Below, piece by piece: positions 1 through 64,000 of a stretch of 64,000 bases of DNA. The DNA is from Pseudomonadota bacterium (GTDB lineage Bacteria; Pseudomonadota; Gammaproteobacteria; UBA12402). The notes below the pieces were generated by a model. That model made no database searches. It was not told the DNA's origin and saw nothing but the letters and a program-made list of their open reading frames with translations. The position numbers and the translations under genes were made by a program. Location: contig JBBTCW010000006.1 of NCBI GenBank assembly GCA_038043025.1, positions 26,710-90,709 on the forward strand, written 5' to 3'. The number at the start of each line of letters is the position of its first letter. Positions within the stretch are counted from its first letter, which is position 1.

Positions 1-2
1 AT

Positions 3-551
3 ACCGATCGGGCGACGATTAAAGGTTGTTTAACCATGAATTTAAATTATATGATAGAGGCGTCGACAGGCTCCTTGGGGCATGGCTTACCGATCGCAGT
101 GGGGATGGCTCAGGCATTTAAAATGCAACGAATGGATAATAAAGTAATTTGCATTGTTGGCGATGGAGAGATGCAAGAAGGGAGTAATTACGAGGCACTT
201 CAGTTGGCCTATCGATTTAAACTGAACAATTTACTTATTATGGTGGATGCTAATAACTTGCAAGCGATGGATAGAGTTGAAGATGTGGCGCTTGATAATA
301 ATAAGCTGTCCAGTATTTTAAAAAATTATGTGAATCCTTGTGCGTTCCTGGATATTGATGGGCATAGCGAAAATGCATTACAGAAATCACTGAAACAGTT
401 TTTTCATTCACAAAACGATTCTTTTTCGATTATTTTTTGTAGAACGGTTAAGGGGAAAGGATTGTCGCTTATAGAAAATTCAATTAAACATCATTTTAGA
501 TGTCCTGTTGAAGATGGTTATCAAATAGAGGAATGTGAAGAAAATGTTTGA
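3..551 (+). CDS. Transketolase N-terminal (ThDP-binding) subunit, 5' end cut by the window edge
   Basis: ORF 36..551 stays open in frame back to base 3 with no stop. The GDGEMQEGSNYEAL ThDP-binding motif and a GSLGHGLP motif fit the transketolase N-terminal half. Confidence 0.7.
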   Translation, partial: TDRATIKGCLTMNLNYMIEASTGSLGHGLPIAVGMAQAFKMQRMDNKVICIVGDGEMQEGSNYEALQLAYRFKLNNLLIMVDANNLQAMDRVEDVALDNNKLSSILKNYVNPCAFLDIDGHSENALQKSLKQFFHSQNDSFSIIFCRTVKGKGLSLIENSIKHHFRCPVEDGYQIEECEENV

Positions 552-1035
552 AGAAACAGCGAGTAAGAACATATTGATGCAATCGCTTTACCCATATTTT
601 AAGTCAGATGAAAAGATGGCATTATTAGTTGGCGACATGGGGTTTGCGGTATTGGATGATTATTTTAATCATCATGCTGAACGAGTATTCAATATTGGGA
701 TTGCTGAGCAGGCGATGGTTAGTATGGCGGCCGGAATGGGGCTGGCCGGATTAAAGCCTATTATATATACACAGATACCGTTTTTGACCATGCGCGCTTT
801 CGAACAAATACGTTACGATATATGCGAACATAAATTGAATGTTAAGATGATTGGTATCGGCGCTGAAAATTATTTTAATGTGTTGGGGCGTAGTCATTGT
901 GTGGATGAAGATGATGTAAAAATTATGTCGATTTTTAAATCTTTATTAATTTTATTACCGACAGCTGCTACGATACAAGATGATTTGAAAAAATGTTTTG
1001 AGTATGATGGTCCGGTTTACATTCGTTGTAAATAA
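535..1035 (+). CDS. Transketolase C-terminal-subunit-like protein (pyrimidine-binding domain only, unusually short at 166 aa)
   Basis: Translation resembles the transketolase central pyrimidine-binding domain (GDMGFAVLDD, IAEQAMVSMAAGMGLAG). It overlaps the upstream tkt N-subunit gene by 17 nt. The gene is too short to include the usual C-terminal domain. Confidence 0.55.
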   Translation: MKKMFEETASKNILMQSLYPYFKSDEKMALLVGDMGFAVLDDYFNHHAERVFNIGIAEQAMVSMAAGMGLAGLKPIIYTQIPFLTMRAFEQIRYDICEHKLNVKMIGIGAENYFNVLGRSHCVDEDDVKIMSIFKSLLILLPTAATIQDDLKKCFEYDGPVYIRCK

Positions 1036-1098
1036 TATCGTGATTTACCAGAGCATCATCGTTTGAAAGATTAACCTTATAATTATCAGGGTGCGTGC

Positions 1099-2229
1099 AT
1101 GAGCAAATTAATGTTAGATGAGGAAAGCGAGTTAATATTAGATGGCTCTAAAATAATCTGGCATCAAGAGCGGTTAGAGCAATGGAAAAGAGGTGAGCGT
1201 TTTGCGCCGATCACTATTGACATGGCGTTGACTCAAGCTTGTCAATATAATTGTGAATTTTGCTATGCAAAATTACAACAAAATAAAGGTCATCGCATTA
1301 CGTTTGAGATCATGAAAAATTTTATCGATGATTGCGCCGAAATTGGGGTCAAAGCAATTAGTTTAGTCAGTGACGGAGAAAGTACCGCTAACCCTATTTA
1401 TCAGGATGTTATTGTTTATGGTCATGAAAAGGGGCTCTCTATGGCGTTAGGGACGCATGGGCATACACTGACGGAAGATGTGCTCGAAAAAATATTACCT
1501 GCGTTGACGTATATTCGTGTGAATTTTACAGCAGGTGAAGCGGATCGATACGCAAAAATACATGGTGTGCCCGAAAGTTATTTCTATGATGTTGTTGAGA
1601 ATATTAAGACAGCCATGCGGTTAAAGAAACAACATGGGTTAGATGTAACGATCGGCATGCAAATGGTGTTGATGCCTGAATATGCAGATCAAATTTTACC
1701 CTTGGCGAAGCTAGGAAAAGAAATTCGTCCGAATTATTTAGTTATTAAGCATTGTTCGGATGATGAAATGGGGTCTCTTGGCGTTAATTATGACGGATAT
1801 GAGCGGCTTTTTAATCTTTTAAAAGAAGCGGAAAGTTATACGGATGATGAATATTTGGTAAAGGTAAAATGGTCTAAGATTAAATCGGCAGGTAAGCGTT
1901 CATATAGTTGTTGTTATGGTCCGCCATTTCATTTGCAAATGTCCGGTTCTGGTTTGATCGCGCCATGCGGTAGTTTCTTTCATCCCCGATATGCAAGATA
2001 TCATATTGCGCATATTGATCAAGGAGACAGACTAAAAGATGTAGTGTTTAGTGATCGATACTGGGATGTCATGAATGAGTTAGCGTCAGAAAAATTTGAT
2101 GCTAAGACGATGTGTGCTGCGCTGTGTTTACAGCATAAGACAAATGAAGTTCTGGACGGCTATAAGAAAAATAAAATTTCCTTGGATAAGCCAACGGGTA
2201 AAAAACCACAACATATTGATTTTATTTGA
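1099..2229 (+). CDS. Radical SAM protein
   Basis: CQYNCEFCYA matches the CX3CX2C radical SAM cluster motif near the N-terminus. 376 aa, with GESTANP nearby. Confidence 0.6.
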   Translation: MSKLMLDEESELILDGSKIIWHQERLEQWKRGERFAPITIDMALTQACQYNCEFCYAKLQQNKGHRITFEIMKNFIDDCAEIGVKAISLVSDGESTANPIYQDVIVYGHEKGLSMALGTHGHTLTEDVLEKILPALTYIRVNFTAGEADRYAKIHGVPESYFYDVVENIKTAMRLKKQHGLDVTIGMQMVLMPEYADQILPLAKLGKEIRPNYLVIKHCSDDEMGSLGVNYDGYERLFNLLKEAESYTDDEYLVKVKWSKIKSAGKRSYSCCYGPPFHLQMSGSGLIAPCGSFFHPRYARYHIAHIDQGDRLKDVVFSDRYWDVMNELASEKFDAKTMCAALCLQHKTNEVLDGYKKNKISLDKPTGKKPQHIDFI

Positions 2230-2240
2230 TAAGGTGATGT

Positions 2241-3722
2241 ATGTTAATTGATAGTTGCGTGAATGTATTAGAAAATATAAAAAGCATCGCGGCTAGCCGA
2301 GATATTATCTTAATTTCGGGTAAATTTAACATATTACACCCCGGGCATATTCGCTTATTAAAATTTGCTAAGAGTTTGGGCGATTTTTTAGTGGTTGCTT
2401 TAGAGCCTGACATTTCCGATAAGACATTGTTGCCCTCGCATTTGCGATTGGAAGCCATTAATGCGACGCATTATGTCGATTATGCTTTTGTATTGCAGTC
2501 AAGCGCAACGGATTTTATTGCGGAATTAAGACCCCATATCGTTGTGAAAGGCAGCGAATTTGAGGCGAGACATAACCCTGAAGAAGCGGTGTTAGCTTCT
2601 TACGGGGGAAAATTGGTTTTTGGTTCGGGCGACATTCGATTTTCCTCCTTGGATTTATTAAAAAAAGAGTTCAGTCAATTTGAATTATCCACCATTGAGA
2701 AACCACTGGATTATCCGCGTCGACATAATTTTAATTTTAATGATTTAACGGCGCTTATTAATAAATTTTCTTCTCTGAATGTACTAGTGATTGGCGATAC
2801 GATTGTGGATGAATATGTGATGTGTGATCCGCTCGGCATGAGTCAAGAAGACCCCACGATTGTGGTCACCCCTATCTCATCGAATAAATTTTTGGGTGGC
2901 GCGGGTATTGTGGCGGCGCATGCGCGTGGATTAGGGGCTCATGTGAGCTTTTATTCGATATTGGGCGATGATCAATTATCTAACTTTGTCGAAGAAAAAA
3001 TGCAGGAATATCGTATTGATGCGCATTTATATACGGATAAAACAAGAGAAACTACGCATAAACAGCGTTTCCGAGCCAATGGCAAGACGTTATTAAGAGT
3101 CAACCGATTAAAACAGCATTATATCGATAATGAGTTGCAGGAAACAATACTTCAAGATATTCGCCATCATTTAGATAAAATAGATTTATTAATTTTTTCT
3201 GATTTTAGTTATGGCTGTTTACCAAAAAAATTGATTGCAAGTATATCGGCGCTTGCGTTAGAACATAATATTATTGTTACCGCAGATAGTCAGTCGTCTT
3301 CACAAATGGGGGATATTTCGCGGTTTAATAACATGTCATTGGTCACCCCGACAGAAAGAGAAATTCGATTGGCGGTGAAAGATTTTGAATCGGGATTAAT
3401 TGTGTTGGCGGATAAGTTGCGGCAGAAAATTCATCCGGCGAATATTGTTATTACGCTAGGCGCAGAAGGGATGATTATTAATGAGATGCGAGATCCCGCC
3501 GCTGACTTATTAACGGATCGATTGCCGGTGTTTAATAAAGCGCCCAAGGATGTCGCTGGCGGTGGCGATGCTTTGCTCGTCGGAACCTCGCTTGGGCTGG
3601 CGGCAGGCGCTGATATTTGGCAAAGCGCTTATGTCGGCGCACTTGTAGCGGCTTGTCAGGTGGGACGATTAGGAAACTTACCCTTGCAGCAAAAAGAAAT
3701 TCTAAAAGAGATCATGAGTTAA
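2241..3722 (+). CDS. Bifunctional cytidylyltransferase-like / pfkB-family sugar kinase (HldE-like domains in reversed order)
   Basis: N-terminus has the nucleotidyltransferase HxGH motif (GKFNILHPGHIRLL). C-terminal half is a pfkB carbohydrate kinase (LVIGDTIVDEY; DVAGGGDALL signature near the C-terminus). Confidence 0.6.
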   Translation: MLIDSCVNVLENIKSIAASRDIILISGKFNILHPGHIRLLKFAKSLGDFLVVALEPDISDKTLLPSHLRLEAINATHYVDYAFVLQSSATDFIAELRPHIVVKGSEFEARHNPEEAVLASYGGKLVFGSGDIRFSSLDLLKKEFSQFELSTIEKPLDYPRRHNFNFNDLTALINKFSSLNVLVIGDTIVDEYVMCDPLGMSQEDPTIVVTPISSNKFLGGAGIVAAHARGLGAHVSFYSILGDDQLSNFVEEKMQEYRIDAHLYTDKTRETTHKQRFRANGKTLLRVNRLKQHYIDNELQETILQDIRHHLDKIDLLIFSDFSYGCLPKKLIASISALALEHNIIVTADSQSSSQMGDISRFNNMSLVTPTEREIRLAVKDFESGLIVLADKLRQKIHPANIVITLGAEGMIINEMRDPAADLLTDRLPVFNKAPKDVAGGGDALLVGTSLGLAAGADIWQSAYVGALVAACQVGRLGNLPLQQKEILKEIMS

Positions 3723-4424
3723 ATGAAAGCGCTATTATTAGCCGCGGGCTTTGGTAATCGATTAAAGCCGATTACAGATTACATGCCAAAATGCTTGGTT
3801 CCTATCAATGGGAAACCATTATTAGCATATTGGATAGAAAATTTAGTCGCTGCGGGCGTTCAAGAAATATTAATTAACCTACATTATAAAGCTGACCAGG
3901 TTCAAGCGTTTGTTGATCATTCTCCCTATAAAACGATTATTAAAACCGTTTATGAAGAAGAATTATTGTTAACGGGCGGAACGTTACATAGGAATAGAAA
4001 TTTTTTTGGTCATGATGATGTGTTAATGGCGCATGCGGATAATCTTTGCATCTGTGATTTTAAAAAATTTATGCAAACTTATTATGACCGCCCAAAAAAT
4101 GTTGATATGACGATGATGACGTTCAACACGGATAATCCGACATCTTGCGGCGTCGTTGAATTAAATAATAATATTGTTGTTGGTTTTTATGAAAAGGTAA
4201 AAAATCCTCCCAGTCATTTAGCCAATGGCGCTGTATATATTCTTTCACAAGAGGTGTTGGGGTTTTTGGAAGGATTGGGCAAGGAAAAAATTGACTTTAG
4301 CACAGAAGTGATTCCTCATTTTCTAAATCGAATCAATACGTTTCATAACAGCATTTACCATCGAGATATTGGTACGCTAGAAAGTTACGCGCTGGCTCAA
4401 CTAGAGGTGGAAAAATTATTATGA
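3723..4424 (+). CDS. Sugar-phosphate nucleotidyltransferase (NTP-transferase family)
   Basis: LLAAGFGNRLKPIT is a GxGxRL pyrophosphorylase motif. 233 aa. Start abuts the upstream stop. Confidence 0.6.
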   Translation: MKALLLAAGFGNRLKPITDYMPKCLVPINGKPLLAYWIENLVAAGVQEILINLHYKADQVQAFVDHSPYKTIIKTVYEEELLLTGGTLHRNRNFFGHDDVLMAHADNLCICDFKKFMQTYYDRPKNVDMTMMTFNTDNPTSCGVVELNNNIVVGFYEKVKNPPSHLANGAVYILSQEVLGFLEGLGKEKIDFSTEVIPHFLNRINTFHNSIYHRDIGTLESYALAQLEVEKLL

Positions 4425-5719
4425 GCAGAAAAAGCTTTATGGTTGTTTTTAATGATGACCTTAATATTGGGAATTTTTCAGAAAACTTACATTATACGTT
4501 ATTTAAAGCTGAGCGATTAAACAAAAAGGTGAAGCTTATAAGAAAGCGCATGTTTTTTGAGAAGTTTTTGAAAAAAGTTTTTAATCGTAAGCAGCTTACG
4601 GGAGTATATCGATTACATGGAGCACTTATTGATTCTCATTATACGCTGATAGATAGAGCGCTAGAGTTATTTTATGGATTTTATTTTTGGAGTAATTTAA
4701 TTAGTCGAGCGATTTTGTGGAAGTTAAAAATTTTACGCAAATTGGAACTAAAAACGATAAGTCGTGGCGAGACAGATATATTTAATATTGAAAATAAAGG
4801 TATTTTTGATGTCGGTTCAATGGGTGCTGTTAATTGGTCATCGCTTTTGGAAAAAAAACAAGATTTATTTTTTTGTTCAAAAGATGAAAAAAAATGTCAG
4901 GAAAATTTACGACAATTAGGGGTTGGAGAAGGTCAATGGTATGTGTGTTTGCATATTAGAACTAGTTTTTATCATAGCAGTTATATGGATGAACATCGAA
5001 ATTCTAGTGTCGAGAATTATTTAGAAGCCATCAATTATATACATTCTTTAGGTGGTGTCGTAATTAGGTTAGGTGATCCCGTGTTCTTGGGCTATGAGGA
5101 CGCTTATATTGACTATCCTAATACCTCTTTTAAATCTGAATTAATGGATTTATTTTTAATAAAAAATTGTAGATTTTTTTGGGGAACAAATTCTGGAATT
5201 TTTGATACGGCTTTATTATTTGGTGTGCCGACACTGGCGGTTAATGTCTCTGATTTTTTGTTTATTCGTCCTTACAAATCGGCGGATAGGATAATCTATA
5301 AACCCATATTGTCGAGAGAAGAAGGGAAGATTATGTCATTTGAAGAGGTTTTTCGCCATACTGACAGCATTATGATGTCTAATATTGGATTGTCAGGCTT
5401 TGAAGCATTTGATAAAGATTACAAAATGGTGGAGAATACATCAGATGAAATCCGGCAAGTTATTGAGGAAATGTGCGTTGGATTTGAAAATGACTTGCCA
5501 GAAACCTATTTTCAACAGGCATTTAAAGCGCAATTAAACATAGCCGCTATTCGATGGGCGACTCAAAAATTTTCTGATCGTCATTTGAATAATGCTTATA
5601 GAATAGCGGCCAAGACATATTTCAGCGGTCGCATTGGTCGGCATTTTGCAGAAAAATATTTATATGGCACGCCGGATTTGCCGCATGACAAAGAGAGGTG
5701 TTATGAAGCTGAACAATAA
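4421..5719 (+). CDS. Hypothetical protein, possible GT-B-like glycosyltransferase of unknown family
   Basis: 432-aa ORF in operon context. C-terminal half (IRLGDP...NCRFFWGTNSGIFDTALLFGVPTLAVN) vaguely resembles GT-B nucleotide-binding domains. No firm motif. Confidence 0.3.
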   Translation: MSRKSFMVVFNDDLNIGNFSENLHYTLFKAERLNKKVKLIRKRMFFEKFLKKVFNRKQLTGVYRLHGALIDSHYTLIDRALELFYGFYFWSNLISRAILWKLKILRKLELKTISRGETDIFNIENKGIFDVGSMGAVNWSSLLEKKQDLFFCSKDEKKCQENLRQLGVGEGQWYVCLHIRTSFYHSSYMDEHRNSSVENYLEAINYIHSLGGVVIRLGDPVFLGYEDAYIDYPNTSFKSELMDLFLIKNCRFFWGTNSGIFDTALLFGVPTLAVNVSDFLFIRPYKSADRIIYKPILSREEGKIMSFEEVFRHTDSIMMSNIGLSGFEAFDKDYKMVENTSDEIRQVIEEMCVGFENDLPETYFQQAFKAQLNIAAIRWATQKFSDRHLNNAYRIAAKTYFSGRIGRHFAEKYLYGTPDLPHDKERCYEAEQ

Positions 5720-6713
5720 GAAAATATTAGTAACCGGTGCCGATGGTTTTATCGGCTCGCATTTAGTGGAACGTCTCATCGCATTAAATTATGATGTGCG
5801 GGCATTTGTTTTATATAATTCTTTTAATAGTTGGGGGTGGTTGGATGCTTTGCCGGCCGCCACTAAAAAGAATTTGGATGTGTTTGTCGGCGATGTGCGT
5901 GACCCAAATGGTGTGCGCCATGCCGTTAAAGATTGTCAAATTATCATGCATTTGGCTGCATTGATTGGTATTCCGTATTCGTATTATTCGCCGGATTCTT
6001 ACGTGGATACCAATATTAAAGGAACGTTAAATGTTTTGCAGGCGGCAAGAGACTCTGGCGTTGAAAAAATTATTCATACGTCAACGAGTGAGGTATATGG
6101 TACGGCGCAGTTCGTGCCGATCACAGAAGATCATCCTCTGCAAGGACAGTCGCCTTATTCTGCGACAAAAATTGGAGCGGATCAATTAGCGCTTTCTTTT
6201 TATAATGCATTTGATACGCCGGTGAGCGTGATTCGCCCTTTTAATACTTATGGGCCGCGTCAATCGGCGCGGGCAGTGATTCCGACGATTATTACGCAAG
6301 TGGCGGCAGGGACGAGTGAGATTAAATTAGGTGCTTTGTCGCCCACGCGAGATTTTAATTATGTGAGCGATACAGTAAATGCGTTTATTGCGATGGCGGA
6401 ATCTGATCGCGTGATGGGCGAAGTGGTGAATATTGGCAGTAATTATGAGATTTCCATTGAAGATCTGGTTAAGTTGATTGCTGCTTGTATGAATAAAAAA
6501 ATCACGTTGAGTGAGGATGCGCAGAGGATGCGGCCAAAAAAGAGTGAGGTAGAGCGATTATGGGCAGATAACGCTAAAGCAAAAGCATTATTAGATTGGA
6601 CACCGGCGTATGCTGGGTTAGAGGGGTTGCAGAAAGGGTTGCAAAGAACCATCGAATGGTTCTCGCATTCAGAAAATCTTAAGCATTATAAGTGTGGGAA
6701 ATATGTCGTTTGA
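5703..6713 (+). CDS. NAD-dependent NDP-sugar 4,6-dehydratase/epimerase (SDR, LegB/PseB-like)
   Basis: Start set at the ATG at 5703 (MKLNNKKILVTGADGFIGSHL, Rossmann GxxGxxG) after a GAGAGG RBS. YSATK catalytic YxxxK is present. Confidence 0.65.
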   Translation: MKLNNKKILVTGADGFIGSHLVERLIALNYDVRAFVLYNSFNSWGWLDALPAATKKNLDVFVGDVRDPNGVRHAVKDCQIIMHLAALIGIPYSYYSPDSYVDTNIKGTLNVLQAARDSGVEKIIHTSTSEVYGTAQFVPITEDHPLQGQSPYSATKIGADQLALSFYNAFDTPVSVIRPFNTYGPRQSARAVIPTIITQVAAGTSEIKLGALSPTRDFNYVSDTVNAFIAMAESDRVMGEVVNIGSNYEISIEDLVKLIAACMNKKITLSEDAQRMRPKKSEVERLWADNAKAKALLDWTPAYAGLEGLQKGLQRTIEWFSHSENLKHYKCGKYVV

Positions 6714-7890
6714 TCCTCGTTTATTTATTACAACGTTAAAAAATTGCTTGCCAAGCGCTCAGGCGAGTATTGCATTGCATGAACCGTTATTTGCTGGCAA
6801 TGAATGGCGTTATGTTAAAGAATGTTTGGATACTGGCTGGGTCTCTTCGGGTGGAAAATTTGTGGATCGATTTGAATATGATTTGGCAGCGTACACTGGC
6901 GCGAAACATTGTGTGGTTGCCGTGAATGGTACTGCGGCGTTGCATATTATTTTTTTGTTGGCGGGCATCAAGCCAAATGATGAAGTATTGGTGCCAGCCT
7001 TGACATTTATTGCCACCTGTAACGCGATCGCCTATTGTGGCGGCGTTTCTCATTTTATTGACAGTGAAGAATCTCATTTAGGCATCGATTTTAAAAAATT
7101 GGAACGTTATTTATCTGACATAACAGAAATCAAAGACAATGTTTGTTACAATAAATTAACTAAGCGGCCGATTCGTGCGTTATGTGTAATGCATACGTTT
7201 GGTCATCCCGTGGATTTAGATGCGGCGATGGCTTTATGTGATCGTTATCATTTGAAGTTGATTGAAGATGCGGCTGAAGCATTGGGTTCTTTTTATAAAG
7301 GTCAGCATGTGGGACATCATGGTTTTGCCGGGGCATTAAGTTTTAATGGAAATAAAATCATTACGACAGGTGGCGGCGGAGCAATCGTCACGGATGATGA
7401 AAGCGTGGCTAAAAAAGCGAAGCATATCACGACAACGGCCAAACTGCCGCATCATTGGAAATATGATTATGATTGCATCGGTTATAATTATCGCTTACCG
7501 AATATTAATGCGGCGCTGGGATGTGCGCAGTTAGAAAAACTACCTGAATTTCTGCAGAAAAAACGCCAACTGACAGAACGATATGAAAAAACATTTAAAC
7601 ATTATGATGGATGCCGGTTTATCGAAGAGCCGAAAGAGGCAAAAAGCAACTGTTGGTTAAATGCGATATTGTTGGACAATTCCAGCCAGCATCTTCGCAA
7701 TGATATTTTAGAATTAGCGATTAAAAATAATATTTTTTTGCGGCCGGTGTGGGAGTTGATGGATACATTGCCGATGTATCAACATTGTCCGCGCATGGAT
7801 TTGTCGGGGGCGAAAAGTATCGCTGCTCGATTAATTAATATTCCGAGCAGTGTTTGTTTAAGTGAGGAGCCGGCGTGCGAAAAATATTAG
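6694..7890 (+). CDS. DegT/DnrJ/EryC1/StrS-family PLP-dependent sugar aminotransferase
   Basis: Family-typical layout with SFNGNKIITTGGGGAIVT (PLP lysine), EDAAEALGS and CVMHTFGHP. Confidence 0.75.
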   Translation: MGNMSFDPRLFITTLKNCLPSAQASIALHEPLFAGNEWRYVKECLDTGWVSSGGKFVDRFEYDLAAYTGAKHCVVAVNGTAALHIIFLLAGIKPNDEVLVPALTFIATCNAIAYCGGVSHFIDSEESHLGIDFKKLERYLSDITEIKDNVCYNKLTKRPIRALCVMHTFGHPVDLDAAMALCDRYHLKLIEDAAEALGSFYKGQHVGHHGFAGALSFNGNKIITTGGGGAIVTDDESVAKKAKHITTTAKLPHHWKYDYDCIGYNYRLPNINAALGCAQLEKLPEFLQKKRQLTERYEKTFKHYDGCRFIEEPKEAKSNCWLNAILLDNSSQHLRNDILELAIKNNIFLRPVWELMDTLPMYQHCPRMDLSGAKSIAARLINIPSSVCLSEEPACEKY

Positions 7891-9023
7891 TCATGACCTG
7901 CGCGCGCTCCGACTACGGGTTGTTGTATGGGTTGATGCGAGAGATACAGCAAGATTCATCGCTGCAATTGCAAATAGTGGTGATGGGGATGCATCTCGAA
8001 GAGAAATTTGGATTGACCTATAAGCAAATTTTAAAAGATGGTTTTAAGATTGATGCCAAAGTGAAAATGAATTTATCCTCTGATAAAGAGGAGACGGTTG
8101 CTAAGGCCGTTAGTTTAGGAGTGGCCGGTTGCGCAAAAGCCTATAAGAAATTAAAGCCCGATATTATTGTATTATTGGGCGATCGATTTGAAACATTTGC
8201 GGCCGCCAGTGCGGCACTGTTTATGCGGATTCCGATTGCGCATATTCATGGTGGCGAAGTCACGGAAGGGGCTTATGATGATGCTGTTCGGCATGCGATT
8301 ACTAAAATGGCGCATTGGCATTTTGTGGCGCATAAACAATATGCGAAGCGCGTTGTTCAATTAGGTGAAAATCCTAATCGAGTATTCTGCGTGGGGGCGG
8401 TGGGCTTGGATTCTATTAAGCGGACAAAACTATTGGACAAAAACGAACTCGAGAGGCAGCTGGGGTTTTCCATTAATAACAATACAGCGTTAGTGACGTA
8501 TCATCCGGTGACGCTAGAAAAGAGTATGGCTGCGCGCCATATTAAGTCTTTATTAAAGGCATTGGAACAATTTAATTTTCAATATATTTTTACGATACCC
8601 AATGCCGATGCCGAGAATACAAAAATTTTTAAAGCATTAAAAAGATTTATGCAGCGACATCCATCGGCGAAAATTTATGCCTCGCTGGGGACTCAGAAAT
8701 ATTTTTCTTTAATGAAATATGCGGGGTTAATGATCGGTAATTCATCGAGTGGCGTGATCGAAGCGCCATCGTTTAAGTTGCCCGTTGTCAATATTGGTTC
8801 GCGACAAATAGGGCGGTTGATGTTTGATAATGTTATTAATTGTTCTGATGATGCAGGTTTGATACAAAGAGCTATTAAAAAAGCACTGTCAATATCTTTT
8901 CGAGAAAAATGTCGGCAGCTTAAAAAAAGTGATTTGGATCAAGGGAGTACGAGTAAGAAAATTAAGAACCTTTTAAAAAGAGTAACATTGAGTGATTTGG
9001 TAAAAGGTTTTTATGACTTATAA
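7875..9023 (+). CDS. UDP-N-acetylglucosamine 2-epimerase (hydrolysing), NeuC/LegG-like
   Basis: N-terminus MRKILVMTCARSDYGLL and LLGDRFE are characteristic of NeuC-type hydrolysing 2-epimerases. Confidence 0.7.
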   Translation: MRKILVMTCARSDYGLLYGLMREIQQDSSLQLQIVVMGMHLEEKFGLTYKQILKDGFKIDAKVKMNLSSDKEETVAKAVSLGVAGCAKAYKKLKPDIIVLLGDRFETFAAASAALFMRIPIAHIHGGEVTEGAYDDAVRHAITKMAHWHFVAHKQYAKRVVQLGENPNRVFCVGAVGLDSIKRTKLLDKNELERQLGFSINNNTALVTYHPVTLEKSMAARHIKSLLKALEQFNFQYIFTIPNADAENTKIFKALKRFMQRHPSAKIYASLGTQKYFSLMKYAGLMIGNSSSGVIEAPSFKLPVVNIGSRQIGRLMFDNVINCSDDAGLIQRAIKKALSISFREKCRQLKKSDLDQGSTSKKIKNLLKRVTLSDLVKGFYDL

Positions 9024-9036
9024 TGGGGGTGCGAAA

Positions 9037-10110
9037 ATGGCCAAGACAATAATTATTGCTGAAGCGGGTGTTAATCATAATGGATCGTTAGATTTGGCTT
9101 TTGAATTGATTGATCAAGCCGTGGCAGTTGGTGCTGATATCGTCAAATTTCAAGCCTTTAATTCTTCTCAGATTGTTACTCAATCTTTATCTAAGGCATC
9201 TTATCAAAAAGTAAATACAGGTGGACAAGATTCGCAGTTGGCCATGTTGAAAAAATTGGAATTAAGTCGCGCGGATCATGAGCGGCTCATCGAGCATTGT
9301 CAAAAAAAATCCATTAAATATTTATCATCAGTTTTTGATCTGCAAAGTTTGAATGATTTGGTTAATTATTTTGGCATTACCGAGGTCAAACTGGGTTCTG
9401 GTGAGATAACGAATGGTCCTTTATTACTAAAAATAGCGCAATTGCAATGTGATGTTATCTTATCAACGGGCATGTGTGATTTGGTAGATATTCAGCGGGC
9501 ATTAAGTATTTTGGCTTTTGGGTATTTGGATAGAAGCGAATATCCAACCAGAGCGACTTTTGAAGCGGCTTTTAATTCCGTAGAGGCACAGAAAATTTTA
9601 AAAGAGAAGGTTGTTTTATTGCATTGCACAACAGCCTATCCTGCGCCCATAAACGATATTAATCTGTATGCGATGGATACTATGCGCAATACTTTTTTGT
9701 TGCCGGTAGGCTATTCAGATCATTCATTGGGGATTAATATAGCTATTGCTGCAGTTGCGCGTGGTGCGATTATGCTTGAAAAACATTTTACGCTAGATAA
9801 AAATTTACCCGGACCCGATCATAAAGCATCGCTTGATCCTCGAGAGTTTGCTCGAATGGTGACGGCTATCAGAGAAGTGGAGGTCGCGTTGGGTAATGCA
9901 GAAAAAAAAGTTACCCCGTCAGAGCTTGATCATTTTGATATTGTGCGCAAGCATTTGGTTGCGGCTCAAACGATCAAGAAAGGTGAAAAATTCACCGAGC
10001 GCAATATTGCAGTTAAGCGTTCGCAAGGGAAAATATCTCCAATATATTTCTGGGAGATTCTGGGAGAGACCGCCGACAAAGATTATGTCATTGATGATGT
10101 TATATCATGA
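9037..10110 (+). CDS. N-acylneuraminate (nonulosonic acid) synthase, NeuB/LegI-like
   Basis: IIIAEAGVNHNGSLDLAFELID is the NeuB-type PEP-condensing TIM-barrel N-terminus. A C-terminal SAF-like domain is present. Start taken at the second ATG, which has a GGGGG RBS; the ORF could start at 9013. Confidence 0.75.
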   Translation: MAKTIIIAEAGVNHNGSLDLAFELIDQAVAVGADIVKFQAFNSSQIVTQSLSKASYQKVNTGGQDSQLAMLKKLELSRADHERLIEHCQKKSIKYLSSVFDLQSLNDLVNYFGITEVKLGSGEITNGPLLLKIAQLQCDVILSTGMCDLVDIQRALSILAFGYLDRSEYPTRATFEAAFNSVEAQKILKEKVVLLHCTTAYPAPINDINLYAMDTMRNTFLLPVGYSDHSLGINIAIAAVARGAIMLEKHFTLDKNLPGPDHKASLDPREFARMVTAIREVEVALGNAEKKVTPSELDHFDIVRKHLVAAQTIKKGEKFTERNIAVKRSQGKISPIYFWEILGETADKDYVIDDVIS

Positions 10111-10935
10111 GTTTTTTGTAAATACTCTAAAGAGTAAGGGTGAATAGTTTCCAATAGCTGGCGGGAATGCCGCATCGAGAAATTTCACAAATTCAGTGTT
10201 TCTGATAGGCGCATTTTCTGGTCGTAGAGATTCATGCAATACTCTTGCCGTAAAATAGTGGGTGGATAAATAATTTTGAGGTATTGAAGTATTTATTTCG
10301 GTAAACCCTGTATTTTTCATTTCATCTATAATAGATTCGCTTAAATAATTATTATGATATGCTGGTTTCATTTCCGTTAGGCATAGTTCTTGCTGTGCTT
10401 TATTTAAGTTGACCAAGGGTTCGATAAAGGATTCTATCATGATGAAGATGCCATCTGTGTTCAAAATAGTATATATTTTTTCAATTGCCGTTATTTGATC
10501 TTCCTTAGAGAGTAGATTGATTAAGACTCTTTCGGAAATCACTATATCAAAAGAATTTGGCTTGAAGTTATCTTTCCTGCAGTCGTCTTGAATGAGTTGA
10601 ACATTTTTTAATGTTCTTTCGCTGGCTAATTTATATAATTCTTTATTGAATTCTAATCCATGAAATTTGAAGTCAGGATATCTTGCGGATAATTGCGACA
10701 AGAGATAGCCATTTCCACAACCCACATCTAATATGGTTAGATTTTTATCTTGTTTTTTATACGTCTTGTCTATTGTGTTAAAAATAAATTCAATTTCTTT
10801 ATCTCGTATAAAAATATCATGCATAGTGGATTCTTTTGAGCTGCCCTTGTTGGTTGCTTCTTTGTTATAATGTGTTTGAATAACATCATGAGGGTTCATA
10901 ATATTCCTTTTGATAAGAGTTTGATGAAAGGACAA
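10105..10935 (-). CDS. Class I SAM-dependent methyltransferase
   Basis: ILDVGCGNGYLLSQL glycine-rich motif I. 276 aa on the minus strand. Confidence 0.6.
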   Translation of the reverse strand: MSFHQTLIKRNIMNPHDVIQTHYNKEATNKGSSKESTMHDIFIRDKEIEFIFNTIDKTYKKQDKNLTILDVGCGNGYLLSQLSARYPDFKFHGLEFNKELYKLASERTLKNVQLIQDDCRKDNFKPNSFDIVISERVLINLLSKEDQITAIEKIYTILNTDGIFIMIESFIEPLVNLNKAQQELCLTEMKPAYHNNYLSESIIDEMKNTGFTEINTSIPQNYLSTHYFTARVLHESLRPENAPIRNTEFVKFLDAAFPPAIGNYSPLLFRVFTKNS

Positions 10936-11059
10936 GATTATTCAGATTATTGTAGCGATTGATATTGCTAATACAAGAAAAATATAGGGCGTTAAGGAGG
11001 GTAAGGGCCGCATTTGTTCATATTTTGAACACGTTATTATTAGTTGTTGCAAATGCTTT

Positions 11060-12190
11060 ATGGTAATATACATCCTCAAATCGGTTGCCATTGCTGGTAG
11101 CGGAGATGGGTCGATTAATATTCTTGTGAGGTTGTTTGTGTACGATGTAGAATGGAAAAAACTTTTAGTTAATCCAGATTGTACATTAGAAAACGCCATT
11201 CGCGTGATTAATCAGGGTGCTTTGGGCACCGTGTTTGTTGTCGATCATGATTTAAAATTATTGGGTGTAGTGACGGATGGCGATGTGCGTCGTGGTTTAT
11301 TGCGACATGTTACGCTGGATCAGCCTGTTTTTTCCGTGATGAATGATCAGCCGAGGATGGCCATGCGCAATATAGATGTTGCCGAATTGATTACCATGAT
11401 GGAAGAACAGTCGATACGTTGTGTGCCGATTGTGGATGAAAATCAATGCATGATTGACGTAGAAATTTCACCGTATTTGCGTCGCGAGGCTAAAAATACG
11501 AATTGGGTGTTTTTAATGGCCGGTGGTTTTGGCACGCGATTAAAGCCATTAACCGACGATTGCCCGAAGCCATTATTGAAAATTGGCGGGCGTCCCGTTT
11601 TAGAAAATATTATTCAACAGTTTAAATTGAATGGGTTTCAGAAATTTTTTATGTCCGTTCATTATAAATTGAATATGGTGAAAAGTTATTTTGGTACGGG
11701 GGAACAGTTTGGCGTTGATATTAAATATCTTGAGGAAGAGGAGCCGTTGGGGACGGGTGGATCATTGGGCTTGTTACCCGAAATATCCCAGCCTTTAATC
11801 GTGATGAATGCCGATGTGTTAACGAAGGTGAATTTTCGTCAATTATTACAGTTTCATCTGGATTCAAAAGCTGCAGTGACGATGTGTGTGCGTGAATATG
11901 GTATGCAGGTGCCTTATGGTACCGTTCAGATCGATGGGCATGTTGTCACAGAAATTATTGAAAAACCCTCGTATCAATTTTTTATTAATGCGGGTATTTA
12001 TGTGTTATCGCCGGATGTCGTTAATGGGATTCAGGGAAAAAATAATTTTGATATGCCAACATTATTTAATCGGTTGATTCAAGAAGGCAAGACCGTAGTG
12101 ACCTTTCCCATACATGAATATTGGTTGGATATGGGCAAGATGGAAGATTTTAAACGTGCGCAAATAGATATTTCACCCTTTGTATCATGA
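11060..12190 (+). CDS. CBS-domain-containing sugar-phosphate nucleotidyltransferase (PtmE-like)
   Basis: N-terminal CBS-pair-like region, then an NTP-transferase domain (MAGGFGTRLKPLT, GxGxRL). This architecture is known from legionaminic acid pathways. Exact start uncertain. Confidence 0.6.
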   Translation: MVIYILKSVAIAGSGDGSINILVRLFVYDVEWKKLLVNPDCTLENAIRVINQGALGTVFVVDHDLKLLGVVTDGDVRRGLLRHVTLDQPVFSVMNDQPRMAMRNIDVAELITMMEEQSIRCVPIVDENQCMIDVEISPYLRREAKNTNWVFLMAGGFGTRLKPLTDDCPKPLLKIGGRPVLENIIQQFKLNGFQKFFMSVHYKLNMVKSYFGTGEQFGVDIKYLEEEEPLGTGGSLGLLPEISQPLIVMNADVLTKVNFRQLLQFHLDSKAAVTMCVREYGMQVPYGTVQIDGHVVTEIIEKPSYQFFINAGIYVLSPDVVNGIQGKNNFDMPTLFNRLIQEGKTVVTFPIHEYWLDMGKMEDFKRAQIDISPFVS

Positions 12191-13197
12191 TAGAAACCAT
12201 ACACAAACCCGTCATATTAGTTGTCGGTCTGGGCAGTATCGGCAAGCGGCATGTGAAAAATCTTCGTGCACTTTTTCCTGATGCGTATATGGTTGTGTGT
12301 CGACATGCGCCGACGGAGCATGATCAAGATTTTGTGACGCAATATATTGATAAAGTTGTGTATGATCTGAATGAAGCGATTGCGTTAAAACCGATGGCAG
12401 CTATTTTGTGCAATCCGGCGGTTTATCATGTTTCGATTGCACTGCAATTGGCAAAAAATGACATTCATCTGTTTATTGAAAAGCCGTTGTCGAATACGTT
12501 AACAGATGTGGAAGCTCTCATTACTCTATGTCGTCAGAAAAAATTAGTGTTCATGGTGGGTTATAATCTTCGCTTTTCAAAGACATTAGATCGCGCGAGG
12601 GAACTCATAAAGCGCGGAGCAATCGGTGATATCCTGTCTGCGCAGGTCAATACAGGGCAATATTTACCGGATTGGAGGCCGGGTGCTGATTATCGAAAAA
12701 CCGTGTCAGCGCAACAGAAAATGGGCGGCGGTGTTTTGTTAGAACTCAGTCATGAGTTAGATTATATGTGTTGGTTATTGGGCAAGCCTGTCGAGGTTTT
12801 TGCGCGATTGACCTCGAGTGGTTCATTGGAGATTGATGTAGAAGATAATGCGGATGTCTTTTTAACGTTTCAAAAGAATTTAATGGTGAGTATTCATCTT
12901 GATATGTTACAGCGTACCGCTTGTCGCCAGTGTAAGGTTGTGGGTGCGTTGGGTACAATAATTTGGGATGGTGTTGAAGATAAACTCATTGTTCAGTCTG
13001 AAAAACAAGAATTTTCGCAGAGTTTTTGCGGGGCAGAGGATAAAAATGAAATGTATAAACGAGAAATAAAACATTTTTTTGATTCTATTCGTAAAGGATC
13101 TCCTGCTATGGTTACAGGGGTTGATGCGTTGGAGAGTTTAAAGATTGTGTTGGCTGCAAGAAAATCAAATCAAACACGAGAAATTGTGCCATTATGA
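12187..13197 (+). CDS. Gfo/Idh/MocA-family NAD(P)-dependent oxidoreductase
   Basis: ILVVGLGSIGKRH Rossmann N-terminus; EKPL motif. Confidence 0.6.
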   Translation: MIETIHKPVILVVGLGSIGKRHVKNLRALFPDAYMVVCRHAPTEHDQDFVTQYIDKVVYDLNEAIALKPMAAILCNPAVYHVSIALQLAKNDIHLFIEKPLSNTLTDVEALITLCRQKKLVFMVGYNLRFSKTLDRARELIKRGAIGDILSAQVNTGQYLPDWRPGADYRKTVSAQQKMGGGVLLELSHELDYMCWLLGKPVEVFARLTSSGSLEIDVEDNADVFLTFQKNLMVSIHLDMLQRTACRQCKVVGALGTIIWDGVEDKLIVQSEKQEFSQSFCGAEDKNEMYKREIKHFFDSIRKGSPAMVTGVDALESLKIVLAARKSNQTREIVPL

Positions 13198-13895
13198 AAG
13201 CGTTGAATTGTTTTGCATTTATTTTTGCGCGAGGAGGCTCGAAAGGCATTCCGCGAAAAAATATTACATTGTTAAATGGCAAACCATTGATTGCATATTC
13301 GATCGAAACCGCGTTAGCCTGTCCATCGATTAGTCGTGTCATAGTGTCGACCGATGACGAGGAGATTGCATTGGTTGCTAGGCAGTATGGCGCAGAAGTG
13401 CCTTTTATGAGACCAAAAGAATTGGCGCAAGATAATAGTTCAGAGTGGCAAGCGTGGCAACATGCGATTCGGTTTATGCAGAAATGCGATGCATTTGATG
13501 TGTTTGTGAGCTTGCCTGCAACGGCGCCTTTGCGAAATGTAGAGGATGTGGAAAAATGTATTAACCTTTTATCACATGCAGATACCGATATTGTCGTGAC
13601 CGTTAAGCCAGCAGAGCGTAATCCCTATTTTAATATGGTGAAGGTTGATCGTGATGGTTTTTCGCATTTGGTTTGCAAAGGAGATGATGTCGTTTATAAT
13701 CGTCAAGTGGCGCCGATGCTTTACGATATGACGACGGTGGCTTATGTGGCAAAGCCGGATTTTATATTGAACGCGACCAGTATATTTGAAGGGCGTGTTC
13801 GTTCGGTCGTTGTTCCCGCCGAAAGAGCCATTGATATTGATACGCCATTTGATTTAAAAATAGCAGACATGTTAATGAAGGAGTCTGTGCAATGA
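13194..13895 (+). CDS. Acylneuraminate cytidylyltransferase (CMP-nonulosonic acid synthetase, NeuA/LegF-like)
   Basis: IFARGGSKGIPRKNI is typical of CMP-NeuAc/CMP-Kdo synthetase-type cytidylyltransferases. 233 aa. Confidence 0.7.
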   Translation: MKALNCFAFIFARGGSKGIPRKNITLLNGKPLIAYSIETALACPSISRVIVSTDDEEIALVARQYGAEVPFMRPKELAQDNSSEWQAWQHAIRFMQKCDAFDVFVSLPATAPLRNVEDVEKCINLLSHADTDIVVTVKPAERNPYFNMVKVDRDGFSHLVCKGDDVVYNRQVAPMLYDMTTVAYVAKPDFILNATSIFEGRVRSVVVPAERAIDIDTPFDLKIADMLMKESVQ

Positions 13896-14689
13896 CGATA
13901 CATGAACAGATGAGTTTAGCCGGTCGTGTGGCATTGATTACGGGTGGTGCGGGACATGTTGGGCGCATGGCCGCCGACATATTAGCAGAGCTAGGTTCAC
14001 ATATTGTTATATTGGATAATGATCGAAAGGCGGCAGAAACGGTTGCGCAAGCCATTCAAGAAAAATATGCTGTGCAAAGCATTCCTATTGTAGTGGATTT
14101 AGAAGAAGATAATTTTGTTTTAAACGTGATGCCGGTGATTCAAAAAAAATTCGGACGTTTAGATATTTTAATTAATAATGCGGCGTTTACGGGCGTTTCT
14201 GGTTTAAAAGGTTGGGCAGTTGGTTTTAAGGAACAGCATGTGGATACTTGGCGTCGTGCATTGGAAGTGAATTTAACAGCGCCATTTGCATTGATCCAGT
14301 CTTGTGTTGATTTGTTAAAAGCGAGCAAAGGTGTTGTCATTAATATGGGTTCAATTTATGGAGTGTTAGGCCCTGATATGAATTTGTATCAAGGAACGAG
14401 CATGGGCAACCCTGCCGCTTATGCAGCCAGCAAAGGTGGATTGCTTCAGTTGACGCATTGGTTAGCCACTGTTTTAGCGCCCGATATTCGTGTTAATATG
14501 ATTTCGCCGGGTGGGATTTTTCGCCATCAGCCGAAAGATTTTTGTGAGCGTTATATCCAAAAGACGCCTTTAAAAAGAATGGCGACGGAAGAAGATTTAA
14601 AAGGAGCCATTGCTTATTTTGCAACGGATTTATCGCTGTATGTGACGGGACAAAATTTATTGGTGGATGGTGGTTGGACAGCTTGGTAA
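13892..14689 (+). CDS. Short-chain dehydrogenase/reductase (SDR)
   Basis: ITGGAGHVGR Rossmann motif, NNAA motif and YAASK catalytic YxxxK. Confidence 0.65.
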   Translation: MTIHEQMSLAGRVALITGGAGHVGRMAADILAELGSHIVILDNDRKAAETVAQAIQEKYAVQSIPIVVDLEEDNFVLNVMPVIQKKFGRLDILINNAAFTGVSGLKGWAVGFKEQHVDTWRRALEVNLTAPFALIQSCVDLLKASKGVVINMGSIYGVLGPDMNLYQGTSMGNPAAYAASKGGLLQLTHWLATVLAPDIRVNMISPGGIFRHQPKDFCERYIQKTPLKRMATEEDLKGAIAYFATDLSLYVTGQNLLVDGGWTAW

Positions 14690-14710
14690 TTATTTATAGA
14701 GCAAGAAAAA

Positions 14711-15898
14711 ATGTTTAATAAAGTTATTTTTTTGGTGTATTCCTATCATCACTCAATCGAGCATGAGCGCTTTGGTGTTTATGAGTTTGAAAAAAATAAT
14801 TTTTCAGTAGAGATTTGGATTTTGGCAAAAATTTTTTTGCCCGATAGGGAAACAAAATATTTATATGAAGAAAATGCCAATACTCAGAATATTAAAGTTT
14901 TTCATAACAAGGCTGAGTACAAAAATGCAATGAGATATTTGGATAAAAAGACTATCGTCATCAGTTATATTCCCTATGCGATCTCTTGTTATTTTATTTA
15001 TAGAGCCTTAACCAAATACCGCGTTACCTACATGTTGAACTCATGTTGTCATGTGCCTTCGTCAGAGGGGAGCCGACAGGTTTATGATAGTTGGTGGCAT
15101 TTTATATCTGCTAAGCTACAAGGTAAATTTTTTTTACGTTGCATGGAATGGGTGTTTCGTAAAATGCCAGGATATTTAATTGGAATTCGGCCGGCCAATG
15201 CCGCCTTGTTGGGAGGAATAAAAACATGGGGTGTGCATCGACCCGTCGGTCATCGCACGTTGCGATGGTATTTGCATGAAGATGATTATGAACGATTTTT
15301 AAAAGAAAATAAAACGCCATGCCAAGTAGATGAATCACTGTGTGTTTTTTTAGATTCGTATATTCCCTATCATCCGGATATGTCGTTTATGGGAGCGAGC
15401 GGGTCTATTGATCCCCAAAAATATTATCGTAAATTATGCTGTTTTTTCGATTATTTAGAACAAACTTATCATTATCATGTGGTCATTGCAGCGCATCCGC
15501 GCTCCAGATATCATGAGCATCCTGATTGTTTTGGTGGACGGGAAGTCATAAAAGGAAAAACAGTTTCATTGGTGAGAGCAAGCGGATTAGTCTTGGGTGA
15601 TGCAAGTGCATCAACAAGTTTTGCTGTCCTTTATAAAAAACCCATTATTTTTTTAATGATGGACATGTTAAAGCCCCACAAAATATATGAAAATTCTAAA
15701 AAATTTGCGGTCGCATTAGGCACGGAAATATTAAACTTGGATAATGATTTTAGTCATTTTGATTTAACGTCGAAGCTGCACATTAATCGAAATGCCTATA
15801 AAAATTATTTGGAAAATTATATTAAGGTTTCGGGTTCACCGGATACTTTATTTTGGGAATCTGTGCTAGACAAGCTCCATGCAGGCGCTTTGGGTTAG
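14711..15898 (+). CDS. Hypothetical protein, possible GT-B-fold glycosyl/nonulosonate transferase
   Basis: 395-aa ORF directly after the CMP-NulO module. C-terminal region (HVVIAAHPRS...LGDASASTSFAVLYKKPIIF) looks like a GT-B nucleotide-binding domain. No firm family call. Confidence 0.3.
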   Translation: MFNKVIFLVYSYHHSIEHERFGVYEFEKNNFSVEIWILAKIFLPDRETKYLYEENANTQNIKVFHNKAEYKNAMRYLDKKTIVISYIPYAISCYFIYRALTKYRVTYMLNSCCHVPSSEGSRQVYDSWWHFISAKLQGKFFLRCMEWVFRKMPGYLIGIRPANAALLGGIKTWGVHRPVGHRTLRWYLHEDDYERFLKENKTPCQVDESLCVFLDSYIPYHPDMSFMGASGSIDPQKYYRKLCCFFDYLEQTYHYHVVIAAHPRSRYHEHPDCFGGREVIKGKTVSLVRASGLVLGDASASTSFAVLYKKPIIFLMMDMLKPHKIYENSKKFAVALGTEILNLDNDFSHFDLTSKLHINRNAYKNYLENYIKVSGSPDTLFWESVLDKLHAGALG

Positions 15899-15919
15899 CG
15901 ACTATAATTATTTGGATGA

Positions 15920-16663
15920 CTATAGATCTGATATTTTCCACACGCCAATTTTTTTATCGGGACGAGAACAATATTTTGGGTCGATATCTTCATTAATATA
16001 TTGTAGCGGCGGGGGAAAACAAAAAGGGGGCTGTAAAAAATTTATCGTATGATGTGATCCAGTAATAATGTCGGTATTTTTTTTTAATTGACTAAACGTA
16101 GATGTGGCGAGATAGGTAGAGCCGCTTTTTTTAATATTGGCCAGACTTTTATAAATATCTTGAAATGAGAAGTGAATAAAAATATCTCGGCAAAAAATTA
16201 AATCGACTTTAGGAAGATTATCAGACAAAATATCGATAACTTGAAATTGTCTTTTTGTGTTTTCATATAACTTTTTATTGGTTTCTATTAATTCTTCTAC
16301 GATATCTGCTCCGATGTAATGATCCAAATTTAAAGGCATCTCATTCATCCAGAGAAAATCACCGCAGGGGATATCCAGCATAGTTTTTATGTTTAATTTT
16401 TTTAGCAATAAGAGCAATTCTGATCGCAGTGTTTTTGTTCTGTTGATGGTTGAGCTGGCGCCCGATATCGATTCACTATCCCCCCATCTATTTTTTTTAT
16501 AATAGGTAGTAAAAATTTGTTTAACGGAGTGATTTTTTAGGGTTGTTTTTAGCTGACGCTCATGCGATAGCTCTGTATAAAAATGTTTGGGGTGCCGCAC
16601 GGTATATAAAAAATGATAGAGCAGAGGAAGTCGATATTTTAGAAATAATCCTGCTTTGCTCAT
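15920..16663 (-). CDS. Class I SAM-dependent methyltransferase
   Basis: MLDIPCGDFLWMNE motif I. Start placed at MSKAGLF. The longer ORF to 16816 runs into a GC-rich palindromic intergenic element and gives an artefactual Arg/Pro-rich extension. Confidence 0.55.
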   Translation of the reverse strand: MSKAGLFLKYRLPLLYHFLYTVRHPKHFYTELSHERQLKTTLKNHSVKQIFTTYYKKNRWGDSESISGASSTINRTKTLRSELLLLLKKLNIKTMLDIPCGDFLWMNEMPLNLDHYIGADIVEELIETNKKLYENTKRQFQVIDILSDNLPKVDLIFCRDIFIHFSFQDIYKSLANIKKSGSTYLATSTFSQLKKNTDIITGSHHTINFLQPPFCFPPPLQYINEDIDPKYCSRPDKKIGVWKISDL

Positions 16664-16709
16664 TATTAAAAATCTCTCAATCAATGGGGTTAGTAAAATG
16701 TGAATATTT

Positions 16710-16880
16710 CCCCGCGGCTTGCCGCGAGGGACATTGCGCCTGGGGATTCTCAAGGGGAGCGGGCGTTCGCTCCCCTTGAGTCGCCGTCCGCGCGGGTTTC
16801 CCGCGCAGGCGATCAATAAAAGAAATAAAAATACCCCGTCCGCTTGCGGCGGGGATTTTTATTAAAAATTTCCGCCGCAA
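16710..16880. repeat. GC-rich cluster of 4 hairpin-forming palindromes
   Basis: Visible inverted repeats: CGCGGcttgCCGCG; a perfect 13-bp stem CTCAAGGGGAGCG-6 nt-CGCTCCCCTTGAG (16749-16780); CCGCGCGGGtttCCCGCGCaGG (16788-16809); CCCCGTCCGCttgCGGCGGGG followed by ATTTTTA (16834-16861). Sits in an AT-rich divergent intergenic region. Confidence 0.6.
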
Positions 16881-17132
16881 ATTGCTTCACATTATATGCT
16901 GTTATTGGTTGCGCAAAAAGAAGTTTTTTGGAAAAGATGGTTAGGGATGCTTTGGTTATCGAGTCGGGCAAATTTTGCCCATTCGCTGATTTTCAAAAAA
17001 TATTGATATTGAAGGCGAAAACCATTTATTTCATCCTGGTTATCATGGATTTTTGTTGGAATCAGTTTATAATTTGGCGATATTTTAAAGAAGATTGATA
17101 AATGTTGGCAGAAATATCGAGGCAGTTTTTTT

Positions 17133-18476
17133 ATGATATCCCCTATCATGCATAAAAAAAAACGTCTGCTCTATTATACGGGTCATTGTGAAATTGTGGG
17201 TGGCGATGTTAAATATCTATTTGAGTTATTGCAACATCTGGATAGCCATCAATTTGATATCACGATTTATGCGGATAAAAACAAAGAGTTTTCCAGAAAA
17301 ATTGCCATTGACTTTCCTGAGTTTGTGTCACAAGTGAAATACTTAGAGACAGCGCCAACATTGTTTCATCAGAACTTTTTGGAGCGCTATTATATTTATT
17401 TATCTCAAAAACAAAATAGTTTTTTGTTTAAAGTGCTTAATTGGAAGGTAAAAGGAAAAAGTTTGTTCCAAGCCGTCAATTTTTTATATACGTGTGCTTC
17501 TTTTAAATATTTAAGAGATCACGTTAGAAACTTTTTTGTGTTTTATCAACTTTTTTCAAACAAATGTAAAGACGTTGATATTGTTCATTTTAATAATGGA
17601 GGCTATCCGGGTAAGCTGGCGGGAGGGATGGCTATTGTTGTGGCACATTTTTTCGGCATTAAAAAGATCATCATGACCGTGCATAATGAACCGGTTGAAC
17701 GTCGATGGTATAGGGTTTCTGATTTTCTGTTGGATTATGGTGTTGCAAAATATTGTGATGATCTGTTAGTGCCTTCTGCTATTATTAAACAACAGTTGAT
17801 TGATTTGCGTGGGTTGCCATCGGATAAAATTCATGTCATTCAGTGTGGATTAAAAGATGAACCATTATATTCCGATCAAATGATTTATTTAAAGCGTCAG
17901 GCGCTGGGATTGATCCCAGAGCATTTGGTGCTGCTTATCGCGGGCAATTATGAAGATCCTCGAAAAGGTCATCATCTACTCTTATTGGCCTTAGCTGAAA
18001 ATATTACAAACTTTCCTACTTTAAAATTATTGATCGTTGGGGATGGATCTTTACAAAGAAAACAGGTATTGGATGATTTAGTTGATCGTTTGGGATTGGA
18101 TGATTATGTGGAGTTTTTGGGTTATCGCACGGATATGCATGCATTAAATTCGATTGCAGATGTCGTTGTCGTGCCGTCTATACAAGGGGAGGCAACACCC
18201 TATACAATCAAAGAAGCCGCGCGAGCGGGACGCCCCGTGATTACCTCAACGGCGGGCGGATGCGCGGAAGCTGTCGAACATAATGTATCCGGCTTGCTTG
18301 TGCCAGCGGGCGATATGAAAGCATTGTCGAGAGCATTAACTGTTTTATTGAAAGATGCGCGTTTGCGAAAAAAAATGGGCGAGCAGGCGAAATCATTATT
18401 TTTAGAGCGTTTTTTATTGCAAGATCGAGTAGAAGATGTTATTCAGTTGTACGCTGAACAAGTGGATGATACATGA
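17133..18476 (+). CDS. Glycosyltransferase family 4 (GT-B, group 1)
   Basis: C-terminal EX7E-type region PSIQGEATPYTIKEAARAGRPVITSTAGGCAEAVEHNVSGLLV. Confidence 0.7.
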   Translation: MISPIMHKKKRLLYYTGHCEIVGGDVKYLFELLQHLDSHQFDITIYADKNKEFSRKIAIDFPEFVSQVKYLETAPTLFHQNFLERYYIYLSQKQNSFLFKVLNWKVKGKSLFQAVNFLYTCASFKYLRDHVRNFFVFYQLFSNKCKDVDIVHFNNGGYPGKLAGGMAIVVAHFFGIKKIIMTVHNEPVERRWYRVSDFLLDYGVAKYCDDLLVPSAIIKQQLIDLRGLPSDKIHVIQCGLKDEPLYSDQMIYLKRQALGLIPEHLVLLIAGNYEDPRKGHHLLLLALAENITNFPTLKLLIVGDGSLQRKQVLDDLVDRLGLDDYVEFLGYRTDMHALNSIADVVVVPSIQGEATPYTIKEAARAGRPVITSTAGGCAEAVEHNVSGLLVPAGDMKALSRALTVLLKDARLRKKMGEQAKSLFLERFLLQDRVEDVIQLYAEQVDDT

Positions 18477-18503
18477 ATTATGTGAAAAAGGGGCTTGTTT
18501 TAT

Positions 18504-19601
18504 ATGTTTAATAATGTGTATAAAAATCGTCGCGTTTTTGTTACGGGTCACACCGGGTTTAAAGGGAGCTGGTTAACGCAGTGGTTGTTAAATTTAGGGG
18601 CGGATATAGCCGGTTATTCTGTCGATATTCCCTCGCAACCCTCTTTGTATGAATTACTTCATTTAAAGGAAAAAATACGACAAGATTATAGGGACGATAT
18701 TAGAGATATTGATCGATTATCCCAGGCGATGGCGGATTTTCAGCCGGAAATTGTTTTTCATTTGGCGGCACAGCCAATTGTGCGTACATCGTTGGCAGAA
18801 CCCAAGTTAACATTTGATGTTAATTTAGGGGGAACAGTTAATATATTAGATGCGATACGTCATATTGATTCTATTGTTGCTGCAGTATTTATTACCAGCG
18901 ATAAATGTTATGAAAATGTAGAATGGGAATATGGTTATCGTGAAACAGATGTGTTGGGAGGAAAAGATCCTTATAGTGCATCGAAGGCGTGTGCTGAAAT
19001 GGCCATTAGTGCTTATGAGCGTTCGTTCTATCAAGATTCAAATCAGGCGCTGGTGTCAGCGCGAGCGGGTAATGTTATTGGCGGAGGAGACTGGGCTAAA
19101 GATCGCATTGTGCCTGATTGCATGCGTGCGTGGGCCAAAGGAGAAACTGTCGAAGTGCGACGACCTACAGCCATTCGACCTTGGCAACATGTGCTAGATC
19201 CATTGGGCGGCTATTTGGATTTGGGTGCGCGGTTGTATGCAAAAGATAAAGATGTGATTGGCGAGGCGTTTAATTTTGGTCCGTTGTCAGAAACGTATTT
19301 AACGGTAGGCGAGTTAGTGAAAAGGTTGAGTAACGTTTGGGGCGAGTCTGCGCATTCAAAATTGTTTAATTGCGAAATGCAAAGTCGTGAGGCAGGTTTA
19401 TTGAAACTATGCTGTGATAAGGCGTTGGCGCGACTTAATTGGTCCGCCACCTTAAGTTTTTCTGAAGCGATCATGTTTACGGGAGAGTGGTATCGTGATT
19501 ATTATCGGTCTTCTAAAGAAAGCATGGTAGACATGACTAATGCTCAAATTGAAAAATATGTACATTTAGCAAAAGAGCGAGGTCGATTTTGGGCGCAATA
19601 G
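18504..19601 (+). CDS. rfbG: CDP-glucose 4,6-dehydratase
   Basis: N-terminus MFNNVYKNRRVFVTGHTGFKGSWLTQWL is diagnostic of CDP-glucose 4,6-dehydratases. YSASK YxxxK present. Start at the second ATG of the ORF. Confidence 0.8.
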   Translation: MFNNVYKNRRVFVTGHTGFKGSWLTQWLLNLGADIAGYSVDIPSQPSLYELLHLKEKIRQDYRDDIRDIDRLSQAMADFQPEIVFHLAAQPIVRTSLAEPKLTFDVNLGGTVNILDAIRHIDSIVAAVFITSDKCYENVEWEYGYRETDVLGGKDPYSASKACAEMAISAYERSFYQDSNQALVSARAGNVIGGGDWAKDRIVPDCMRAWAKGETVEVRRPTAIRPWQHVLDPLGGYLDLGARLYAKDKDVIGEAFNFGPLSETYLTVGELVKRLSNVWGESAHSKLFNCEMQSREAGLLKLCCDKALARLNWSATLSFSEAIMFTGEWYRDYYRSSKESMVDMTNAQIEKYVHLAKERGRFWAQ

Positions 19602-20059
19602 AAATAAATCAGCCCATGATCGATGGGGTCTATGTTACACCGCTTAAAAAATTTACGGATGAGCGGGGGATGGTGATGCATATATTGAGTGATATGCAAT
19701 TATCTACTGTTCGAGAAGTCTATGCATCGCTTATCAAAAGCACGGCGATCAAAGCCTGGAAGCGTCATCATAAGATGGTGCAACATTATGCCGTTCCGAT
19801 TGGTAAAATTAAATTAGTATTATTTGACAATCGTCTGAATTCTTCTACCCATAATAGGGTTCAGGAAATAGTGACAGGCATTGATTATTATGGTCTCATT
19901 CAAATTCCGCCCATGGTTTGGTATGGTTTTGAAAGTTTATCAGATGGAGATTCGTTGATTGTTAATGGCGCTTCTTTGCCACATGACCCAAATGAGGTTG
20001 ATTGCTTAGATAAAAATACTCGGGAAATTCCGTATGTATGGGGTGATAATTTAAATTGA
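19589..20059 (+). CDS. RmlC-like cupin NDP-sugar epimerase/isomerase (dTDP-4-dehydrorhamnose 3,5-epimerase family, short form)
   Basis: YVTPLKKFTDERGMVMHIL resembles the RmlC/FdtA cupin family. 156 aa, overlaps the rfbG stop. Confidence 0.5.
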   Translation: MGAIEINQPMIDGVYVTPLKKFTDERGMVMHILSDMQLSTVREVYASLIKSTAIKAWKRHHKMVQHYAVPIGKIKLVLFDNRLNSSTHNRVQEIVTGIDYYGLIQIPPMVWYGFESLSDGDSLIVNGASLPHDPNEVDCLDKNTREIPYVWGDNLN

Positions 20060-20084
20060 GAAATCTCCGCCGCTTGCGGCCGAG
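20051..20084. repeat. 34-bp dispersed hairpin repeat, copy 1 (TTAAATTGAGAAATCTCCGCCGCTTGCGGCCGAG)
   Basis: Near-identical copy at 50987-51020. Contains the imperfect hairpin CTCCGCCGC-ttg-CGGCcGAG. Begins at the stop codon of the upstream gene. Confidence 0.6.
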
Positions 20085-20195
20085 TTGTTGAAAAAATATA
20101 TCCAAGACCTAAGCTCGTAAATTTTACCGCTTTAAAATCGTGGGTTCCCGCTAGATGCTTGTCGGTGTTAATGGTTATTTGAGGGAGGGGAGTAA

Positions 20196-21884
20196 ATGAA
20201 GAACTGGTTACCTACGTTCCAGATGAACACTCGTAAGGGCGTGTTATTGCCGGTTTTTTATCTGTTTTTGGCGACATTGATATTTCATGGATTGACGCTG
20301 TTCAATAATGGAATTTTTTCGGATGGTTGGATAGGCTATATAATATTTATTGAGCATAATTTTGTTTGGATGAAAGCGGTTGACTCTGCAATGGGATTGC
20401 CCATTGACTATTATATTGATTGGGTTTCAATGTTGTTAGGATATGGGTTCATTATTAATTTGACTGGGTTTTTATCTGTTTTTATCGCTTCTTTATGTGT
20501 TTATTTGTCTTTGAGATTATTCAAGTCAATATCGTCTTCAATTGCCTTATTGGCTGCTTACGTTGTTATTATTTACCCGGGGGCGCTAACGACATTTTTT
20601 GGAGATGTGAATAATAATCATGTTTGTTATATATTGTTTTTTGTGGCGAGCTATTTTGGGCTTAAAAGTCAATCCATTGGTCAGTATAATATTTTTTCTA
20701 TCGCGCTGAGAGTTGGCAGCCTGTTGCTTTTTTTTATTAGTTTTTTCTTAAAATCTTTGCTTTGTTATTATGCTGTTTTTTTTGCGGCGCTGTATTGCTT
20801 GTCAATTCGAGATCAAAAAATCTTGTCGTTTAGAGCAAATATGAAATTTTTACTGCGAACATTAGATTTCTTTATTCTGCCGTTTTTGTTTTTTGTAATA
20901 GTGAGCGTTTTTTTTCCGGCTCATGGTGTTTATGCGGGGTATAATACGATTGCGTTTCCGGGATATTTTCTTTTTATTTATTGGCATTTACACTCGTTTT
21001 TTAATATTATTTTCTTTTCATGGGTTGTTGATTGTCTGTATGTGTTGTTTTTAATAGCGGGCGTTGTATGGGTGCTGCTTAAGCAAATACCCGTTTCGGT
21101 AATAATGAATTTAATGAAAAGACCATTAACCGATAAATGGTTTTTTCCCTACGGCGTGCTTTTGATTGTTGGTTTTGTGGCGTTGTGGATGGCCGTATTT
21201 CCCTATATTATGGTGCATATCGTGGTTGATAGTACGCGGGCAATAGGGACGTCCCATTATTCACTTTTGGTGCCCAGCGCAATGGCGATATTATTTGCAG
21301 GTATTTGGGGGTTGTGGTTTCAAAATAGTGATGGGCGGATTACTTCTGTTGGAAAAATTATATTTGTCGCATTGGCATTAGTATATGGCATTTTTTGGTA
21401 TCGAGGTTATTTACAATTGAGTGCTGAATCTGCCTTACAAAAAACCTTGATAAAACAATTTCAGAAGCATCCCGGCTGGGGAAATTATTCGATTTATTGG
21501 ATTCGGATATATTTTGACGGGGTACAACCCGTCTATAGCGGATATGAGTGGAGCGGTATCTTGAGTTATGTCTATGGCGGACATTCTCGATATGGTGAAT
21601 CATATAAATCGCGACAAACCTATAATTCAGTCTATTGGGACAAAACTTTTACGCCATTGGTTCGACAATTGTATAATATTGAAAAGTGGGATGAAAATGG
21701 CTGTCAAGCAACTATAAAAATTATTCCATTGAGCGAAGGTAAAAATCCCTATGTCATAGGAAGTTTATATTTATACTATAGGCTTTTAGATAAAAAACAA
21801 TTATCATCTTTTTTGGATCATTTGATGCAGGTAGAGGTTCGTCCCTATCAGTCTATAGAGGCAACACATTGTAAAAAAGTATAG
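20196..21884 (+). CDS. Polytopic integral membrane protein (candidate GT-C glycosyltransferase or O-antigen polymerase-like)
   Basis: 562 aa with many hydrophobic helices (FYLFLATLIFHGLTLF..., WVLLKQIPVSVIM...) and a hydrophilic C-terminal domain. No specific motif recognised. Confidence 0.4.
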   Translation: MKNWLPTFQMNTRKGVLLPVFYLFLATLIFHGLTLFNNGIFSDGWIGYIIFIEHNFVWMKAVDSAMGLPIDYYIDWVSMLLGYGFIINLTGFLSVFIASLCVYLSLRLFKSISSSIALLAAYVVIIYPGALTTFFGDVNNNHVCYILFFVASYFGLKSQSIGQYNIFSIALRVGSLLLFFISFFLKSLLCYYAVFFAALYCLSIRDQKILSFRANMKFLLRTLDFFILPFLFFVIVSVFFPAHGVYAGYNTIAFPGYFLFIYWHLHSFFNIIFFSWVVDCLYVLFLIAGVVWVLLKQIPVSVIMNLMKRPLTDKWFFPYGVLLIVGFVALWMAVFPYIMVHIVVDSTRAIGTSHYSLLVPSAMAILFAGIWGLWFQNSDGRITSVGKIIFVALALVYGIFWYRGYLQLSAESALQKTLIKQFQKHPGWGNYSIYWIRIYFDGVQPVYSGYEWSGILSYVYGGHSRYGESYKSRQTYNSVYWDKTFTPLVRQLYNIEKWDENGCQATIKIIPLSEGKNPYVIGSLYLYYRLLDKKQLSSFLDHLMQVEVRPYQSIEATHCKKV

Positions 21885-21909
21885 AGCCAGGTTATTTTGA
21901 GGTAGAATA

Positions 21910-23238
21910 ATGACTAAAGCAGATCAATTAAAACAAGAAATACTCGATAAAGTGGCGGAGTATTATCAGTATGCTTTTAATCAAGCGCCCAAGCAGAATC
22001 GCATCTCTTATGCGGGTCGTGTGTTTGATGAGCGGGAAATGTTGAATTTAGTGGACGCATCGCTAGAGTTTTGGTTGACGGAAGGGCGATACGCGCAAGC
22101 ATTTGAAAAGAAATTCTCTGGCTTTTTAAACGTTAAATATACCGCATTAGTTAATTCAGGTTCTTCGGCTAATTTGCTTGCCTTTGCAACGTTGACATCA
22201 CCTTTGTTAAAGGATCGACAAGTTTTACCAAAGGATGAAATCATTACGATTGCGGCTGGGTTTCCGACAACAGTGACCCCTATTATTCAATATGGCGCGA
22301 CACCTGTTTTTGTCGATGTTGTATTAGCCGATGGGACGTACAATGTTGATTGTGCGCAATTAGAACAGGCGTTGTCAAATAAAACTAAAGCAGTGATGTT
22401 GGCGCATACATTAGGGAATCCATTTGATTTATCAAAAGTATTGGGGTTTTGTCAGAAAAATAATCTATGGTTAATTGAAGATAATTGTGATGCGCTTGGC
22501 TCTAAATATAATGGAAAATATACAGGAACTTTTGGCGATATTGCTACTAGTAGTTTTTATCCGCCGCATCATATTACCATGGGCGAAGGCGGCGCGGTTT
22601 ATACGAATAATCCATTGCTAAATAAGATTATGCGTTCCATGCGTGATTGGGGGCGTGATTGCTATTGTCATTCAGGCAAAGATAATAGCTGTGGAAAGCG
22701 ATTTGGGCAGCAACATGGCGAGTTACCTTATGGGTATGATCATAAATACGTGTATTCACATTTTGGTTATAACCTCAAGGCGACTGATTTGCAGGCAGCG
22801 ATTGGTTGTGCGCAATTAGAAAAATTAGATGGCTTTATAAAACGGCGTCGAGAAAGTTGGCAATATTTGAGAGATGCGCTGTCGATGTTTGATAAATATT
22901 TTATTTTGCCTAATGCAACGCAGAAGAGTGAGCCAAGTTGGTTTGGTTTCTTGATGACGGTTAAAGAAAACGTCGGCTTTTCGCGCGCAGACATGGTGAC
23001 TCATTTAGAAGAACACAATATTCAAACGCGCATGTTGTTTGCAGGGAATTTAATTCGCCATCCTTGTTTTGATCAGCTGAGAGCAAAAGGAGTCGACTAT
23101 CGAGTGATCGGAAATTTAAAAAACACCGATGATATTATGAATAACACTTTCTGGATTGGCGTGTATCCGGGATTAGGTAAAGCGCAGCTGGATTATATGA
23201 TTCAAACGATTTCGCAATTTATCCAATCCATCCAATAG
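21910..23238 (+). CDS. rfbH: CDP-6-deoxy-D-xylo-4-hexulose-3-dehydrase (E1, DegT-fold PMP/[2Fe-2S] enzyme)
   Basis: 442-aa DegT-fold protein with a clustered cysteine motif WGRDCYCHSGKDNSCGKRFG, typical of the E1 iron-sulfur site. Size and N-terminus fit RfbH/DdhC. Confidence 0.7.
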   Translation: MTKADQLKQEILDKVAEYYQYAFNQAPKQNRISYAGRVFDEREMLNLVDASLEFWLTEGRYAQAFEKKFSGFLNVKYTALVNSGSSANLLAFATLTSPLLKDRQVLPKDEIITIAAGFPTTVTPIIQYGATPVFVDVVLADGTYNVDCAQLEQALSNKTKAVMLAHTLGNPFDLSKVLGFCQKNNLWLIEDNCDALGSKYNGKYTGTFGDIATSSFYPPHHITMGEGGAVYTNNPLLNKIMRSMRDWGRDCYCHSGKDNSCGKRFGQQHGELPYGYDHKYVYSHFGYNLKATDLQAAIGCAQLEKLDGFIKRRRESWQYLRDALSMFDKYFILPNATQKSEPSWFGFLMTVKENVGFSRADMVTHLEEHNIQTRMLFAGNLIRHPCFDQLRAKGVDYRVIGNLKNTDDIMNNTFWIGVYPGLGKAQLDYMIQTISQFIQSIQ

Positions 23239-24731
23239 GTCATTTTTGTTTTGCGCTGTTTATTTTCAAGTACTTTTTTATCTTGATAAAAGCTATCATC
23301 AGTATAATGCGTAGTAGATATTTCTTCGAAGATGGCGCCGTTGTTGGATTTAAAGTTATGATCTACGCCACGCTCAACGGTGACCATTTCGCCCGTGCTA
23401 ACTTCTTTGCTCGCGCCATCCAGCTCGACCGCCATATCGCCATAAAGCAGATGAAATGTTTCTTCTTTCTTTTTATGATGATGTACCGGGTGTTTTTGTC
23501 CGGGTAATAAAATAATTAATTTTTTACAGTATTCTCGGTTAATACAATTGATAATGGCGGCGCCATATTCTTCATAGCGATCAATGCCGTAATGGTGCGA
23601 GAGCTCAAGCTCCAGTTGGTTGGGCAAGGCTATTTTGCTGGCCGCCAATATTTTTGTAATTTTTTTGATGATGTTTACAACGGTTGTTCGTGAGTTTTTA
23701 ATAATGAGATCATTGTAAGTGATGGCGGTTTTTTCTGTTACATCATTTTGTAGCGTGTAATCAGTGTATTTTGAAAACTCATTAGAAACAAGTTGCGCGT
23801 CGATATTGGGTATGGCATAAAAGATATTATCGGTTGTTAATTTATCACCTTTTTTTAAGTTGGATTTTGCAAAAACCCCGCGCTTTAAACCGCGTAAATC
23901 ATTGCCTTCTTTTTCCGAGATGGCTCGCCGTTTGTGAGTGACGCCGCATATGTCATAAGTTTCTTTTGCTGCTTGTAGCCATTGCTCGATTTGTTCAGGG
24001 GTTGAAGAATAAGCGTTTAATTCGTAGCGATCTGTGGCTAAACCGACATGGCGTTCAAAAAGTCCAGCGCCTTTTGCAATGGCGATTTTAATGGGGTCGA
24101 AATTATTGGGTGCTTCATGGGTCGAAAAACCAATGGAAATTTTTGAATAACGGTTTCTGAAAAAATCAATTTGGTTGAGCTCTAAATCTTGATTGGGTGT
24201 TGGATAAGCGCCAATGCAATGCATGAGCGCAAATTCTTTTTTTCGATGTTCAAAGAATGAGACAACTTTGTCAATATCTTCAAGTGAGGCGCCGGCGGTT
24301 GATGCAATAATAGGTTTGCTGGTTTGCGCAATTTTTTCTAATAAGGGCCAGTCGGTAAAAGAGCAACTGGCGATTTTAATGATGTCAAAGTCATGTGCTT
24401 CAATTAAGTCCACAGAGTTCTCATCAAACGGCGTGCAAATGGCGGTAAATCCATTATTAACGATTTCATCTTTGAGCGATTTTAAGTCATCGCGGTCTAA
24501 ACGTGTTTCAGAAAATCGTTTAATATATTTAATATCTTGTCGATGTTTGTAGTCAGGATGAATGAAAGTATCGAGGTCGCGGTATTGTAGTTTAAAGCCA
24601 AATTTGAAGGGAAATTTATGTTTAATTTTTCCCAGTTGTTGAATAATGGCTTTTCCATGCGCAACATCACCCATATGGTTGTTGGCCATTTCGAAGATAA
24701 AGAGTTGGTGAAAAATATCTGACGATGACAT
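23202..24731 (-). CDS. NeuB-family PEP-condensing synthase fused to SAF and C-terminal cupin domains
   Basis: N-terminus IFEMANNHMGDVAHGKAIIQQL (NeuB-type); SAF-like FAKSNLKKGDKLTTDNIFYAIP; C-terminus HPVHHHKKKEETFHLLYGDMAVELDG (cupin). 3' end convergently overlaps rfbH by 37 nt. Confidence 0.55.
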   Translation of the reverse strand: MSSSDIFHQLFIFEMANNHMGDVAHGKAIIQQLGKIKHKFPFKFGFKLQYRDLDTFIHPDYKHRQDIKYIKRFSETRLDRDDLKSLKDEIVNNGFTAICTPFDENSVDLIEAHDFDIIKIASCSFTDWPLLEKIAQTSKPIIASTAGASLEDIDKVVSFFEHRKKEFALMHCIGAYPTPNQDLELNQIDFFRNRYSKISIGFSTHEAPNNFDPIKIAIAKGAGLFERHVGLATDRYELNAYSSTPEQIEQWLQAAKETYDICGVTHKRRAISEKEGNDLRGLKRGVFAKSNLKKGDKLTTDNIFYAIPNIDAQLVSNEFSKYTDYTLQNDVTEKTAITYNDLIIKNSRTTVVNIIKKITKILAASKIALPNQLELELSHHYGIDRYEEYGAAIINCINREYCKKLIILLPGQKHPVHHHKKKEETFHLLYGDMAVELDGASKEVSTGEMVTVERGVDHNFKSNNGAIFEEISTTHYTDDSFYQDKKVLENKQRKTKMTYWMDWINCEIV

Positions 24732-24910
24732 ATGAAAGATCTCTTCTGTAGTCGTATTAAAAGAGCCATTTTATATTCTTCCATCAAATAGTCAATTAAG
24801 GAGCGGTTCTGTTCGTTATTCAATTTTGTTTTTTTGTGATTGATATTTAGAACATTGTCTTGACAATGGCGCTATTTTTTTGTCCAATTTTATCTTTCTA
24901 AGGGTTTTTT

Positions 24911-26047
24911 ATGGCGATTACAGAATGCAGGGTTTGTGGTTATGGTTTTTTTGATGAGCCATTGCTGCAATATGCTAATATGCCAAAATCTGCTCAATTT
25001 TTACCCGTTGCGGCTTCTTTGAAAAATGATGAGGGTGTCGATCTAAATGTCTATCAATGCGCAGCTTGTGGTTTAGTGCAGTTGAATAGTCATCCAGTGC
25101 ATTATTACAGGGATGTCATACGTGCAGCCGCCTTTTCAGAGGAAATGAGAAAATTTCGATTGGATCAATTCGCTGGGTTTATCAAGCAGCACAATCTTGT
25201 TCAAAAAAAAGTCATCGAGATTGGGTGTGGGCGAGGGGAGTATTTATCACTTATTCGTGATTGTCATGTGGATGCTTATGGAATAGAAAATTCTGCAGCG
25301 TCAGTGGCATATTGCATTAAACATAAACTTAATGTTTTTCAAGACTTTATTGAGAGCAATGAACAGAAGGTTGCGCATGCTCCATTTGATGCGTTTTTGA
25401 TGTTAAGTTTTTTAGAACATCTGCCTCAGCCCAATGCGATACTTCAAGGAATATGCCGAAATTTGGCTGATGATGCCGTCGGGATTGTGGAAGTGCCAAA
25501 TTTTGATATGATTATTAAAAAGAAGCTTTTTTCTGAATTTATCAGTGATCACCTGTTTTATTTTACGCGAGATACGTTAATTGCGATCCTACAGTTAAAT
25601 GGATTTGACGTATTGGAATGTAAAAATGTGTGGTATGATTACATCCTTTCCGCAGTTGTCAAAAAACGAACACGTATGAGTTTGTCAGTGTTTTATAAAT
25701 CGCAAGAACAGTTGCAACAACGGGTTAGTGATTATCTGGATGGCTTTGGCGATCAAAAGGTAGCCATCTGGGGGGCGGGGCATCAGGCATTAGCGATGAT
25801 GTCTTTGATGCGCTTAGAAGATAGAATCAAATATGTGGTTGATTCTGCGCCGTTTAAGCAGGGCAAATATACCCCTGCCACGCATATCCCTATTGTGTCG
25901 CCTGAAATGTTGAATGTCGATCCTGTTGATGCGGTGATTGTAATGGCAGCCAGTTATTCAAATGAAGTTGTGCAAACATTGCGAAAAAATTTCAATAAAA
26001 ACTTAAATGTTGTTGTGTTAAAAGAGCATGATTTAGTAACAGCGTGA
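24911..26047 (+). CDS. NDP-hexose C-methyltransferase (TylC3-like; Zn-ribbon + SAM MTase + C-methyltransferase C-terminal domain)
   Basis: N-terminal Cys pairs CRVCG...CAACGLVQL typical of the TylC3 family zinc-binding domain. SAM motif VIEIGCGRGEY. C-terminal Rossmann-like IWGAGHQALAMMS. Confidence 0.65.
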   Translation: MAITECRVCGYGFFDEPLLQYANMPKSAQFLPVAASLKNDEGVDLNVYQCAACGLVQLNSHPVHYYRDVIRAAAFSEEMRKFRLDQFAGFIKQHNLVQKKVIEIGCGRGEYLSLIRDCHVDAYGIENSAASVAYCIKHKLNVFQDFIESNEQKVAHAPFDAFLMLSFLEHLPQPNAILQGICRNLADDAVGIVEVPNFDMIIKKKLFSEFISDHLFYFTRDTLIAILQLNGFDVLECKNVWYDYILSAVVKKRTRMSLSVFYKSQEQLQQRVSDYLDGFGDQKVAIWGAGHQALAMMSLMRLEDRIKYVVDSAPFKQGKYTPATHIPIVSPEMLNVDPVDAVIVMAASYSNEVVQTLRKNFNKNLNVVVLKEHDLVTA

Positions 26048-26103
26048 GATTTTTTAAAGAGAGAAATTTTCATTGCGTGTGGTTGAGTTGTTGAAAAATT
26101 AAT

Positions 26104-27216
26104 GTGAGGCATAAAGTGTTAGATCAAAATTTACGTCAGAGTGAAATAGAAAAGCGTAATCAATTACAACATAACAAGCCGCGTGTTTATGAGAAAATTA
26201 CACGGTTTAAAGATAAAGTTGAACGAGGAGAAAGTATTGCTATTATTCAATTTCAATATAATTATCAATGCAATTTTCGTTGTGAGCATTGTTCAATAAA
26301 AGGGTTTCAAGGCAAACAGGACAAGAGAAAATTTACGATAGAAGATGTAAAAAAGCTTTCATATGAGGCGGATGAAATGGGTTTGGCGCATTTGGTGATT
26401 ACGGGGGGGGAGCCGTTAATTTTTAAAGATTATGATGCATTGATAGCGGCTATTGATCCCAGCAAATTTTATATTAGTTCTGATACAAATGGTTGGTTTT
26501 TAGATGCTGAAAGAGCGCGTCATCTTAAAGAGATTGGCGTGGATAAAATTCAATTGAGTCTTGATAGCCTTGATGCGGATTCTCACGATGCGTTTAGAGG
26601 AGCGCCCGGATCACATGCGCGCGCGTTACGTGCGATTGATGCAGCGCAGAATGCTGGCTTAAATATTATTGTACAAACGGTTGTCACAAAGACCCGATTG
26701 CATACGGATGAATTTATTCGTTTTTTAGAGTTTTTAAATGCTAAAAATGTTGGCGTATTTGTGACTTATGCCAAACCTGTAGGCGCGTGGGAAGGGCATT
26801 TTGAAGAATTGGTTGATCTTGATGACATGGCTTATATGCGAGAGCTCGAGAAAAAACATAATGTATTTACGCATTTAACGCCGTCTTATGGATTGGATTT
26901 AGGTTGCTTAGCAGTTAAGCGAATGATTTCTGTTACACAATACGGTGATGTTTTGCCTTGCCCATATATTCATACATCGATAGGGAACGTATTTCAAGAG
27001 TCATTACAAAAGATTATTAATCGAGGGTTAAGTATTAAATATTTTGGCGAATATGTGGAGACTTGTTTGATCGCAGAAGATAGAAAATTTATCCATGATT
27101 ATGTGGTGAAAAAAATATATGGCAAGCCATTACCTGTTCCATATGATGAGGTGTTTGATGCGGAGAGCGATTATATAAAAGATAAGGTTGATGCGGCTTG
27201 GGTAGAGGTAGAGTAG
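26104..27216 (+). CDS. Radical SAM protein with SPASM/twitch-like C-terminal domain
   Basis: CNFRCEHC (CX3CX2C) and GGEPL motifs. C-terminal GDVLPCPY is SPASM-like. Apparent GTG start. Confidence 0.65.
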   Translation: MRHKVLDQNLRQSEIEKRNQLQHNKPRVYEKITRFKDKVERGESIAIIQFQYNYQCNFRCEHCSIKGFQGKQDKRKFTIEDVKKLSYEADEMGLAHLVITGGEPLIFKDYDALIAAIDPSKFYISSDTNGWFLDAERARHLKEIGVDKIQLSLDSLDADSHDAFRGAPGSHARALRAIDAAQNAGLNIIVQTVVTKTRLHTDEFIRFLEFLNAKNVGVFVTYAKPVGAWEGHFEELVDLDDMAYMRELEKKHNVFTHLTPSYGLDLGCLAVKRMISVTQYGDVLPCPYIHTSIGNVFQESLQKIINRGLSIKYFGEYVETCLIAEDRKFIHDYVVKKIYGKPLPVPYDEVFDAESDYIKDKVDAAWVEVE

Positions 27217-28286
27217 TGGAAAATTTAATAACGGTCATCGTTCCTGTTTATAATGCAGAGCAATATTTGCATCAGTGTTTGAGCAGCGTTGTGTGCCAGA
27301 CTTATCGCAATATAGAAGTGGTGCTGGTGGATGATGGATCCACCGATGGTGGCAGCAAAATATACAATGAATATGCGCTTGATGATAATCGAATTAAGAT
27401 AATTCGTACAGAAAATAATGGCCCCGCATCGGCCAGGAATCGGGCAATAAAAATTGCGCGTGGTGAATTTTTGTTTTTTCTTGATGCAGATGATTTTCTT
27501 GAACGAGATTCGCTAGCTGTATTGATTGAGTGGCATAAAGAAACGGGCGCTGATGTGATTATTGGTGGGTTCAATAAAATCAGAAATGACCATAGTGTTG
27601 TGCCTCAGAATATTTATTTAGATAAACAATTATTAGATTTATCGAGTGTTGCGCGGTATGCGATGCAATATTTGGAGAGACCTAATCGATTTTTGCTATT
27701 TGCCTATTCTTGGGGGAGGTTGTTTAAGACATCTATTGTGGAAGATAATAACATATTGTTTGATGCCGCGTTGCATACGTTTGAAGATGTAAAATTTAAT
27801 TTCGCATATTTACAATATGCAAAGAAAGTTTTTTATTCGGATAAGATTGTTTATAACCACTTAGCCCATGATAATTACGCATCGGCCACCATGGCAGTGT
27901 GCGATAATCCAAAAAAATTATTGGGATACCAACAGGCATTGAACGGCATAGAAGATTTCTTGAAAAGTCAGGGCGTTAATGAGGGCGTTAGAAAACAAAA
28001 AATGGGGCATGCATATATTTATTTAACTATTATTCAGTTAGTCCGTCTATGCGGGCAAATTACGACGCATAACCGGGGAAATATTTTTTTGCTGGTCAAG
28101 CAAGTGATTAATGATCCGCTGCTTCAGGTATATTTGCCCTGTTATTCTCCGTCTGGAAAAGATAGTCGAGTGCTTCCTGCATTAATGAAGTTAAAATTGA
28201 CATCGGCAATTATATGGCTTTGCCAATATAAGGCACAGAAAAGATATCAGAAAGCGGGTGTTGTTGGTACATGTGAGCGAAGGTAA
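27198..28286 (+). CDS. Glycosyltransferase family 2
   Basis: VIVPVYNAEQYL...VVLVDDGSTDG and LDADD (DXD) motifs. Confidence 0.7.
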   Translation: MGRGRVVENLITVIVPVYNAEQYLHQCLSSVVCQTYRNIEVVLVDDGSTDGGSKIYNEYALDDNRIKIIRTENNGPASARNRAIKIARGEFLFFLDADDFLERDSLAVLIEWHKETGADVIIGGFNKIRNDHSVVPQNIYLDKQLLDLSSVARYAMQYLERPNRFLLFAYSWGRLFKTSIVEDNNILFDAALHTFEDVKFNFAYLQYAKKVFYSDKIVYNHLAHDNYASATMAVCDNPKKLLGYQQALNGIEDFLKSQGVNEGVRKQKMGHAYIYLTIIQLVRLCGQITTHNRGNIFLLVKQVINDPLLQVYLPCYSPSGKDSRVLPALMKLKLTSAIIWLCQYKAQKRYQKAGVVGTCERR

Positions 28287-28290
28287 GTCG

Positions 28291-29496
28291 ATGTTGCAAT
28301 TTATTGAGGATATTAAAAGTCAAAAACGCCCCGTCGTAATATTTGGTGCAGGTATTGTAGGCGAAGTATTGTTTTGGGCGTGTCAACATTTTAAGTTAGA
28401 GGTGCACTCTTTTTGTGATAATAATGTTAATAAAACAAAAAGCACTTTATGCGGTATTGATGTTATTCTTACATCTGAATTAAGTGCGAAACATAATAAT
28501 CCCATTATCCTGATATCTGCTGCAGACATTCAAGATGTTGTTTTGCAATTACAGGAATTGGGATATGAAGAGTGGTATTCTTGCGCTTCTTTTTTAAGAG
28601 CATTTGATGTCTTTCAATACAAATTTAGTGCGCCATCCGATTTTGCTGACTATGCTGTTGCGACAGCCATCTTGTGTCATGATAGTTATCTAACGCCAGA
28701 CAAGCTTTTTTTGAGAAGCGTTGATATTGTTATCACTGAGCGCTGCTCTTTGAAATGTAGACATTGCTCAAATCTAATGCAATATTATAAGCACCCAAAA
28801 GACTGTAGCATGGAAGAGGTATTGCGGGATATTAATGCTTTTTGCTCAGTTGTGGATGAGGTGAATGAGTTTCGTTTAATAGGTGGTGAGCCTTTTATGA
28901 ATAAGGATTTCCACGTGATATTAGATAGGTTGGTCAATGAGGCAAAAGCAAAAAAGGTGGTTATCTATACGAATGGCACCATTATTCCCCAGACGCATCA
29001 GCTTGAATCTTTAAAGGATAAAAAAGTGCTGGTTATCATTACGGATTATGGAGAATTGTCTAGAAACTTACAGAAATTGCTTGATGTGTTAAAAGTTAAC
29101 ACTATTAATTTTTATTTGCATAAGGTAGAAGGATGGACAGATTGCGCAAGCATCGTGAAACATGCGCGCGCACTCGTGCAGCAAAAAGAACTGTTTAGGA
29201 AATGCTGTGCAAAAAATACGACGACTTTATTGGGAGGAAAATTATATCGCTGTCCTTTCGCTGCCAATATTCATCGGCTTGGGGCAGTGTTGAATTGTAA
29301 GCATGATTATATTGATTTTTTTAAAGAACCTCAGGCTCTTGAGTTTATGAAAAAGAGTATTAAAGAATATTTGTTGCAAAAAGAATTTCTTGAGATATGT
29401 GACTATTGTGATGGGCGATCTTTTGGGGACGCAGAGATCGCGCCGGCGGCACAAATCAAGCAGCCTTTGGTGTGCGATGAAATTGAAACATTTTAA
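28291..29496 (+). CDS. Radical SAM protein with N-terminal Rossmann-like domain and Cys-rich C-terminus
   Basis: VVIFGAGIVGEVL N-terminus; CSLKCRHC (CX3CX2C); IGGEPFMN; additional C-terminal Cys residues (CPFAAN, CDYCDG). Start chosen at an internal ATG with an RBS; the ORF could begin at 28258. Confidence 0.55.
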   Translation: MLQFIEDIKSQKRPVVIFGAGIVGEVLFWACQHFKLEVHSFCDNNVNKTKSTLCGIDVILTSELSAKHNNPIILISAADIQDVVLQLQELGYEEWYSCASFLRAFDVFQYKFSAPSDFADYAVATAILCHDSYLTPDKLFLRSVDIVITERCSLKCRHCSNLMQYYKHPKDCSMEEVLRDINAFCSVVDEVNEFRLIGGEPFMNKDFHVILDRLVNEAKAKKVVIYTNGTIIPQTHQLESLKDKKVLVIITDYGELSRNLQKLLDVLKVNTINFYLHKVEGWTDCASIVKHARALVQQKELFRKCCAKNTTTLLGGKLYRCPFAANIHRLGAVLNCKHDYIDFFKEPQALEFMKKSIKEYLLQKEFLEICDYCDGRSFGDAEIAPAAQIKQPLVCDEIETF

Positions 29497-29514
29497 GATA
29501 GAGGGTTATATAAA

Positions 29515-31227
29515 TTGAATATACTGTTTATTTTTCCGCTTAATGAGCCATATAATAGCATAGTAAATGCGACTCAAACGCCGTGGAAATCCAAATTAAG
29601 CGCATATAAAAACATAAAAAAACTAGATTGCGCCTATCCAACCGGATTATTGTCTATTGCGGCGTATGTTAAAAAAAGTATTCCGGATGTTAATATAAAG
29701 ATTTTAGACATTAATGCGGTGATGGTTCGTGTCGCACAGAGAAAAAATGAGTGCTCGGAGAGCTTTGACGAATATACACGTGAAGATTTGTTAAAAGAAG
29801 CTTTATCTAATCTTGATGGCTTTGCTCCAGATATTATCGGGATTTCTTTGTTGTTTTGTAGTAATTATCGGGATTTGGGCGCGCTGGCATTTTTTTTGCG
29901 AAAAGCATATCAAGAAAGTTTGATTGTTTGTGGTGGGCACCTAGCCTCGGCGAGCTATGATCGTATATATGAGGATGATTTTGAAATTGATGCAATTGTA
30001 TTTGGTGAGGGTGAGCGGCCGTTGCTTGAACTGACACAAGCCAGGCTAGAGGAGAAGCAAGTACAATATTTAGAGGAAAGCCCCTCATGGGTGACAAAAG
30101 AAAAAGCGCAGTCGAAATCGAAGTTTATTCCTGAGAATAAAGTGATTGTTGATTTGGATGAGATTCCTCCTTTTGATTTAAGTATGTTGATATTTTCTGA
30201 TGTCTATTTTAATTCGACAAGATATTTTTTTGTCATTGACTCTCAATCCAATCACAATGAAATGTTTATATTTTCAACACGCGGGTGTCCTTATAAATGT
30301 GTATTTTGTGCGTCTCAAAATGTACACGGCCATAAAGTAAGATCTTATAGTGTAGATAGGATAAAACAAGATATTTTGTATTATCATGAAAAATATAATA
30401 TCGATAGATTTATTTTTTATGATGACCATTTTTTAATTTATAAAAAAAGAGCTATCGAGATATTAAATTTCATTTCACAAAAACATCTTATTGCCGAAGT
30501 TCCTACGCCAGCTTTTTTTTCGATTAATAAAGAAACCGCTGCAGCCATGCGGCAAGCGGGTATAAAAGAAGTGAACATTACGATTGAAAGCGGCAATAGT
30601 GATACGTTAAAAAATATTATACATAAACCGGGGGATTTAAAGAGGGCAGAGGAGGCAGTCGATTGTCTTCATCGAGAAGGCATTGTGGTTGTTTCGAATA
30701 TTTTGATTGGGTTGCCGGGCGAAACAGCGCAATCGATTGATAAGGGATTGGCATATTTAATGACAACCGAGATCGATTGGTTTCAATGTTTTGTTGTTGC
30801 GCCGCTTCCCGGGAGTGAATTATATAAAATCTGCGAAGAAAATGATTATTTGGTTAGGAATTATGATTTATCCACAATGGATTACAAAAAATGTTTAATT
30901 AAAACTAAGGATTTTGATCCAACATATATTGAAAACAAAGCATATGAGATGAATTTAATCCTAAACTTTGTCAATAATTACAATATGCGACAAGGAAAAT
31001 ATGATTTGGCATTGCGACTTTTTGAAAGAGTGATTAATACTGTAATAGATACACATGCCTTTGCATATTATTATGCGGCCATATGTTGTAAACAATTAAG
31101 TTTAGACGATAAATATCTTGTGTATAAAAGGAAATATGAGGAAATGATTGAAAGATTTATATTTTGGAACGCTTATGCTGACAAGTTTAAATTAAAACAA
31201 TTAAGTTCTATTGATGTTTTGATGTGA
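29515..31227 (+). CDS. Cobalamin-binding (class B) radical SAM protein
   Basis: N-terminal B12-binding-like domain followed by STRGCPYKCVFCAS (CX3CX2C... wait: CPYKCVFC). 570 aa. Confidence 0.65.
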   Translation: MNILFIFPLNEPYNSIVNATQTPWKSKLSAYKNIKKLDCAYPTGLLSIAAYVKKSIPDVNIKILDINAVMVRVAQRKNECSESFDEYTREDLLKEALSNLDGFAPDIIGISLLFCSNYRDLGALAFFLRKAYQESLIVCGGHLASASYDRIYEDDFEIDAIVFGEGERPLLELTQARLEEKQVQYLEESPSWVTKEKAQSKSKFIPENKVIVDLDEIPPFDLSMLIFSDVYFNSTRYFFVIDSQSNHNEMFIFSTRGCPYKCVFCASQNVHGHKVRSYSVDRIKQDILYYHEKYNIDRFIFYDDHFLIYKKRAIEILNFISQKHLIAEVPTPAFFSINKETAAAMRQAGIKEVNITIESGNSDTLKNIIHKPGDLKRAEEAVDCLHREGIVVVSNILIGLPGETAQSIDKGLAYLMTTEIDWFQCFVVAPLPGSELYKICEENDYLVRNYDLSTMDYKKCLIKTKDFDPTYIENKAYEMNLILNFVNNYNMRQGKYDLALRLFERVINTVIDTHAFAYYYAAICCKQLSLDDKYLVYKRKYEEMIERFIFWNAYADKFKLKQLSSIDVLM

Positions 31228-31269
31228 AAAGTAATTTAGTTTTTAAAAATTTATAATTAGGAGGGAATC

Positions 31270-32820
31270 ATGCGAATATTGTTTATTAGGAATTCTTGTA
31301 CGCTCATGTCGCATTCTCAGCTAGGCTACGGTATGGGCATCGTGGCGACGATAGCGCATGCGGCCGGACATGAGGTAAAGGCAATAGACAATAATACATT
31401 ATACAAATTTTATAAGAACAAAGATTTTTTTAAGATAATAAAATCATATAAACCAGATATTATTGCCTATGGGCTAACATTGCATAATGCTTATGAGACC
31501 TATCAACAAATTTCAAAACTTAAAATTAAGTTTAAAAATATAACCATTATTGCTGGTGGGATACATATGAGGCATTGTTTTGACGAGGCTTTGCGTCATG
31601 GTGTTGATGTGGTGGTGAATAGGGAGGGGGAAAAAGTTATTGTGCCTCTCTTAGAGCATTTGGAACGGCACGGGGAGGATTATAAAAATGATCTCGATTT
31701 GATTGCTGGAGTTTCCTTTGTGCGCCAGGATGGGCGGTTTCATTTTTCCAAAGAATATCCTGCCGTAGAAAACTTAGATGATGTTCCTGTGGTAAATTAC
31801 GAGTTGTTTAATATTCAGGATTTTATAAAAACGGGGACAGAGGCGGGATTGTTTTATTTTACGGGACAGAGGGGCTGTCCATTTAAATGCACGTTTTGTT
31901 CTGATGCAGTTCATAATTTAGATAAAAGATGTTCTTCTGCGGACTGGTTGTTTAAGAACGTTCGTTATTTGCATGAGAAATATCAAGTGAGTTATTTGCT
32001 TATTGCAGATAATAATTTTACCTTTCCTCGGAAGCGGGCGGTTGAGTTTTGTAGAAAAATGATCGATTCTGGGTTAAGTAAAAAATTGACATTTTCTTGT
32101 CAAACAAACACACGATTTCCATTGGATGAGGAGCTTGTTTGTTTGATGAGGGAGGCAGGGTTCTGTAGAATTAATTTTGGGTTAGAGCGCCTAACGACTT
32201 ATTCATTGCAAAAGATAAACAAAATGCAACCTTTTCAAGGGGTGCACGATGCGTTGACGTTGGTTTCTAAGCATAATATAGACCCGTCAATTTTCATGAT
32301 GATTGGTTTTCCTTTTGAAACTGAAGAGTTATTAGAGCAAGAGAAAGAATTGTTCTTAGATCTCAAAAAATATACGCATCGATTGTTTCTTTCAGTATTA
32401 TGTCCTATGCCTGGCACTATGTATTATGATGGCTCGCCAAAAATTAAAGAGTGGTATTTAAATCGAGATGCATATTTAATGTTTCGGGCATATTTTACGA
32501 ACGTGTTAGATATGCATACATTTAACACTATTGAGAGAAACTTTTTTAACCTATCTAAGCCTGTTCAGCACGCGCTTAAGAATTATTATTTGCTATTTAA
32601 AAAGATAACCCACGGCTCTGTTTTTAATAAAAAAACGCCGCTATTGTCATTATGTTTAAACTTAGATTTTTTGGTTGCTAAAATATCTCAAGCTTGCTTT
32701 TATTTTTCCCCCTCGCTTGAGTTCTTTATTTTCAATCATATAAAATCCTTGAGATATTATGCGGGTAATTATTTTCTTTCCGGCTATATGTTAAAAAAGA
32801 ATCTGGTAGCTGACGAATAA
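31270..32820 (+). CDS. Cobalamin-binding (class B) radical SAM protein
   Basis: GQRGCPFKCTFCSD radical SAM motif after an N-terminal B12-binding-like domain. Paralogous in layout to the upstream gene. Confidence 0.65.
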   Translation: MRILFIRNSCTLMSHSQLGYGMGIVATIAHAAGHEVKAIDNNTLYKFYKNKDFFKIIKSYKPDIIAYGLTLHNAYETYQQISKLKIKFKNITIIAGGIHMRHCFDEALRHGVDVVVNREGEKVIVPLLEHLERHGEDYKNDLDLIAGVSFVRQDGRFHFSKEYPAVENLDDVPVVNYELFNIQDFIKTGTEAGLFYFTGQRGCPFKCTFCSDAVHNLDKRCSSADWLFKNVRYLHEKYQVSYLLIADNNFTFPRKRAVEFCRKMIDSGLSKKLTFSCQTNTRFPLDEELVCLMREAGFCRINFGLERLTTYSLQKINKMQPFQGVHDALTLVSKHNIDPSIFMMIGFPFETEELLEQEKELFLDLKKYTHRLFLSVLCPMPGTMYYDGSPKIKEWYLNRDAYLMFRAYFTNVLDMHTFNTIERNFFNLSKPVQHALKNYYLLFKKITHGSVFNKKTPLLSLCLNLDFLVAKISQACFYFSPSLEFFIFNHIKSLRYYAGNYFLSGYMLKKNLVADE

Positions 32821-32830
32821 CGGAGCGGGT

Positions 32831-33772
32831 ATGTCAAAAAAATTAATTAGCATTATGAGTAATTGTTATAACGAAGAAGAAAATGTTGATGAATTCTATC
32901 AGCAAATTAAAGAAATCATGATGTCCTATCAAGATAAATATGAGTATGATCATCTTTTTATGGATAATTCTTCAACGGATGGAACGGTAAAAAAAATTAA
33001 AGCTATTATTGAAAAAGATAAACATGTGCGACTCATCGTAAATACACGAAATTTTGGACAGATCCGTTCCCCTTATTATGGGATATTGCAAGTAAAGGGA
33101 GATGCTGTTGTGAGCTTGGCAACCGACTTTCAAGATCCTCCGTATTTGATTAGGGAATTTATAGCGAAGTGGGAAGAGGGATATAAAAATGTTATTGGGG
33201 TGAAACATAAAAGCAAAGAAAATAAAATAATGTTTTTTATTAGAAAGTTTTTCTATCGCTTGATAGCGAAAATATCCGAAGTAGATCTGGTTGAAAACTT
33301 TACTGGTTTTGGTCTTTATGACAAACAGTTTATTGATGTTTTACGCGGTCTTGATGATCCTTATCCTTATTTTCGTGGATTGATTGCTGAATTAGGGTTT
33401 AGTCGTGCTGAAATATCATATGCTCAGCCGAAACGAGAGAGAGGGACATCGACTAATAATTGGTATAGTTTATATGATCTTGCTATGCTGGGTTTTGTGA
33501 ATCATTCGAAGTTGCCTCTGCGTTTGTCGAGTTTTTTAGGATTTTTTGTATCATTTGTTTGTGTTGTTATTGCAATAGTTTATTTTATTTATAAGCTGCT
33601 TTTCTGGTCTTCTATTCAGATGGGTATTGCACCACTTATTATTGGTATGTTTTTCTTTGGTGGCGTGCAATTATTTTTTCTTGGTATTATTGGTGAATAT
33701 GTGGGGGCAATATTTACGCAGGTAAAAAATCGTCCGTTGGTTATTGAAAGGGAGCGGGTTAATTTTGATTAA
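32831..33772 (+). CDS. Polyprenyl-phosphate glycosyltransferase (GT2, GtrB/ArnC/DPM1-like) with C-terminal TM helices
   Basis: ISIMSNCYNEEENV...DNSSTDGT GT2 signature. Two C-terminal hydrophobic helices, typical of GtrB-like enzymes. Confidence 0.65.
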   Translation: MSKKLISIMSNCYNEEENVDEFYQQIKEIMMSYQDKYEYDHLFMDNSSTDGTVKKIKAIIEKDKHVRLIVNTRNFGQIRSPYYGILQVKGDAVVSLATDFQDPPYLIREFIAKWEEGYKNVIGVKHKSKENKIMFFIRKFFYRLIAKISEVDLVENFTGFGLYDKQFIDVLRGLDDPYPYFRGLIAELGFSRAEISYAQPKRERGTSTNNWYSLYDLAMLGFVNHSKLPLRLSSFLGFFVSFVCVVIAIVYFIYKLLFWSSIQMGIAPLIIGMFFFGGVQLFFLGIIGEYVGAIFTQVKNRPLVIERERVNFD

Positions 33773-34250
33773 TACAATAAAAAAACATATTTTTAACGAA
33801 CGATTTTCTAAATTCTTTTTAATCGGCATTTGGAACGCGGCATTTGGTGTCGGTGTTTTTTCCTTATTATATTATTGGTTTCATCAATATGTTAATTATA
33901 TGATTTTAGTGATCATCACTAATATTTTAGCCATTACTAATGCATATATCTGTTATAAGTTAGTTGTTTTTAAGACGAAGGGCAACTATGTTAAGGAGTA
34001 TTTAAGGTTTTATATCGTGTACGGTTTTGCATTTGCTGTGAGTTTATTGCTTTTCCCGCTTTTTATGGAAGTGGTCTTTCCTTTTTTGGCAGCGCATATG
34101 CCAAATTATTATGGTATCTTTAATTACAAGGCTTATTTGTCGCAACTTGTCATTACTAGTATCACCATGTTTGTCAGTTATTTTGGGCATCTTAAGGTTT
34201 CTTTTCGTGAGGAAGCCTCTTCAGAGGTGTTGCCCGATGGAGAAGGTTGA
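33744..34250 (+). CDS. GtrA-family small membrane protein
   Basis: 168 aa with about 4 TM helices (FLIGIWNAAFGVGVF...). Positioned after a GtrB-like gene. Confidence 0.55.
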   Translation: MKGSGLILINTIKKHIFNERFSKFFLIGIWNAAFGVGVFSLLYYWFHQYVNYMILVIITNILAITNAYICYKLVVFKTKGNYVKEYLRFYIVYGFAFAVSLLLFPLFMEVVFPFLAAHMPNYYGIFNYKAYLSQLVITSITMFVSYFGHLKVSFREEASSEVLPDGEG

Positions 34251-36055
34251 AAGTTATGATTAAACTATCGGATTATGTTGCAAAATTTATTGTAGATAAA
34301 AAAATAAAAAATTTGTTTTTATTGCCGGGTGGCGGATGTATGCATTTAGTTGATTCATTTGGTTGTCGTTCGGAGATTAAAAAGATTTGTTGTCTTCACG
34401 AGCAGGCGGCAGTCATCGCGGCAGATGCATGTAGTCAATACACCAATGATTTTGGCGTTGCGCTGGTGACAACAGGCCCGGGCGCGACAAATGCGATTAC
34501 AGGTGTTGCAGGGGCTTGGATCGATTCGGTTCCGATGATGGTGATTTCAGGCCAAGTGAAACGGCAAGACATGATGGGTCAGAGCAGATTGCGACAAAAG
34601 GGCGTTCAAGAAGTCGATATTATTACGATGGTGAAATCAATTACTAAATATGCTGTGACCGTGATGGATCCACAGCGCATTCGATATCATTTAGAAAAAG
34701 CCTATTGTTTAGCGCGCACGGGTTGTTCGGGTCCTGTTTGGATTGATATTCCATTGGATGTGCAGGGTGCAATGATCGAGGAGGATGCGTTAGAGCAGTT
34801 TATTCCTGCGCAAATCACTCGGCCGGATTTATCAGATCAAATAGATCATGTAGTCGATTTATTAAATCAGGCTAAACGACCGGTTCTTTTGGTTGGGAAT
34901 GGTGTGCGTTTGTCACATGGCATGTCAGAATTTTATGAATTAATTGACGCATTGAACATTCCTGTGTTAACCACTTGGAAATCAATCGATTTTTTATCGG
35001 AAGACCACCCGTTATTTTTTGGTCGCCCCGGGTCGATTGGACAACGTTATGCGAATTTGATTCAGCAAAATAGTGATTTATTCATAACCATTGGTGCGCG
35101 TCTTGATTTGGCGCAGATTGGTTATAATTATGGATGGGTCGCGCGTGAAGCGAGAAAAGTAGTGGTCGATGTTGATCAAGCGCAAATTGATAAAATGAGT
35201 GACATGCATATTGATGTGAGTGTTTGCGCGGACGCAAAGAATTTTATTAATCATCTGCTGGTAAAACAAAATGTAATCAATCGGTCGGATAGAAAAAAAT
35301 GGTTTGATCAATGCAAGATATGGAAGCAAAAATATCCCGTCATATTGTCAGCTTATTATGATGAGAAAAATTATGTTAATACCTATGTGTTGGTTGATAT
35401 CTTATCTGAACTATTGACAGAAGATGATGTGTTGGTGCCCGGAAGTTCAGGGAGTTGTAGTGAAATATTATCACAAGCATTTAAGGTGAAAAAAGGACAG
35501 CGAATTTTTAATAATCCGGGTTTAGGATCAATGGGATATGGATTGCCGGCGAGCATGGGTGCATGTGTTGCGAGCGGTAAGCGGACGATTACCGTGATTG
35601 GAGATGGTGGTTTGCAGCATAATATTCAAGAGTTGGAGACGATCCATCGATTGCAATTGCCGTTGAAAATATTTATTTTAAATAATAATGGTTATGCGTC
35701 GATTCGAAATATGCAGCGCAATTATTTTGATAAAAATTATATGTGCTGTGATCCATCGTCTGGCTTAACGGTGCCAAATACTTGTGATGTTGCATCGGCG
35801 TATAAAATCGCAACAACCCGAATTTATAATCATGAAAACATGAAAGAAAAAATAATGGCGGTTTTGCAAAGCAAGGGACCGATGATATGCGATGTGATGG
35901 TGAATCCTGATTTAATTACAGCGCCGCGTTTGTCTTCTGAAGTTAATAAAGATGGAAAAATCACATCGAAGCCGCTCGAAGATTTATGGCCATTTTTGGA
36001 TCGAGATGAATTTTTAGCGAATATGTTGGTGCCGGTGCTTGAGGCAAGTGAATGA
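34247..36055 (+). CDS. Thiamine-diphosphate-dependent enzyme of the acetolactate synthase/YerE-like family
   Basis: 602 aa. ThDP motif GDGGLQHNIQELETI...NNNGY. N-terminal TPP_enzyme_N-like TTGPGATNAITG. Confidence 0.7.
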   Translation: MKVMIKLSDYVAKFIVDKKIKNLFLLPGGGCMHLVDSFGCRSEIKKICCLHEQAAVIAADACSQYTNDFGVALVTTGPGATNAITGVAGAWIDSVPMMVISGQVKRQDMMGQSRLRQKGVQEVDIITMVKSITKYAVTVMDPQRIRYHLEKAYCLARTGCSGPVWIDIPLDVQGAMIEEDALEQFIPAQITRPDLSDQIDHVVDLLNQAKRPVLLVGNGVRLSHGMSEFYELIDALNIPVLTTWKSIDFLSEDHPLFFGRPGSIGQRYANLIQQNSDLFITIGARLDLAQIGYNYGWVAREARKVVVDVDQAQIDKMSDMHIDVSVCADAKNFINHLLVKQNVINRSDRKKWFDQCKIWKQKYPVILSAYYDEKNYVNTYVLVDILSELLTEDDVLVPGSSGSCSEILSQAFKVKKGQRIFNNPGLGSMGYGLPASMGACVASGKRTITVIGDGGLQHNIQELETIHRLQLPLKIFILNNNGYASIRNMQRNYFDKNYMCCDPSSGLTVPNTCDVASAYKIATTRIYNHENMKEKIMAVLQSKGPMICDVMVNPDLITAPRLSSEVNKDGKITSKPLEDLWPFLDRDEFLANMLVPVLEASE

Positions 36056-36927
36056 AGATATTGATTACAGGGGGCGCTGGTTTTATTGCAAAAAGTTTGT
36101 TTGATGAGCTTAATCAATTGTACGATGTAATTCTTTGTTCTCGAACAGATCTTGATTTGCTGGAGCCACAAGCCGTTTTTGAATATATTAAACGCTTTCA
36201 GTTTGATGTTGTTATTCATGCGGCGACTTATGATGCCGCGCCAACCTGTTCGATAAAAAATCCAAGCAAAGTATTAGAAAATAATTTGAAAATGTTTTTT
36301 AATATTGTGCGTTGTCAGAATTATTTTGGGAGATTAATTTATTTTGGCTCAGGAGCTGAATATGATCGTAATTATTGGGTGCCTAAAATGAAGGAAAGTT
36401 ATTTCGATCGACATATCCCGACTGATCAATATGGGTTTTCAAAATATATTATGACTAAATATATGCAGCACAGTAAAAATATTTATAATCTCAGGTTGTT
36501 TGGTGTGTTTGGGAAATACGATGATTGGCGCTATCGTTTTATTCCCAATGCTTGTTGCAGAGCTTTATTGGGTCGGCCTATTGTGATCCGTCAAAATAAG
36601 ATGTTTGATTTTATGTATATTGATGATTTAGTGGAAATAGTAAAATGGATTATATTGGCTCAGCCAATAGAAAATATATATAATGTTTGTTCAGGTCGGG
36701 CGCTTGAACTAAAGGCAATAGCCAAAACAATTGTAGAGGTGTCTGGGAAGCAGTCAGAAATCATTTGTTTGGAGTCGCAATTAGCCAGCGAATATAGTGG
36801 AGATAACGCTTTGCTTTTAAGTGAGCTAAAGGATTTTAGATTTTATGGGATAGAACAGGCCATTCAGAATTTGTATGATTGGTATGCAAGTAATGTATCT
36901 TTAATTTGTGAGGATCAATTGTGTTAA
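36052..36927 (+). CDS. NAD-dependent epimerase/dehydratase/reductase (SDR family)
   Basis: ITGGAGFIAKSL Rossmann motif. 291 aa. YxxxK-like YIMTK. Confidence 0.55.
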   Translation: MKILITGGAGFIAKSLFDELNQLYDVILCSRTDLDLLEPQAVFEYIKRFQFDVVIHAATYDAAPTCSIKNPSKVLENNLKMFFNIVRCQNYFGRLIYFGSGAEYDRNYWVPKMKESYFDRHIPTDQYGFSKYIMTKYMQHSKNIYNLRLFGVFGKYDDWRYRFIPNACCRALLGRPIVIRQNKMFDFMYIDDLVEIVKWIILAQPIENIYNVCSGRALELKAIAKTIVEVSGKQSEIICLESQLASEYSGDNALLLSELKDFRFYGIEQAIQNLYDWYASNVSLICEDQLC

Positions 36928-37439
36928 ATAATATTACGATACATGATGCCATTGCGTTTTTGGAACATCAAGTTGTGAATTCGTCCAAAGGGTTGCCGCA
37001 GGAATTATTTTTCTTTGTGACTCGAATGACGCCTATGGTAAATGTTGATTTGTTGGTGAGAGATGAAACAGGGCGAATTTTATTGGCGTGGCGCGATGAC
37101 CAATTTGCTGGAGCAGGTTGGCATGTTCCCGGAGGCATTATTCGGTTTAAAGAAACGATGATGACGCGTTTGTTAAAGATAGCTGACACTGAAATTGGTG
37201 CTGTTGTTGAACTAGATGCAGCGCCCATTGCCATTAATGAAGTTATTTGTGAACATGACACGCGAGGACATTTTATTTCTGTTTTATATCGAGGATATCT
37301 ATCGAGTAAATTTGAACCTAAAAATATGGGTTTGAAAGATACGGATCCTGGTTATCTGGCGTGGCATTCAGTATGTCCTAATAATCTTGTGACGGTGCAT
37401 GAGATGTATAGAATTTATTTGAACAATGAAAAATGTTAG
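36921..37439 (+). CDS. Nudix-hydrolase-like protein (degenerate Nudix box)
   Basis: GGIIRFKETMMTRLLKIADTEIG approximates the Gx5Ex7REUxEExGU Nudix box. Size about 170 aa, similar to GDP-sugar hydrolases. Confidence 0.4.
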   Translation: MLNNITIHDAIAFLEHQVVNSSKGLPQELFFFVTRMTPMVNVDLLVRDETGRILLAWRDDQFAGAGWHVPGGIIRFKETMMTRLLKIADTEIGAVVELDAAPIAINEVICEHDTRGHFISVLYRGYLSSKFEPKNMGLKDTDPGYLAWHSVCPNNLVTVHEMYRIYLNNEKC

Positions 37440-38733
37440 GGTTGTTATAATGCTTAAAAATGCATTGTCTTTTTTCATACCACATAAGCGATTCAATATT
37501 TTTTCGGGGACGAATACTTGGAAAGAGTGGAGGATGTTTTTTTGTTCTTATTTTACATTCGGGTCTTATCAGGATGAGTCTGTAATTGATGATTATGAAA
37601 AAGCGTTTGCAAAAGCATCGGATACTATTCATGCGATTAGTTTTGGCGCGGGTCGCATGGGGTTATATGCTATCTTAGAGGCGTTGGGGTTGCAGATGGG
37701 CGATGAAATTATTCTGCCAGCATTTACTTGCGTGGTCGTGCCCAATGCCATTATCTATCGAGGACTTAAGCCCATTTATGTTGATATTGATCCCGTTACG
37801 TTTAATATAGATGTTTCAAAAATAGAAAAGGCCATTACGTCTCGTACACGTGCGCTATATATTCAACATACGTTTGGTATTATTTGTGATATTGAGAAGG
37901 CGCGAGAAATTGCTGATCGATATAAATTATATCTTGTCGAGGATGCGTGCCATGCGTTGGGCGCTACTTATAAAGGAAAGAAAGCAGGCTCCTTGGCCGA
38001 TGTTGCCTATTTTAGTACGGATCATTCGAAAGTGATCAGTACGGTTTTGGGCGGTATGGTGACAACAAACAATGATGAGTGGGCAACAAAAATACGTGCT
38101 ATTCAGCAATCCTCGCCTTTTTTAACGCGAAAAATGGTTCACAGAGTTATATTAGCTTTTTTAACCGAGTATATGTTGCTTTCTCCTTATGGTGTTTGGT
38201 TGGGACGAAAGTTTTTCGCCGCGCTAGTAAAATTCAAAATGATTTTCTTTTATCATGATGAATTGAAAACAGAGAGGCCGACGGATTATCCTTATCCTTG
38301 TCGGTTGTCGTCGATTCAGGCAAAACTGGGCTTGTCTCAATTGGCTGATTTGGATCGCAATTTAGACTATCGTCGCAAAATAGCATTGTGGTTAGAATCA
38401 AGAATTAAGTGGTATGATGATTTACCTCAAGAATTTTTGCTACAACAAACGTGGATTCGTTATTCTTTTTTAGTGGCGGATAGAAAAAAATTTGAGGCGC
38501 TTTTTTGTCATCATTTTGATTTAGGTATTTGGTTTACGAGTATTTTGCATGGGCGAGTTGATGATTTGGATCAACTGGGTTATATTCAGGGATCATGCCC
38601 GGTGGCAGAATTTGTCGCGCAACATATTGTGAATTTTCCGACACATTTGCGTATTCCTTTAAAATTTTTACAAGATAATTGGTTAGAGTATGAGAAGGTG
38701 GTTTTAACTATGTTGGATAGGACGGTAGTATGA
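37426..38733 (+). CDS. DegT/DnrJ/EryC1-family PLP/PMP-dependent enzyme
   Basis: EDACHALGATYKGK, YFSTDHSKVIS (Lys) and HTFGIICD. Start uncertain; N-terminus atypical. Confidence 0.55.
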   Translation: MKNVRVVIMLKNALSFFIPHKRFNIFSGTNTWKEWRMFFCSYFTFGSYQDESVIDDYEKAFAKASDTIHAISFGAGRMGLYAILEALGLQMGDEIILPAFTCVVVPNAIIYRGLKPIYVDIDPVTFNIDVSKIEKAITSRTRALYIQHTFGIICDIEKAREIADRYKLYLVEDACHALGATYKGKKAGSLADVAYFSTDHSKVISTVLGGMVTTNNDEWATKIRAIQQSSPFLTRKMVHRVILAFLTEYMLLSPYGVWLGRKFFAALVKFKMIFFYHDELKTERPTDYPYPCRLSSIQAKLGLSQLADLDRNLDYRRKIALWLESRIKWYDDLPQEFLLQQTWIRYSFLVADRKKFEALFCHHFDLGIWFTSILHGRVDDLDQLGYIQGSCPVAEFVAQHIVNFPTHLRIPLKFLQDNWLEYEKVVLTMLDRTVV

Positions 38734-39878
38734 TTCGTTTGTCGAAATCTGTTGTGGGAGACCAGGAAGCGATCGCGCTTTCAAAGGTTGTAGCTCATGG
38801 TTATTTAGGGATGGGAGTAGAGGTTCAATTATTTGAGCAAAAATTGCAAGACTATCTGGATTGTTCGGACAGGAAAGTGGTTTGCGTTAATTCCGGGACT
38901 GCGGCATTACATTTAGCGTTACAAGCGTTGGGGCTGGGGGTGGGGGACGAAGTGTTAGTGCCCGCGATGACTTATATCGCTTCTTTTCAAGCGGTTTCTG
39001 CGACAGGTGCAACACCGGTTGCTTGTGATGTACGTTTAGAGAATGGGTTGTTGGATTTGAAAGATGCTCAGAAACGGTTAAGTCCAAAAACCAAAGCACT
39101 CATGTTTGTTCATTATGCGAGTTATTGTGGCGATCTGCAATCTGTTTATGATTTTGCAAAGCAATATAAATTAAGAGTAGTTGAAGATGCAGCACATGCG
39201 TTTGGCTCAATCTATCAAGGCAAAAAAATTGGTAGCTTTGGCGATGTGGTTTGTTTTAGTTTTGATGGGATTAAAAACATTACCTGCGGGGAGGGGGGTG
39301 CCATTGTAAGCGCGGATAGTGCAGTTATTAATAAAGTATTAGATGCACGATTGTTGGGTGTGCATAGAGAGAAGATTGAAAAACTTTCTTCAATGCAATG
39401 CAGTGGTGATTTTGATGTGATGGAGCAGGGATTTCGATATCACATGAGCAACTTAATGGCAGCGATTGGTATCGTGCAATTGAACCGGTTTGAAAAAGAA
39501 TTTAAACCGGCGAGAAGACAGCTGATAAGCTATTATTATGAGCGATTGAAAAATATCCCGGGGATTCAGTTATTGCAAATGGATTTAGATGATATTGTGC
39601 CACATATTATGCCGATGAGGGTTTTGAATGGTCAGCGTGATCGGTTAGGGATATATTTAAAGCAGCATGCAGTCGAGGTTGGAGTTCATTATAAGGCAGC
39701 TCATTTATTGTCCAAATACGGCCATGGTAGACCCCGGTTACCGGCTGCAGAACAATTGGCTGTCGAATTATTGACCTTGCCATTACATCCAGAGCTGAGC
39801 AAGCGGGATATTGATTATATTGTCGATTTAGTGCAGATTTTGTTGTGTGAAAAATCATGTGTTATGAGTGAAAATTGA
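38730..39878 (+). CDS. DegT/DnrJ/EryC1-family sugar aminotransferase
   Basis: SFDGIKNITCGEGGAIV (PLP lysine), EDAAHAFGS and NSGTAALHLAL. Confidence 0.7.
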   Translation: MIRLSKSVVGDQEAIALSKVVAHGYLGMGVEVQLFEQKLQDYLDCSDRKVVCVNSGTAALHLALQALGLGVGDEVLVPAMTYIASFQAVSATGATPVACDVRLENGLLDLKDAQKRLSPKTKALMFVHYASYCGDLQSVYDFAKQYKLRVVEDAAHAFGSIYQGKKIGSFGDVVCFSFDGIKNITCGEGGAIVSADSAVINKVLDARLLGVHREKIEKLSSMQCSGDFDVMEQGFRYHMSNLMAAIGIVQLNRFEKEFKPARRQLISYYYERLKNIPGIQLLQMDLDDIVPHIMPMRVLNGQRDRLGIYLKQHAVEVGVHYKAAHLLSKYGHGRPRLPAAEQLAVELLTLPLHPELSKRDIDYIVDLVQILLCEKSCVMSEN

Positions 39879-39932
39879 CGATGATAGGTTTTTATGGCAT
39901 AGTGGAAACCTTTGAAAAATAGTCATCATTTT

Positions 39933-40049
39933 ATGTTCAATGGCATCTATCAAAATCGTCGCGTGTTGATTACGGGGCATACTGGCTTTAAAGGTAGTTG
40001 GCTCGCGCAATGGTTATTGGATTTAGGCGCTGAATGGGATAAATCATGA
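39933..40049 (+). pseudogene. Remnant of a second CDP-glucose 4,6-dehydratase gene (38-codon N-terminal fragment, then stop)
   Basis: Translates as MFNGIYQNRRVLITGHTGFKGSWLAQWLLDLGAEWDKS*, closely paralleling the N-terminus of the intact rfbG at 18504 (MFNNVYKNRRVFVTGHTGFKGSWLTQWLLNLGAD). Ends at the start of the next GT2 gene. Confidence 0.7.
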
Positions 40050-40969
40050 AGGCTACACCCTCCGTCAGTGTTGTGATGAATTGTTACAATAGCGATCGCT
40101 ATTTAAAAGAAGCGATTGATTCAGTTTATGCGCAAACTTTTTTGGATTGGGAAATTATCTTTTGGGATAATGCGTCAACAGATCATAGCGCAGAGATCGC
40201 AAAATCTTATGATGATAAGTTACTGTATTTTTTAGGGGATCAACATGTTTCGCTCGGAGCGGCTAGAAATTTAGCGTTGAAGCAATGTCATGGAAAATAT
40301 ATTGCTTTTTTGGACTGCGATGATTTATGGTTGCCAACGAAATTAGAGAAACAAGTTGCGTTGTTAGAGCAAAATCCATCATTAGGAATGGTTTATTCGG
40401 ACTCGTATTTTTTTAATGAACGAGGAAATATTCGATGCTTATACCACGACAAAAAAACGCTTTGTGGAAATGTTTTTAAAGAATTGTTTGCCAATTATTT
40501 TTTGGATATTGAAACAGTTATTATTGTGCGATCAATTTTGGATAAATTGCCAGAGTGGTTTGATCCACGCTTACATGTCATGGAAGACGCTGATTTGTTT
40601 TTGAGAATTGCTTATGATTATCCCATTGACTGTGTGAATGAGCCGCTATCGAGATGGCGCGTGCATAAAAACAGTGATACATTTAGGCGGCATGAATTGT
40701 TTGCTAAGGAAAGCAGTCTGATTTTAGATAAATTAATGGCAGTAGATGAGAATTTTAAAGATCAATTTGGCGAAGAAATAAAATCATATCGTCGACATAT
40801 TATATGGTTAGAGGCCTTATCTCTCATACGAGCAGGTCAGTCAAGGCAGGGTCGTTTGCTATTGAGACCCTATTTGCTTAAGAGTAAGTCTTTTTTTCTT
40901 CTATATTGCTTAAGTTTTCTAGGGCAAAAATTATTCTGTTATTTATGGAATAAACGAGTGGGTTTTTAG
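40046..40969 (+). CDS. Glycosyltransferase family 2
   Basis: VSVVMNCYNSDRYL and FLDCDD (DXD) motifs. Confidence 0.7.
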   Translation: MKATPSVSVVMNCYNSDRYLKEAIDSVYAQTFLDWEIIFWDNASTDHSAEIAKSYDDKLLYFLGDQHVSLGAARNLALKQCHGKYIAFLDCDDLWLPTKLEKQVALLEQNPSLGMVYSDSYFFNERGNIRCLYHDKKTLCGNVFKELFANYFLDIETVIIVRSILDKLPEWFDPRLHVMEDADLFLRIAYDYPIDCVNEPLSRWRVHKNSDTFRRHELFAKESSLILDKLMAVDENFKDQFGEEIKSYRRHIIWLEALSLIRAGQSRQGRLLLRPYLLKSKSFFLLYCLSFLGQKLFCYLWNKRVGF

Positions 40970-41607
40970 AATATATAACCCAGGCCTAAACCTACAAATT
41001 TTACTGATTTAAAGTCATGGTTATTCGTGTAATATTGTGCGCTGATGTCGGTATAGAAATTGGGTGAAACATTCCAGTAAAGTCCTGCGCCTATGGTGGG
41101 GACGTAGGTTCCGCCATTTGATTGGCTATTGAGTAAGGTGTTGTTGATGGTGACAGCAACTTCTTTACGATACATATAGGCGATGCCTGGTTTGATAAAC
41201 AGGCCGAATTTTTTGGGCCATACAGGTAAAGAGACTTTGGCGACGAGATCAACAATTTGTTCTCTAAAGCCCGCATCTGTTTTTGAGTTGTTAATATTAT
41301 TAAACATGATCTTGGGTAGATACAGATAACCTGCTTCGATGGCGAGGTAAGGGTTAACATCATAGCCGGCGCCGAAGCGCGCGCTATATCCGGCACGGTC
41401 TGTGCTGGTGACGGATGTGAAGCCGGCTTTGCTCGTGAGCCAATTATTGGAGTAATTGGTGTATGCATAGCCGAGTTGTGCTACGACATGCCACGTTGGA
41501 TAGTTGGTTTGGTTGTCGTTGATTAAATCGTTTGTGGCAGCCAAAAGGACGCCGCTTGTCGTGGTAAGCAAAATGATTAATGTGACTTTTTTCAATAAAT
41601 AATGCAT
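40966..41607 (-). CDS. Outer-membrane beta-barrel protein (OmpA/Opa-like small porin family)
   Basis: Signal peptide MHYLLKKVTLIILLTTTSGVLLAA. Alternating amphipathic strands. C-terminal aromatic end ...GLGYIF. Confidence 0.55.
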   Translation of the reverse strand: MHYLLKKVTLIILLTTTSGVLLAATNDLINDNQTNYPTWHVVAQLGYAYTNYSNNWLTSKAGFTSVTSTDRAGYSARFGAGYDVNPYLAIEAGYLYLPKIMFNNINNSKTDAGFREQIVDLVAKVSLPVWPKKFGLFIKPGIAYMYRKEVAVTINNTLLNSQSNGGTYVPTIGAGLYWNVSPNFYTDISAQYYTNNHDFKSVKFVGLGLGYIF

Positions 41608-41807
41608 ATCGAGCCCCCCGTCTACTGTTTATTGTACCGAGTTGACATAAAAATGCTAGCCGAATATTGAGCCGAATATTGAGGGTTTCGAAGTCGGGTA
41701 ATATTTGCCCAGTCGATTGTGCAGGGGATAGATAATGTTTGCAGGGCTTTTCTTGGCATTTCTCTGTTGATACAGTAAAATGATGCTTTTTTCGCGAGCA
41801 AACTTCT

Positions 41808-42722
41808 ATGTTGATACCTGTCATATTGGCCGGTGGTATAGGCAAGCGTTTATGGCCTTTATCCACGCCGAAACGACCCAAGCAATTTCTGCCGCTGTTG
41901 AGTGACAAAAGCTTATTACAAGAAACGATGGCTCGTATTGCGCATTATCCAGAGATGTCTTTGCCAATGGTGATAGGCAGTTTGTCACATCGCGCTTTGT
42001 TGAACGAGCAATTAATAGGTGCTCAAGCGACTATAATTTTGGAACCATTTGGACGCAATACGGCGCCAGCGATTGCGATTGCTGCTTTAAGAGCGATGGA
42101 AAGTGGGCAAGATCCTATTTTATTTGTATTGCCTTCTGATCATGTGATTCAGAATCCAGATATATTTTATAAAGCGATAGCGATTGCTTGTGCGCACGCA
42201 GAAAAAAATAAATTAGTAACGTTTGGCATTGTGCCTCACGCACCAGAAATAGGTTACGGATATATTGAAGCGGGGGAGCGTTGTGATGATGCCTATGTCA
42301 TTAAACGATTTGTAGAAAAACCCCCGAAACAATTAGCCGAACAATATTTGGCGCAGGGCGGATATTATTGGAACAGTGGGATGTTTGTCTTTCGGGCGTC
42401 ATCGATTTTACAGGCGATTGAAACATATGCGCCAAACATTTACGCGGCTTGTCAGGAGACGTTAAAAAATAGTCGAAAGGATAAGAGGTATATTTATCTC
42501 AATGAAATACAATTTGCGCAATGCCCAAAAGAATCCATCGATTGTGCGGTCATGGAGAAAACAAAGGATGCAGTGGTGGTGCCGTTAGATGCCGGTTGGT
42601 CGGATGTGGGTTCGTGGCATGTGTTATGGTCGTTGATGCGTAAAAATCAACATGGCTACATGAAGCTTGCTACTCTATTTTTGAGAAATATCATGAGTCG
42701 ATTAAAAAAGGATCCTCAATGA
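41808..42722 (+). CDS. Mannose-1-phosphate guanylyltransferase-like nucleotidyltransferase (no C-terminal cupin/PMI domain)
   Basis: N-terminus MLIPVILAGGIGKRLWPLS is classic for ManC/GMP-type enzymes. 304 aa. Confidence 0.65.
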   Translation: MLIPVILAGGIGKRLWPLSTPKRPKQFLPLLSDKSLLQETMARIAHYPEMSLPMVIGSLSHRALLNEQLIGAQATIILEPFGRNTAPAIAIAALRAMESGQDPILFVLPSDHVIQNPDIFYKAIAIACAHAEKNKLVTFGIVPHAPEIGYGYIEAGERCDDAYVIKRFVEKPPKQLAEQYLAQGGYYWNSGMFVFRASSILQAIETYAPNIYAACQETLKNSRKDKRYIYLNEIQFAQCPKESIDCAVMEKTKDAVVVPLDAGWSDVGSWHVLWSLMRKNQHGYMKLATLFLRNIMSRLKKDPQ

Positions 42723-43504
42723 AAACGGTTATTTTATGTGGAGGGCAAGGCACGAGAATTCGCGGAGTTGTGGAGAATATTCCTAAGCCAATGATCCCGG
42801 TGGGTGCTTTCCCCATTCTTTGGCATATCATGAAATACTATGCGTGCTGGCGGCATAAAGAATTTGTGCTGTGTTTAGGATATCAGGCTGATGTAATTAA
42901 GGATTTTTTTCGTAATTACAAAGCACATATGTGTGATTATACTGTTTTTTTAGGGGATTCGAAGCGAGTTGAATATCATGGGAAGCATGATGAAGCGGAT
43001 TGGCAGGTGACGTTGGCAGAAACGGGGTTGAACGCAATGACGGGTGTTCGTATTAAGCGGATTAAAAAATATATCGCGGAGGACGAACATTTTATGCTGA
43101 CCTATGGGGATGGGGTGGGTGATGTTGATTTAGATAAGTTACTCGCGTTTCATTTATCTCACGGAAAAATTTTAACCATGACCGGCGTGCATCCCCCGGG
43201 TCGTTTTGGTGAGTTAATGAGTGACGCCAAGGGATTGGTCACTGAATTTAACGAAAAACCGCAATCCACGGGTGGTTGTATCAATGGCGGTTTCTTTGTC
43301 TGTCGTCGTGAAATATTTGATTATTTAAGTGACGATGAATCTTTAGTGTTTGAGCAAGAACCGATAAAAAAATTAGTCGCTGATCGGCAGATGATGTTGT
43401 ATGAACATGGTGGTTTTTGGCAGCCGATGGATACCTATCGCGAATATTCTTTACTAAATGGATTGTATGATGCGGGTAAAGCGCCTTGGGTCATTTGGAA
43501 ATGA
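42719..43504 (+). CDS. rfbF: Glucose-1-phosphate cytidylyltransferase
   Basis: MKTVILCGGQGTRIRGVVENIPKPMIPVG is diagnostic of RfbF/DdhA. 261 aa. Confidence 0.8.
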   Translation: MKTVILCGGQGTRIRGVVENIPKPMIPVGAFPILWHIMKYYACWRHKEFVLCLGYQADVIKDFFRNYKAHMCDYTVFLGDSKRVEYHGKHDEADWQVTLAETGLNAMTGVRIKRIKKYIAEDEHFMLTYGDGVGDVDLDKLLAFHLSHGKILTMTGVHPPGRFGELMSDAKGLVTEFNEKPQSTGGCINGGFFVCRREIFDYLSDDESLVFEQEPIKKLVADRQMMLYEHGGFWQPMDTYREYSLLNGLYDAGKAPWVIWK

Positions 43505-44484
43505 GCGCTATGGATGCATTATTGCAACATCGGCGTATTTTAATTACAGGAGGCTTGGGCTATGTGGGCGGCAGAGTAGCTCAGTATTTTTCTAAGAATC
43601 ATCCCGAGGTGAATTTGCGTTTAACCACGCATAGACGGGGCGTGCAAAAACCAGATTGGCTCGTCAAGGGCGACGTGGTCGAGATGGATATTGTTAATGA
43701 TGATGATATTGAACGAGCCTGTCAGGACGTCGATGTCATTTTGCATTTAGCTGCATTACATGAAGTCGATTGTGAGAAGGACGCCAAATATGCGGTTAGA
43801 GTGAATGAGCGCGGGACGTTTAAAATACTTGAAAGTGCCAAACGTTGTAAGGTTAGACGATTTATTTATTTTTCTACGGCGCATGTGTATGGAACTCCTT
43901 TGGTGGGTGAAATTAATGAATTAACCGTCACGCAACCGGTAGGGGTATATGCGGTTACGCATAAAGAGGCAGGAAGGCATGTGTTAGTGGCGGCTCAACG
44001 TAAAGAAATAGAAGGGATTGTTGTGCGGCTATCCAATGGGATTGGCGCGCCTGTTTTGGAATCCCGTGGGCGATGGACGCTTGTTGTGAATGATTTATGT
44101 CGACAGGCAGTAATGAATAAGCAATTAACATTGCGGTCAGCAGGATTGCAATATCGAGATTTTATCACATTAACGGATATCAGTAGAGCCGTGTCGCATT
44201 TAGTTGAGTTGCCGAGTGATCAGCTGCGCGATGGCCTTTTTAATTTAGGCGGTGAATGTTCGATGCAAATTAAAGAGATTGCAGAATTAATTCAAAACCG
44301 TTGCGAGATGCTTTTTGGATATAAACCGCCTTTGCGCGTGGGTGTTCAATCGTCGGTGGATAAAACAGACCGACTGACATATAACATTGATAAGTTAAAG
44401 TCGACGGGATTTAAGTTAACACAAAAAATTGATGATGCGATTGATGAAACGCTGTTGTTTTGTGACAAGCAATTGAAGAAGTAA
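43486..44484 (+). CDS. NAD-dependent NDP-sugar epimerase/reductase (SDR)
   Basis: ITGGLGYVGGRVAQYF Rossmann motif. 332 aa. Confidence 0.55.
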   Translation: MGHLEMSAMDALLQHRRILITGGLGYVGGRVAQYFSKNHPEVNLRLTTHRRGVQKPDWLVKGDVVEMDIVNDDDIERACQDVDVILHLAALHEVDCEKDAKYAVRVNERGTFKILESAKRCKVRRFIYFSTAHVYGTPLVGEINELTVTQPVGVYAVTHKEAGRHVLVAAQRKEIEGIVVRLSNGIGAPVLESRGRWTLVVNDLCRQAVMNKQLTLRSAGLQYRDFITLTDISRAVSHLVELPSDQLRDGLFNLGGECSMQIKEIAELIQNRCEMLFGYKPPLRVGVQSSVDKTDRLTYNIDKLKSTGFKLTQKIDDAIDETLLFCDKQLKK

Positions 44485-44492
44485 TTGATAGT

Positions 44493-46253
44493 ATGATAGA
44501 TGATATTTCAGTATCCATTGTTATTCCGACCTATAATCAAGCGCAATATTTGAAAATATGCCTTCAGTCGGTTCTTGAGCAAACGCGAACAGATTGGGAA
44601 GTGATTATCATTAATAATTTTTCGAATGATAATACCGTTGAGATTGTGCAGGCGATGCGGGATGAGCGCTTTACCCTGATTAATTTTGATAATAAAGGGA
44701 TTATCGGTGCGGCTAGAAATGAAGGAGTGCGTCACGCGCGCGCACCGTTAATTGCTTTTTTGGATTCGGATGATGGGTGGGAAAAAAATAAATTAGAGGT
44801 TATTTTAAATTATTTTAACGAACACACTGATGTTGATTTGGTTTGTCACGATGAATGGTTATATGTCGGGAATAAAAAAACAAAGATTTTAAAATACGGC
44901 GCACACTCCGATTATAGGAACTTGTTATTTAAAGGCAATGCTTTATCGACGTCGGCGGTGACGCTTAAAAAAAATAGTTTTTGGCGTGTGAATGGTTTTT
45001 CGGAAGAGTCGTGTTTGGCGGGCGTAGAAGACTATGATTTGTGGCTTCGCTTAGCGCGGAAGGGTTGTAAGATGGCTTTTGTGCGGGATGTTTTAGGATA
45101 TTATAGAACGCACGATGATAGCTTTTCGGCGAAAATTGAAAAACATTGTGCGCATCTCACCTATTTGTTTGATCAGCATTTTAGAGATTGGCAACCGAAA
45201 AACTTATATTATCGTTTTTTGATGAGAGGCTGTTACGCCAATGCCAATAGGATATGCGGAAAAATGCTCATGAAGGGAAAAGGGCAGCGACATAATGCTA
45301 GAAAATATTTGCGCCGTGCGCTTGGATATAATCCGTTGTCATGGAAAGCGTGGGTTCATATGTGCATGTGTTTAGGAGGGTTAATAGGGGAAGCGCTGAT
45401 GCGATTTCGTCATTTACTCGCCTATTCATTGCCTTTTTTGTTGGGGCTTAAGCGGTGCCAGTCAATGGTTAATCCGTTGATGAATAACTCTTTAAGCATT
45501 TTGCTTTATCACGATATTCCAAATCATTTGTTTGATTCTTTCAGGGCGCAAATGCAATTTTTGCAAAAACATTATCAATTTATTACACCGAACGAATTTG
45601 AGCAAATGGCACGAGGAGACAAAATGATCGTCGGGCATCAACTGCTATTAAGCTTTGATGATGGCTTTAAGTCAAATTTTTATGTGGCGAAAGAAATTTT
45701 AACCCCGCTTAACATTAAAGCGCTATTTTTTATATCGCCGGGCTTTGTGGATTGTACTGATCGTGCAACGCAAATAGCTTTTATGCAAAATAGACTACGG
45801 CTTCAGGCGATGGATATTTCGAACAATATGGCACCGATGAACTGGGAGGATTTACACTGGCTTATTCGATCGGGTCATACGATTGGTTCGCATACCCTGA
45901 CGCACGCGTGTTTGTCGAAAATGATATCGCCGGAAGAGTTATTTTCTGAGGTGGTGCAAAGCAAAAAAATACTGGAAGCGCGACTGCAGCAATCGATTAC
46001 GCATTTTGCGTATCCACGGGGGGATATTGATAGCATTGATTCTGCCGCATTATCTTTGGCATTAAAGCATTATCGATATGTTTATTCCGGTGTTCGAGGG
46101 AGCTGTTGTGTGCGATCTCGCGTGTTTTATCGCGAATGTATGGATCTTGGTTCGGGGGTCCATTATGCGCGTTTTTTAATAGAGGGCGGCTTGAGGTTTC
46201 ATTATAAGCGTGCGCGGAAAAAGTTAGATTCGATGGCGGAAAAATCATGTTGA
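44493..46253 (+). CDS. Bifunctional GT2 glycosyltransferase / polysaccharide deacetylase (NodB-homology) protein
   Basis: N-terminus VSIVIPTYNQAQYL...LDSDD (GT2). C-terminal half LLLSFDDGFKSNF...HTLTH (NodB deacetylase motifs). Confidence 0.6.
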   Translation: MIDDISVSIVIPTYNQAQYLKICLQSVLEQTRTDWEVIIINNFSNDNTVEIVQAMRDERFTLINFDNKGIIGAARNEGVRHARAPLIAFLDSDDGWEKNKLEVILNYFNEHTDVDLVCHDEWLYVGNKKTKILKYGAHSDYRNLLFKGNALSTSAVTLKKNSFWRVNGFSEESCLAGVEDYDLWLRLARKGCKMAFVRDVLGYYRTHDDSFSAKIEKHCAHLTYLFDQHFRDWQPKNLYYRFLMRGCYANANRICGKMLMKGKGQRHNARKYLRRALGYNPLSWKAWVHMCMCLGGLIGEALMRFRHLLAYSLPFLLGLKRCQSMVNPLMNNSLSILLYHDIPNHLFDSFRAQMQFLQKHYQFITPNEFEQMARGDKMIVGHQLLLSFDDGFKSNFYVAKEILTPLNIKALFFISPGFVDCTDRATQIAFMQNRLRLQAMDISNNMAPMNWEDLHWLIRSGHTIGSHTLTHACLSKMISPEELFSEVVQSKKILEARLQQSITHFAYPRGDIDSIDSAALSLALKHYRYVYSGVRGSCCVRSRVFYRECMDLGSGVHYARFLIEGGLRFHYKRARKKLDSMAEKSC

Positions 46254-48325
46254 CGCAGGCGCCGCTGCCAAAATTAAAACATTTACTGTTAGCTGTTTTT
46301 AAAAGCGCGCCATCCGATGATCAGTTATCGGCATGTTGGCAAACGCCGGGAGGAAAATCTTTTTGGTTATCACGCTCGAGTTGGGCATTAAAAGCGATTG
46401 TGCTTTGGTGGGAGAAGACGTTTGATCGAGCACCGATTATTTGGTTTCCAGATTATTTTTGTAATGAAGCATTAAGTTTAGTGCGTACCACATCCGCGAC
46501 GATCAAGTTTTATTCTGTCGATAAAAATTTAATGCCCAAATGGGATGTATGTCATGCCTTAGCGAAAACGGCAAAGCCCGATATTTTTGTGTTAGTGCAT
46601 TATTTTGGACAACCATCGGATCTTGTTGGCGCCAAACAATTTTGCGAAGCATATCAATCGTTAATCATTGAGGATGCAGCGCATGTACTTTGTCCAACGG
46701 CTGACATTGGAAGTGTGGGGCATTTTACGCTTTATAGCCCACATAAATTGTTAGCGGTTCCGCATGGTTCGATTTGCGTGATGTCTCCGAAAAAAATTAA
46801 GCGATTATATCCAAGTCCGAGCAACTCGGCAGGGATAATGACTAACGTGATAGAAGGTTTTGGTCATCATGCGCCGGCTGTTTTTCCGTGGATTTTAAAA
46901 CGATTGATTCAGAAAGTTGTCCCTTCATTTTTTATCTATCGTAAAACGCCGGTACAAACATCCGTACAGTGTTGTTCGACCTTGCCTGCCCTGCATCCAT
47001 TTATTAAAAAATTATTGTATATTGAGTTACGAGAAATGAGTGCCGTTGAAAAATGGCGCCGTGAAAATCGGCAATTTTATGATATGTTGATAAATCTTGA
47101 AGGGAATGGTTCTTTAATAGGGGATGACAAACATATTCCGTATTTGGCTGTTTTTACGGGTATTGAGCAGCATGGTTTTAACAAGGCGTTAACATACTTG
47201 ATGCAAAAATGGCCTGATTTGCCGCCAGAAGTGGTACATGAGCCATTGTTACACGCGGATGCGATACAATTTTATTCATCGATGATTGCTTTTCCGGTGC
47301 ATCAGTCATTAACATTATCTCATTATTTTAAGCACTATCTTAAAAAGAATATAAAGTCTAAGTTAAAACGTATTTTACCCCTGTATTCGCTGAGACAGGA
47401 TCATCCGGACGAGTATAAAAAACTGTTTCATCATGTTCCCTATTCTAATTTGTTGCAATCATCGTTGTATGGTGAAGCGAAGCATCATGCAGAAGCGTGG
47501 GACGTGAGTCATTTGATTATATTGAAAAATAAAATGCCATTGGCTATTTGTCAGTTATTGCAAAAAAAGCTGTTTGGTTTTTTTTGCTTGTATCGTATTA
47601 ATCGAGGACCTGTTTGGCTGTCATCAAGCGTGGGGTATTTTGATAAAATAGCCTGTTTATCTTTATTGAAAAAAAGATTTTCTGGTATCTTCAGTAGAAA
47701 AATTTTAAGTATTGCGCCGGAGTTATCTGAGAACATTGATCATTATTATTTATTGTCGCTTTTAGGCTATCATCACGTGAAGAAACAACCCTATTCTTCA
47801 GCGATGATAGATTTATCTCAATCGGAAGATTTTTTGCGTAAACAATTGTCGGGGAAATGGCGAAATCAACTTTGTTCCGCAGAAAAATTAGATATATTGA
47901 TTGAGATTGAATCGGGGATTGATGCCTTAATGTGGCTATTAAAAAAATATCATGAGTTTAAAAAAAGCAAAGATTTTTCGGGCGTTTCAGAAAAGCTTAT
48001 TCATTATATGGCTCAACAATCTTTTGATCCAGAGTGTTTTGTGACATTGCGCGCAAGCTATCAAGATGAATATGTTGCGGGCATCTTGGTGTATCGACAT
48101 GGACAAACGGCAACGTATTTTATTGGCTGGAATGGTGAAGTGGGTCGAAAAATTTATAGTAATAACTTATTATTATGGCGCGCCATATTGGAGTTAAAAT
48201 CTATCCATTGTTCTTATTTTGATTTAGGCGGCATTGATGCGAAAAATACGCAGGCGATTAGCCATTTTAAACAAGGCGTTAGAGGCAAGGATTACTCGTT
48301 GTTAGGGGAGTTCGTTTGTTTATGA
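46247..48325 (+). CDS. Fusion: DegT-like PLP-fold domain (N-terminal) + FemAB/GNAT-type acyltransferase domain (C-terminal)
   Basis: N-terminal half has IIEDAAHVLCP and YSPHKLLAVPHGS, matching DegT-fold positions. C-terminal YFIGWNGEVGRKIYSNNLLLWRAILELK is typical of the FemAB/Acetyltransf_6 family. Confidence 0.45.
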   Translation: MLTQAPLPKLKHLLLAVFKSAPSDDQLSACWQTPGGKSFWLSRSSWALKAIVLWWEKTFDRAPIIWFPDYFCNEALSLVRTTSATIKFYSVDKNLMPKWDVCHALAKTAKPDIFVLVHYFGQPSDLVGAKQFCEAYQSLIIEDAAHVLCPTADIGSVGHFTLYSPHKLLAVPHGSICVMSPKKIKRLYPSPSNSAGIMTNVIEGFGHHAPAVFPWILKRLIQKVVPSFFIYRKTPVQTSVQCCSTLPALHPFIKKLLYIELREMSAVEKWRRENRQFYDMLINLEGNGSLIGDDKHIPYLAVFTGIEQHGFNKALTYLMQKWPDLPPEVVHEPLLHADAIQFYSSMIAFPVHQSLTLSHYFKHYLKKNIKSKLKRILPLYSLRQDHPDEYKKLFHHVPYSNLLQSSLYGEAKHHAEAWDVSHLIILKNKMPLAICQLLQKKLFGFFCLYRINRGPVWLSSSVGYFDKIACLSLLKKRFSGIFSRKILSIAPELSENIDHYYLLSLLGYHHVKKQPYSSAMIDLSQSEDFLRKQLSGKWRNQLCSAEKLDILIEIESGIDALMWLLKKYHEFKKSKDFSGVSEKLIHYMAQQSFDPECFVTLRASYQDEYVAGILVYRHGQTATYFIGWNGEVGRKIYSNNLLLWRAILELKSIHCSYFDLGGIDAKNTQAISHFKQGVRGKDYSLLGEFVCL

Positions 48326-49452
48326 GATTAGGTATTGATGCATCCAATATTCGCAGTGGTGGTGGGGTTGTGCATCTTGTTGAGCTTTTAAATAATTTAG
48401 ATCCTCATTCCTATGGTATAAATAACGTTATCGTTTGGGGAGGAGAGACTTTGTTATCTCAGTTGCCCAAAAAAGATTGGTTGCAGTTGCAGTTCGTACC
48501 GATATTAAATCGACATGTTTTGTATCGCAGTTTATGGCAGCGATTTAGCTTGCCCAAGCTGGCAGAGCAACAGTGCGATATCTTATTTGTGCCAGGCGGC
48601 ATTTGTTATGCGCGACGATTGCCTTACGTTGTTCTATGTCAAAATATGCTGCCGTTTTTATGGAAAGAAATTTTTAGTTATGTAAGATATTTTCGGTTTT
48701 TTCGGTTGTTGTTATTGCGATATGCGCAGATACGATCTTTTAAAAAAGCCAGCGGCGTTATTTTTTTAACGGATTATAGTTTGGAGATTGTACGAAAAAA
48801 AACGCATATTACAATGAATAAATCTTGTGTCATTCCTCATGGAATCAATCCAGATTTTTATGTTGAACCCCGGCATCAAAAACCGATTAAACATTATAAT
48901 GCTGAAAATCCGTTCGAATTATTATATGTTTCAACGATTGATTTTTATAAACAGCAGGATCAGGTGGTGAAGGCCGTTGTTAAATTAAGGAAATGTGGGT
49001 ATCCGGTGATATTGCGTTTAGTGGGTGCCGCATATCCGCCCGCGTTGAGGCGTTTGCAGAAGTTATTAAATAAAGTTGATCCACAGCATAAAACAGTGAT
49101 ATATGAGGAGGGAGGGCAATATCCCCATATCCGAGATTTTTATCGCAGAGCGGATTTATTTATTTTTGCGTCTCGTTGCGAAGCTTTTGGTAATACATTG
49201 TTGGAAGCGGCCGCATCGGGGTTACCGATTGTTTGTTTGAAAGGGCAGCCTATGCAAGAACTCTTGCAGAATGCGTGCGAATACTTTACAGTTGCCGATG
49301 CGGATGAGATTTGCTGTGCGATTAAAAAGTTACTCGACGATGAATCGTTGCGTTTTCAATATGCTCAAAAAGCATATCAACGGGCAAAAAACTATTCTTG
49401 GAATAAAACGGCAGAAAAAACGGGCAGATTTATTAACGCGAGTTTTGGATAG
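48316..49452 (+). CDS. Glycosyltransferase family 4
   Basis: RCEAFGNTLLEAAASGLPIVC EX7E-type motif. Confidence 0.65.
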   Translation: MFMRLGIDASNIRSGGGVVHLVELLNNLDPHSYGINNVIVWGGETLLSQLPKKDWLQLQFVPILNRHVLYRSLWQRFSLPKLAEQQCDILFVPGGICYARRLPYVVLCQNMLPFLWKEIFSYVRYFRFFRLLLLRYAQIRSFKKASGVIFLTDYSLEIVRKKTHITMNKSCVIPHGINPDFYVEPRHQKPIKHYNAENPFELLYVSTIDFYKQQDQVVKAVVKLRKCGYPVILRLVGAAYPPALRRLQKLLNKVDPQHKTVIYEEGGQYPHIRDFYRRADLFIFASRCEAFGNTLLEAAASGLPIVCLKGQPMQELLQNACEYFTVADADEICCAIKKLLDDESLRFQYAQKAYQRAKNYSWNKTAEKTGRFINASFG

Positions 49453-49531
49453 GCGAAAGTCGCTATTAATTGCCTGATTAAAGGTGGCTTTGCCTGGTGA
49501 ATTATCCCAAATAGATAGAGGCAGAAAGATA

Positions 49532-50950
49532 ATGAAACTAACAGAAATCGAAACTCTGGCAAAAAAAGGCGAGTCTGATGCTTTAGAATTTAAAAAATCT
49601 ACTGCGCAGCTGAAAAGTGCGGGTGAAACACTGTGTGCATTTTTGAATAATCATGGCGGGATAATTTTCATTGGCGTTAATGATCATGGTGCAATCATTG
49701 GGCAACAAGTAACAGAGCATACAAAACGAGAAATCGGTAGCATTTTAGCTAAAGTAGCTCCAGAACATAATGTCGATGTTCTATATGTTGATATTAATAA
49801 AACTAAACAGGTCATCGTGTTGCGAGCAACGCCTCACATAGATTTACAGCCATATACATTTGATAGCAAAGCGTATGTTCGCGTTGAATCAAGCACCTAT
49901 CCTATGTCTCGAGATCAATATCAAAGAATGAGTTTAAACTATATGCAACAGCACCGTAGCTGGGAGAATGGGATTATAAAAGATGCTTCAATAGAGGATT
50001 TAGATGCTGAAGAAATTATGAGGACAATAACTGAAGGAATCGCTAATAAAAGAATACCTGCTGATCAAGCGGCCAGCAGTCCTGAAAGGGTGTTAAAACG
50101 ACTTGGGCTGCTCAAGAATAACCAGATAACCAATGCGGCCATTGTATTATTTGCCAAAGAGCCAACCCAGCGGCTTCATCAATGCTCTATTCGTTTAGCC
50201 CGATTTAGAGGGTTAGATAAATCAGAATTTGTGGATAGCAAGGTAGTAGATGGCAATGCTTTTACTTTAATTAATGCTGCCATGTCTTTTGCTGATTTAT
50301 ACTTGCCCGTCAGCAGTAAGTTTGGCTCAGGAAAAATCGAAAGAATTGATGAGCCATTATTTCCGATAGATGCGTTAAGAGAGGTGTTTGCTAATGCGGT
50401 TGGCCATAGAGACTATGCTATGCATACCGCGACGCTCAGTTTTGCGATTTATGAAAATCGACTTGAAATTTGGTCGCCGGGTTTACCGCCCGATGGGGTG
50501 ACTTTCGAGAATATTAAAACCCTGCACGAATCCATACCCAGAAACCGACTGATCACAAAAGTACTTTATTATCGCAAACTTTTTGAGTCATGGGGAAGGG
50601 GAATTCAAAAAATTATAACCCTATGCACGGAAGCCGGCCATCCAGAGCCGGAATTTGTTGAAAGAACCGGTGGGGTATGTGTAATTTTAAAGTCAAAACA
50701 ATCGATAGGCGCGCCAATAATATATGATAAGCAAACAGAAGAAAGAATTAAATTAACTGATAGACAAAAAGAAATTTTATCTATTATTAAGGAAAAGCGT
50801 CAAGCGACATTGCCAGAAATAATTCAAGCTTTAACAGATAAAGCAGCCAAACGCACAGTGCAACGCGAATTAGCTAGACTTAAAGATTTTGGTCTGATTT
50901 CATTGAGGGGAGGAACAAAGGGATCTGTATGGGAAATAATTGCGCCATAA
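49532..50950 (+). CDS. AlbA_2 (Schlafen-like) DNA-binding domain + HATPase_c_4 + C-terminal wHTH protein (putative regulator/ATPase)
   Basis: N-terminus KKGESDALEFKKS...AFLNNHGGIIFIGVNDHG is typical of AlbA_2 'divergent AAA' proteins. C-terminal HTH-like segment. Start at MKLTEIE (RBS GAAAGA). Confidence 0.5.
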   Translation: MKLTEIETLAKKGESDALEFKKSTAQLKSAGETLCAFLNNHGGIIFIGVNDHGAIIGQQVTEHTKREIGSILAKVAPEHNVDVLYVDINKTKQVIVLRATPHIDLQPYTFDSKAYVRVESSTYPMSRDQYQRMSLNYMQQHRSWENGIIKDASIEDLDAEEIMRTITEGIANKRIPADQAASSPERVLKRLGLLKNNQITNAAIVLFAKEPTQRLHQCSIRLARFRGLDKSEFVDSKVVDGNAFTLINAAMSFADLYLPVSSKFGSGKIERIDEPLFPIDALREVFANAVGHRDYAMHTATLSFAIYENRLEIWSPGLPPDGVTFENIKTLHESIPRNRLITKVLYYRKLFESWGRGIQKIITLCTEAGHPEPEFVERTGGVCVILKSKQSIGAPIIYDKQTEERIKLTDRQKEILSIIKEKRQATLPEIIQALTDKAAKRTVQRELARLKDFGLISLRGGTKGSVWEIIAP

Positions 50951-50986
50951 TTGCGCCACATTTACGACACAATTGCGCCATTGTAT

Positions 50987-51020
50987 TTAAATTGAGAAAT
51001 CTCCGCTGCTTGCGGCGGAG
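50987..51020. repeat. 34-bp dispersed hairpin repeat, copy 2 (TTAAATTGAGAAATCTCCGCTGCTTGCGGCGGAG)
   Basis: 32 of 34 positions match the copy at 20051-20084. Preceded by three copies of AATTGCGCCA (50938-50980). Confidence 0.6.
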
Positions 51021-51068
51021 TCAAGGGCGATGGGGAATCAATTAAGGAAACAAAATATTGAGATCATT

Positions 51069-52199
51069 ATGATGAAATTATTAGTTATATTTGGCACGCG
51101 ACCTGAAGCGATTAAACTGGCGCCTGTTATCCATGCGGCTCGTCTCGATGCGCGTTTTGATGTGCAAGTTTGCGTGACGGGTCAACATCGCGAGATGTTG
51201 GATCAGATGTTAGCATTATTTGACATCAAACCCGATTATGATCTCGATATTATGTTGAGTAATCAGCATGTCTTGGATATGACGAGTCGTATTTTATCGG
51301 GGTTGAAGTCAGTTTTGTTTCGCGCACAACCTGATTATATTATTGTGCAAGGTGACACGACCAGTGCGTTTATGGGTGCATTGGCCGGATTTTATTTCAA
51401 AATTCCTGTGGGACATGTGGAAGCAGGATTGCGTACGCACGATTTATATTCGCCTTTTCCGGAAGAAGCGAATCGAACATTGATCACACGATTAGCGCAT
51501 CATCATTTTGCGCCGACTAAAAAAGCGTATGATAACTTGGTGCGAGAAAATATTGCGGTGGATTGTATTACCGTGACAGGAAATACGGTCATTGATGCAT
51601 TGTTATGGGTTTGTAAAAAAAATAAATTAAAAACGGATTGGAGTGATGTTTTTGGCTCAATTTATAAAGTGCTGCAGCCGAAAAAACCCATTATTCTGGT
51701 GACCGGGCATCGTCGAGAGAGTTTTGGACAAGGGTTTTTAAATATTTGTAAAGCATTGGCAACGATTGCTGAAAATCATCCTGATTGGCATATCATTTAT
51801 CCGGTACATTTAAATCCACATGTGCAAGAGCCCGTGCGGGGAATGCTTGATAAATATGATAATGTTCATTTACTTGCGCCATTGGAATATGCGCCTTTTG
51901 TTTATTTGATGCAGCAAGCGCATTTAATTTTGACCGATTCTGGTGGGATACAAGAAGAAGCACCGGCATTAGGCAAGCCGGTGTTGGTGATGCGTGATGT
52001 GACAGAGCGACCCGAAGCCATTGAAGCAGGCACAGCCATTTTGGTGGGAACCGATGCGGCGCGCATTATTGCTGAAGTAGAGGATTTAATGCATAATGCA
52101 GCGCGATATGAAGCAATGGCGCGAATCAATAATCCCTTTGGTGATGGGTGTTCAGCGCGGCGTATTTTAGATAAAATTTTGGAAACATCAGATGAATAA
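51069..52199 (+). CDS. UDP-N-acetylglucosamine 2-epimerase (non-hydrolysing), WecB-like
   Basis: MMKLLVIFGTRPEAIKLAPVI N-terminus is characteristic of WecB/MnaA. Confidence 0.7.
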   Translation: MMKLLVIFGTRPEAIKLAPVIHAARLDARFDVQVCVTGQHREMLDQMLALFDIKPDYDLDIMLSNQHVLDMTSRILSGLKSVLFRAQPDYIIVQGDTTSAFMGALAGFYFKIPVGHVEAGLRTHDLYSPFPEEANRTLITRLAHHHFAPTKKAYDNLVRENIAVDCITVTGNTVIDALLWVCKKNKLKTDWSDVFGSIYKVLQPKKPIILVTGHRRESFGQGFLNICKALATIAENHPDWHIIYPVHLNPHVQEPVRGMLDKYDNVHLLAPLEYAPFVYLMQQAHLILTDSGGIQEEAPALGKPVLVMRDVTERPEAIEAGTAILVGTDAARIIAEVEDLMHNAARYEAMARINNPFGDGCSARRILDKILETSDE

Positions 52200-53439
52200 T
52201 TTTCAGATTAACAAAATTGCAGTGATGGGCTTGGGTTATATCGGATTGCCGACAGCGACCTTGTTTGCAAACCAAGGCATTCCAGTGCTGGGCGTTGATA
52301 TTAACAAGACTATTGTCGATACCGTTAATCAAGGCAAAATTCATATTGTTGAGCCTGATTTAGATAGAATGGTTGAGGCGGTGATTCGAGCAGGTCGGCT
52401 TCGAGCTACAACAGAATGTGAGCCGGCAGATGTTTTTATTATTGCTGTGCCCACGCCATTTAAAGGTGATCATAAGCCTGATCTGTCTTACATTGAATCG
52501 GCCGCAACGATGTTGGCGCCAAAATTAGTCAAGGGAAATTTGGTGATTTTAGAATCTACGTCGCCGGTTGGAACATCCGAGCAGTTGGCGCGTTGGTTAT
52601 CTCAAGATCGTTCGGACCTTTCGTTTCCATTATCATCCGATGATCCGGATATTAATATTTGTTATTGTCCCGAGCGCGTGATTCCGGGAAAAGTGTTGCA
52701 TGAATTAACAATGAATGATCGTATTTTGGGAGGCATGACGCCACGGTGTGCGCAAAAAGCAAAACAAGTCTATGAGCTGTTTGTCAAAGGAGAGTGTTTG
52801 ACGACGGATGCCAAGACAGCAGAATTAGCGAAGCTGACAGAAAATTCTTATCGTGATGTCAACATTGCTTTTGCGAATGAAATGTCATTGGTTTGCGATC
52901 GTTTAGGCGTGGATATATGGGAGTTGATTCGATTAGCGAATCATCATCCGCGTGTGAATATATTGCAACCGGGTGCTGGCGTGGGTGGACATTGTATTGC
53001 GGTGGATCCTTGGTTTATTGTGGATAGCGCGAAGAACATTACGCCGTTGATACAAGCCGCAAGACAAGTCAATAATTTTAAGCCGCAGTATATTCTAAAA
53101 CAGATTGAAAAATTATTAATGCAGCATCCCCATTCGATAGTGGCTTGCTTGGGGTTGTCATACAAACCCGACATTGACGATTTAAGAGAAAGTCCAGCGA
53201 TCAAGATAGTTAACGCATTATCAAAACAAACAGCGATTAAAGAATTATTGGTCGTTGAACCGCATGTTACTGCGTTGCCAGCTTCATTAAAGGGCAAAAT
53301 AGAATTAACCGATGGTCGATCCGCTATTGAACGTGCAAATATTATTGTTGTTTTGGTGCCGCATACGGCATTTAATCAAATCGATCAGACGACATTAAAA
53401 GACAAGCTTCTTATTAATCCAACCCCTCTTTGGCGATAA
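52192..53439 (+). CDS. UDP-N-acetyl-D-mannosamine (UDP-sugar) 6-dehydrogenase, WecC/UDP-glucose dehydrogenase family
   Basis: IAVMGLGYIGLPTATLFANQG Rossmann N-terminus. Catalytic-Cys region GGHCIAVDP. Confidence 0.7.
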   Translation: MNNFQINKIAVMGLGYIGLPTATLFANQGIPVLGVDINKTIVDTVNQGKIHIVEPDLDRMVEAVIRAGRLRATTECEPADVFIIAVPTPFKGDHKPDLSYIESAATMLAPKLVKGNLVILESTSPVGTSEQLARWLSQDRSDLSFPLSSDDPDINICYCPERVIPGKVLHELTMNDRILGGMTPRCAQKAKQVYELFVKGECLTTDAKTAELAKLTENSYRDVNIAFANEMSLVCDRLGVDIWELIRLANHHPRVNILQPGAGVGGHCIAVDPWFIVDSAKNITPLIQAARQVNNFKPQYILKQIEKLLMQHPHSIVACLGLSYKPDIDDLRESPAIKIVNALSKQTAIKELLVVEPHVTALPASLKGKIELTDGRSAIERANIIVVLVPHTAFNQIDQTTLKDKLLINPTPLWR

Positions 53440-53440
53440 T

Positions 53441-55348
53441 ATGTGTGGTATTGCCGGTTTTTCCGGGCATTTCTCACAAGCATTACTGGTTAGCATGATC
53501 GAAACCATTTCGTATCGTGGCCCCGATCACCAGGCTGTCTATTATAATGCATCTTCACAAATTGGATTGGCGCATCGCCGATTATCGATTATTGATGTCT
53601 CCGCAAAGGGCAATCAACCCATGTGGGATGCCAGCCATACCGTTTGTATTGTGTTTAATGGTGAAATCTATAATTTTCAAAAATTGCGCAAAGAATTGGT
53701 CGAAGAAGGGTTTAAATTTAACAATGACACGGATACGGAAGTTATATTAAATTTATATTTACGCGACGGCATTGAATTATTCAAAAAATTAAATGGTATT
53801 TTTGCATTTGCAATTTATGATACGCGAAACCAACAGATTTTGTTGGCGCGCGATCATTTCGGCGTTAAGCCGTTGTATTATGCACAAACTAACGCAGGTT
53901 TTTTATTTGCGAGTGAATTAAAATGTTTGTTAAAAGAATCATCCGTGTCGCGCGAATTAAATCCCATGGCGATTCATAATCATCTACGCTATCTCTGGTC
54001 GCCTTCGCCGGATACGATGTTAAAATCCATCAAAAAATTATTGCCAGGACATGCCTGCTTGATTAAAGCAGGCACCATGCAAAAACAATGGTGCTATTAT
54101 GATTTGCCGTATGATCAGCCGATTAAACCGTATTCGGTAAATGAAGCCGTATCATTATTGCAGACTAAATTAAAACAAGCGGTCGAGCGACAATTGATTT
54201 CGGATGTGCCCGTCGGGGCGTTTTTATCAGGCGGGCTAGATTCAAGCGCCATTGTTGCGATGGTAAAAGAGATTGATCCCGCACGAAAATTGCCTTGTTT
54301 TACGATGCGATTTGCCGATCAGTTTGGTCGCTCTGAAGGAACGGTTGAAGATTTGCCCTACGCCGAAAAAGTGGCAAAGTATTTAAATGTTCCGCTGCAC
54401 GTAATCGATGTTCACGCTGATATGATCGATCAATTGCCGATGATGATTGAGCATTTAGATGAGCCGCAAGCGGATCCTGCCGCACTCAATACATTTTTTA
54501 TTGCGAAATTAGCACGCGATCAGGGAATGAAAGTTTTATTATCGGGCGCGGGCGGCGACGATATTTTTTCAGGGTATCGACGTCATTATGCGCTCATGCA
54601 AGAGCGATACTGGGCATGGTGGCCAAAAGGTATTCGTCGGCAGTTTAGGGTATTGACACAAAAATTTCCCGAAAATAAATTGCGTCGATTTAAAAAAGCA
54701 TTCGCATACGCGGATGTTGATCGCACACAGCGCATCGCCAGTTATTTTTATTGGTTGCAACCTGATATTCAATGTGGTTTGTATAGCAATGATTTGAGTC
54801 GGCAATTAATTTCAGCAGAACAAGACGATGCTCTACTGAATACGTTATGTCAGTTGCCAAAAGAGATGCCCGACTTGAATAAAATGTTATATTTAGAAAC
54901 AAAATATTTTTTAGCGGATCACAATTTAAATTATACTGACAAAATGAGCATGGCGGCGAGTGTTGAGACACGTGTGCCGTTTTTAGATTTGGATTTGGTT
55001 GAATATGCCGCATCATTGCCGATTGCCTTTAAGCAAAACGGGAACGTGGGCAAATGGATATTAAAAAAAGCGATGAAAAACTATTTGCCACAGGATGTTA
55101 TTTATCGCAAAAAAACAGGCTTTGGGGTGCCATTGCGCTTTTGGTTAAAAAATAATTTGCGAGCCATGGTAGTTGATTTGTTGTCCGAGCAGTCGATTAA
55201 TCAGCGGGGGTTGTTTAATGCAGGGGCTGTTAAAAAATTGATAGCCGACAATCAAACCGGAAAAATTGACGCAACCTATCCGATTTTTTCTTTGTTATGT
55301 ATTGAATTGTGGTGTCGCCGTTTTCTTCAATTCTCAGCCCAGAGGTAA
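53441..55348 (+). CDS. Asparagine synthase (glutamine-hydrolysing)-family amidotransferase (WbpS-like)
   Basis: MCGIAGFSG N-terminal nucleophile. SGGLDSS PP-loop. 635 aa. Confidence 0.7.
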   Translation: MCGIAGFSGHFSQALLVSMIETISYRGPDHQAVYYNASSQIGLAHRRLSIIDVSAKGNQPMWDASHTVCIVFNGEIYNFQKLRKELVEEGFKFNNDTDTEVILNLYLRDGIELFKKLNGIFAFAIYDTRNQQILLARDHFGVKPLYYAQTNAGFLFASELKCLLKESSVSRELNPMAIHNHLRYLWSPSPDTMLKSIKKLLPGHACLIKAGTMQKQWCYYDLPYDQPIKPYSVNEAVSLLQTKLKQAVERQLISDVPVGAFLSGGLDSSAIVAMVKEIDPARKLPCFTMRFADQFGRSEGTVEDLPYAEKVAKYLNVPLHVIDVHADMIDQLPMMIEHLDEPQADPAALNTFFIAKLARDQGMKVLLSGAGGDDIFSGYRRHYALMQERYWAWWPKGIRRQFRVLTQKFPENKLRRFKKAFAYADVDRTQRIASYFYWLQPDIQCGLYSNDLSRQLISAEQDDALLNTLCQLPKEMPDLNKMLYLETKYFLADHNLNYTDKMSMAASVETRVPFLDLDLVEYAASLPIAFKQNGNVGKWILKKAMKNYLPQDVIYRKKTGFGVPLRFWLKNNLRAMVVDLLSEQSINQRGLFNAGAVKKLIADNQTGKIDATYPIFSLLCIELWCRRFLQFSAQR

Positions 55349-55454
55349 GCGAAGTGTTCTTCGAATTGAGACTTGGTTATCAGCGAGGCAAGGCATTGAA
55401 CCTGCTTGCCAAAAGCTATATACTGCCAAAGTTGTCTTAAAAGGAGCATGATCT

Positions 55455-56921
55455 GTGAGTATAGCCGGTTTAGATTGTTTATTGGTTTCGCCGTCGACGG
55501 TGTGTCGAGATTCTGGCAATATGTGGAAAGAGATCAACTCGAATTTTCCTCCTTTGGGATTAGCCTCTTTGGCTGGCTATGTGAGAGAGAAAGGTTTTTC
55601 GGTTAAAATCATTGACGGCAATATTCAATGCCCCTTTGAAGAAGATTTCCATCATTTTTTTAAAGAGAATTTTTGCGATAAATTTTCAGATATAAAATTA
55701 ATTGGTTTTACGACGATCACTTGCACCATTAAAAAAGCGTTTAAAATGGCTAAAATGTGCAGGCAGCTTTATCCAAATGCATTAATTGTTTTTGGCGGGG
55801 TACATGCGACGTTTATGACGGATGAAGTTATAAATAATGAATGTGTGGATGTGGTGGTTAAAGGTGAAGGCGAATTAACCATGCATGATTTGCTTTCGGG
55901 CAAGGCATTATCGGACATTCCAGGCATTTGCTATAAGAAACAAGATAAAGTGTTTATGACAAAGCCTCGTGAGCGAATTATTGACTTAGATGCATTGCCG
56001 ATGCCAGCATATGATCTTTTGCCGATTGGGCAATATAGACCCGCAAAAGGTTCTTATAAGCGGTTACCTGCGATGAGTATGATGACCTCTAGGGGCTGTC
56101 CGGGTAGATGTACTTTTTGTAGCAAGACGTTGGGAAATAAATTATTTTTTAAATCAGCTAAACAGATCGTCAAGGAATTAGAATACTTAATAGCTCACTA
56201 TAAGATAAAAGAGATATTGTTTTATGATGATACTTTTACGGTCAACAAAAAAAATGTCATGGAGTTTTGTGATCTTATCATTCAAAAAAACATCGACGTT
56301 ACTTGGACATGTTTTGCGAGAGTCGATTTTATTACCTTAGAAATGTTGAAAAAGATGAAGCGTGCGGGTTGCCATCAAGTCATGTACGGGGTTGAAAACA
56401 TTGATGAGGAAGTGCGGAAAAACATCAAAAAACACATTAATGTTGAACAAGTTGTTCATGCGACACAATGGACTAAACAGGTTGGCATAGAGTGTCGTTT
56501 AGCTTTTATGATAGGGAATCCCGGGGATACCAAAGAAATTATTTTGAAAAACATAGAGTTTATAAATAAGCTCGATCCGGATATTTTGGTGGTCAATATC
56601 ACAACTCCTTTCCCTGGAACTGAAATGTTTGCTTGGGCAAAAGCAAAGGGATTAATTTTAACCTATGACTGGGATGATTACACGTTAGCAAAACCGGTGA
56701 TGCGCTTAGAGAATCTGACAGAGCAAGAGATTCACTCCTTATATAATCTCATGTACAAGCGATTTTATTTGAGACCACGGTTTATATTGAAAAAGGCGTT
56801 ATCTATTAGAAATATAAATGATTTAGGTATATTACTGGGTGGTTTTAAGGCTGTGTTGAGTTTTTTAGGTGGTTCAAAAAAATGTATCAAAGCTGCAGAT
56901 AAAGAGGTTATTTCTAGCTGA
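55455..56921 (+). CDS. Cobalamin-binding (class B) radical SAM protein
   Basis: B12-binding-like N-terminus and SRGCPGRCTFCSK. GTG start after an AAAGGAG RBS. Confidence 0.6.
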   Translation: MSIAGLDCLLVSPSTVCRDSGNMWKEINSNFPPLGLASLAGYVREKGFSVKIIDGNIQCPFEEDFHHFFKENFCDKFSDIKLIGFTTITCTIKKAFKMAKMCRQLYPNALIVFGGVHATFMTDEVINNECVDVVVKGEGELTMHDLLSGKALSDIPGICYKKQDKVFMTKPRERIIDLDALPMPAYDLLPIGQYRPAKGSYKRLPAMSMMTSRGCPGRCTFCSKTLGNKLFFKSAKQIVKELEYLIAHYKIKEILFYDDTFTVNKKNVMEFCDLIIQKNIDVTWTCFARVDFITLEMLKKMKRAGCHQVMYGVENIDEEVRKNIKKHINVEQVVHATQWTKQVGIECRLAFMIGNPGDTKEIILKNIEFINKLDPDILVVNITTPFPGTEMFAWAKAKGLILTYDWDDYTLAKPVMRLENLTEQEIHSLYNLMYKRFYLRPRFILKKALSIRNINDLGILLGGFKAVLSFLGGSKKCIKAADKEVISS

Positions 56922-58009
56922 TGAATAAATATAAATTAACTGTCATTGTGCCCTGTTATAATGAAGAGAAAACCCTGGCGTTTTGTCTTCAGCGAGTATT
57001 AGAAATACAAAGCGACCTGATTTCATTAGAAATTATTATTGTCGATGATTGTTCATCTGATCACAGTATGCGGGTTGCCAAATCACTGTCTGAAAAACAT
57101 CAAGAAATCGTTGTTGTTTCGCATTCAAAAAATCAAGGTAAAGGTGCGGCAATTAGAACGGGGATGCAACATGCTTCAGGGGATTTTGTAGCTGTGCAAG
57201 ATGCTGATCTTGAATATAACCCGATAGAATTGATCAAACTTTTGCAGCCGATCATTAATGATGTTGCAGATGTGGTGTTAGGATCTCGGTTTGTGACGAG
57301 TCAAGAACATCGCGTTTTATATTTTTGGCATAGTCTGGGTAATAAATTTTTAACGTTGCTTTCTAATATGTTCACCGACTTAACTCTTAGTGATATGGAA
57401 ACTTGTTACAAGGTTTTTCGGCGTGATAAAATTCAAGATATTATCATCGAAGAAAATCGTTTTGGATTCGAGCCAGAAATTGTTGCTAAAATAGCACAGA
57501 AAAAATTGCGTATTTATGAAATGGGTATTTCTTATCATGGGCGTACCTATGAAGAAGGGAAGAAGATTGGTTGGAAAGACGGGTTGCGAGCTTTTTATTG
57601 CATTTTTCATTATAACGCTCCACAGTTGCCGGCACCCATGCAGTTTTTTATATATTTTTTTATTGGTGGTTTTTCAGCAATTATCAATATTGCAACGTTC
57701 TCTTTTTTATATGCGATGGGGAGGGGCATTATTTCTTCAGCAATAATATCTTTTTCTATTTCTGCGATAGTGAATTATATCTTATGTGTCAAATGGTTGT
57801 TTAGACACCAGTCAAGATGGCGCGCTTGTTTAGAAATATTATTCTACATCATCTTTGTTGCTCTGATCGGTGTTATAGATGTATCTCTTACCCTTTCATT
57901 GTCAAAAACCTTGCGTCCCGTTTTTGCTATAACAATCGCGAGCACAGTGGTATTTGTTGTGAACTTTTTCACAAGAAAATATTTTATTTTTGGCGAAAAA
58001 AAGAGTTAA
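56921..58009 (+). CDS. Polyprenyl-phosphate glycosyltransferase (GT2, DPM1/ArnC-like) fused to a GtrA-like TM domain
   Basis: LTVIVPCYNEEKTL...IIVDDCSSD, VQDADLE. C-terminal 100 aa hydrophobic (FFIGGFSAIINIATFSFLYAMG). Confidence 0.65.
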   Translation: MNKYKLTVIVPCYNEEKTLAFCLQRVLEIQSDLISLEIIIVDDCSSDHSMRVAKSLSEKHQEIVVVSHSKNQGKGAAIRTGMQHASGDFVAVQDADLEYNPIELIKLLQPIINDVADVVLGSRFVTSQEHRVLYFWHSLGNKFLTLLSNMFTDLTLSDMETCYKVFRRDKIQDIIIEENRFGFEPEIVAKIAQKKLRIYEMGISYHGRTYEEGKKIGWKDGLRAFYCIFHYNAPQLPAPMQFFIYFFIGGFSAIINIATFSFLYAMGRGIISSAIISFSISAIVNYILCVKWLFRHQSRWRACLEILFYIIFVALIGVIDVSLTLSLSKTLRPVFAITIASTVVFVVNFFTRKYFIFGEKKS

Positions 58010-59811
58010 TGGATTAATTTTATCAGATAAAATGTTTGTTGTTGAACCGTATTTCGTATTCGCGAAAAAGATAAGTTTTCAGTATGCGCAAAAATATGTT
58101 TCGCATAATGTTCTTTGATTAAATTATCCAATAGCTTGTCCATGTTTGCACCGCCTGGAATATTGCTCCAATGTTTTTCATAAAAGATATAGTTAATGTT
58201 GAAATTTTTTAAAATTTTAACGAGCTGTTTTGTGTTCGTTATATCTTGCCAATCAATTAATCCCGAGAGATTGGGTTCTGCACTTAAATAAGGACGATCA
58301 AGATAATAAGTTTGACCGGCGCGTAAGATGCATAAAATTTTGGCGTTTTTCGCCGTATGTTGTTTGATCCATTGATAATCACCATAATTCCACGTGTATT
58401 GATGGTATTGATCGAGATTGGGATGGAAATAATATTTGATATAAAAAATAGAATAATAAGGCGCTAAGACTATAAAATAGCTCAGTGTGATGACTAAAAT
58501 TACATTACAGACTAATTTTTCTGATTTGTTTTGCAAGTTATCATAATATTTAATGGCAATCAATAATCCAATGGGTAGCGCGTAGAAAGCAAAACGGATA
58601 TAAAAAGTCGGTTCGACGATCCACCAAAGCATAAAGTAAGTAATTAACCCTAATCGTATTTGTAGTTTTTTGATCCGTGTAAATATTGCGCCAGCGATAA
58701 TTAAGATCCATAATGTGACCGGAATTAAGGGGTCGAGCAGAAATGCTTTAATATCAACAATAATGCTATTTATATTGTGATGACCGCTCACATCACTTGT
58801 GAATTTTTGGGCCATAATTTGTATGCTGTGAGAAGATGATCCAAAAATATTTTGCGCGAGCGGCCAAACAGGATTGCCCAAATTAATATAGTTTCTGATA
58901 TAGCAAGGCGATGCGATAAGCGTCATCAGTATCAGCGCATTGATGAGGGGTGTCTTTTTTTCTTTTTCTAATTGTGTATAAGCCAGTATGATATACCAAG
59001 GGATAAACAAGATGCTTTGGTATTTTACGCCTAGAGCAAAGCCAAGCGCAGCAAATGCGATATAGATACTGCTTTTTTTATGCGAGTCGGTTGTTAAAAA
59101 CAGAAAACCGATCAAACTATAAAATATAACTATCCAGTCATTGGTGACAATATGTGCTTCGTGATAAGCGAGCGGCGTTAGAAATAGGATAATAAAAAAT
59201 AATCGCGTATGCTTTAGGTTAACTCGAGCTGCTAAGTATTGTAGAATGAGCAGTGAAAATAAAAAATATAAACAAACGGCCAATTCCACACCTACTCCGC
59301 CAAATAAAATAAAGGAAGGCAAAAACATCAGATGAAAAAAAATCGGGAAGTTATAATGTATATAGGGTCTGAAGACAAAGCCGTGATTTAATACGATATC
59401 TTTCATTTGAGCTAAATGGTAACGCATGGCATCAGCGGATCGCTCTGGCGTGTATGCCAATAAAATAATCCATACAATTAAAAAAATGAGTGTGCCTATA
59501 AAATATACGCTCCACCGATCCTGTTTGATTAAATGTTCTCTTAAAAAGCAGCCAATGGATTTTAGTGTCGTCCATAATGTTTTTATATAAAATGATGCGA
59601 TAATCAGCGAGAGCAGGGTGAAACCTAAAATATATCCGGGGGTTGCGAGCATCCATTCTGTCACGAAGAACAGATAAAATGCGGTGATGATAGAGCCAAA
59701 CAGAAAGCCGGCAATGAGCTTTTGAAAGGGATCGCATTTTAATCGTGCCGCGAGCGGCATTCCCAACCCACAGATGGTTAAAAAATATACTAAATTAAAA
59801 ATGAGTGCCAT
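58006..59811 (-). CDS. GT-C-fold membrane glycosyltransferase (ArnT/PMT-like, GT39/GT83-type)
   Basis: 601 aa, more than 10 TM helices, convergent with and adjacent to the polyprenyl-P GT2 gene. ArnT/PMT-like topology with a periplasmic C-terminal domain. Confidence 0.5.
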   Translation of the reverse strand: MALIFNLVYFLTICGLGMPLAARLKCDPFQKLIAGFLFGSIITAFYLFFVTEWMLATPGYILGFTLLSLIIASFYIKTLWTTLKSIGCFLREHLIKQDRWSVYFIGTLIFLIVWIILLAYTPERSADAMRYHLAQMKDIVLNHGFVFRPYIHYNFPIFFHLMFLPSFILFGGVGVELAVCLYFLFSLLILQYLAARVNLKHTRLFFIILFLTPLAYHEAHIVTNDWIVIFYSLIGFLFLTTDSHKKSSIYIAFAALGFALGVKYQSILFIPWYIILAYTQLEKEKKTPLINALILMTLIASPCYIRNYINLGNPVWPLAQNIFGSSSHSIQIMAQKFTSDVSGHHNINSIIVDIKAFLLDPLIPVTLWILIIAGAIFTRIKKLQIRLGLITYFMLWWIVEPTFYIRFAFYALPIGLLIAIKYYDNLQNKSEKLVCNVILVITLSYFIVLAPYYSIFYIKYYFHPNLDQYHQYTWNYGDYQWIKQHTAKNAKILCILRAGQTYYLDRPYLSAEPNLSGLIDWQDITNTKQLVKILKNFNINYIFYEKHWSNIPGGANMDKLLDNLIKEHYAKHIFAHTENLSFSRIRNTVQQQTFYLIKLIH

Positions 59812-59871
59812 AGATCTGCTCTTTTTTGAGAGAGGTTAGAATAGCGTAAATGAGGTTGATTTTCTATATAT

Positions 59872-59883
59872 CTTGATATCAAG
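59872..59883. promoter_or_regulatory. Perfect 12-bp palindrome CTTGATATCAAG in divergent promoter region
   Basis: Seen directly. Lies between the divergently transcribed genes ending at 59811 (-) and starting at 60005 (+). Confidence 0.3.
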
Positions 59884-60004
59884 TAGGAGGTGGATCACAT
59901 AGAACTGGTTCTGTAAAAAGCAAAAAGAATGTTTACTTCTCCAAAACAGCGGGCTATACTGGTTCAGTGGAATCGTTTTTTGTAATTGACAGAACAGAGA
60001 CGTT

Positions 60005-61432
60005 ATGACGAAATTCATTGGGCGCGAGAAAGAATTGAGCCTTTTAAACCGATTTTCTAAAAAGCGATCAGCGTCTTTTCTGATTGTGCGAGGTCGTCGC
60101 AGAATCGGAAAAAGTCGTCTAATTGAGGAATTTGCAAAACCATATAAGTTTTATACCTTTTCAGGTATTGTTCCGACAGAAAAAACCACAGCACAATCAC
60201 AGCGAGACGAATTCGCAAGTCAACTCAGTCAGCAAGACTTTCCAAAAGTGAAAGCGCAGGACTGGAATGATTTGTTTTGGCTTTTGGCGGATAAGGTGAA
60301 AAAGGGTAAGGTCGTTATTTTGTTGGATGAAATATCTTGGATGGGCGACAAAGATCCTGATTTTTTGGGCAAACTCAAAAATGTTTGGGAGCAGCATTTT
60401 AAAAAAAACAACCAGCTCATTCTCATTGTCTGTGGATCGGCATCATCCTGGATAGAAAAAAATGTTTTAAGTAGCACAGGGTTTGTGGGTCGCATTTCGT
60501 TTGTATTAACCTTAGAGGAGTTGCCGTTAAAGGATTGTCAAGATTTTTGGCGTCAAGCAGCTGCACATATTTCTGCAATGGAAAAATTAAAGATGTTATC
60601 GGTGACCGGTGGAGTACCACGGTATTTAGAGGAAATTGACCCGGCATTAAGCGCAGAAGCCAATATTAAAAATATGTGTTTTACCAAGGGTGCTTTTTTA
60701 GTTGACGAATTTGAGAGAATTTTTTCAAATCTTTTTTTAAGAGACAGCGAGGCCTATAAAAAAATAATAGAGGTGTTGGCGACGGGGAGTAAAGAATTCA
60801 AGGAAGTGAGCCAATTGCTGGGTACTGATATGTCGGGTAGAACATCAGATTATCTGGACGAGCTAATATTGGCAGGATTTGTCAACCGAGATTATACGTG
60901 GCATTTAAAAGATGGCAAAGATGCCAAGCTGAGCAAATTCAGGCTGAGGGATAACTATTTGCGTTTCTATTTAAAATATATCCAAAAATATAAAACAAAA
61001 ATAGAACGAAATGCATTTGATTTTAAGTCTCTTTACGCTTTGCCCGGCTGGGATGCAATCATTGCGTTACAGTTTGAGAATTTAGTTTTAAACAATCGGC
61101 ATTTTTTATGGGAAAAACTTTCAATCAGATCCGAAGATATTTTGTCAGAAAATCCATTTTTTCAACATAAAACAGCCACACAATTGGGTTGCCAAATAGA
61201 TTATTTAATTCAAACACGTTTTGGCACGGCGTATATTTGTGAAATCAAATTTTCTAAAAACAAAATCACTGAACGCGTCATAGAGGAAGTGCAAGAAAAG
61301 ATCTTAAGGTTAAAACGCCCTAAAGGCATGTCGTGTCGATCGGTGTTGATTCACGTGAATGGTGTTGAAAATAATTTAATTGAACAGGAATATTTTTCAG
61401 ATATCATTGATTTTAGCGAAATCCTGAAATAA
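60005..61432 (+). CDS. AAA+ ATPase (Arch_ATPase-type) with DUF234-like C-terminal domain
   Basis: MTKFIGREKELSLLNRF...LIVRGRRRIGKSRLIEEF is typical of the archaeal-type ATPase/DUF234 family. Confidence 0.55.
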   Translation: MTKFIGREKELSLLNRFSKKRSASFLIVRGRRRIGKSRLIEEFAKPYKFYTFSGIVPTEKTTAQSQRDEFASQLSQQDFPKVKAQDWNDLFWLLADKVKKGKVVILLDEISWMGDKDPDFLGKLKNVWEQHFKKNNQLILIVCGSASSWIEKNVLSSTGFVGRISFVLTLEELPLKDCQDFWRQAAAHISAMEKLKMLSVTGGVPRYLEEIDPALSAEANIKNMCFTKGAFLVDEFERIFSNLFLRDSEAYKKIIEVLATGSKEFKEVSQLLGTDMSGRTSDYLDELILAGFVNRDYTWHLKDGKDAKLSKFRLRDNYLRFYLKYIQKYKTKIERNAFDFKSLYALPGWDAIIALQFENLVLNNRHFLWEKLSIRSEDILSENPFFQHKTATQLGCQIDYLIQTRFGTAYICEIKFSKNKITERVIEEVQEKILRLKRPKGMSCRSVLIHVNGVENNLIEQEYFSDIIDFSEILK

Positions 61433-61446
61433 AAATTCACTTATTC

Positions 61447-61461
61447 TGTGACAGACCCTTA
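61447..61461. repeat. Left arm of a 15-bp inverted repeat (TGTGACAGACCCTTA) flanking the 61600-62541 gene
   Basis: Exact reverse complement (TAAGGGTCTGTCACA) occurs at 62545-62559. Confidence 0.6.
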
Positions 61462-61599
61462 GCAAGCTGCAGGGCATTATCCGATTCTGTTCAAAACTTA
61501 AGCAATTAAAAATTTTAGTCTTAGCTTGTTCGGAGCTCGCGTTTTAAGAATAGATTCTGATAATATGTCCCATTGTTTTTGACCAAAGGTTGTTTATTT

Positions 61600-62541
61600 A
61601 TGAGGCGAATTTTAGTAACAGGTGGCGCAGGTTTTTTAGGTTCTCATTTATGTCGGCGTCTGTTGACGGAAGGTCATGATGTGTTATGTGTCGATAATTT
61701 TTATACCGGCACAAGAAATAATATTTTGCCTTTGCTATCCAATCCACATTTTGAAGTATTGCGACATAATATAACCGAGCCGCTTAAAGTAGAAGTGGAC
61801 GAGATTTATAATTTAGCGTCACCCGCTTCGCCGGTGCATTATCAAAATCGTCCGGTGCAAACAACGATTACGAATGTGCATGGATCGATTAATGTTTTAG
61901 ATTTAGCGGTGCGTTTAGGGAAGGTAAAAGTTTTTCAAGCGTCGACCAGTGAGGTTTATGGTGATCCTGCCATTCACCCGCAAGTCGAAGATTATTGGGG
62001 AAATGTAAACCCGATTGGTCCGCGCGCTTGTTATGACGAAGGCAAGCGGTGCGCTGAAACATTATTTTTTGATTATTGGCGGCAATATGAATTGCCCATC
62101 AAAGTGGCTCGTATTTTTAATACCTACGGCCCCAATATGTGTTTAAATGATGGGCGTGTGGTATCTAATTTTATTGTGCAAGCTTTAAAAGGCGAGCCGA
62201 TTACGATTTACGGTGATGGATCGCAAACGCGCTCTTTTTGTTACGTCGATGATTTGATTGAGGGCTTTATTAGAATGATGGCAACGGATCGCGATGTTAC
62301 CGGTCCGATTAATTTGGGAAATCCGAATGAAATTACGATTAAAGAGCTAGCGCAGAAAATCATAGAAATGACCGGTGCCAAATCGCAATTAATTTGTAAG
62401 TCGTTGCCCGCTGATGATCCAAAACAGCGCAAGCCCGACATTACAAAGGCCAAACATGTTTTAAATTGGGCGCCCAAGGTTTCGATTGAGGATGGACTCA
62501 CAAAAACCATTCATTATTTTGAAAAAATATTGGAGATGTAG
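61600..62541 (+). CDS. UDP-glucuronate decarboxylase-like SDR (UDP-xylose synthase/ArnA C-terminal family)
   Basis: [22 protein letters not shown]...[10 protein letters not shown] (the DNFFTG-type motif of UXS enzymes). YDEGKR YxxxK. Start at the ATG at 61600. Confidence 0.7.
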
Positions 62542-62544
62542 ATT

Positions 62545-62559
62545 AAGGGTCTGTCACAT
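62545..62559. repeat. Right arm of the 15-bp inverted repeat
   Basis: Reverse complement of 61447-61461. Confidence 0.6.
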
Positions 62560-62695
62560 GGGATAGATTGTAGTAGCCCAGCCCAACCTACGTGCATTTC
62601 GAATCCCGCCAAAGGCGTGACCGTTCTTTTTTTTCTGATAATCATTTCGAACGCCATCCCTGGGATTGTCCTCTGAGCTGAGGATCATATAAAGT

Positions 62696-62738
62696 ATCCG
62701 TGTGATTTTATCCTTTAATATATAAAATTACACGGATA
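62696..62738. promoter_or_regulatory. Imperfect 16-bp inverted repeat (ATCCGTGTGATTTTAT...ATAAAATTACACGGAT) upstream of the ygiQ-like gene
   Basis: Arms match at 15 of 16 positions with an 11-nt AT-rich spacer. Located 36 nt upstream of the ATG at 62774. Candidate operator or terminator. Confidence 0.35.
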
Positions 62739-62773
62739 ATGACAGTCCACGGTCTTTCCCGTAAACTTCCGGT

Positions 62774-64000
62774 ATGACTAAATTATTTTCCTATCGACCT
62801 TATTGGGCGAAGCGGTTTGGCGTTGCGCCGGAATTGCCGATGTCGCGTGCGGAAATGGAAAGTTTAGGCTGGGACAGTTGCGATATCATTATTGTGACGG
62901 GTGATGCGTATGTGGATCATCCGAGTTTTGGGATGGCGCTTATTGGTCGGCTTCTTGAAGCGCAAGGCTTTCGTGTGGGCATTATTAGCCAGCCGGATTG
63001 GCAAAGCGCTTCGCCGTTTCAAATATTAGGTGAACCGAATTTATTTTTTGGCATTACATCCGGCAATATGGATTCGATGGTGAATCACTATACGGCCGAT
63101 CGCAAAGTGCGTTCGGATGATGCCTATACGCCAAATGCAGAACCGCATAAACGTCCTGATCGTGCTGTATTAGTTTATTCACAACGTTGTCGAGAAGCAT
63201 ACCCAAAAACACCGATTATTATTGGTGGCATGGAAAGCTCATTGCGTCGCGCTGCGCATTATGATTATTGGTCGGACAAAATGCGCCGCTCAATTTTGAT
63301 CGATTCAAAAGCGGATATGTTGATTTATGGAAATGCAGAGCGTGCGATCGTAGCGATTGCGCATCGACTAGGAAAAAAAGAAAACATTGCGGATATCACA
63401 GATTTGCGTGGCACGGTTGTGATTAAAAAAGAGTTGAGCGGTGACGCCGTTTCATTGCCCTCATTTGAAAAAGTAAAAGCATCGCCGTTGTTATATGCGG
63501 AATCAGTGCGTGCACTGCAATTAGAAACTAATCCGGGCAATGCAAAATCTCTCGTGCAGCAGCATGGCGATCGATTTGTTTGGATGAATCCACCGCCATT
63601 GCCGTTAGAGACGCCAGAGCTCGATGCGCTTTATGCGCTGCCTTATACACGTCGACCACATTCTTCGTATGGTGATGCCAATATTCCGGCATATGAAATG
63701 ATTCGGTTTTCGATTAATATTATGCGTGGGTGTTTCGGAGGATGTACGTTCTGCTCGATTGCCGCGCACGAGGGACGTATTATTCAAAGCCGTTCGGAAG
63801 AATCGGTGTTGCATGAAATCGAAGACATTCGCGATAAAACGCCAGGTTTTACCGGTATTATTTCTGATCTGGGCGGTCCCACCGCTAATATGTATCGATT
63901 AAAATGTAAAGATCCTAAAATCGAATCCCTCTGTCGACGACTTTCTTGTATTTATCCGAAGCTGTGTAAAAACATGAATACGGATCATGGTCCGCTGATT
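62774..64000 (+). CDS. ygiQ: YgiQ-family (UPF0313) radical SAM protein, 3' end cut by the window edge
   Basis: Open frame from the ATG at 62774 to the window end. Translation [53 protein letters not shown] and the later [13 protein letters not shown] are typical of YgiQ. Confidence 0.65.

What the first reader, a model, noticed from the sequence alone, without database searches (positions are those of the whole stretch)
5703..14689. Legionaminic-acid-type nonulosonic acid pathway with a PtmE-like CBS nucleotidyltransferase
Dehydratase, DegT aminotransferase, NeuC-like hydrolysing epimerase, NeuB-like synthase, CBS-NTP-transferase, Gfo/Idh/MocA oxidoreductase, CMP-NulO synthetase and an SDR are contiguous. 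This matches the GDP-GlcNAc-based legionaminic acid route known from Campylobacter and Legionella. No hexapeptide N-acetyltransferase is evident in the module, so the hypothetical protein at 4421-5719 or another gene may substitute, or N-acylation may differ.
Basis: partly seen in the sequence, partly recalled or inferred. Interest (0 to 1): 0.5.

Follow-up and report, generated by a model that had tools for sequence, protein, structure and literature searches.

The report
Legionaminic-acid sugar pathway, acetyltransferase swapped out
This is a real gene cluster for making and attaching a sialic-acid-like nine-carbon surface sugar (legionaminic-acid type) in an uncultured groundwater bacterium; compared with a close relative, the sugar-building synthase and its N-acetyltransferase have been replaced by a divergent synthase plus a methyltransferase, so it probably makes a differently decorated sugar.

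Summary
All eight named genes lie at 5703-14689 on the + strand: LegB, LegC, NeuC/LegG, NeuB/LegI, a CBS-nucleotidyltransferase (PtmE-like), Gfo/Idh/MocA, a CMP-NulO synthetase and an SDR. LegB, LegC, LegG and LegI all score above the curated NCBIfam cut-offs. LegI falls in the Leg clade of a context-labelled NeuB tree.

No PglD/LegH-type acetyltransferase or formyltransferase exists in the 64-kb window or in 9.4 kb upstream.

A close relative (Rifle groundwater gammaproteobacterium) shares 84-94 % identical LegB, LegC, LegG, PtmE, PtmF, LegF and PtmA. It carries a PglD-type acetyltransferase in exactly that slot, and its LegI is only 55 % identical. So a 2.2-kb cassette (legI plus slot enzyme) was swapped.

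The five closest methyltransferase homologues examined all sit legI-MT-ptmE in other Leg clusters.

The next gene (14711-15898) is a new GT-B family with an invariant HP motif, the likely NulO transferase. It is only 41 % identical to the relative's copy.

This is a known kind of pathway in a new, plausibly non-7-N-acetylated and methylated variant. The chemistry of the product is inferred, not shown.

The parts
4421..5719 (+). TIGR04372-family glycosyltransferase (432 aa). It overlaps the legB start by 17 nt. Variable, low-GC, serotype-type gene; probably part of the glycan assembly, not of NulO synthesis.
   Evidence: NCBIfam TIGR04372, 150.5 bits (cut-off 45), no Pfam hit. Only 55 % and 46 % identical to two paralogues in the close relative L101, whose flanking genes are 84-94 % identical. 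GC 33.8 %.
5703..6713 (+). LegB: NAD-dependent sugar-nucleotide 4,6-dehydratase (336 aa).
   Evidence: TIGR04180, 525 bits (cut-off 475). 94 % identical over 336 aa to the L101 orthologue, which fixes the ATG at 5703.
6703..7890 (+). LegC: PLP-dependent 4-aminotransferase (395 aa; the ORF opens at GTG 6694).
   Evidence: TIGR04181, 523 bits (cut-off 420); Pfam DegT_DnrJ_EryC1, 1e-85. NCBI names the identical protein MEK6730681.1 'LegC family aminotransferase'.
7875..9023 (+). LegG/NeuC: hydrolysing NDP-sugar 2-epimerase (382 aa).
   Evidence: TIGR03568, 480 bits (cut-off 236); Epimerase_2, 4e-88. 84 % identical to the L101 orthologue.
9013..10110 (+). LegI: NeuB-family nonulosonic acid synthase (365 aa). 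Divergent allele inside the swapped cassette.
   Evidence: TIGR03569, 449 bits (cut-off 400). Lies in the Leg clade of the context-labelled NeuB tree. Only 55 % identical to the relative's synthase. Nothing closer than 58 % among 5.8 billion proteins.
10105..10899 (-). Class-I SAM-dependent methyltransferase (264 aa). It occupies the slot where related loci carry the N-acyltransferase. Convergent with legI: both stop codons lie in the palindrome TCATGA at 10105-10110.
   Evidence: Pfam Methyltransf_25/31/11. AlphaFold model pLDDT 93 with a class-I fold. The five examined homologues of 52 % identity or more all lie legI-MT-ptmE. Absent from the close relative, which has a PglD-type acetyltransferase there. 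GC 32.6 %. Sequence read.
10900..11137 (.). Spacer between the divergently oriented methyltransferase and ptmE. It came in with the cassette and must carry the promoters for both directions (inferred).
   Evidence: No homology to L101, where the acetyltransferase stop and the ptmE start are 11 nt apart. The promoter scan is not above chance.
11138..12190 (+). PtmE-like CBS-pair plus sugar-1-phosphate nucleotidyltransferase (about 350 aa; the mechanical ORF opens at ATG 11060).
   Evidence: Pfam CBS and NTP_transferase. 94 % identical to the 348-aa L101 orthologue, with DNA homology resuming at 11129. GAGG lies 6 nt before GTG 11138. 45-46 % identical to the E. coli Leg-cluster nucleotidyltransferases.
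12187..13197 (+). Gfo/Idh/MocA oxidoreductase (PtmF/ElaA position).
   Evidence: Pfam GFO_IDH_MocA N- and C-terminal domains. Best PDB relative is 3EZY, the model used to solve ElaA. 32.5 % identical to the E. coli S30 cassette gene.
13194..13895 (+). CMP-nonulosonate synthetase (LegF/PtmB/ElaB position).
   Evidence: CTP_transf_3. PDB relatives are NeuA/CMP-NeuAc synthetases 9FTB and 6IFD. 54 % identical to the E. coli S30 gene that sits between Gfo/Idh/MocA and SDR, but only 32 % to the O161 LegF, which has no such neighbours.
13892..14689 (+). Short-chain dehydrogenase/reductase (PtmA/ElaC position).
   Evidence: adh_short_C2, 1e-42. Best PDB relative is 6UH2, the model used to solve ElaC.
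14711..15898 (+). Uncharacterised GT-B protein (395 aa; 387 aa from ATG 14735) with an invariant His-Pro motif. Candidate CMP-NulO (sialyltransferase-like) transferase. The module should be extended to include it.
8900..11128 (.). Swapped cassette relative to the close relative: the 3' end of legG, all of legI, the inverted methyltransferase and the spacer.
   Evidence: Sliding DNA identity to L101 is 80-97 % from 5600 to about 8900 and 57-67 % over 8900-9963. There is no homology over 9964-11128, and identity is 90 % again from 11129.

Best explanation
The region is a legionaminic-acid-type nonulosonic acid (NulO) synthesis and transfer module. It sits in a very large surface-glycan island of an uncultured groundwater gammaproteobacterium.

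Inferred route, from the C. jejuni pathway:
1. PtmE makes the (probably GDP-linked) GlcN/GlcNAc donor.
2. LegB dehydrates it at C4,6.
3. LegC aminates C4.
4. LegG removes the nucleotide and epimerises C2.
5. LegI condenses the product with PEP to give the nine-carbon acid.
6. LegF activates it with CTP.
7. The Gfo/Idh/MocA-SDR pair flanking LegF oxidises and re-reduces a hydroxyl, most likely C8, as proposed for ElaA/ElaC.
8. The GT-B protein at 14711-15898 transfers the CMP-sugar.

Shown directly: relative to a close relative, the 2.2-kb piece holding legI and a PglD-type N-acetyltransferase has been replaced. The replacement holds a very divergent legI plus an oppositely oriented SAM methyltransferase. 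The neighbouring putative transferase has also diverged strongly.

Inferred: the 4-amino group made by LegC (N7 of the product) is therefore not acetylated by a dedicated in-cluster enzyme. The product would be a methylated Leg or 8-epi-Leg derivative with a free, N-methylated or otherwise substituted N7. The site of methylation (N or O) and the step at which it occurs are not determined.
For: Pathway identity:
- LegB, LegC, LegG and LegI score above curated NCBIfam cut-offs.
- In the NeuB tree, the window's LegI lies among loci carrying LegB, LegC, LegG and PtmE, together with the E. coli O161 (Leg5Ac7Ala) synthase. Pse-type and NeuC-only clades are separate.
- The gene order LegG-LegI-[slot]-PtmE-Gfo-CMP synthetase-SDR is the same as in E. 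coli elg-like clusters and in L008.

Cassette swap:
- Protein identity to L101 is LegB 94 %, LegC 89 %, LegG 84 %, PtmE 94 %, PtmF 89 %, LegF 91 % and PtmA 84 %. LegI is only 55 % identical and hyp395 only 41 %.
- The relative has a PglD_N plus Hexapep acetyltransferase in the slot and no homologue of the methyltransferase.
- DNA identity breakpoints lie at about 8900 and at 11129.
- The swapped and variable genes have lower GC: 32.6-36.4 % against 40-44 %.

The methyltransferase belongs with LegI:
- All five examined homologues of 52 % identity or more lie legI-MT-ptmE on one strand in Leg clusters of other lineages. None of these clusters has a PglD-type acetyltransferase in the core.
- A PglD-type LbH is present in 0 of 5 MT-linked loci against 25 of 41 other Leg-clade loci (Fisher p = 0.015).

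The slot is where N7 chemistry is set. In related loci it holds an LbH acetyltransferase, a formyltransferase, a FemAB-like enzyme (E. coli O161, Leg5Ac7Ala) or an ATP-grasp enzyme.

Precedents:
- In A. baumannii the synthase and acyltransferase co-vary between lgaD/E (7-N-acetyl) and lgaH/I (7-N-3-hydroxybutanoyl) (PMC3628348 and PMC9676051).
- Ca. Kuenenia makes CMP-NulOs with a free amine and +14 Da methyl forms (preprints 10.64898/2026.04.20.719630 and 10.1101/2020.12.03.409086).

The transferase: GT-B fold, invariant HP motif, and TarL/TagF/polysialyltransferase as structural neighbours.
Against: - No chemistry was measured.
- In C. jejuni, the archetype, LegH is also encoded outside the Leg cluster. 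An acetyltransferase elsewhere in this genome cannot be excluded, because only 73 kb of at least 1.76 Mb was examined.
- Methyltransferase relatives at 44-48 % identity lie in housekeeping contexts unrelated to NulOs. The family is therefore not intrinsically NulO-specific.
- The fold gives no clue to the substrate.
- One of the MT-linked loci (L088) has a protein with a weak Hexapep hit (19 bits) three genes downstream.
- The methyltransferase is inverted here, convergent with legI. Its expression, and that of the downstream genes, depends on promoters that I could not demonstrate.
- The window's Gfo/Idh/MocA and SDR proteins are only 30-33 % identical to those of the E. coli elg-like cassette. 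Their equivalence to ElaA/ElaC is positional rather than proven.
Confidence: 0.65

Rival explanations
1. Canonical product with a remote acetyltransferase. The module makes ordinary di-N-acetyl Leg or 8-epi-Leg, using a LegH/PglD-type N-acetyltransferase encoded elsewhere in the genome. The methyltransferase adds a late decoration (for example O-methyl), or acts on another sugar of the island.
For: - C. jejuni LegH lies outside its Leg cluster, and the L. pneumophila dehydratase lies outside its LPS locus.
- NulO-cluster-associated methylases are common next to Pse-type synthases too.
- The Kuenenia +14 Da species were read as O-methylation.
- The island contains several other methyltransferases and amino sugars.
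Against: - The close relative keeps its acetyltransferase in the slot. In this lineage it was removed together with legI and replaced by a 55 %-identical synthase. That is hard to explain if the substrate of LegI were unchanged.
- No LbH or formyltransferase exists in 73 kb.
- The putative transferase also diverged to 41 % identity.
Confidence: 0.25
2. PtmH/ORF8-like role. The methyltransferase N-methylates an acetimidoyl (or aminoacyl) substituent of the NulO, as in C. jejuni Leg5AmNMe7Ac and L. pneumophila serogroup 1 LPS.
For: - PtmH sits next to legI in C. jejuni. L. pneumophila ORF8, an N-methyltransferase, sits next to a NeuB-family ORF9.
- An asparagine-synthase-type amidotransferase is present at 53441-55348.
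Against: - No PtmG/PseA-type amidotransferase lies in or near the module, nor in the five MT-linked loci examined.
- The AsnB-like gene is 40 kb away, beside the wecB/wecC-type genes.
- The NulO-linked methylase model that NCBIfam does hold (TIGR03587, Pse-associated) is missed (28 bits, cut-off 112).
Confidence: 0.07
3. N7 is aminoacylated by the 692-aa protein at 46247-48325, whose C-terminal domain is FemAB/GNAT-like. The model is the FemAB-family enzyme in the slot of the E. coli O161 (Leg5Ac7Ala) cluster.
For: - It is the only acyltransferase-like domain in the window.
- E. coli O161 and L028 carry FemAB-like proteins in the slot.
Against: - It is only marginally similar to the Leg-cluster FemAB-like enzymes (E 0.006-0.25).
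- It lies 32 kb away, beside two other DegT aminotransferases and a GT2-deacetylase.
- By my reading of its sequence (no Pfam hit), its N-terminal half looks like a DegT-type aminotransferase, which would suggest a self-contained step on another sugar.
Confidence: 0.05
4. The module is a decaying or non-functional remnant, because the inverted insertion interrupts the operon.
For: - The methyltransferase is convergent with legI, and no promoter was demonstrated.
- Two assemblies show split ptmE and split glycosyltransferase genes.
Against: - All genes are intact in 100 %-identical contigs from independent samples.
- The 'split' genes differ only by 26-30 indels with zero mismatches over 20 kb, which marks them as sequencing artefacts.
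- Both stop codons are neatly preserved in one palindrome.
Confidence: 0.03

Closest known systems
Campylobacter jejuni CMP-legionaminic acid pathway (LegB, LegC, LegH, LegG, LegI, LegF with PtmE/PtmF/PtmA; Schoenhofen et al. 2009, cited from my own knowledge and)
   Same: - LegB- and LegC-type enzymes score above the family cut-offs.
- A hydrolysing 2-epimerase, a NeuB-family synthase and a CBS-nucleotidyltransferase are present.
- They are followed by Gfo/Idh/MocA, a cytidylyltransferase and an SDR, in the same order as Cj1329-Cj1332.
- The acetyltransferase is not in the cluster.
- A methyltransferase lies next to legI.
   Different: - No PtmG amidotransferase is present.
- The methyltransferase is inverted, and its relation to PtmH is untested.
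- The context is a huge LPS- or capsule-type island (initiating transferase, ABC transporter, many glycosyltransferases), not a flagellin glycosylation island with Maf proteins.
- A novel GT-B protein follows the cassette.
ElaABC / elg-type 8-epi-legionaminic acid modules (A. baumannii KL49, E. coli O61/O108-like clusters, V. vulnificus YJ016; PMC13656337, PMC9676051)
   Same: - The order is identical: NeuC-NeuB-[slot]-nucleotidyltransferase-Gfo/Idh/MocA-cytidylyltransferase-SDR (E. coli S30 and PE164).
- The cytidylyltransferase is 54 % identical.
- The best PDB relatives (3EZY; 6IFD, ranked second; 6UH2) are the models used to solve ElaA, ElaB and ElaC.
   Different: - Those clusters use a PglF-type dehydratase instead of LegB.
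- They carry an LbH acetyltransferase in the slot.
- The window's oxidoreductases are only 30-33 % identical to theirs.
Slot variation in Leg clusters: A. baumannii lgaD/E versus lgaH/I, and E. coli O161 with a FemAB-family enzyme (Leg5Ac7Ala)
   Same: The synthase and the enzyme that modifies the 4-amino group are exchanged together, while the rest of the module is conserved. The neighbouring glycosyltransferases differ between variants.
   Different: The incoming partner here is a SAM methyltransferase rather than any kind of acyltransferase, and it is on the opposite strand.
Ca. Kuenenia stuttgartiensis Leg-like cluster giving CMP-NulOs with a free amine, a formyl group and +14 Da forms (preprint 10.64898/2026.04.20.719630)
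   Same: It is a Leg-type core without a standard acetyltransferase, and methylated NulO species have been detected. The loci L087, L089 and L183 carry this window's methyltransferase family. They also hold a formyltransferase and/or a PIG-L deacetylase (both in L087 and L089; L183 is cut off upstream of its PIG-L gene).
   Different: The window has neither a formyltransferase nor a deacetylase. Whether the Kuenenia cluster holds this methyltransferase family was not checked.
NulO-cluster-associated methylases: C. jejuni PtmH, L. pneumophila LPS ORF8, and NCBIfam TIGR03587 'pseudaminic acid biosynthesis-associated methylase'
   Same: All are class-I SAM methyltransferases encoded beside a NeuB-family synthase. 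More distant relatives of the window's enzyme (26-38 % identity) lie beside Pse-type synthases.
   Different: The window's enzyme scores 28 bits against TIGR03587 (cut-off 112). There is no acetimidoyl-forming partner.

Membership tests
Legionaminic acid biosynthesis pathway (C. jejuni type) | LegB-type NAD-dependent 4,6-dehydratase | tested here: met
   TIGR04180, 525 bits against a cut-off of 475.
Legionaminic acid biosynthesis pathway (C. jejuni type) | LegC-type 4-aminotransferase | tested here: met
   TIGR04181, 523 bits against a cut-off of 420.
Legionaminic acid biosynthesis pathway (C. jejuni type) | LegH/PglD-type N-acetyltransferase acting on the 4-amino group | tested here: not met
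   No hit in the six-frame window or in 9.4 kb upstream. It is present in the slot of the close relative.
Legionaminic acid biosynthesis pathway (C. jejuni type) | Hydrolysing 2-epimerase (LegG/NeuC) | tested here: met
   TIGR03568, 480 bits against a cut-off of 236.
Legionaminic acid biosynthesis pathway (C. jejuni type) | NeuB-family synthase of the Leg clade rather than the Neu or Pse clades | tested here: met
   TIGR03569, 449 bits (cut-off 400); PseI model only 228 bits (cut-off 340). The NJ tree with genomic-context labels places it in the clade with LegB, LegC, LegG and PtmE neighbours and with E. coli O161. It is a long branch: at most 58 % identical to anything known.
Legionaminic acid biosynthesis pathway (C. 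jejuni type) | CBS-domain sugar-1-phosphate nucleotidyltransferase (PtmE) supplying a GDP-linked precursor | tested here: inconclusive
   The CBS plus NTP_transferase architecture and 45-46 % identity to Leg-cluster orthologues are met. Nucleotide specificity (GDP versus UDP) cannot be read from the sequence.
Legionaminic acid biosynthesis pathway (C. jejuni type) | Product has the D-glycero-D-galacto configuration with 5,7-diacylamido groups | not testable with these tools
   This needs NMR or MS of the sugar.
ElaABC CMP-Leg C8-epimerase cassette | Gfo/Idh/MocA - cytidylyltransferase - SDR, in this order, directly after the CBS-nucleotidyltransferase | tested here: met
   12187-14689. The order is the same in E. 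coli S30 and PE164.
ElaABC CMP-Leg C8-epimerase cassette | Orthology to ElaA and ElaC | tested here: inconclusive
   ElaA/B/C sequences were not in the PDB copy. Identity to the E. coli elg-like cassette is 32.5 / 54 / 30 %. The same best PDB templates (3EZY, 6UH2) were used to solve ElaA and ElaC.
ElaABC CMP-Leg C8-epimerase cassette | C8 oxidation and re-reduction of the CMP-NulO | not testable with these tools
   This is biochemical. C. jejuni has the same trio yet is reported to make Leg, so prediction from the genes alone is ambiguous.
PtmH / L. pneumophila ORF8 N-methyltransferases of 5-acetimidoyl-Leg | Class-I SAM methyltransferase adjacent to the Leg synthase | tested here: met
   10105-10899, next to legI.
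PtmH / L. pneumophila ORF8 N-methyltransferases of 5-acetimidoyl-Leg | Partner amidotransferase (PtmG/PseA type) that makes the acetimidoyl group | tested here: not met
   None in the module or in the five MT-linked loci. The only amidotransferase is an AsnB-type gene 40 kb away.
PtmH / L. pneumophila ORF8 N-methyltransferases of 5-acetimidoyl-Leg | Sequence membership | not tested
   Reference sequences (Q0P8T2, ORF8) were not retrievable with the tools.
NCBIfam TIGR03587, Pse-associated methylase | Score above the curated cut-off | tested here: not met
   28 bits against a cut-off of 112.
Bacterial GT-B sialyltransferase/TagF-like transferases (HP-motif enzymes) | GT-B fold | tested here: met
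Bacterial GT-B sialyltransferase/TagF-like transferases (HP-motif enzymes) | Conserved His-Pro motif | tested here: met
   H254-P255 is invariant in 42 family members, within AAHPRS. That this corresponds to the catalytic HP motif rests on my own knowledge of GT38/52/80 and was not superposed.
Bacterial GT-B sialyltransferase/TagF-like transferases (HP-motif enzymes) | Use of a CMP-NulO donor | not testable with these tools
   The support is contextual only: the gene follows the cassette in the window, L093, L101 and L102.

The most novel reading that the evidence does not exclude
A SAM methyltransferase has taken the place of the N-acyltransferase in a Leg-type pathway. The amino group introduced by LegC would then be left free or N-methylated (mono- or dimethyl) instead of acylated. 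The result would be a zwitterionic 7-amino or 7-methylamino legionaminic (or 8-epi-legionaminic) acid. It would be made by a co-adapted, long-branch synthase and installed by a previously unrecognised HP-motif GT-B family. This would be the genetic basis for the 'unmasked amine' and methylated nonulosonic acids so far seen only by mass spectrometry in environmental bacteria.
Probability: 0.25. Interest if true: 0.65.

Novelty: new variant of a known kind. Interest (0 to 1): 0.4.

Why it matters
Nonulosonic acids sit at the outermost tip of bacterial surface glycans. Their N5 and N7 substituents set charge, antigenicity and phage or immune recognition.

This locus, compared with its near-identical relative, shows a natural switch of serotype. 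One 2.2-kb cassette (synthase plus N7-modifying enzyme) and the adjacent transferase change while the rest of the pathway is kept.

If the methyltransferase really replaces acylation, three things follow:
- It would define a new class of NulO decoration.
- It would give a gene marker (legI-MT-ptmE) for free-amine or methylated NulOs detected by MS in anammox and other environmental bacteria.
- It would provide a candidate new family of NulO transferases.

If not, this remains a well-resolved but ordinary example of O-antigen or capsule diversification.

Tried and rejected
- **Structure of the methyltransferase.** The model has pLDDT 93. Foldseek against the PDB returned only generic class-I methyltransferases (N-, O-, C- and S-methylating alike; TM about 0.5). 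It says nothing about regiochemistry. The AFDB library was unavailable.
- **PDB sequence search for the methyltransferase.** There is no close relative, and TylM1/DesVI-type sugar N-methyltransferases are not among the hits.
- **Metagenome-contig scan with the NulO-linked methyltransferase alignment.** It recovered nothing closer than 44 % identity. It only showed that distant relatives sit beside Pse-type synthases.
- **Inverted repeats flanking the methyltransferase, as a trace of an inversion.** Only short, chance-level matches were found.
- **Promoter and terminator scan.** Promoter-like matches are at chance level (47 found, 45 expected). Terminator-like matches are only modestly above expectation (19 found, 12.0 ± 3.8 expected). 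None of them was assigned a function.
- **The 692-aa FemAB/GNAT-domain protein as a LegH substitute.** Similarity to Leg-cluster FemAB-like enzymes is marginal.
It is a TIGR04372 glycosyltransferase, not an acyltransferase.
- **Apparent pseudogenes in two metagenome assemblies (split ptmE and split glycosyltransferase).** They differ from the window by indels only, with no mismatch, so they are assembly or sequencing artefacts.
- **Search for a donor of the cassette.** Neither LegI nor the methyltransferase has any relative above 58 % identity in the 5.8-billion-protein collection.
- **ElaA/B/C structures.** They were not in the PDB copy, so direct comparison was impossible.
- **Rfam and tRNA scans of the window.** Both were empty.

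Full report
**Source and setting.** The window has about 39 % G+C and positive GC skew in every bin, and almost every gene lies on the + strand. It is 100 % identical to groundwater metagenome contigs from the Hainich H52 well (ERZ1292621 and ERZ1292622). NCBI holds the same proteins, MEK6730679-MEK6730688, as a 'Pseudomonadota bacterium' MAG. Nearly the whole 64 kb is a surface-glycan island. It holds many glycosyltransferases, four DegT-type aminotransferases, several radical-SAM/B12 enzymes, wecB/wecC-like genes and two nucleotidyltransferase pairs. An initiating phosphoglycosyl transferase and an ABC transporter lie just upstream of the window.

**Checking the observation.**
- LegB, 5703-6713: TIGR04180, 525 bits (cut-off 475).
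- LegC, 6703-7890: TIGR04181, 523 bits (cut-off 420).
- NeuC/LegG, 7875-9023: TIGR03568, 480 bits (cut-off 236).
- NeuB/LegI, 9013-10110: TIGR03569, 449 bits (cut-off 400).
- A CBS plus NTP_transferase protein, ORF 11060-12190.
- A Gfo/Idh/MocA oxidoreductase, 12187-13197.
- A CTP_transf_3 cytidylyltransferase, 13194-13895.
- An SDR, 13892-14689.

The genes overlap by a few bases, as in an operon. The stop codons of legI and of the methyltransferase share the palindrome TCATGA at 10105-10110 (sequence). The nucleotidyltransferase most likely starts at GTG 11138, giving 350 aa. Three things support that start: a GAGG lies 6 nt upstream, the orthologues are 348-352 aa long, and homology to the relative begins at 11129.

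**Is it a Leg pathway?** I built a neighbour-joining tree of NeuB homologues from 80 genome loci, four metagenome loci and two E. coli O-antigen clusters. Each was labelled by its neighbours.
- The window's synthase falls in the large clade whose members are flanked by strong LegB, LegC, LegG and PtmE homologues.
- That clade contains the synthase of E. coli O161, whose O antigen holds Leg5Ac7Ala.
- The Pse-type clade (PseB/PseC-like neighbours, no 2-epimerase) and a small NeuC-only clade are separate.

The dehydratase is present in homologous loci.

**The missing acetyltransferase.** I built HMMs from 29 PglD/LegH-type left-handed-beta-helix proteins and 8 formyltransferases found in the related loci.
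- Neither HMM finds anything in the six-frame translation of the window (best E 0.16) or in the 9.4 kb upstream on the source contig.
- Five more diverse LbH queries also fail.
- The only acyltransferase-like domain is a FemAB/GNAT domain at the C-terminus of a 692-aa protein, 32 kb downstream. It is barely similar to the FemAB-like enzymes of Leg clusters.
- The protein at 4421-5719 is a TIGR04372-family glycosyltransferase.

In related loci the position around legI is occupied by different enzymes:
- an LbH acetyltransferase in most loci;
- a formyltransferase in L008, L009, L018, L087 and L089;
- a FemAB-like enzyme in E. coli O161 and L028;
- an ATP-grasp enzyme in L020.

That position is therefore where the N7 substituent is chosen.

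**The decisive comparison.** The listing of cluster members showed that LegC, PtmE and LegF have relatives of at least 90 % identity in 'Gammaproteobacteria bacterium RIFCSPHIGHO2_02_FULL_42_13'. Its contig (L101; a second copy is L102) has the same module.
- Protein identities to the window are LegB 94 %, LegC 89 %, LegG 84 %, PtmE 94 %, Gfo/Idh/MocA 89 %, LegF 91 % and SDR 84 %.
- The synthase is only 55 % identical.
- The slot between synthase and PtmE holds a 212-aa PglD_N plus Hexapep acetyltransferase on the + strand.
- No homologue of the methyltransferase is present.
- Sliding DNA identity is 80-97 % from 5600 to about 8900 and 57-67 % across legI. There is no homology over 9964-11128, and identity is 90 % again from 11129.

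A 2.2-kb cassette (legI plus slot enzyme) has therefore been exchanged between two otherwise near-identical modules. The incoming genes and the other variable genes have lower G+C (32.6-36.4 %) than the conserved ones (40-44 %). Neither the window's LegI nor its methyltransferase has any relative above 58 % identity among 5.8 billion proteins. The flanking genes do have relatives at 84-94 %.

**Does the methyltransferase belong to the pathway?** All five examined homologues with 52 % identity or more lie legI-MT-ptmE on one strand, in Leg-type clusters of other lineages (a Nitrospiraceae MAG and several unnamed contigs).
- L087 and L089 also have a formyltransferase and a PIG-L deacetylase. 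L183 has the PIG-L deacetylase, but the contig ends just upstream of it.
- L088 has none in the core, but it carries a protein with a weak Hexapep hit three genes downstream.
- L093 continues with Gfo/Idh/MocA, a LegF::aminotransferase fusion, an SDR and a homologue of the window's next gene.

None of the five has a PglD-type acetyltransferase in the core, against 25 of 41 other Leg-clade loci (p = 0.015).

Two cautions apply. Homologues at 44-48 % identity lie in unrelated housekeeping neighbourhoods. The predicted structure is a generic class-I fold that does not reveal the substrate. Only the window has the gene inverted.

**The rest of the module.** The Gfo/Idh/MocA-cytidylyltransferase-SDR trio follows PtmE exactly as in C. 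jejuni (ptmE-ptmF-ptmB-ptmA) and in E. coli elg-like clusters.
- In A. baumannii KL49 the equivalent ElaA/ElaB/ElaC are proposed to activate Leg and epimerise C8, giving 8-epi-Leg (PMC13656337).
- Modules without the two oxidoreductases give Leg. Examples are A. baumannii lgaABCDEFG and E. coli O161.
- The window's three proteins have as best or second-best PDB relatives the same entries used to solve ElaA, ElaB and ElaC: 3EZY, 6IFD and 6UH2.
- The cytidylyltransferase is 54 % identical to the E. coli cassette gene, but the oxidoreductases are only 30-33 % identical.

The C8 configuration of the product is therefore open. I lean slightly towards an epimerised form.

**The next gene (14711-15898).** It has no Pfam or NCBIfam hit and belongs to a family of 83 unnamed proteins.
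- Its model (pLDDT 88) is a GT-B fold. The nearest structures are TarL, NeuC, TagF and a polysialyltransferase.
- The family has an invariant His-Pro within AAHPRS.
- It follows the SDR in the window, L093, L101 and L102. It is only 41 % identical between the window and the relative.

I read it as the CMP-NulO transferase, co-varying with the sugar it handles. The module should be extended to 15898.

**Mechanism: shown versus inferred.** Four things are shown: the gene families, their order, the cassette swap, the recurrent legI-MT-ptmE linkage, and the absence of LbH or formyl enzymes in 73 kb.

The enzymatic route is inferred from the established C. jejuni pathway: nucleotide-GlcNAc, then the 4-keto-6-deoxy sugar, then the 4-amino sugar, then the free 2-epimerised hexose, then the nine-carbon acid, then the CMP-sugar.

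A further inference rests on two observations. The exchange removed the acetyltransferase, and it brought in a different synthase. From these I infer that the substrate of LegI, and hence the N7 substituent, differs from acetyl. This is the same logic as the lgaD/E versus lgaH/I exchange in A. baumannii.

What the methyltransferase methylates is not known. The candidates are the 4-amino group, a hydroxyl, or a substituent added elsewhere. Free-amine and +14/+28 Da NulOs have been detected by MS in Ca. Kuenenia, so such products are plausible.

The main rival is a remote LegH, as in C. jejuni, where LegH is outside the cluster. I give it about one chance in four, because it does not explain why the synthase was exchanged too.

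**Verdict.** This is a genuine, already auto-annotated Leg-type NulO cluster. The added value is a well-defined natural variant in which a methyltransferase replaces the N-acetyltransferase, together with a candidate new NulO-transferase family. It is moderately interesting. The novelty lies in the inferred chemistry, which needs MS or NMR to confirm.

Noticed in passing
window 36-4424 (continues upstream in L098 6516-10008): An unusual sugar pathway lies directly upstream of the module. It holds a SIS isomerase, a radical SAM/SPASM enzyme, an epimerase/dehydratase and a split transketolase (N- and C-terminal halves as separate genes). It also holds another radical SAM, an HldE-like bifunctional enzyme with the domains in reversed order (cytidylyltransferase then PfkB kinase), and a nucleotidyltransferase. 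This suggests a heptose-derived or chain-extended or branched sugar.
   Followed up: partly
window 23202-24731 (minus strand): This is a second NeuB-family protein (509 aa), fused to a C-terminal cupin domain, and it is a deep outlier in the NeuB tree. It lies beside an RfbH-type dehydrase (21910-23238; 722 bits to NF011936) and a C-methyltransferase (24911-26047). It recalls the NeuB-family ORF9 next to the methyltransferase ORF8 in the L. pneumophila LPS locus.
   Followed up: partly
window 26104-32820 and 55455-56921: Five radical-SAM enzymes lie inside the glycan island, three of them with B12-binding domains. They are interleaved with GT2 glycosyltransferases and may carry out C-methylation or other radical chemistry on sugars.
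   Followed up: no
window 46247-48325: This 692-aa protein has a FemAB/Acetyltransf_6 domain in its C-terminal third, the only acyltransferase-like domain in the window. By eye, its N-terminal part looks like a DegT-type aminotransferase, but no Pfam hit supports that. It follows a GT2-polysaccharide-deacetylase fusion.
   Followed up: partly
window 49484-50950 and 60005-61432: A Schlafen AlbA_2/HATPase_c_4 protein and an 'archaeal-type' ATPase_2 protein are embedded among the glycan genes. They look like inserted regulatory or defence-type genes.
   Followed up: no
window 16690-16870: This is a unique GC-rich element of four consecutive hairpins (MFE -89 kcal/mol for 181 nt) in an AT-rich spacer. 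It is 92 % identical, but inverted, in the relative (L101 13318-13488). There is no Rfam match and no other copy in the window.
   Followed up: partly
L101 11119-13511 versus window 18495-20059 and 40966-41607: In the close relative, a CDP-glucose-4,6-dehydratase-like gene, a small epimerase-like gene and an OmpA-like barrel gene are inserted between ptmE and the Gfo/Idh/MocA gene. In the window, the same genes (84-92 % identical) lie 6 kb and 29 kb away. This shows extensive shuffling of the island.
   Followed up: partly
L001 and L003 (metagenome copies of window 1-20100): Two assemblies show split ptmE, a split glycosyltransferase and altered neighbours. They differ from the window by 26-30 indels and no substitution over 20 kb. 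These are sequencing or assembly errors, not pseudogenes.
   Followed up: yes
window 15920-16663 (minus strand): This is a second minus-strand methyltransferase-like gene (247 aa as called; weak Methyltransf_25 hit), directly after the GT-B gene. It has low GC (33.9 %). In the relative, its place is taken by a B12-radical-SAM gene and a Methyltransf_21 gene, so this is another variable piece.
   Followed up: partly
L088 10825-13662 and L093 3743-7642: In two MT-linked Leg clusters, a class-III aminotransferase lies beside the cytidylyltransferase (L088) or is fused to it (L093). An SDR follows in both, and L093 also has a Gfo/Idh/MocA gene upstream. This suggests oxidation and transamination of a NulO hydroxyl, giving a triamino nonulosonic acid.
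   Followed up: no

Follow-up and report, generated by a model that had tools for sequence, protein, structure and literature searches.

A probable selfish palindromic repeat of about 170 bp in groundwater Gammaproteobacteria

The sequence at 16694-16863 of the analyzed window, by which we mean the whole stretch of 64,000 nucleotides, is, judged from sequence comparison and with a probability of roughly 0.8, one copy of a non-coding interspersed palindromic repeat of about 170 bp that belongs to groundwater Gammaproteobacteria and would represent selfish DNA. The comparison of its copies revealed a fixed architecture, a large number of occurrences in both orientations and in unrelated contexts, residence within genes, and absence at orthologous sites. 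From the copy distribution and one filled/empty ortholog pair we infer that the element spreads as a non-autonomous mobile element. The family appears to be previously undescribed and of the MITE/REP/RPE-like palindromic-repeat kind, whereby it is set apart from the Rickettsia palindromic elements (RPEs) and from the QMITEs of Coxiella burnetii by their descriptions; the open-access papers that were searched contained no description of it. An apparently undescribed palindromic family would exist in poorly known, small-genome groundwater Gammaproteobacteria. The window copy itself would be an ordinary piece of selfish DNA, and the family with its RPE-like behavior seems worth a short study.

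Architecture of the repeat unit

The region 16710-16880 constitutes the sole non-coding GC island within the 64 kb. The GC content amounts to 0.66 at 16700-16799 when calculated over 100 nt and reaches a maximum of 0.75 when calculated over 60 nt, compared to 0.39 for the whole window. The inverted-repeat search yielded four strong GC-rich hairpins in 16710-16880. Composition analysis and inverted-repeat search thereby recovered all that a sequence-only reading had described here, namely a GC-rich island of about 170 bp with four palindromes, one of them with a perfect 13-bp stem. The predicted folding energy of a 191-nt stretch was -99.8 kcal/mol on the plus strand (z -7.48) and -96.6 kcal/mol on the minus strand (z -7.20), and on either strand none of 200 shuffled sequences was as stable.

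The ends of the element were set by the start and stop of similarity to other copies, which places the real unit at 16694-16863, a small shift from the previously noted 16710-16880, and adds an inverted 18-nt fragment at 16879-16896. The window copy shares 92-93% identity with the copies in loci L028, L009, and L008. No further copy of any of the hairpins is present within the 64-kb window. The unit begins with a 16-nt 5' module, on which hairpins 1 to 3 follow; an A-rich linker connects these with hairpin 4, behind which TTTTTATT is located. The features are as follows:

16694..16863, plus strand: full element copy of 170 nt, subfamily A (cmsearch with model R1, 196 bits, model positions 1-169)
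16694..16709, plus strand: 5' module, TAAAAT followed by GTGAATATTT, conserved left edge of subfamily-A copies
16710..16730, plus strand: hairpin 1 with G(CTTG)C loop, arms 16710-16718 and 16721-16729 (inverted-repeat search, fold)
16749..16780, plus strand: hairpin 2 with perfect 13-bp stem, arms 16749-16761 and 16768-16780 (inverted-repeat search)
16785..16811, plus strand: hairpin 3, arms 16785-16796 and 16800-16811 (inverted-repeat search)
16812..16833, plus strand: A-rich linker (sequence reading, alignment)
16834..16863, plus strand: hairpin 4 (16834-16854, G(CTTG)C loop) and T-run ATTTTTATT (terminator scan, fold)
16844..16880, no strand assigned: alternative hairpin with 18-nt arms 16844-16861 and 16863-16880 (inverted-repeat search)
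16879..16896, minus strand: solo inverted 5' module TATAATGTGAAGCAATTT, tail-to-tail with the full copy (exact pattern match)

The TAAAAT of the 5' module might be either a -10-like hexamer or an insertion target. The sequence TAWAAT-GYGAAG-ATTT is kept at the left edge of the subfamily-A copies and the flanks are unrelated from there outward; reading of the copy flanks showed no conserved -35 upstream of the module. Hairpin 2 forms the most conserved core of the family. Hairpin 4 is composed of CCCCGTCCGCTTGCGGCGGGG followed by the T-run, is preceded by an A-run, and has a predicted energy of -17.8 kcal/mol when folded alone. It was flagged by the terminator scan, and with its GC-rich stem-loop and T-run it would represent an intrinsic-terminator-like 3' end of the element, in line with the terminator-like hairpin between divergent gene starts that had been pointed out before. 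Since the A-rich linker provides an upstream A-tract, hairpin 4 is terminator-like on both strands. In the alternative hairpin, the 3' arm of hairpin 4 and the T-run pair with the flanking TAAAAATTTCCGCCGCAA, which excludes the formation of hairpin 4. This alternative hairpin is the minimum free energy structure on both strands once the flank is included, and it arises from the inverted module at 16879-16896 together with the intervening bases. The inverted module is an exact match to the long-form 5' module that is found at the head of the copies L016a, L016b, L044, and L081, whereby its inverted placement at the right side occurs in the window copy only.

Copies, hosts, and base-pairing conservation

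For the identification of copies, species-representative genomes were scanned with the hairpin-2 core pattern CAAGGGGAGCG-N6-CGCTCCCCTTG. The scan led to 21 stretches, of which seven are located in 'Gammaproteobacteria bacterium RIFCSPHIGHO2_02_FULL_42_13' and two in an uncultured Legionellaceae MAG. Further matches came from groundwater Gammaproteobacteria MAGs and from a 'Coxiella sp.' MAG, the latter with a partial copy, and there was no match to the exact pattern in records titled C. burnetii. The matches in unrelated phyla were lone hairpins with the rest of the unit absent. In the gammaproteobacterial matches the entire unit was repeated, that is TAWAAT-GTGAAGATTT, hairpins 1 to 3, the A-rich linker, hairpin 4, and TTTTTATT. 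Both orientations are found among these copies, and outside precisely these two unit edges the neighboring DNA is unrelated. A looser pattern added 77 loci on metagenome contigs from Rifle MAG bins, Hainich groundwater, and other assemblies. The covariance model R1, which was built from 12 copies, gave about 100 sense-strand matches with 55-200 bits, whereas antisense matches reached only about 30 bits. With nhmmer, 101 distinct places were obtained from public MAGs and metagenomes once duplicates had been removed, and at least 20 distinct copies are present in the MAG RIFCSPHIGHO2_02_FULL_42_13. Thus, the additional copies that had been proposed as a check were found, about 100 of them in public MAGs and metagenomes, and the idea of a MITE/REP-like insertion was supported, as the entire four-hairpin unit is multi-copy and interspersed both in the window's own genome and in related ones.

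The element measures 165-175 nt across the copies. Subfamily A, to which the window copy belongs, has the form TATAATGTGAAG...GGGGATTTTTATT and subfamily B the form AAAGTAAGAAAT...GAGTTGTTGAAA, and subfamilies C and D begin with AACTTGATT and AAAAAATA, respectively. According to the titles of the MAG records, the hosts are Gammaproteobacteria, Legionellaceae, and Coxiella sp., all of them low-GC, uncultured, and from groundwater.

The GT4 glycosyltransferase encoded beside the window copy (see below) is identical on ENA contigs from Hainich H52 groundwater and in the MAG GCA_964359675.1 (NCBI: Pseudomonadota bacterium), and all of these carry the window's element. Within the element, the few differences among these assemblies are deletions of single bases in two assemblies of low coverage, and most of these deletions fall in homopolymer runs. 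On a 1.76-Mb contig of the same organism, ENA ERZ1286166 contig_223, one locus (L107) is the window locus with 99.9% identity, and a second copy lies about 140 kb away (L109), so that the element is multi-copy in its own genome. So far, this genome has yielded one full and one IS-disrupted copy from about 100 kb of sampled sequence. Three of the public contigs break off at 16698, 16834, and 16838, positions that correspond to the left edge of the element and to the start of hairpin 4, respectively. Such ends are explained by repeat-induced breaks, as a de Bruijn assembler makes them at a shared repeat, and the repeat thus accounts for contig breaks in public assemblies of the source organism.

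Covariation was analyzed in an alignment of 65 distinct copies, which was fitted to the model and in which the copies are not independent of each other. Standard pairs made up 93.2% of the cells, compared to 43-56% when the partners were slid by 1-3 columns. Changes on both sides of a pair were present in 32 of the 52 pairs, and none of 500 shuffles reached any of five measures. Such double changes affected all nine pairs of hairpin 1, six of seven in hairpin 3, and 10 of 14 in hairpin 4, and mostly separate the subfamilies. In hairpin 2 the outer pairs covary (UA/CG, AU/CG/UA, and AU/GC) and the core is invariant, partly because it served as the search pattern. An outer helix CGCYU/AGGCG proposed by RNAalifold was weak (73%). 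The loop of hairpin 1 reads GCTTGC in 46 of the 65 copies, and for the loops of hairpins 1 and 4 taken together there were 98 cases of G(CTTG)C versus 10 of the flipped G(CAAG)C. This preference points to a strand-specific constraint, which might be a CUUG tetraloop in RNA or the recognition of one DNA strand, or it might reflect common descent. On the sense strand, 52 G-U mismatches stand against 28 A-C mismatches in an alignment whose fitting to the covariance model may itself favor G-U. As this asymmetry is only mild, it does not settle whether selection acts at the RNA or the DNA level.

Insertion sites and relation to known palindromic elements

BLAST searches with joined flanks yielded one filled/empty pair, which concerns dnaE and has a flank identity of only 68%, too diverged for an exact junction. 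In L074 the dnaE gene (1205 aa) contains a subfamily-B copy in frame and in sense orientation between the NTPase and finger domains, whereas the orthologous dnaE of L041 (1143 aa) is without the element. In queG, a subfamily-A copy lies in frame and in antisense orientation between the 4Fe-4S and HEAT-like domains, and in an rpe gene a copy makes up the C-terminal 40-odd residues. Residence in frame in conserved genes, as it is typical for RPEs, was thus found for dnaE and queG, together with absence from an ortholog in the case of dnaE (L074 versus L041). Relative to neighboring genes, copies occur in all four arrangements, and no orientation bias was evident with a crude ORF calling that over-extends gene starts.

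Terminal inverted repeats (TIRs) were not found, as the left end TATAATGTGAAGATTT is unlike the reverse complement of the right end AATAAAAATCCCC, and inspection of the flanks of about 60 copies showed no direct repeat that would represent a target-site duplication. No multi-copy ORF family that could provide a partner transposase was present in about 700 kb of flanking DNA; the ORF clusters seen in these flanks were the same loci in near-identical MAGs. Also, no RAYT or TnpA gene was located near any copy in the fetched flanks, and no cognate autonomous IS that shares the ends of the element was found. A Tn5-like IS has inserted into hairpin 1 of one copy, and its 18-bp TIRs are unrelated to the element. 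Hairpins 1 and 4 are alike in direct, not inverted, orientation, and have the G(CTTG)C loop as well as a stem base of CCCCG in common. From hairpin 1 it is about 16 nt in the 5' direction to one end of the element, and from hairpin 4 about 9 nt in the 3' direction to the other, distances that are close to the end geometry of IS608, and the 5' flank or left edge is AT-rich and semi-conserved (TAWAAT, TTTAAA, or TTA). By analogy, sub-terminal hairpins on the same strand, lack of TIRs and of target-site duplications, and an AT-rich 5' flank would resemble IS200/IS605-derived or REP-type elements, and the mobilizing enzyme probably recognizes hairpins rather than terminal inverted repeats.

RPEs of Rickettsia are palindromic interspersed repeats of small AT-rich genomes, which are located in intergenic regions as well as in frame in essential genes, and no transposase is known to be associated with them. 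Elements RPE-1 to RPE-8 were reportedly described by Ogata and colleagues in 2000. The element presented here is like the RPEs in being a palindromic repeat of about 100-170 bp that occurs between genes and in frame within them (here dnaE and queG) without a known transposase. It differs, in a comparison by description and not by sequence, in that its hosts are groundwater Gammaproteobacteria instead of Alphaproteobacteria, and in that it consists of four separate hairpins and a terminator-like end, whereas an RPE is one long palindrome. RPE-4 and RPE-6 are also mentioned in a further paper (PMC3733652).

QMITE2/CbsR16 of C. burnetii measures 150-190 bp, folds very stably, occurs also in REP-like short forms, is a source of sRNAs, and serves as a target of IS1111 (PMC5896051). 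The element is similar in size and in its stable predicted fold, in having dozens of copies that are intergenic or overlap gene 3' ends, and in the existence of REP-like short versions. Repeated IS insertion is a further likeness, by IS1111 in Coxiella and by a Tn5-like IS into hairpin 1 here, and the host lineage is related, with one partial copy of the element in the Coxiella sp. MAG. In contrast, full-size QMITE2 has TIRs, direct repeats of 7-11 bp, and a GTAG REP, none of which was found in the element, whereby this comparison used the description and not the sequence of QMITE2. QMITE1 overlaps ORFs, gives rise to basic peptides, contains sigma-70-like promoter elements, and is a source of sRNAs (PMC5896051). 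The element shares the ORF overlap, the basic peptides, and promoter-like elements, and is a possible sRNA source, but QMITE1 is 300-400 bp long with direct repeats of 2-3 nt. As the element peptides match no Pfam family, they also show no match to the QMITE1-associated DUF1658 proteins.

ERIC/IRU (RU-1), RU-2 (168 bp), and RU-3 are likewise imperfect palindromes of 100-170 bp that are multi-copy and intergenic, and also intragenic with open frames, but the RU elements have TIR-like ends and one long stem and are unrelated in sequence and host (PMC2759123). With REP/BIME/REPIN and IS200/IS605-derived elements, the element shares conserved GC-rich hairpins without TIRs and target-site duplications (PMC3733652, PMC3337134) as well as head-to-head and tail-to-tail partial dimers (window 16844-16896; L109). 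However, REPs measure 20-40 bp and carry a GTAG or CGTC tag, whereas the element has 170 bp, four different hairpins, and no GTAG. A classification as REP was rejected on the basis of unit size and because the tag is not conserved (CGTC/CGTT vary between subfamilies) (PMC3733652). As in a classical MITE, the element is short (<600 bp) and has no transposase gene inside, but TIRs and a cognate IS are missing. In view of its RPE- and QMITE-like behavior, that is residence in dnaE and queG, compensatory changes among subfamilies, and repeated IS insertion into one hairpin, the family would offer an independent system for studying movement without TIRs and with no transposase in evidence.

The window locus and alternative readings

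The window represents a large polysaccharide cluster with genes that are almost all oriented in one direction. Next to the element, the following features are located:

15920..16664, minus strand: methyltransferase gene (ORF and translation, weak Pfam methyltransferase hits)
16913..17086, plus strand: intergenic segment shared with L106, with TATAAT at 17068-17073 (blastn, 78-87% to L106 2366-2488)
17133..18476, plus strand: GT4 glycosyltransferase gene (Pfam Glycos_transf_1, Glyco_transf_4)

The nearest GT4 ortholog is P0002 on L106 with 85% identity, and the element is absent from the GT4 cluster of L106. There, adh_short and 395-aa genes are followed by a short intergenic segment, radical-SAM and Methyltransf_21 genes, and GT4. 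The short intergenic segment and window 16913-17086 both contain TTTATAATTTG. Judged from this conservation, 16913-17086 is likely the promoter region of the GT4 operon and lies outside the element. Since the conserved segment is located downstream of the element, the element stands upstream of the probable GT4 promoter and does not constitute a conserved leader of the GT4 operon. The methyltransferase gene and the element (about 15899-16912) would thus form a block specific to this lineage within an O-antigen locus of mosaic composition. Presumably, the element came to this locus with or beside a strain-specific methyltransferase cassette of a mosaic O-antigen cluster.

A local role of the window copy would probably be that of a directional terminator or insulator, which is the most speculative part of our interpretation and comes from modeling of the folds. 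On the plus strand, hairpin 4 and the U-run would form first and keep transcription that reads through from the upstream operon from reaching the GT4 promoter region; such read-through would run antisense to the methyltransferase gene. On the minus strand, the inverted 5' module would form the 16844-16880 hairpin first and thereby hide the terminator arm, so that transcription toward the methyltransferase gene could pass. The predicted folds were hairpin 4 for plus-strand RNA up to the U-run (-17.8 kcal/mol) and the long hairpin for minus-strand RNA with the inverted module (-21.9 kcal/mol). For the methyltransferase gene, the promoter scan did not yield a good sigma-70 promoter. The family could show whether, in mosaic loci for surface polysaccharides, hairpins function as terminators or insulators.

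An alternative that we consider unlikely is that of a multi-copy sRNA gene, whereby each subfamily-A copy would be a transcription unit of its own, with a TATAAT-like -10 at the left edge, an intrinsic terminator, and a structured RNA that has two CUUG tetraloops and a length of about 155 nt. Selection would then act on this RNA and not on the DNA, which is compatible with mobility, as in the case of the QMITE-derived CbsR sRNAs of Coxiella. The constant spacing between TAWAAT and hairpin 1 in subfamily A, and the position of hairpin 4 with the T-run at the 3' end, would fit such a gene. However, neither a conserved -35 nor an extended -10 was seen, and at the left edge the promoter scan was blank. 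Moreover, TATAAT is replaced by TTTAAA or another AT-rich sequence in subfamilies B, C, and D, and subfamily B ends in GTTGTTGAAA without a U-run. The strong preference for the G(CUUG)C loop over its complement on the sense strand and the somewhat higher number of G-U than A-C mismatches also speak for an RNA, as does copy L016b, which has lost hairpin 1 yet retains the 5' module; conservation among near-identical copies, though, provides little information on function. Copies of QMITE1 and QMITE2 that yield sRNAs constitute a precedent (PMC5896051). It speaks against an sRNA gene that the element persists in frame in dnaE and queG, as a promoter and terminator within these genes would be harmful.

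The Rfam covariance search, which had been suggested as a check, was carried out for the window region with Rfam 15, and gave only sub-threshold matches, the best with 15-22 bits against thresholds of 37-208. Four other copies, including other subfamilies, produced only sub-threshold noise, and there was no match to the Rfam CbSR families of Coxiella. A blastn search of plasmid and phage collections likewise gave no match to the element. Thus, of the initial idea of a small structured RNA, the unlikely sRNA gene is what stands, while a known Rfam family found no support. Even less probable is a broader version, in which a mobile sRNA gene, organized as a promoter-to-terminator unit with a selected four-hairpin RNA and two CUUG tetraloops, would spread in Legionellales-like groundwater bacteria, act in trans or as a directional insulator, and have been repeatedly co-opted for peptide loops of DnaE and other essential proteins.

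A cis-regulatory leader, that is an attenuator or riboswitch-like 5' UTR for the GT4-rfbG operon or for the divergent methyltransferase gene, is very improbable. The mutually exclusive hairpin 4 and 16844-16880 hairpin resemble a terminator/antiterminator pair, and the 5' end of the element lies 30 nt from the methyltransferase ATG, so that any methyltransferase transcript starts in or crosses the element. However, the 170-nt unit is also present beside unrelated genes and inside genes and therefore is not a locus-specific regulator of the neighboring sugar genes, and no Rfam cis-regulatory family was matched. The attenuator of the GT4-rfbG operon that had initially been considered does not agree with the ortholog on L106, which has no such leader and has other genes directly upstream, nor with the position of the element upstream of the ortholog-conserved segment that carries the likely GT4 -10. 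The copy distribution largely refutes a leader.

Protein coding, either as an N-terminal extension of the methyltransferase (ORF 15920..16816 with a TTG start) or as a gene for a small basic protein, is hardly credible: although ORFs cross the element on both strands and copies elsewhere are translated within DnaE and QueG, the methyltransferase has a canonical ATG at 16664, from which public gene calls start (247 aa), six-frame peptides gave no Pfam match, the constraint across copies is base pairing and not reading frame, and the sequence is found in dozens of contexts that are unrelated. The conserved coding N-terminal extension that had been named beforehand as a refuting condition is thus not what the region represents. 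The Arg/Pro-rich ORFs, already suspected to be artefacts, are spurious and follow from the high GC content. As GC island and ORFs are derived from the repeat, which we regard as selfish DNA, they should not be annotated as genes or as a regulator of the O-antigen cluster. A protein-database search with the concatenated six-frame peptides, in which the pre-selection was probably swamped by low-complexity words, returned two hits only, and through one of them the second copy of the window's own genome was found.

Repeat copies within or overlapping protein-coding genes

Copies of the repeat were found inside or across protein-coding genes in the loci L074, L081 and L110, all of them on the minus strand:

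L074, 1822-1987, minus strand: subfamily-B copy in dnaE, inside the ORF 101..3718 and in frame
L081, 671-844, minus strand: subfamily-A copy in queG, inside the ORF 3..1178 (plus strand), antisense and in frame
L110, 2286-2455, minus strand: subfamily-A copy at the 3' end of rpe, overlapping the ribulose-phosphate 3-epimerase gene 1711..2502 (plus strand)

The dnaE product of L074 gains ~55 residues from the repeat copy (YKSKKSPLLAAETRALGSPEGSNAMLPSGRRSRGFPAQAKSIKETISAACGRVVE), which are positioned between the NTPase and finger domains, and the orthologous dnaE from another MAG (L041, 10009..13440) is devoid of the insert. In L110, the ribulose-phosphate 3-epimerase comprises 263 aa with an element-derived C-terminus. 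The queG copy is located between the Fer4_16 domain and a HEAT-like domain and retains TAAAAT as well as the terminator-like end. It is puzzling that a predicted bidirectional terminator would lie internal to an intact-looking queG gene.

IS insertion into hairpin 1 and flipped hairpin loops

Hairpin 1 of one repeat copy is interrupted by an insertion sequence, which is located on the same 1.76-Mb contig as the window:

L109, ~10379-12075: Tn5-like IS in hairpin 1 of a repeat copy (see also loci L065 and L068)

The Tn5-like IS has 18-bp TIRs (ATGGGTTTATACATAAGT) and the Pfam domains DDE_Tnp_1, Dimer_Tnp_Tn5, and Tnp_DNA_bind, and its insertion duplicated the 12-bp palindromic tip of hairpin 1, GCGGCTTGCCGC. 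The same IS end adjoins the identical position in a second, different repeat copy (tip GCTGCTTGCAGC), which suggests that the insertion is targeted to the hairpin, similar to that of IS1111 into Coxiella QMITE2. In the alignment of repeat copies (A4), the loops of hairpins 1, 2, and 4 are present as the reverse complement in a minority of copies (CTTG to CAAG; CGTTCG to CGAACG) on unchanged stems, a pattern that would be expected of hairpin-tip inversion at the DNA level.

Rearranged forms and local density

Locus L016 carries three copies from two subfamilies within 8 kb of one contig (3553-3724, 767-932, and 7448-7604), which indicates a locally high density of the repeat; a tRNA gene is located directly downstream of one of them. 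The copy at 7448-7604 lacks hairpin 1 but retains the 5' module. A "mini" element consisting of the 5' module, one hairpin, and TTTTTATT occurs in tandem with a full copy in L096 (~2243-2282), and partial copies are arranged head-to-head in L109 (~12045-12075).

Cluster mosaicism and comparison assemblies

Comparison of window positions 14694-16912 with positions 1169-5709 of the relative L106 revealed a mosaic O-antigen-type cluster, whereby the flanking genes are 85-87% identical. In L106, one radical-SAM and one Methyltransf_21 gene lie ahead of the glycosyltransferase gene GT4, whereas the window harbors a minus-strand methyltransferase gene and the repeat in their place. Between the 395-aa genes at the matching position of window and L106, nucleotide similarity was not detectable.

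On the metagenome contig L030 (28-97, plus strand), the Rfam model for domain V/VI of group II introns scored 47 bits, which exceeds its gathering threshold; this match lies ~680 nt from a repeat copy and probably has no relation to the repeat. L001 and L003, two ENA assemblies of low coverage from the organism of the window, differ from it by numerous deletions of one base each, most of which fall in homopolymer runs (for example at window positions 16721, 16754, 16818, and 16856), by which gene calls are broken up; these deletions probably represent assembly error rather than variation.

Follow-up and report, generated by a model that had tools for sequence, protein, structure and literature searches.

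The window, by which we mean the whole 64,000-nt stretch of DNA analysed here, contains a long co-directional sugar-biosynthesis operon. Nearly all of its long ORFs lie on the + strand, every 2-kb bin from position 1 to 64000 has a positive GC skew (0.10–0.29), and the G+C content is ~39%. A window scan with the 34-nt consensus TTAAATTGAGAAATCTCCGCYGCTTGCGGCSGAG yields two exact matches, at 20051–20084 and 50987–51020, both on the + strand. The two copies agree at 32 of 34 positions, as the original prediction had stated, with 0 expected by chance (100 shuffles), and the stretch common to both is really 37 nt long (20049–20085 and 50985–51021). Their 21-nt leader is perfectly conserved, which could reflect either a recent origin or constraint. 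The features of the window that belong to this repeat are the following.

16693..16863, + strand: full-length A-type element, a covariance-model match of 188 bits with the consensus structure
16694–16710, + strand: leader of the full-length element
16710–16730, + strand: hairpin H1 of the full-length element
16749–16780, + strand: hairpin H2 of the full-length element
16781–16812, + strand: hairpin H3 of the full-length element
16813–16833, + strand: A-rich linker TCAATAAAAGAAATAAAAATA of the full-length element
16834–16863, + strand: hairpin H4 and U-tract of the full-length element, terminator-like
20049..20095, + strand: copy 1, a putative 'solo hairpin' derivative with leader ATTTAAATTGAGAAATC, a chimeric stem-loop and the 3' tail GTTGTTGAAAAA
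20065–20072 / 20077–20084, + strand: stem of copy 1, with the loop CTTG and a C68 x C81 mismatch
26048..26098, + strand: copy 3, a putative decayed solo-hairpin relic with leader and tail recognisable and the stem unpaired
50985..51053, + strand: copy 2, a putative internally deleted derivative with leader, H1, linker 1 GTCAAGGGCGATGGGGAATC and linker 2 AATTAAGGAAACAA
51001–51008 / 51013–51020, + strand: H1 stem of copy 2, with one G·U pair

Copy 1 overlaps the final three codons of a 156-aa ORF (19589–20059) and provides its TGA stop at 20057–20059, while copy 2 begins ~35 nt past the stop of the ORF at 49484–50950 and ~50 nt ahead of wecB (start ~51069). The original prediction had placed both immediately 3' of a gene end. 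The hairpin proposed for each copy is present (20065–20084 and 51001–51020), with a stem of 8 bp rather than about 9 bp and a CTTG loop. The stem is interrupted by one C·C mismatch in copy 1 and includes one G·U pair in copy 2. In RNA folding, suggested at the outset as a check, copy 1 shows no advantage over its shuffles (z = −0.8), and copy 2 only a slight one (z = −1.2; about −17 kcal/mol in context).

A third copy, mentioned in the original prediction no more than was the continuation of copy 2 to 51053, was detected by the repeat finder at 26048–26101, with 74% identity to copy 1 (20045–20098) over 54 nt. Its tail includes an exact GAGTTGTTGAAAAA at 26085–26098 (0.05 expected by chance), and its stem no longer pairs, leaving no stable fold (z = +0.8). 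Copy 3 has a C-methyltransferase ORF on one side (ending at 26047) and a radical-SAM ORF on the other (starting at 26104). Besides a C-methyltransferase and a SPASM radical-SAM enzyme, the genes at 24911–32820 include three more radical-SAM enzymes, two of them B12-binding, which points to a glycan with heavy C-methylation or some other modification.

The ORF that copy 2 directly follows (49484–50950) encodes Schlafen AlbA_2 and HATPase_c_4 domains amid the sugar-biosynthetic co-directional array; this pair of domains is met more typically in defence or regulatory genes. Immediately before copy 2 lie three exact copies of AATTGCGCCA within 43 nt (50938, 50949 and 50971; window 50938–50980). 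The first of them extends over the last bases of the Schlafen/AlbA_2 ORF, the window has no exact copy besides these three, and the one-mismatch count is at chance level. Elsewhere in the window, 105 nt at 18500–18604 and 39929–40033 are 75% identical; they belong to two NAD-dependent sugar dehydratase/epimerase genes, which are paralogues, and are unrelated to the repeat.

A similar core had been reported at 16841, and it is real: positions 16840–16852 belong to the terminal hairpin, H4, of the full element at 16693–16863. This element sits between a divergent methyltransferase gene (15920–16663, − strand) and a glycosyltransferase gene (17133–18476, + strand), and the minus-strand ORF is a real methyltransferase. 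Its parts follow each other in the order leader, H1, linker, H2, H3, linker, H4 and tail. We recovered 15 full copies of 157–175 nt at different loci, one in the window, one in apaH of the same genome and 13 in close relatives, and their comparison shows that the 34-mer is the 5' module of this four-hairpin element, made up of its AT-rich leader and hairpin H1.

The relationship comes out most directly in a scan of genome contigs (one genome per species) with the 20-mer GAGAAATCTCCGCNGCTTGC from the 34-mer. Only one of its seven matches is real (L004, Gammaproteobacteria bacterium RIFCSPHIGHO2_02_FULL_42_13), and the other six are chance matches in high-GC genomes. In L004/L021 three more hairpins, which match window positions 16740–16863, continue directly from the 34-mer; past the 34-mer of L004 come GTCAAGGGCGATGGGGAATC, two hairpins, a linker rich in A and, as the last part, a hairpin resembling a terminator. 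The flanks of the L004 copy have no homology to the window. We withdrew an interpretation of this difference as different contexts across genomes, as the two are different loci in closely related genomes.

In a second scan, a 24-mer of the A-rich linker (3' module) was matched at 12 loci among JGI metagenome contigs, and one assembly, Ga0155284, in which the L004 locus is also present, has seven different contigs with a full copy. The copies represent three types, A, B and C, which vary in leader, H1 and first linker, and which have in common H2 and H3, TCAATAAAAGAAATAAAAATA as linker, and an H4 that runs into ATTTTTATT. In all ten A-, B- and C-type copies the stretch from the linker AAUAAAAGAAAUAAAAAUA through the terminator hairpin to the U-tail is invariant. 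By this classification the 34-mer is a C-type 5' module and the full copy of the window is A-type. A covariance model built from ten copies, and used to find further ones, revealed a fourth type, D, with the 3' end AATCAATTAAGGAAACAATC, H4 (TCGGCCGCTTGCGGCCGA) and GTTGTTGAA, without the A-rich linker and without the U-tract. Some subfamilies end in the A-rich linker and terminator-like H4 and are intergenic; the D type and a C/D hybrid found in the window's species have a stop-free 3' end and lie in frame within genes. The H1 and H4 modules form near-identical direct repeats at the ends of the element (22/24 identical in the apaH copy). The ends score 14–20 as direct repeats compared to 8–13 as inverted repeats, and they resemble each other only because both are palindromic hairpins.

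Four hairpins are predicted by RNAalifold. In the alignment of the 15 copies, which is fitted to the covariance model and therefore biased towards the structure, 99.1% of cells pair and 12 of 45 pairs are changed on both sides; the margin is large nonetheless, as 0 of 500 shuffles reached these values and sliding the partners by 1–3 columns left at most 1 both-sides pair. The compensatory changes show that the four predicted hairpins have been kept.

Further searches added no members to the family. A viral contig scan gave one match (L030), by chance, and plasmid blastn with the full element gave none. Rfam produced no hits for the whole window at gathering thresholds, and only sub-threshold chance hits for 16500–17100 at E up to 10. 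Literature searches for the element family or the Rifle MAG found no description of either.

Over 21,329 compared bases the window matches a Hainich groundwater contig (L009) at 100% identity. A 1.76-Mb long-read contig also carries the locus, as does MAG GCA_964359675.1. All available strains, compared at the copies for presence or absence and for the module boundaries or recombination points that the original prediction thought the repeat could mark, are 99.7–100% identical across this region. The same 1.76-Mb contig and the same MAG encode, ~470 kb from the window, an ApaH with an insert. This copy, which has a C-type 5' end and a D-type 3' end (AAAATTGAGAAATCTCCGCCGCTTGCGGCGGAGTCAAGG...AATCTCGGCCGCTTGCGGCCGAGTTGTTGA), bears out the expectation of a dispersed hairpin repeat that recurs in the genome. 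In the ~110 kb of the source genome seen there are 2 full copies and 5 fragments, and one additional copy is deduced from protein P0038. Three short-read contigs (L013, L014 and L016) break off within copies, which is what repeats are expected to cause. The Rho proteins of the window's genome and the Rifle MAG are nearly identical, which makes the two genomes close relatives, and the nearest family-named match is a Coxiellaceae MAG (84%). The source genome also encodes many ankyrin-repeat proteins, a U-box protein, AbiEii and DotU/IcmF (L033, L035); the ankyrin, U-box and DotU/IcmF genes together with the Coxiellaceae-like Rho hint at a host-associated lifestyle.

The copy in apaH is one of several that are translated as parts of proteins. 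Three D-type copies of the Rifle-type genome are located in the long ORFs dnaE, mutY and waaA. The DnaE insert occupies residues 577–631, between the polymerase and finger domains and in sense orientation; the MutY insert occupies residues 152–206, between the HhH-GPD and NUDIX domains and in antisense orientation; and in WaaA the copy is at the C-terminus. The in-frame copies use three different reading frames and both orientations, and each of them differs from its sister copies where those have a stop in the frame used. A six-frame translated query retrieved 12 protein clusters with element peptides, with internal inserts in MutY, ApaH, DapF and an unnamed 478-aa protein and N-terminal fusions in a nuoB-like protein and Fmt, the Fmt fusion being probably a miscalled start. 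The corresponding A-type query added Rpe, with an insert near the C-terminus, and one further copy on the source contig. When ApaH is aligned to structure 2dfj, residues 1–209 and 267–313 match chain residues 1–213 and 221–265, so that an insert of ~50 residues is explained by the element. In view of these copies the family can no longer be described as solely extragenic, the term used in the original prediction.

Two of the retrieved proteins (P0006 and P0009) have about ten extra residues (PALSVSKGRR) in the H1-region peptide, FKLRNLRRL-PALSVSKGRR-SQ(E/G)RWG, which points to a variant whose H1 hairpin is extended or nested. The six-frame query also retrieved an IS110-family transposase whose gene is interrupted by a D-type element (L038 781–947), which splits it between the DEDD and Transposase_20 domains (355–1469 and 2032–3183). 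A reverse-transcriptase (RVT_1) gene lies just downstream of the split gene. We considered IS110/IS1111 as the mobiliser of the element, or the element as its target, and rejected both, as the only case found is the reverse, with the element interrupting the IS110-family gene.

A comparison of orthologous loci provides one case of insertion polymorphism. At the orthologous nuoB-like gene, the flanks of the insertion site are 87% identical between the Rifle-type genome (L044) and the window's species (L035). The former has an in-frame 159-bp, 53-codon D-type copy after codon 9 whereas the latter is empty, and the proteins read MWQLTKNII[53 aa]KSKIQTE and MWQLIKNIIKSKIQTE, respectively. This single filled/empty site shows the family to be mobile. 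The junctions are compatible with 0 bp or a 2-bp AA duplication, and among the 15 copies there is no consistent flanking repeat of the kind expected from target-site duplication. No transposase or other mobilising enzyme was identified in the loci examined, nor was a related autonomous IS seen there that could supply one.

An IS4/Tn5-like IS is present in the same genome ~470 kb from the window (L033 11054–12607; transposase gene 11168–12559; ends TTTATACATAAGT...ACTTATGTATAAA), flanked by an A-type leader and H1 remnant (11054–11097) and a solo H4 terminator (12575–12607). This IS appears to have inserted into an element. The short-read contigs L031, L032 and L034 end at the same site.

The apaH element of the same species offers a key to the origin of copy 1. 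Positions 20053–20080 are an exact 28-nt match to its 5' end (leader and H1, L031 4042–4069), positions 20069–20091 are an exact 23-nt match to its 3' end (H4 and tail, L031 4179–4201), and the two matches overlap by 12 nt in GCCGCTTGCGGC. They show a hairpin of chimeric make, whose 5' arm comes from H1 and whose 3' arm and tail come from H4, and the C·C mismatch is there because the two arms have these different sources. Recombination between H1 and H4, or replication slippage, could have deleted the interior of an element and left one chimeric hairpin between its two termini, an origin from terminal direct repeats comparable to that of a solo LTR. We infer such a deletion for copy 1; a self-spreading 'small version' of the element would yield the same sequence equally.

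Copy 2 has a different composition. It runs on to 51053, with the exact 18-mer AATCAATTAAGGAAACAA at 51036–51053, as in D-type copies, and it scores 26 bits with the covariance model. It is without H2 and H3 and also without H4, and its two linkers meet at a common AATC. A deletion between two AATC repeats probably removed H2–H3, with H4 missing as well. Copy 3 has both termini as in copy 1 and a mutated stem, and is probably an older solo hairpin. We consider it highly probable that the two 34-mers of the window are broken-down leftovers of a non-coding, palindrome-rich and mobile four-hairpin element of the C/D type, of which the 34-mer is the 5' module, and that they are now near-neutral relics.

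An intrinsic terminator requires a G+C-rich hairpin directly followed by a U-tract. Neither copy 1 nor copy 2 has a U-tract past its stem (the tails are GUUGUUGAAAAA and UCAAGGGCG) and neither was flagged as a terminator, which leaves the terminator-type label they had been given unsupported; the only element-derived site flagged in a terminator scan of 15500–27000 is H4 of the full copy at 16834–16863, which alone has both parts of such a signal. Full terminator-bearing copies are located mostly between divergent genes, with the rest between convergent genes or, in antisense, between tandem ones; the long co-directional sugar-biosynthesis operon has only terminator-less remnants inside. Terminator-bearing forms are presumably absent from the operon because they would be polar, which would amount to selection against them. 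The window relics themselves are most likely near-neutral and transcribed as small stem-loops within the polycistronic mRNA, where they may play a modest role as mRNA hairpins.

One may ask instead whether the 34-mers are functional cis-acting hairpins kept by selection, as partial terminators, attenuators or REP-like exonuclease barriers that set the stability of mRNA segments. Both copies are on the coding strand with short spacers just after gene ends, and the G+C-rich 8-bp stem of copy 2 is clean, closed by a CUUG loop and of favourable energy in context. Domesticated REP, BOX and MITE hairpins are moreover described as affecting the expression of neighbouring genes (PMC10969869). The missing U-tracts and terminator flags speak against this explanation, and so do the mismatched stem of copy 1 and the weak z-scores of both copies, the complete loss of the stem in copy 3 at an equivalent position, and the occurrence of the same sequence within the apaH coding region. 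We regard it as unlikely. Two narrower proposals were considered. For the AT-rich leader as a −10 box or outward promoter, no −35/−10 pair was seen by eye at either end, and conservation begins abruptly at the leader. A JUMPstart/ops-like operon element, which the polysaccharide locus had suggested, was rejected: the GGCGG(A)G resemblance differs between the two copies and the sequence is also found inside apaH.

The original prediction also likened the repeat to a REP-type element. REP/BIME sequences of enterobacteria and pseudomonads are short G+C-rich imperfect palindromes in operon spacers, sometimes forming mosaics, and they can stabilise upstream mRNA; REPs have a conserved GTAG/GTGG tetranucleotide 5' of the stem, which is the RAYT cleavage motif. 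The 34-mers and the apaH copy resemble them as short (20–40 nt) imperfect palindromes repeated in a genome, and the 34-mers share with them a place in operon spacers. GTAG is found in only 1 of 15 copies, the location is not strictly extragenic (in-frame copies in apaH, dnaE, mutY, dapF, rpe and the nuoB-like gene), the short form derives from a longer element and not the reverse, and no RAYT is known for this family. A version of the idea in which the short hairpin is the unit, moved by RAYT or an IS200/IS605-like tyrosine transposase, and the long elements are BIME-like mosaics of such units, draws on the double use of one kind of unit (leader, G+C-rich stem, CTTG loop) in every element, as H1 and as H4, on hairpins of H1-like and H4-like type that stand alone elsewhere in the genome (L033 11054–11097 and 12575–12607), and on the REP-like small versions that Coxiella QMITE2 likewise has (PMC5896051). 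We find it very improbable, in view of the variable leaders (TTGAG, GTAAG, GTGAAG, GCGAAG) without a conserved GTAG or GTGG 5' of the stem and the lack of a RAYT gene in the ~110 kb of source genome seen. The only insertion polymorphism involves the whole 159-bp element, and copy 1 has both long-element termini with a mismatched chimeric stem, as deletion predicts and the copying of an intact unit does not.

Equally hard to sustain is the proposal that the full terminator-bearing elements are sRNA genes, with a variable 5' region and a scaffold of an (ARN)6 tract and terminator as in Hfq-binding RNAs, and that the 34-mers are their partial duplicates. The invariance of AAUAAAAGAAAUAAAAAUA, terminator hairpin and U-tail in the ten A-, B- and C-type copies, the structure conserved with covariation, and the origin of the Coxiella sRNA CbsR16 from QMITE2 (PMC5896051) are in its favour, set against the lack of a conserved promoter upstream of the abrupt start of conservation at the leader, the translation of sister copies within genes in three frames and both orientations, and the lack of an Rfam match. 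The 34-mers are also on the same strand as the genes and therefore cannot serve as antisense targets.

Viewed as a mobile four-hairpin element, the family has some of the features of a MITE: it is smaller than 500 bp, has no transposase gene, is found at many unrelated loci (15 copies) and shows insertion polymorphism (L044 vs L035). The closest parallels are the palindromic elements (RPEs) of Rickettsia and QMITE2 of Coxiella burnetii. RPEs are described as short (~150 bp) palindrome-rich repeats of several subfamilies, found between genes and also within the reading frames of unrelated housekeeping genes, where they are translated into additional peptide segments (PMC10969869, citing Ogata et al. 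2000). The element described here is likewise short and palindrome-rich, has subfamilies, and is both intergenic and in frame (apaH, dnaE, mutY, dapF, rpe, nuoB-like), and as a ~100–170-bp palindromic repeat that keeps the frame of unrelated housekeeping genes open it fits the RPE type. To our knowledge no transposase is known for RPEs, and the same is true here. The likeness is one of behaviour: the host is an uncultured gammaproteobacterium, whereas that of RPEs is an alphaproteobacterium, and sequence homology to the Rickettsia RPE families is for this reason unexpected. The present element differs, too, in its four discrete hairpins, its terminal direct-repeat hairpin modules and its distinct terminator-bearing intergenic subtype.

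QMITE2 of Coxiella burnetii is 150–190 bp long with a very stable predicted fold, and has few full-length and more truncated, REP-like copies; it overlaps the last bases of upstream genes and is linked to bidirectional terminators and inserted IS elements (PMC5896051). Solo hairpins, a copy that lies over the stop codon of a gene (copy 1) and a remnant with an IS4/Tn5-like IS in it (L033) are found here as well. However, QMITE2 has 7–11-bp direct repeats, 23–29-bp terminal inverted repeats and a GTAG REP that serves IS1111 as a target (PMC5896051, PMC10969869), and, compared by description, such direct repeats, long terminal inverted repeats and GTAG REP are not found in our element, whose relation to the IS110 family is, in the one case seen, the reverse, as it interrupts the transposase gene. 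The pneumococcal BOX/SPRITE elements have a modular build of hairpin boxes, with one subtype that ends in a Rho-independent terminator-like hairpin (PMC10969869). Modular hairpin boxes and a terminator-ending subtype also occur here, although sequences and hosts are unrelated. We know of no systematic in-frame insertion of BOX/SPRITE into essential genes.

These results lead us to two statements of different reach. For the window itself, the 34-mer needs no new biology, being selfish-repeat debris, and it should receive no regulatory or terminator annotation without RNA data. For the parent family, we see about even chances that it is an undescribed RPE-like family, active now or recently, in a Coxiellaceae-related groundwater lineage, with a stop-free 53-codon version in essential enzymes (DnaE, MutY, ApaH, DapF, Rpe) and an intergenic terminator-bearing version, and that it spreads in a hairpin-dependent manner without classical terminal inverted repeats or target duplications. 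On the practical side, the repeats break short-read assemblies of these genomes and lead gene callers to extend proteins falsely at the N-terminus, as with Fmt and the nuoB-like gene.

The best-known examples of palindromes inserted in frame into essential genes come from Rickettsia. The parent family would be a second, unrelated case, in an uncultured and probably host-associated gammaproteobacterium, and would allow the phenomenon to be studied independently. It raises the question of how proteins tolerate inserts of 53 residues, and the question of how such elements move, with precise boundaries and a 159-bp insert and with no obvious terminal inverted repeats or target duplications. If the RPE-like interpretation is true, the filled and empty versions of the nuoB-like site make the mechanism of spreading directly approachable.
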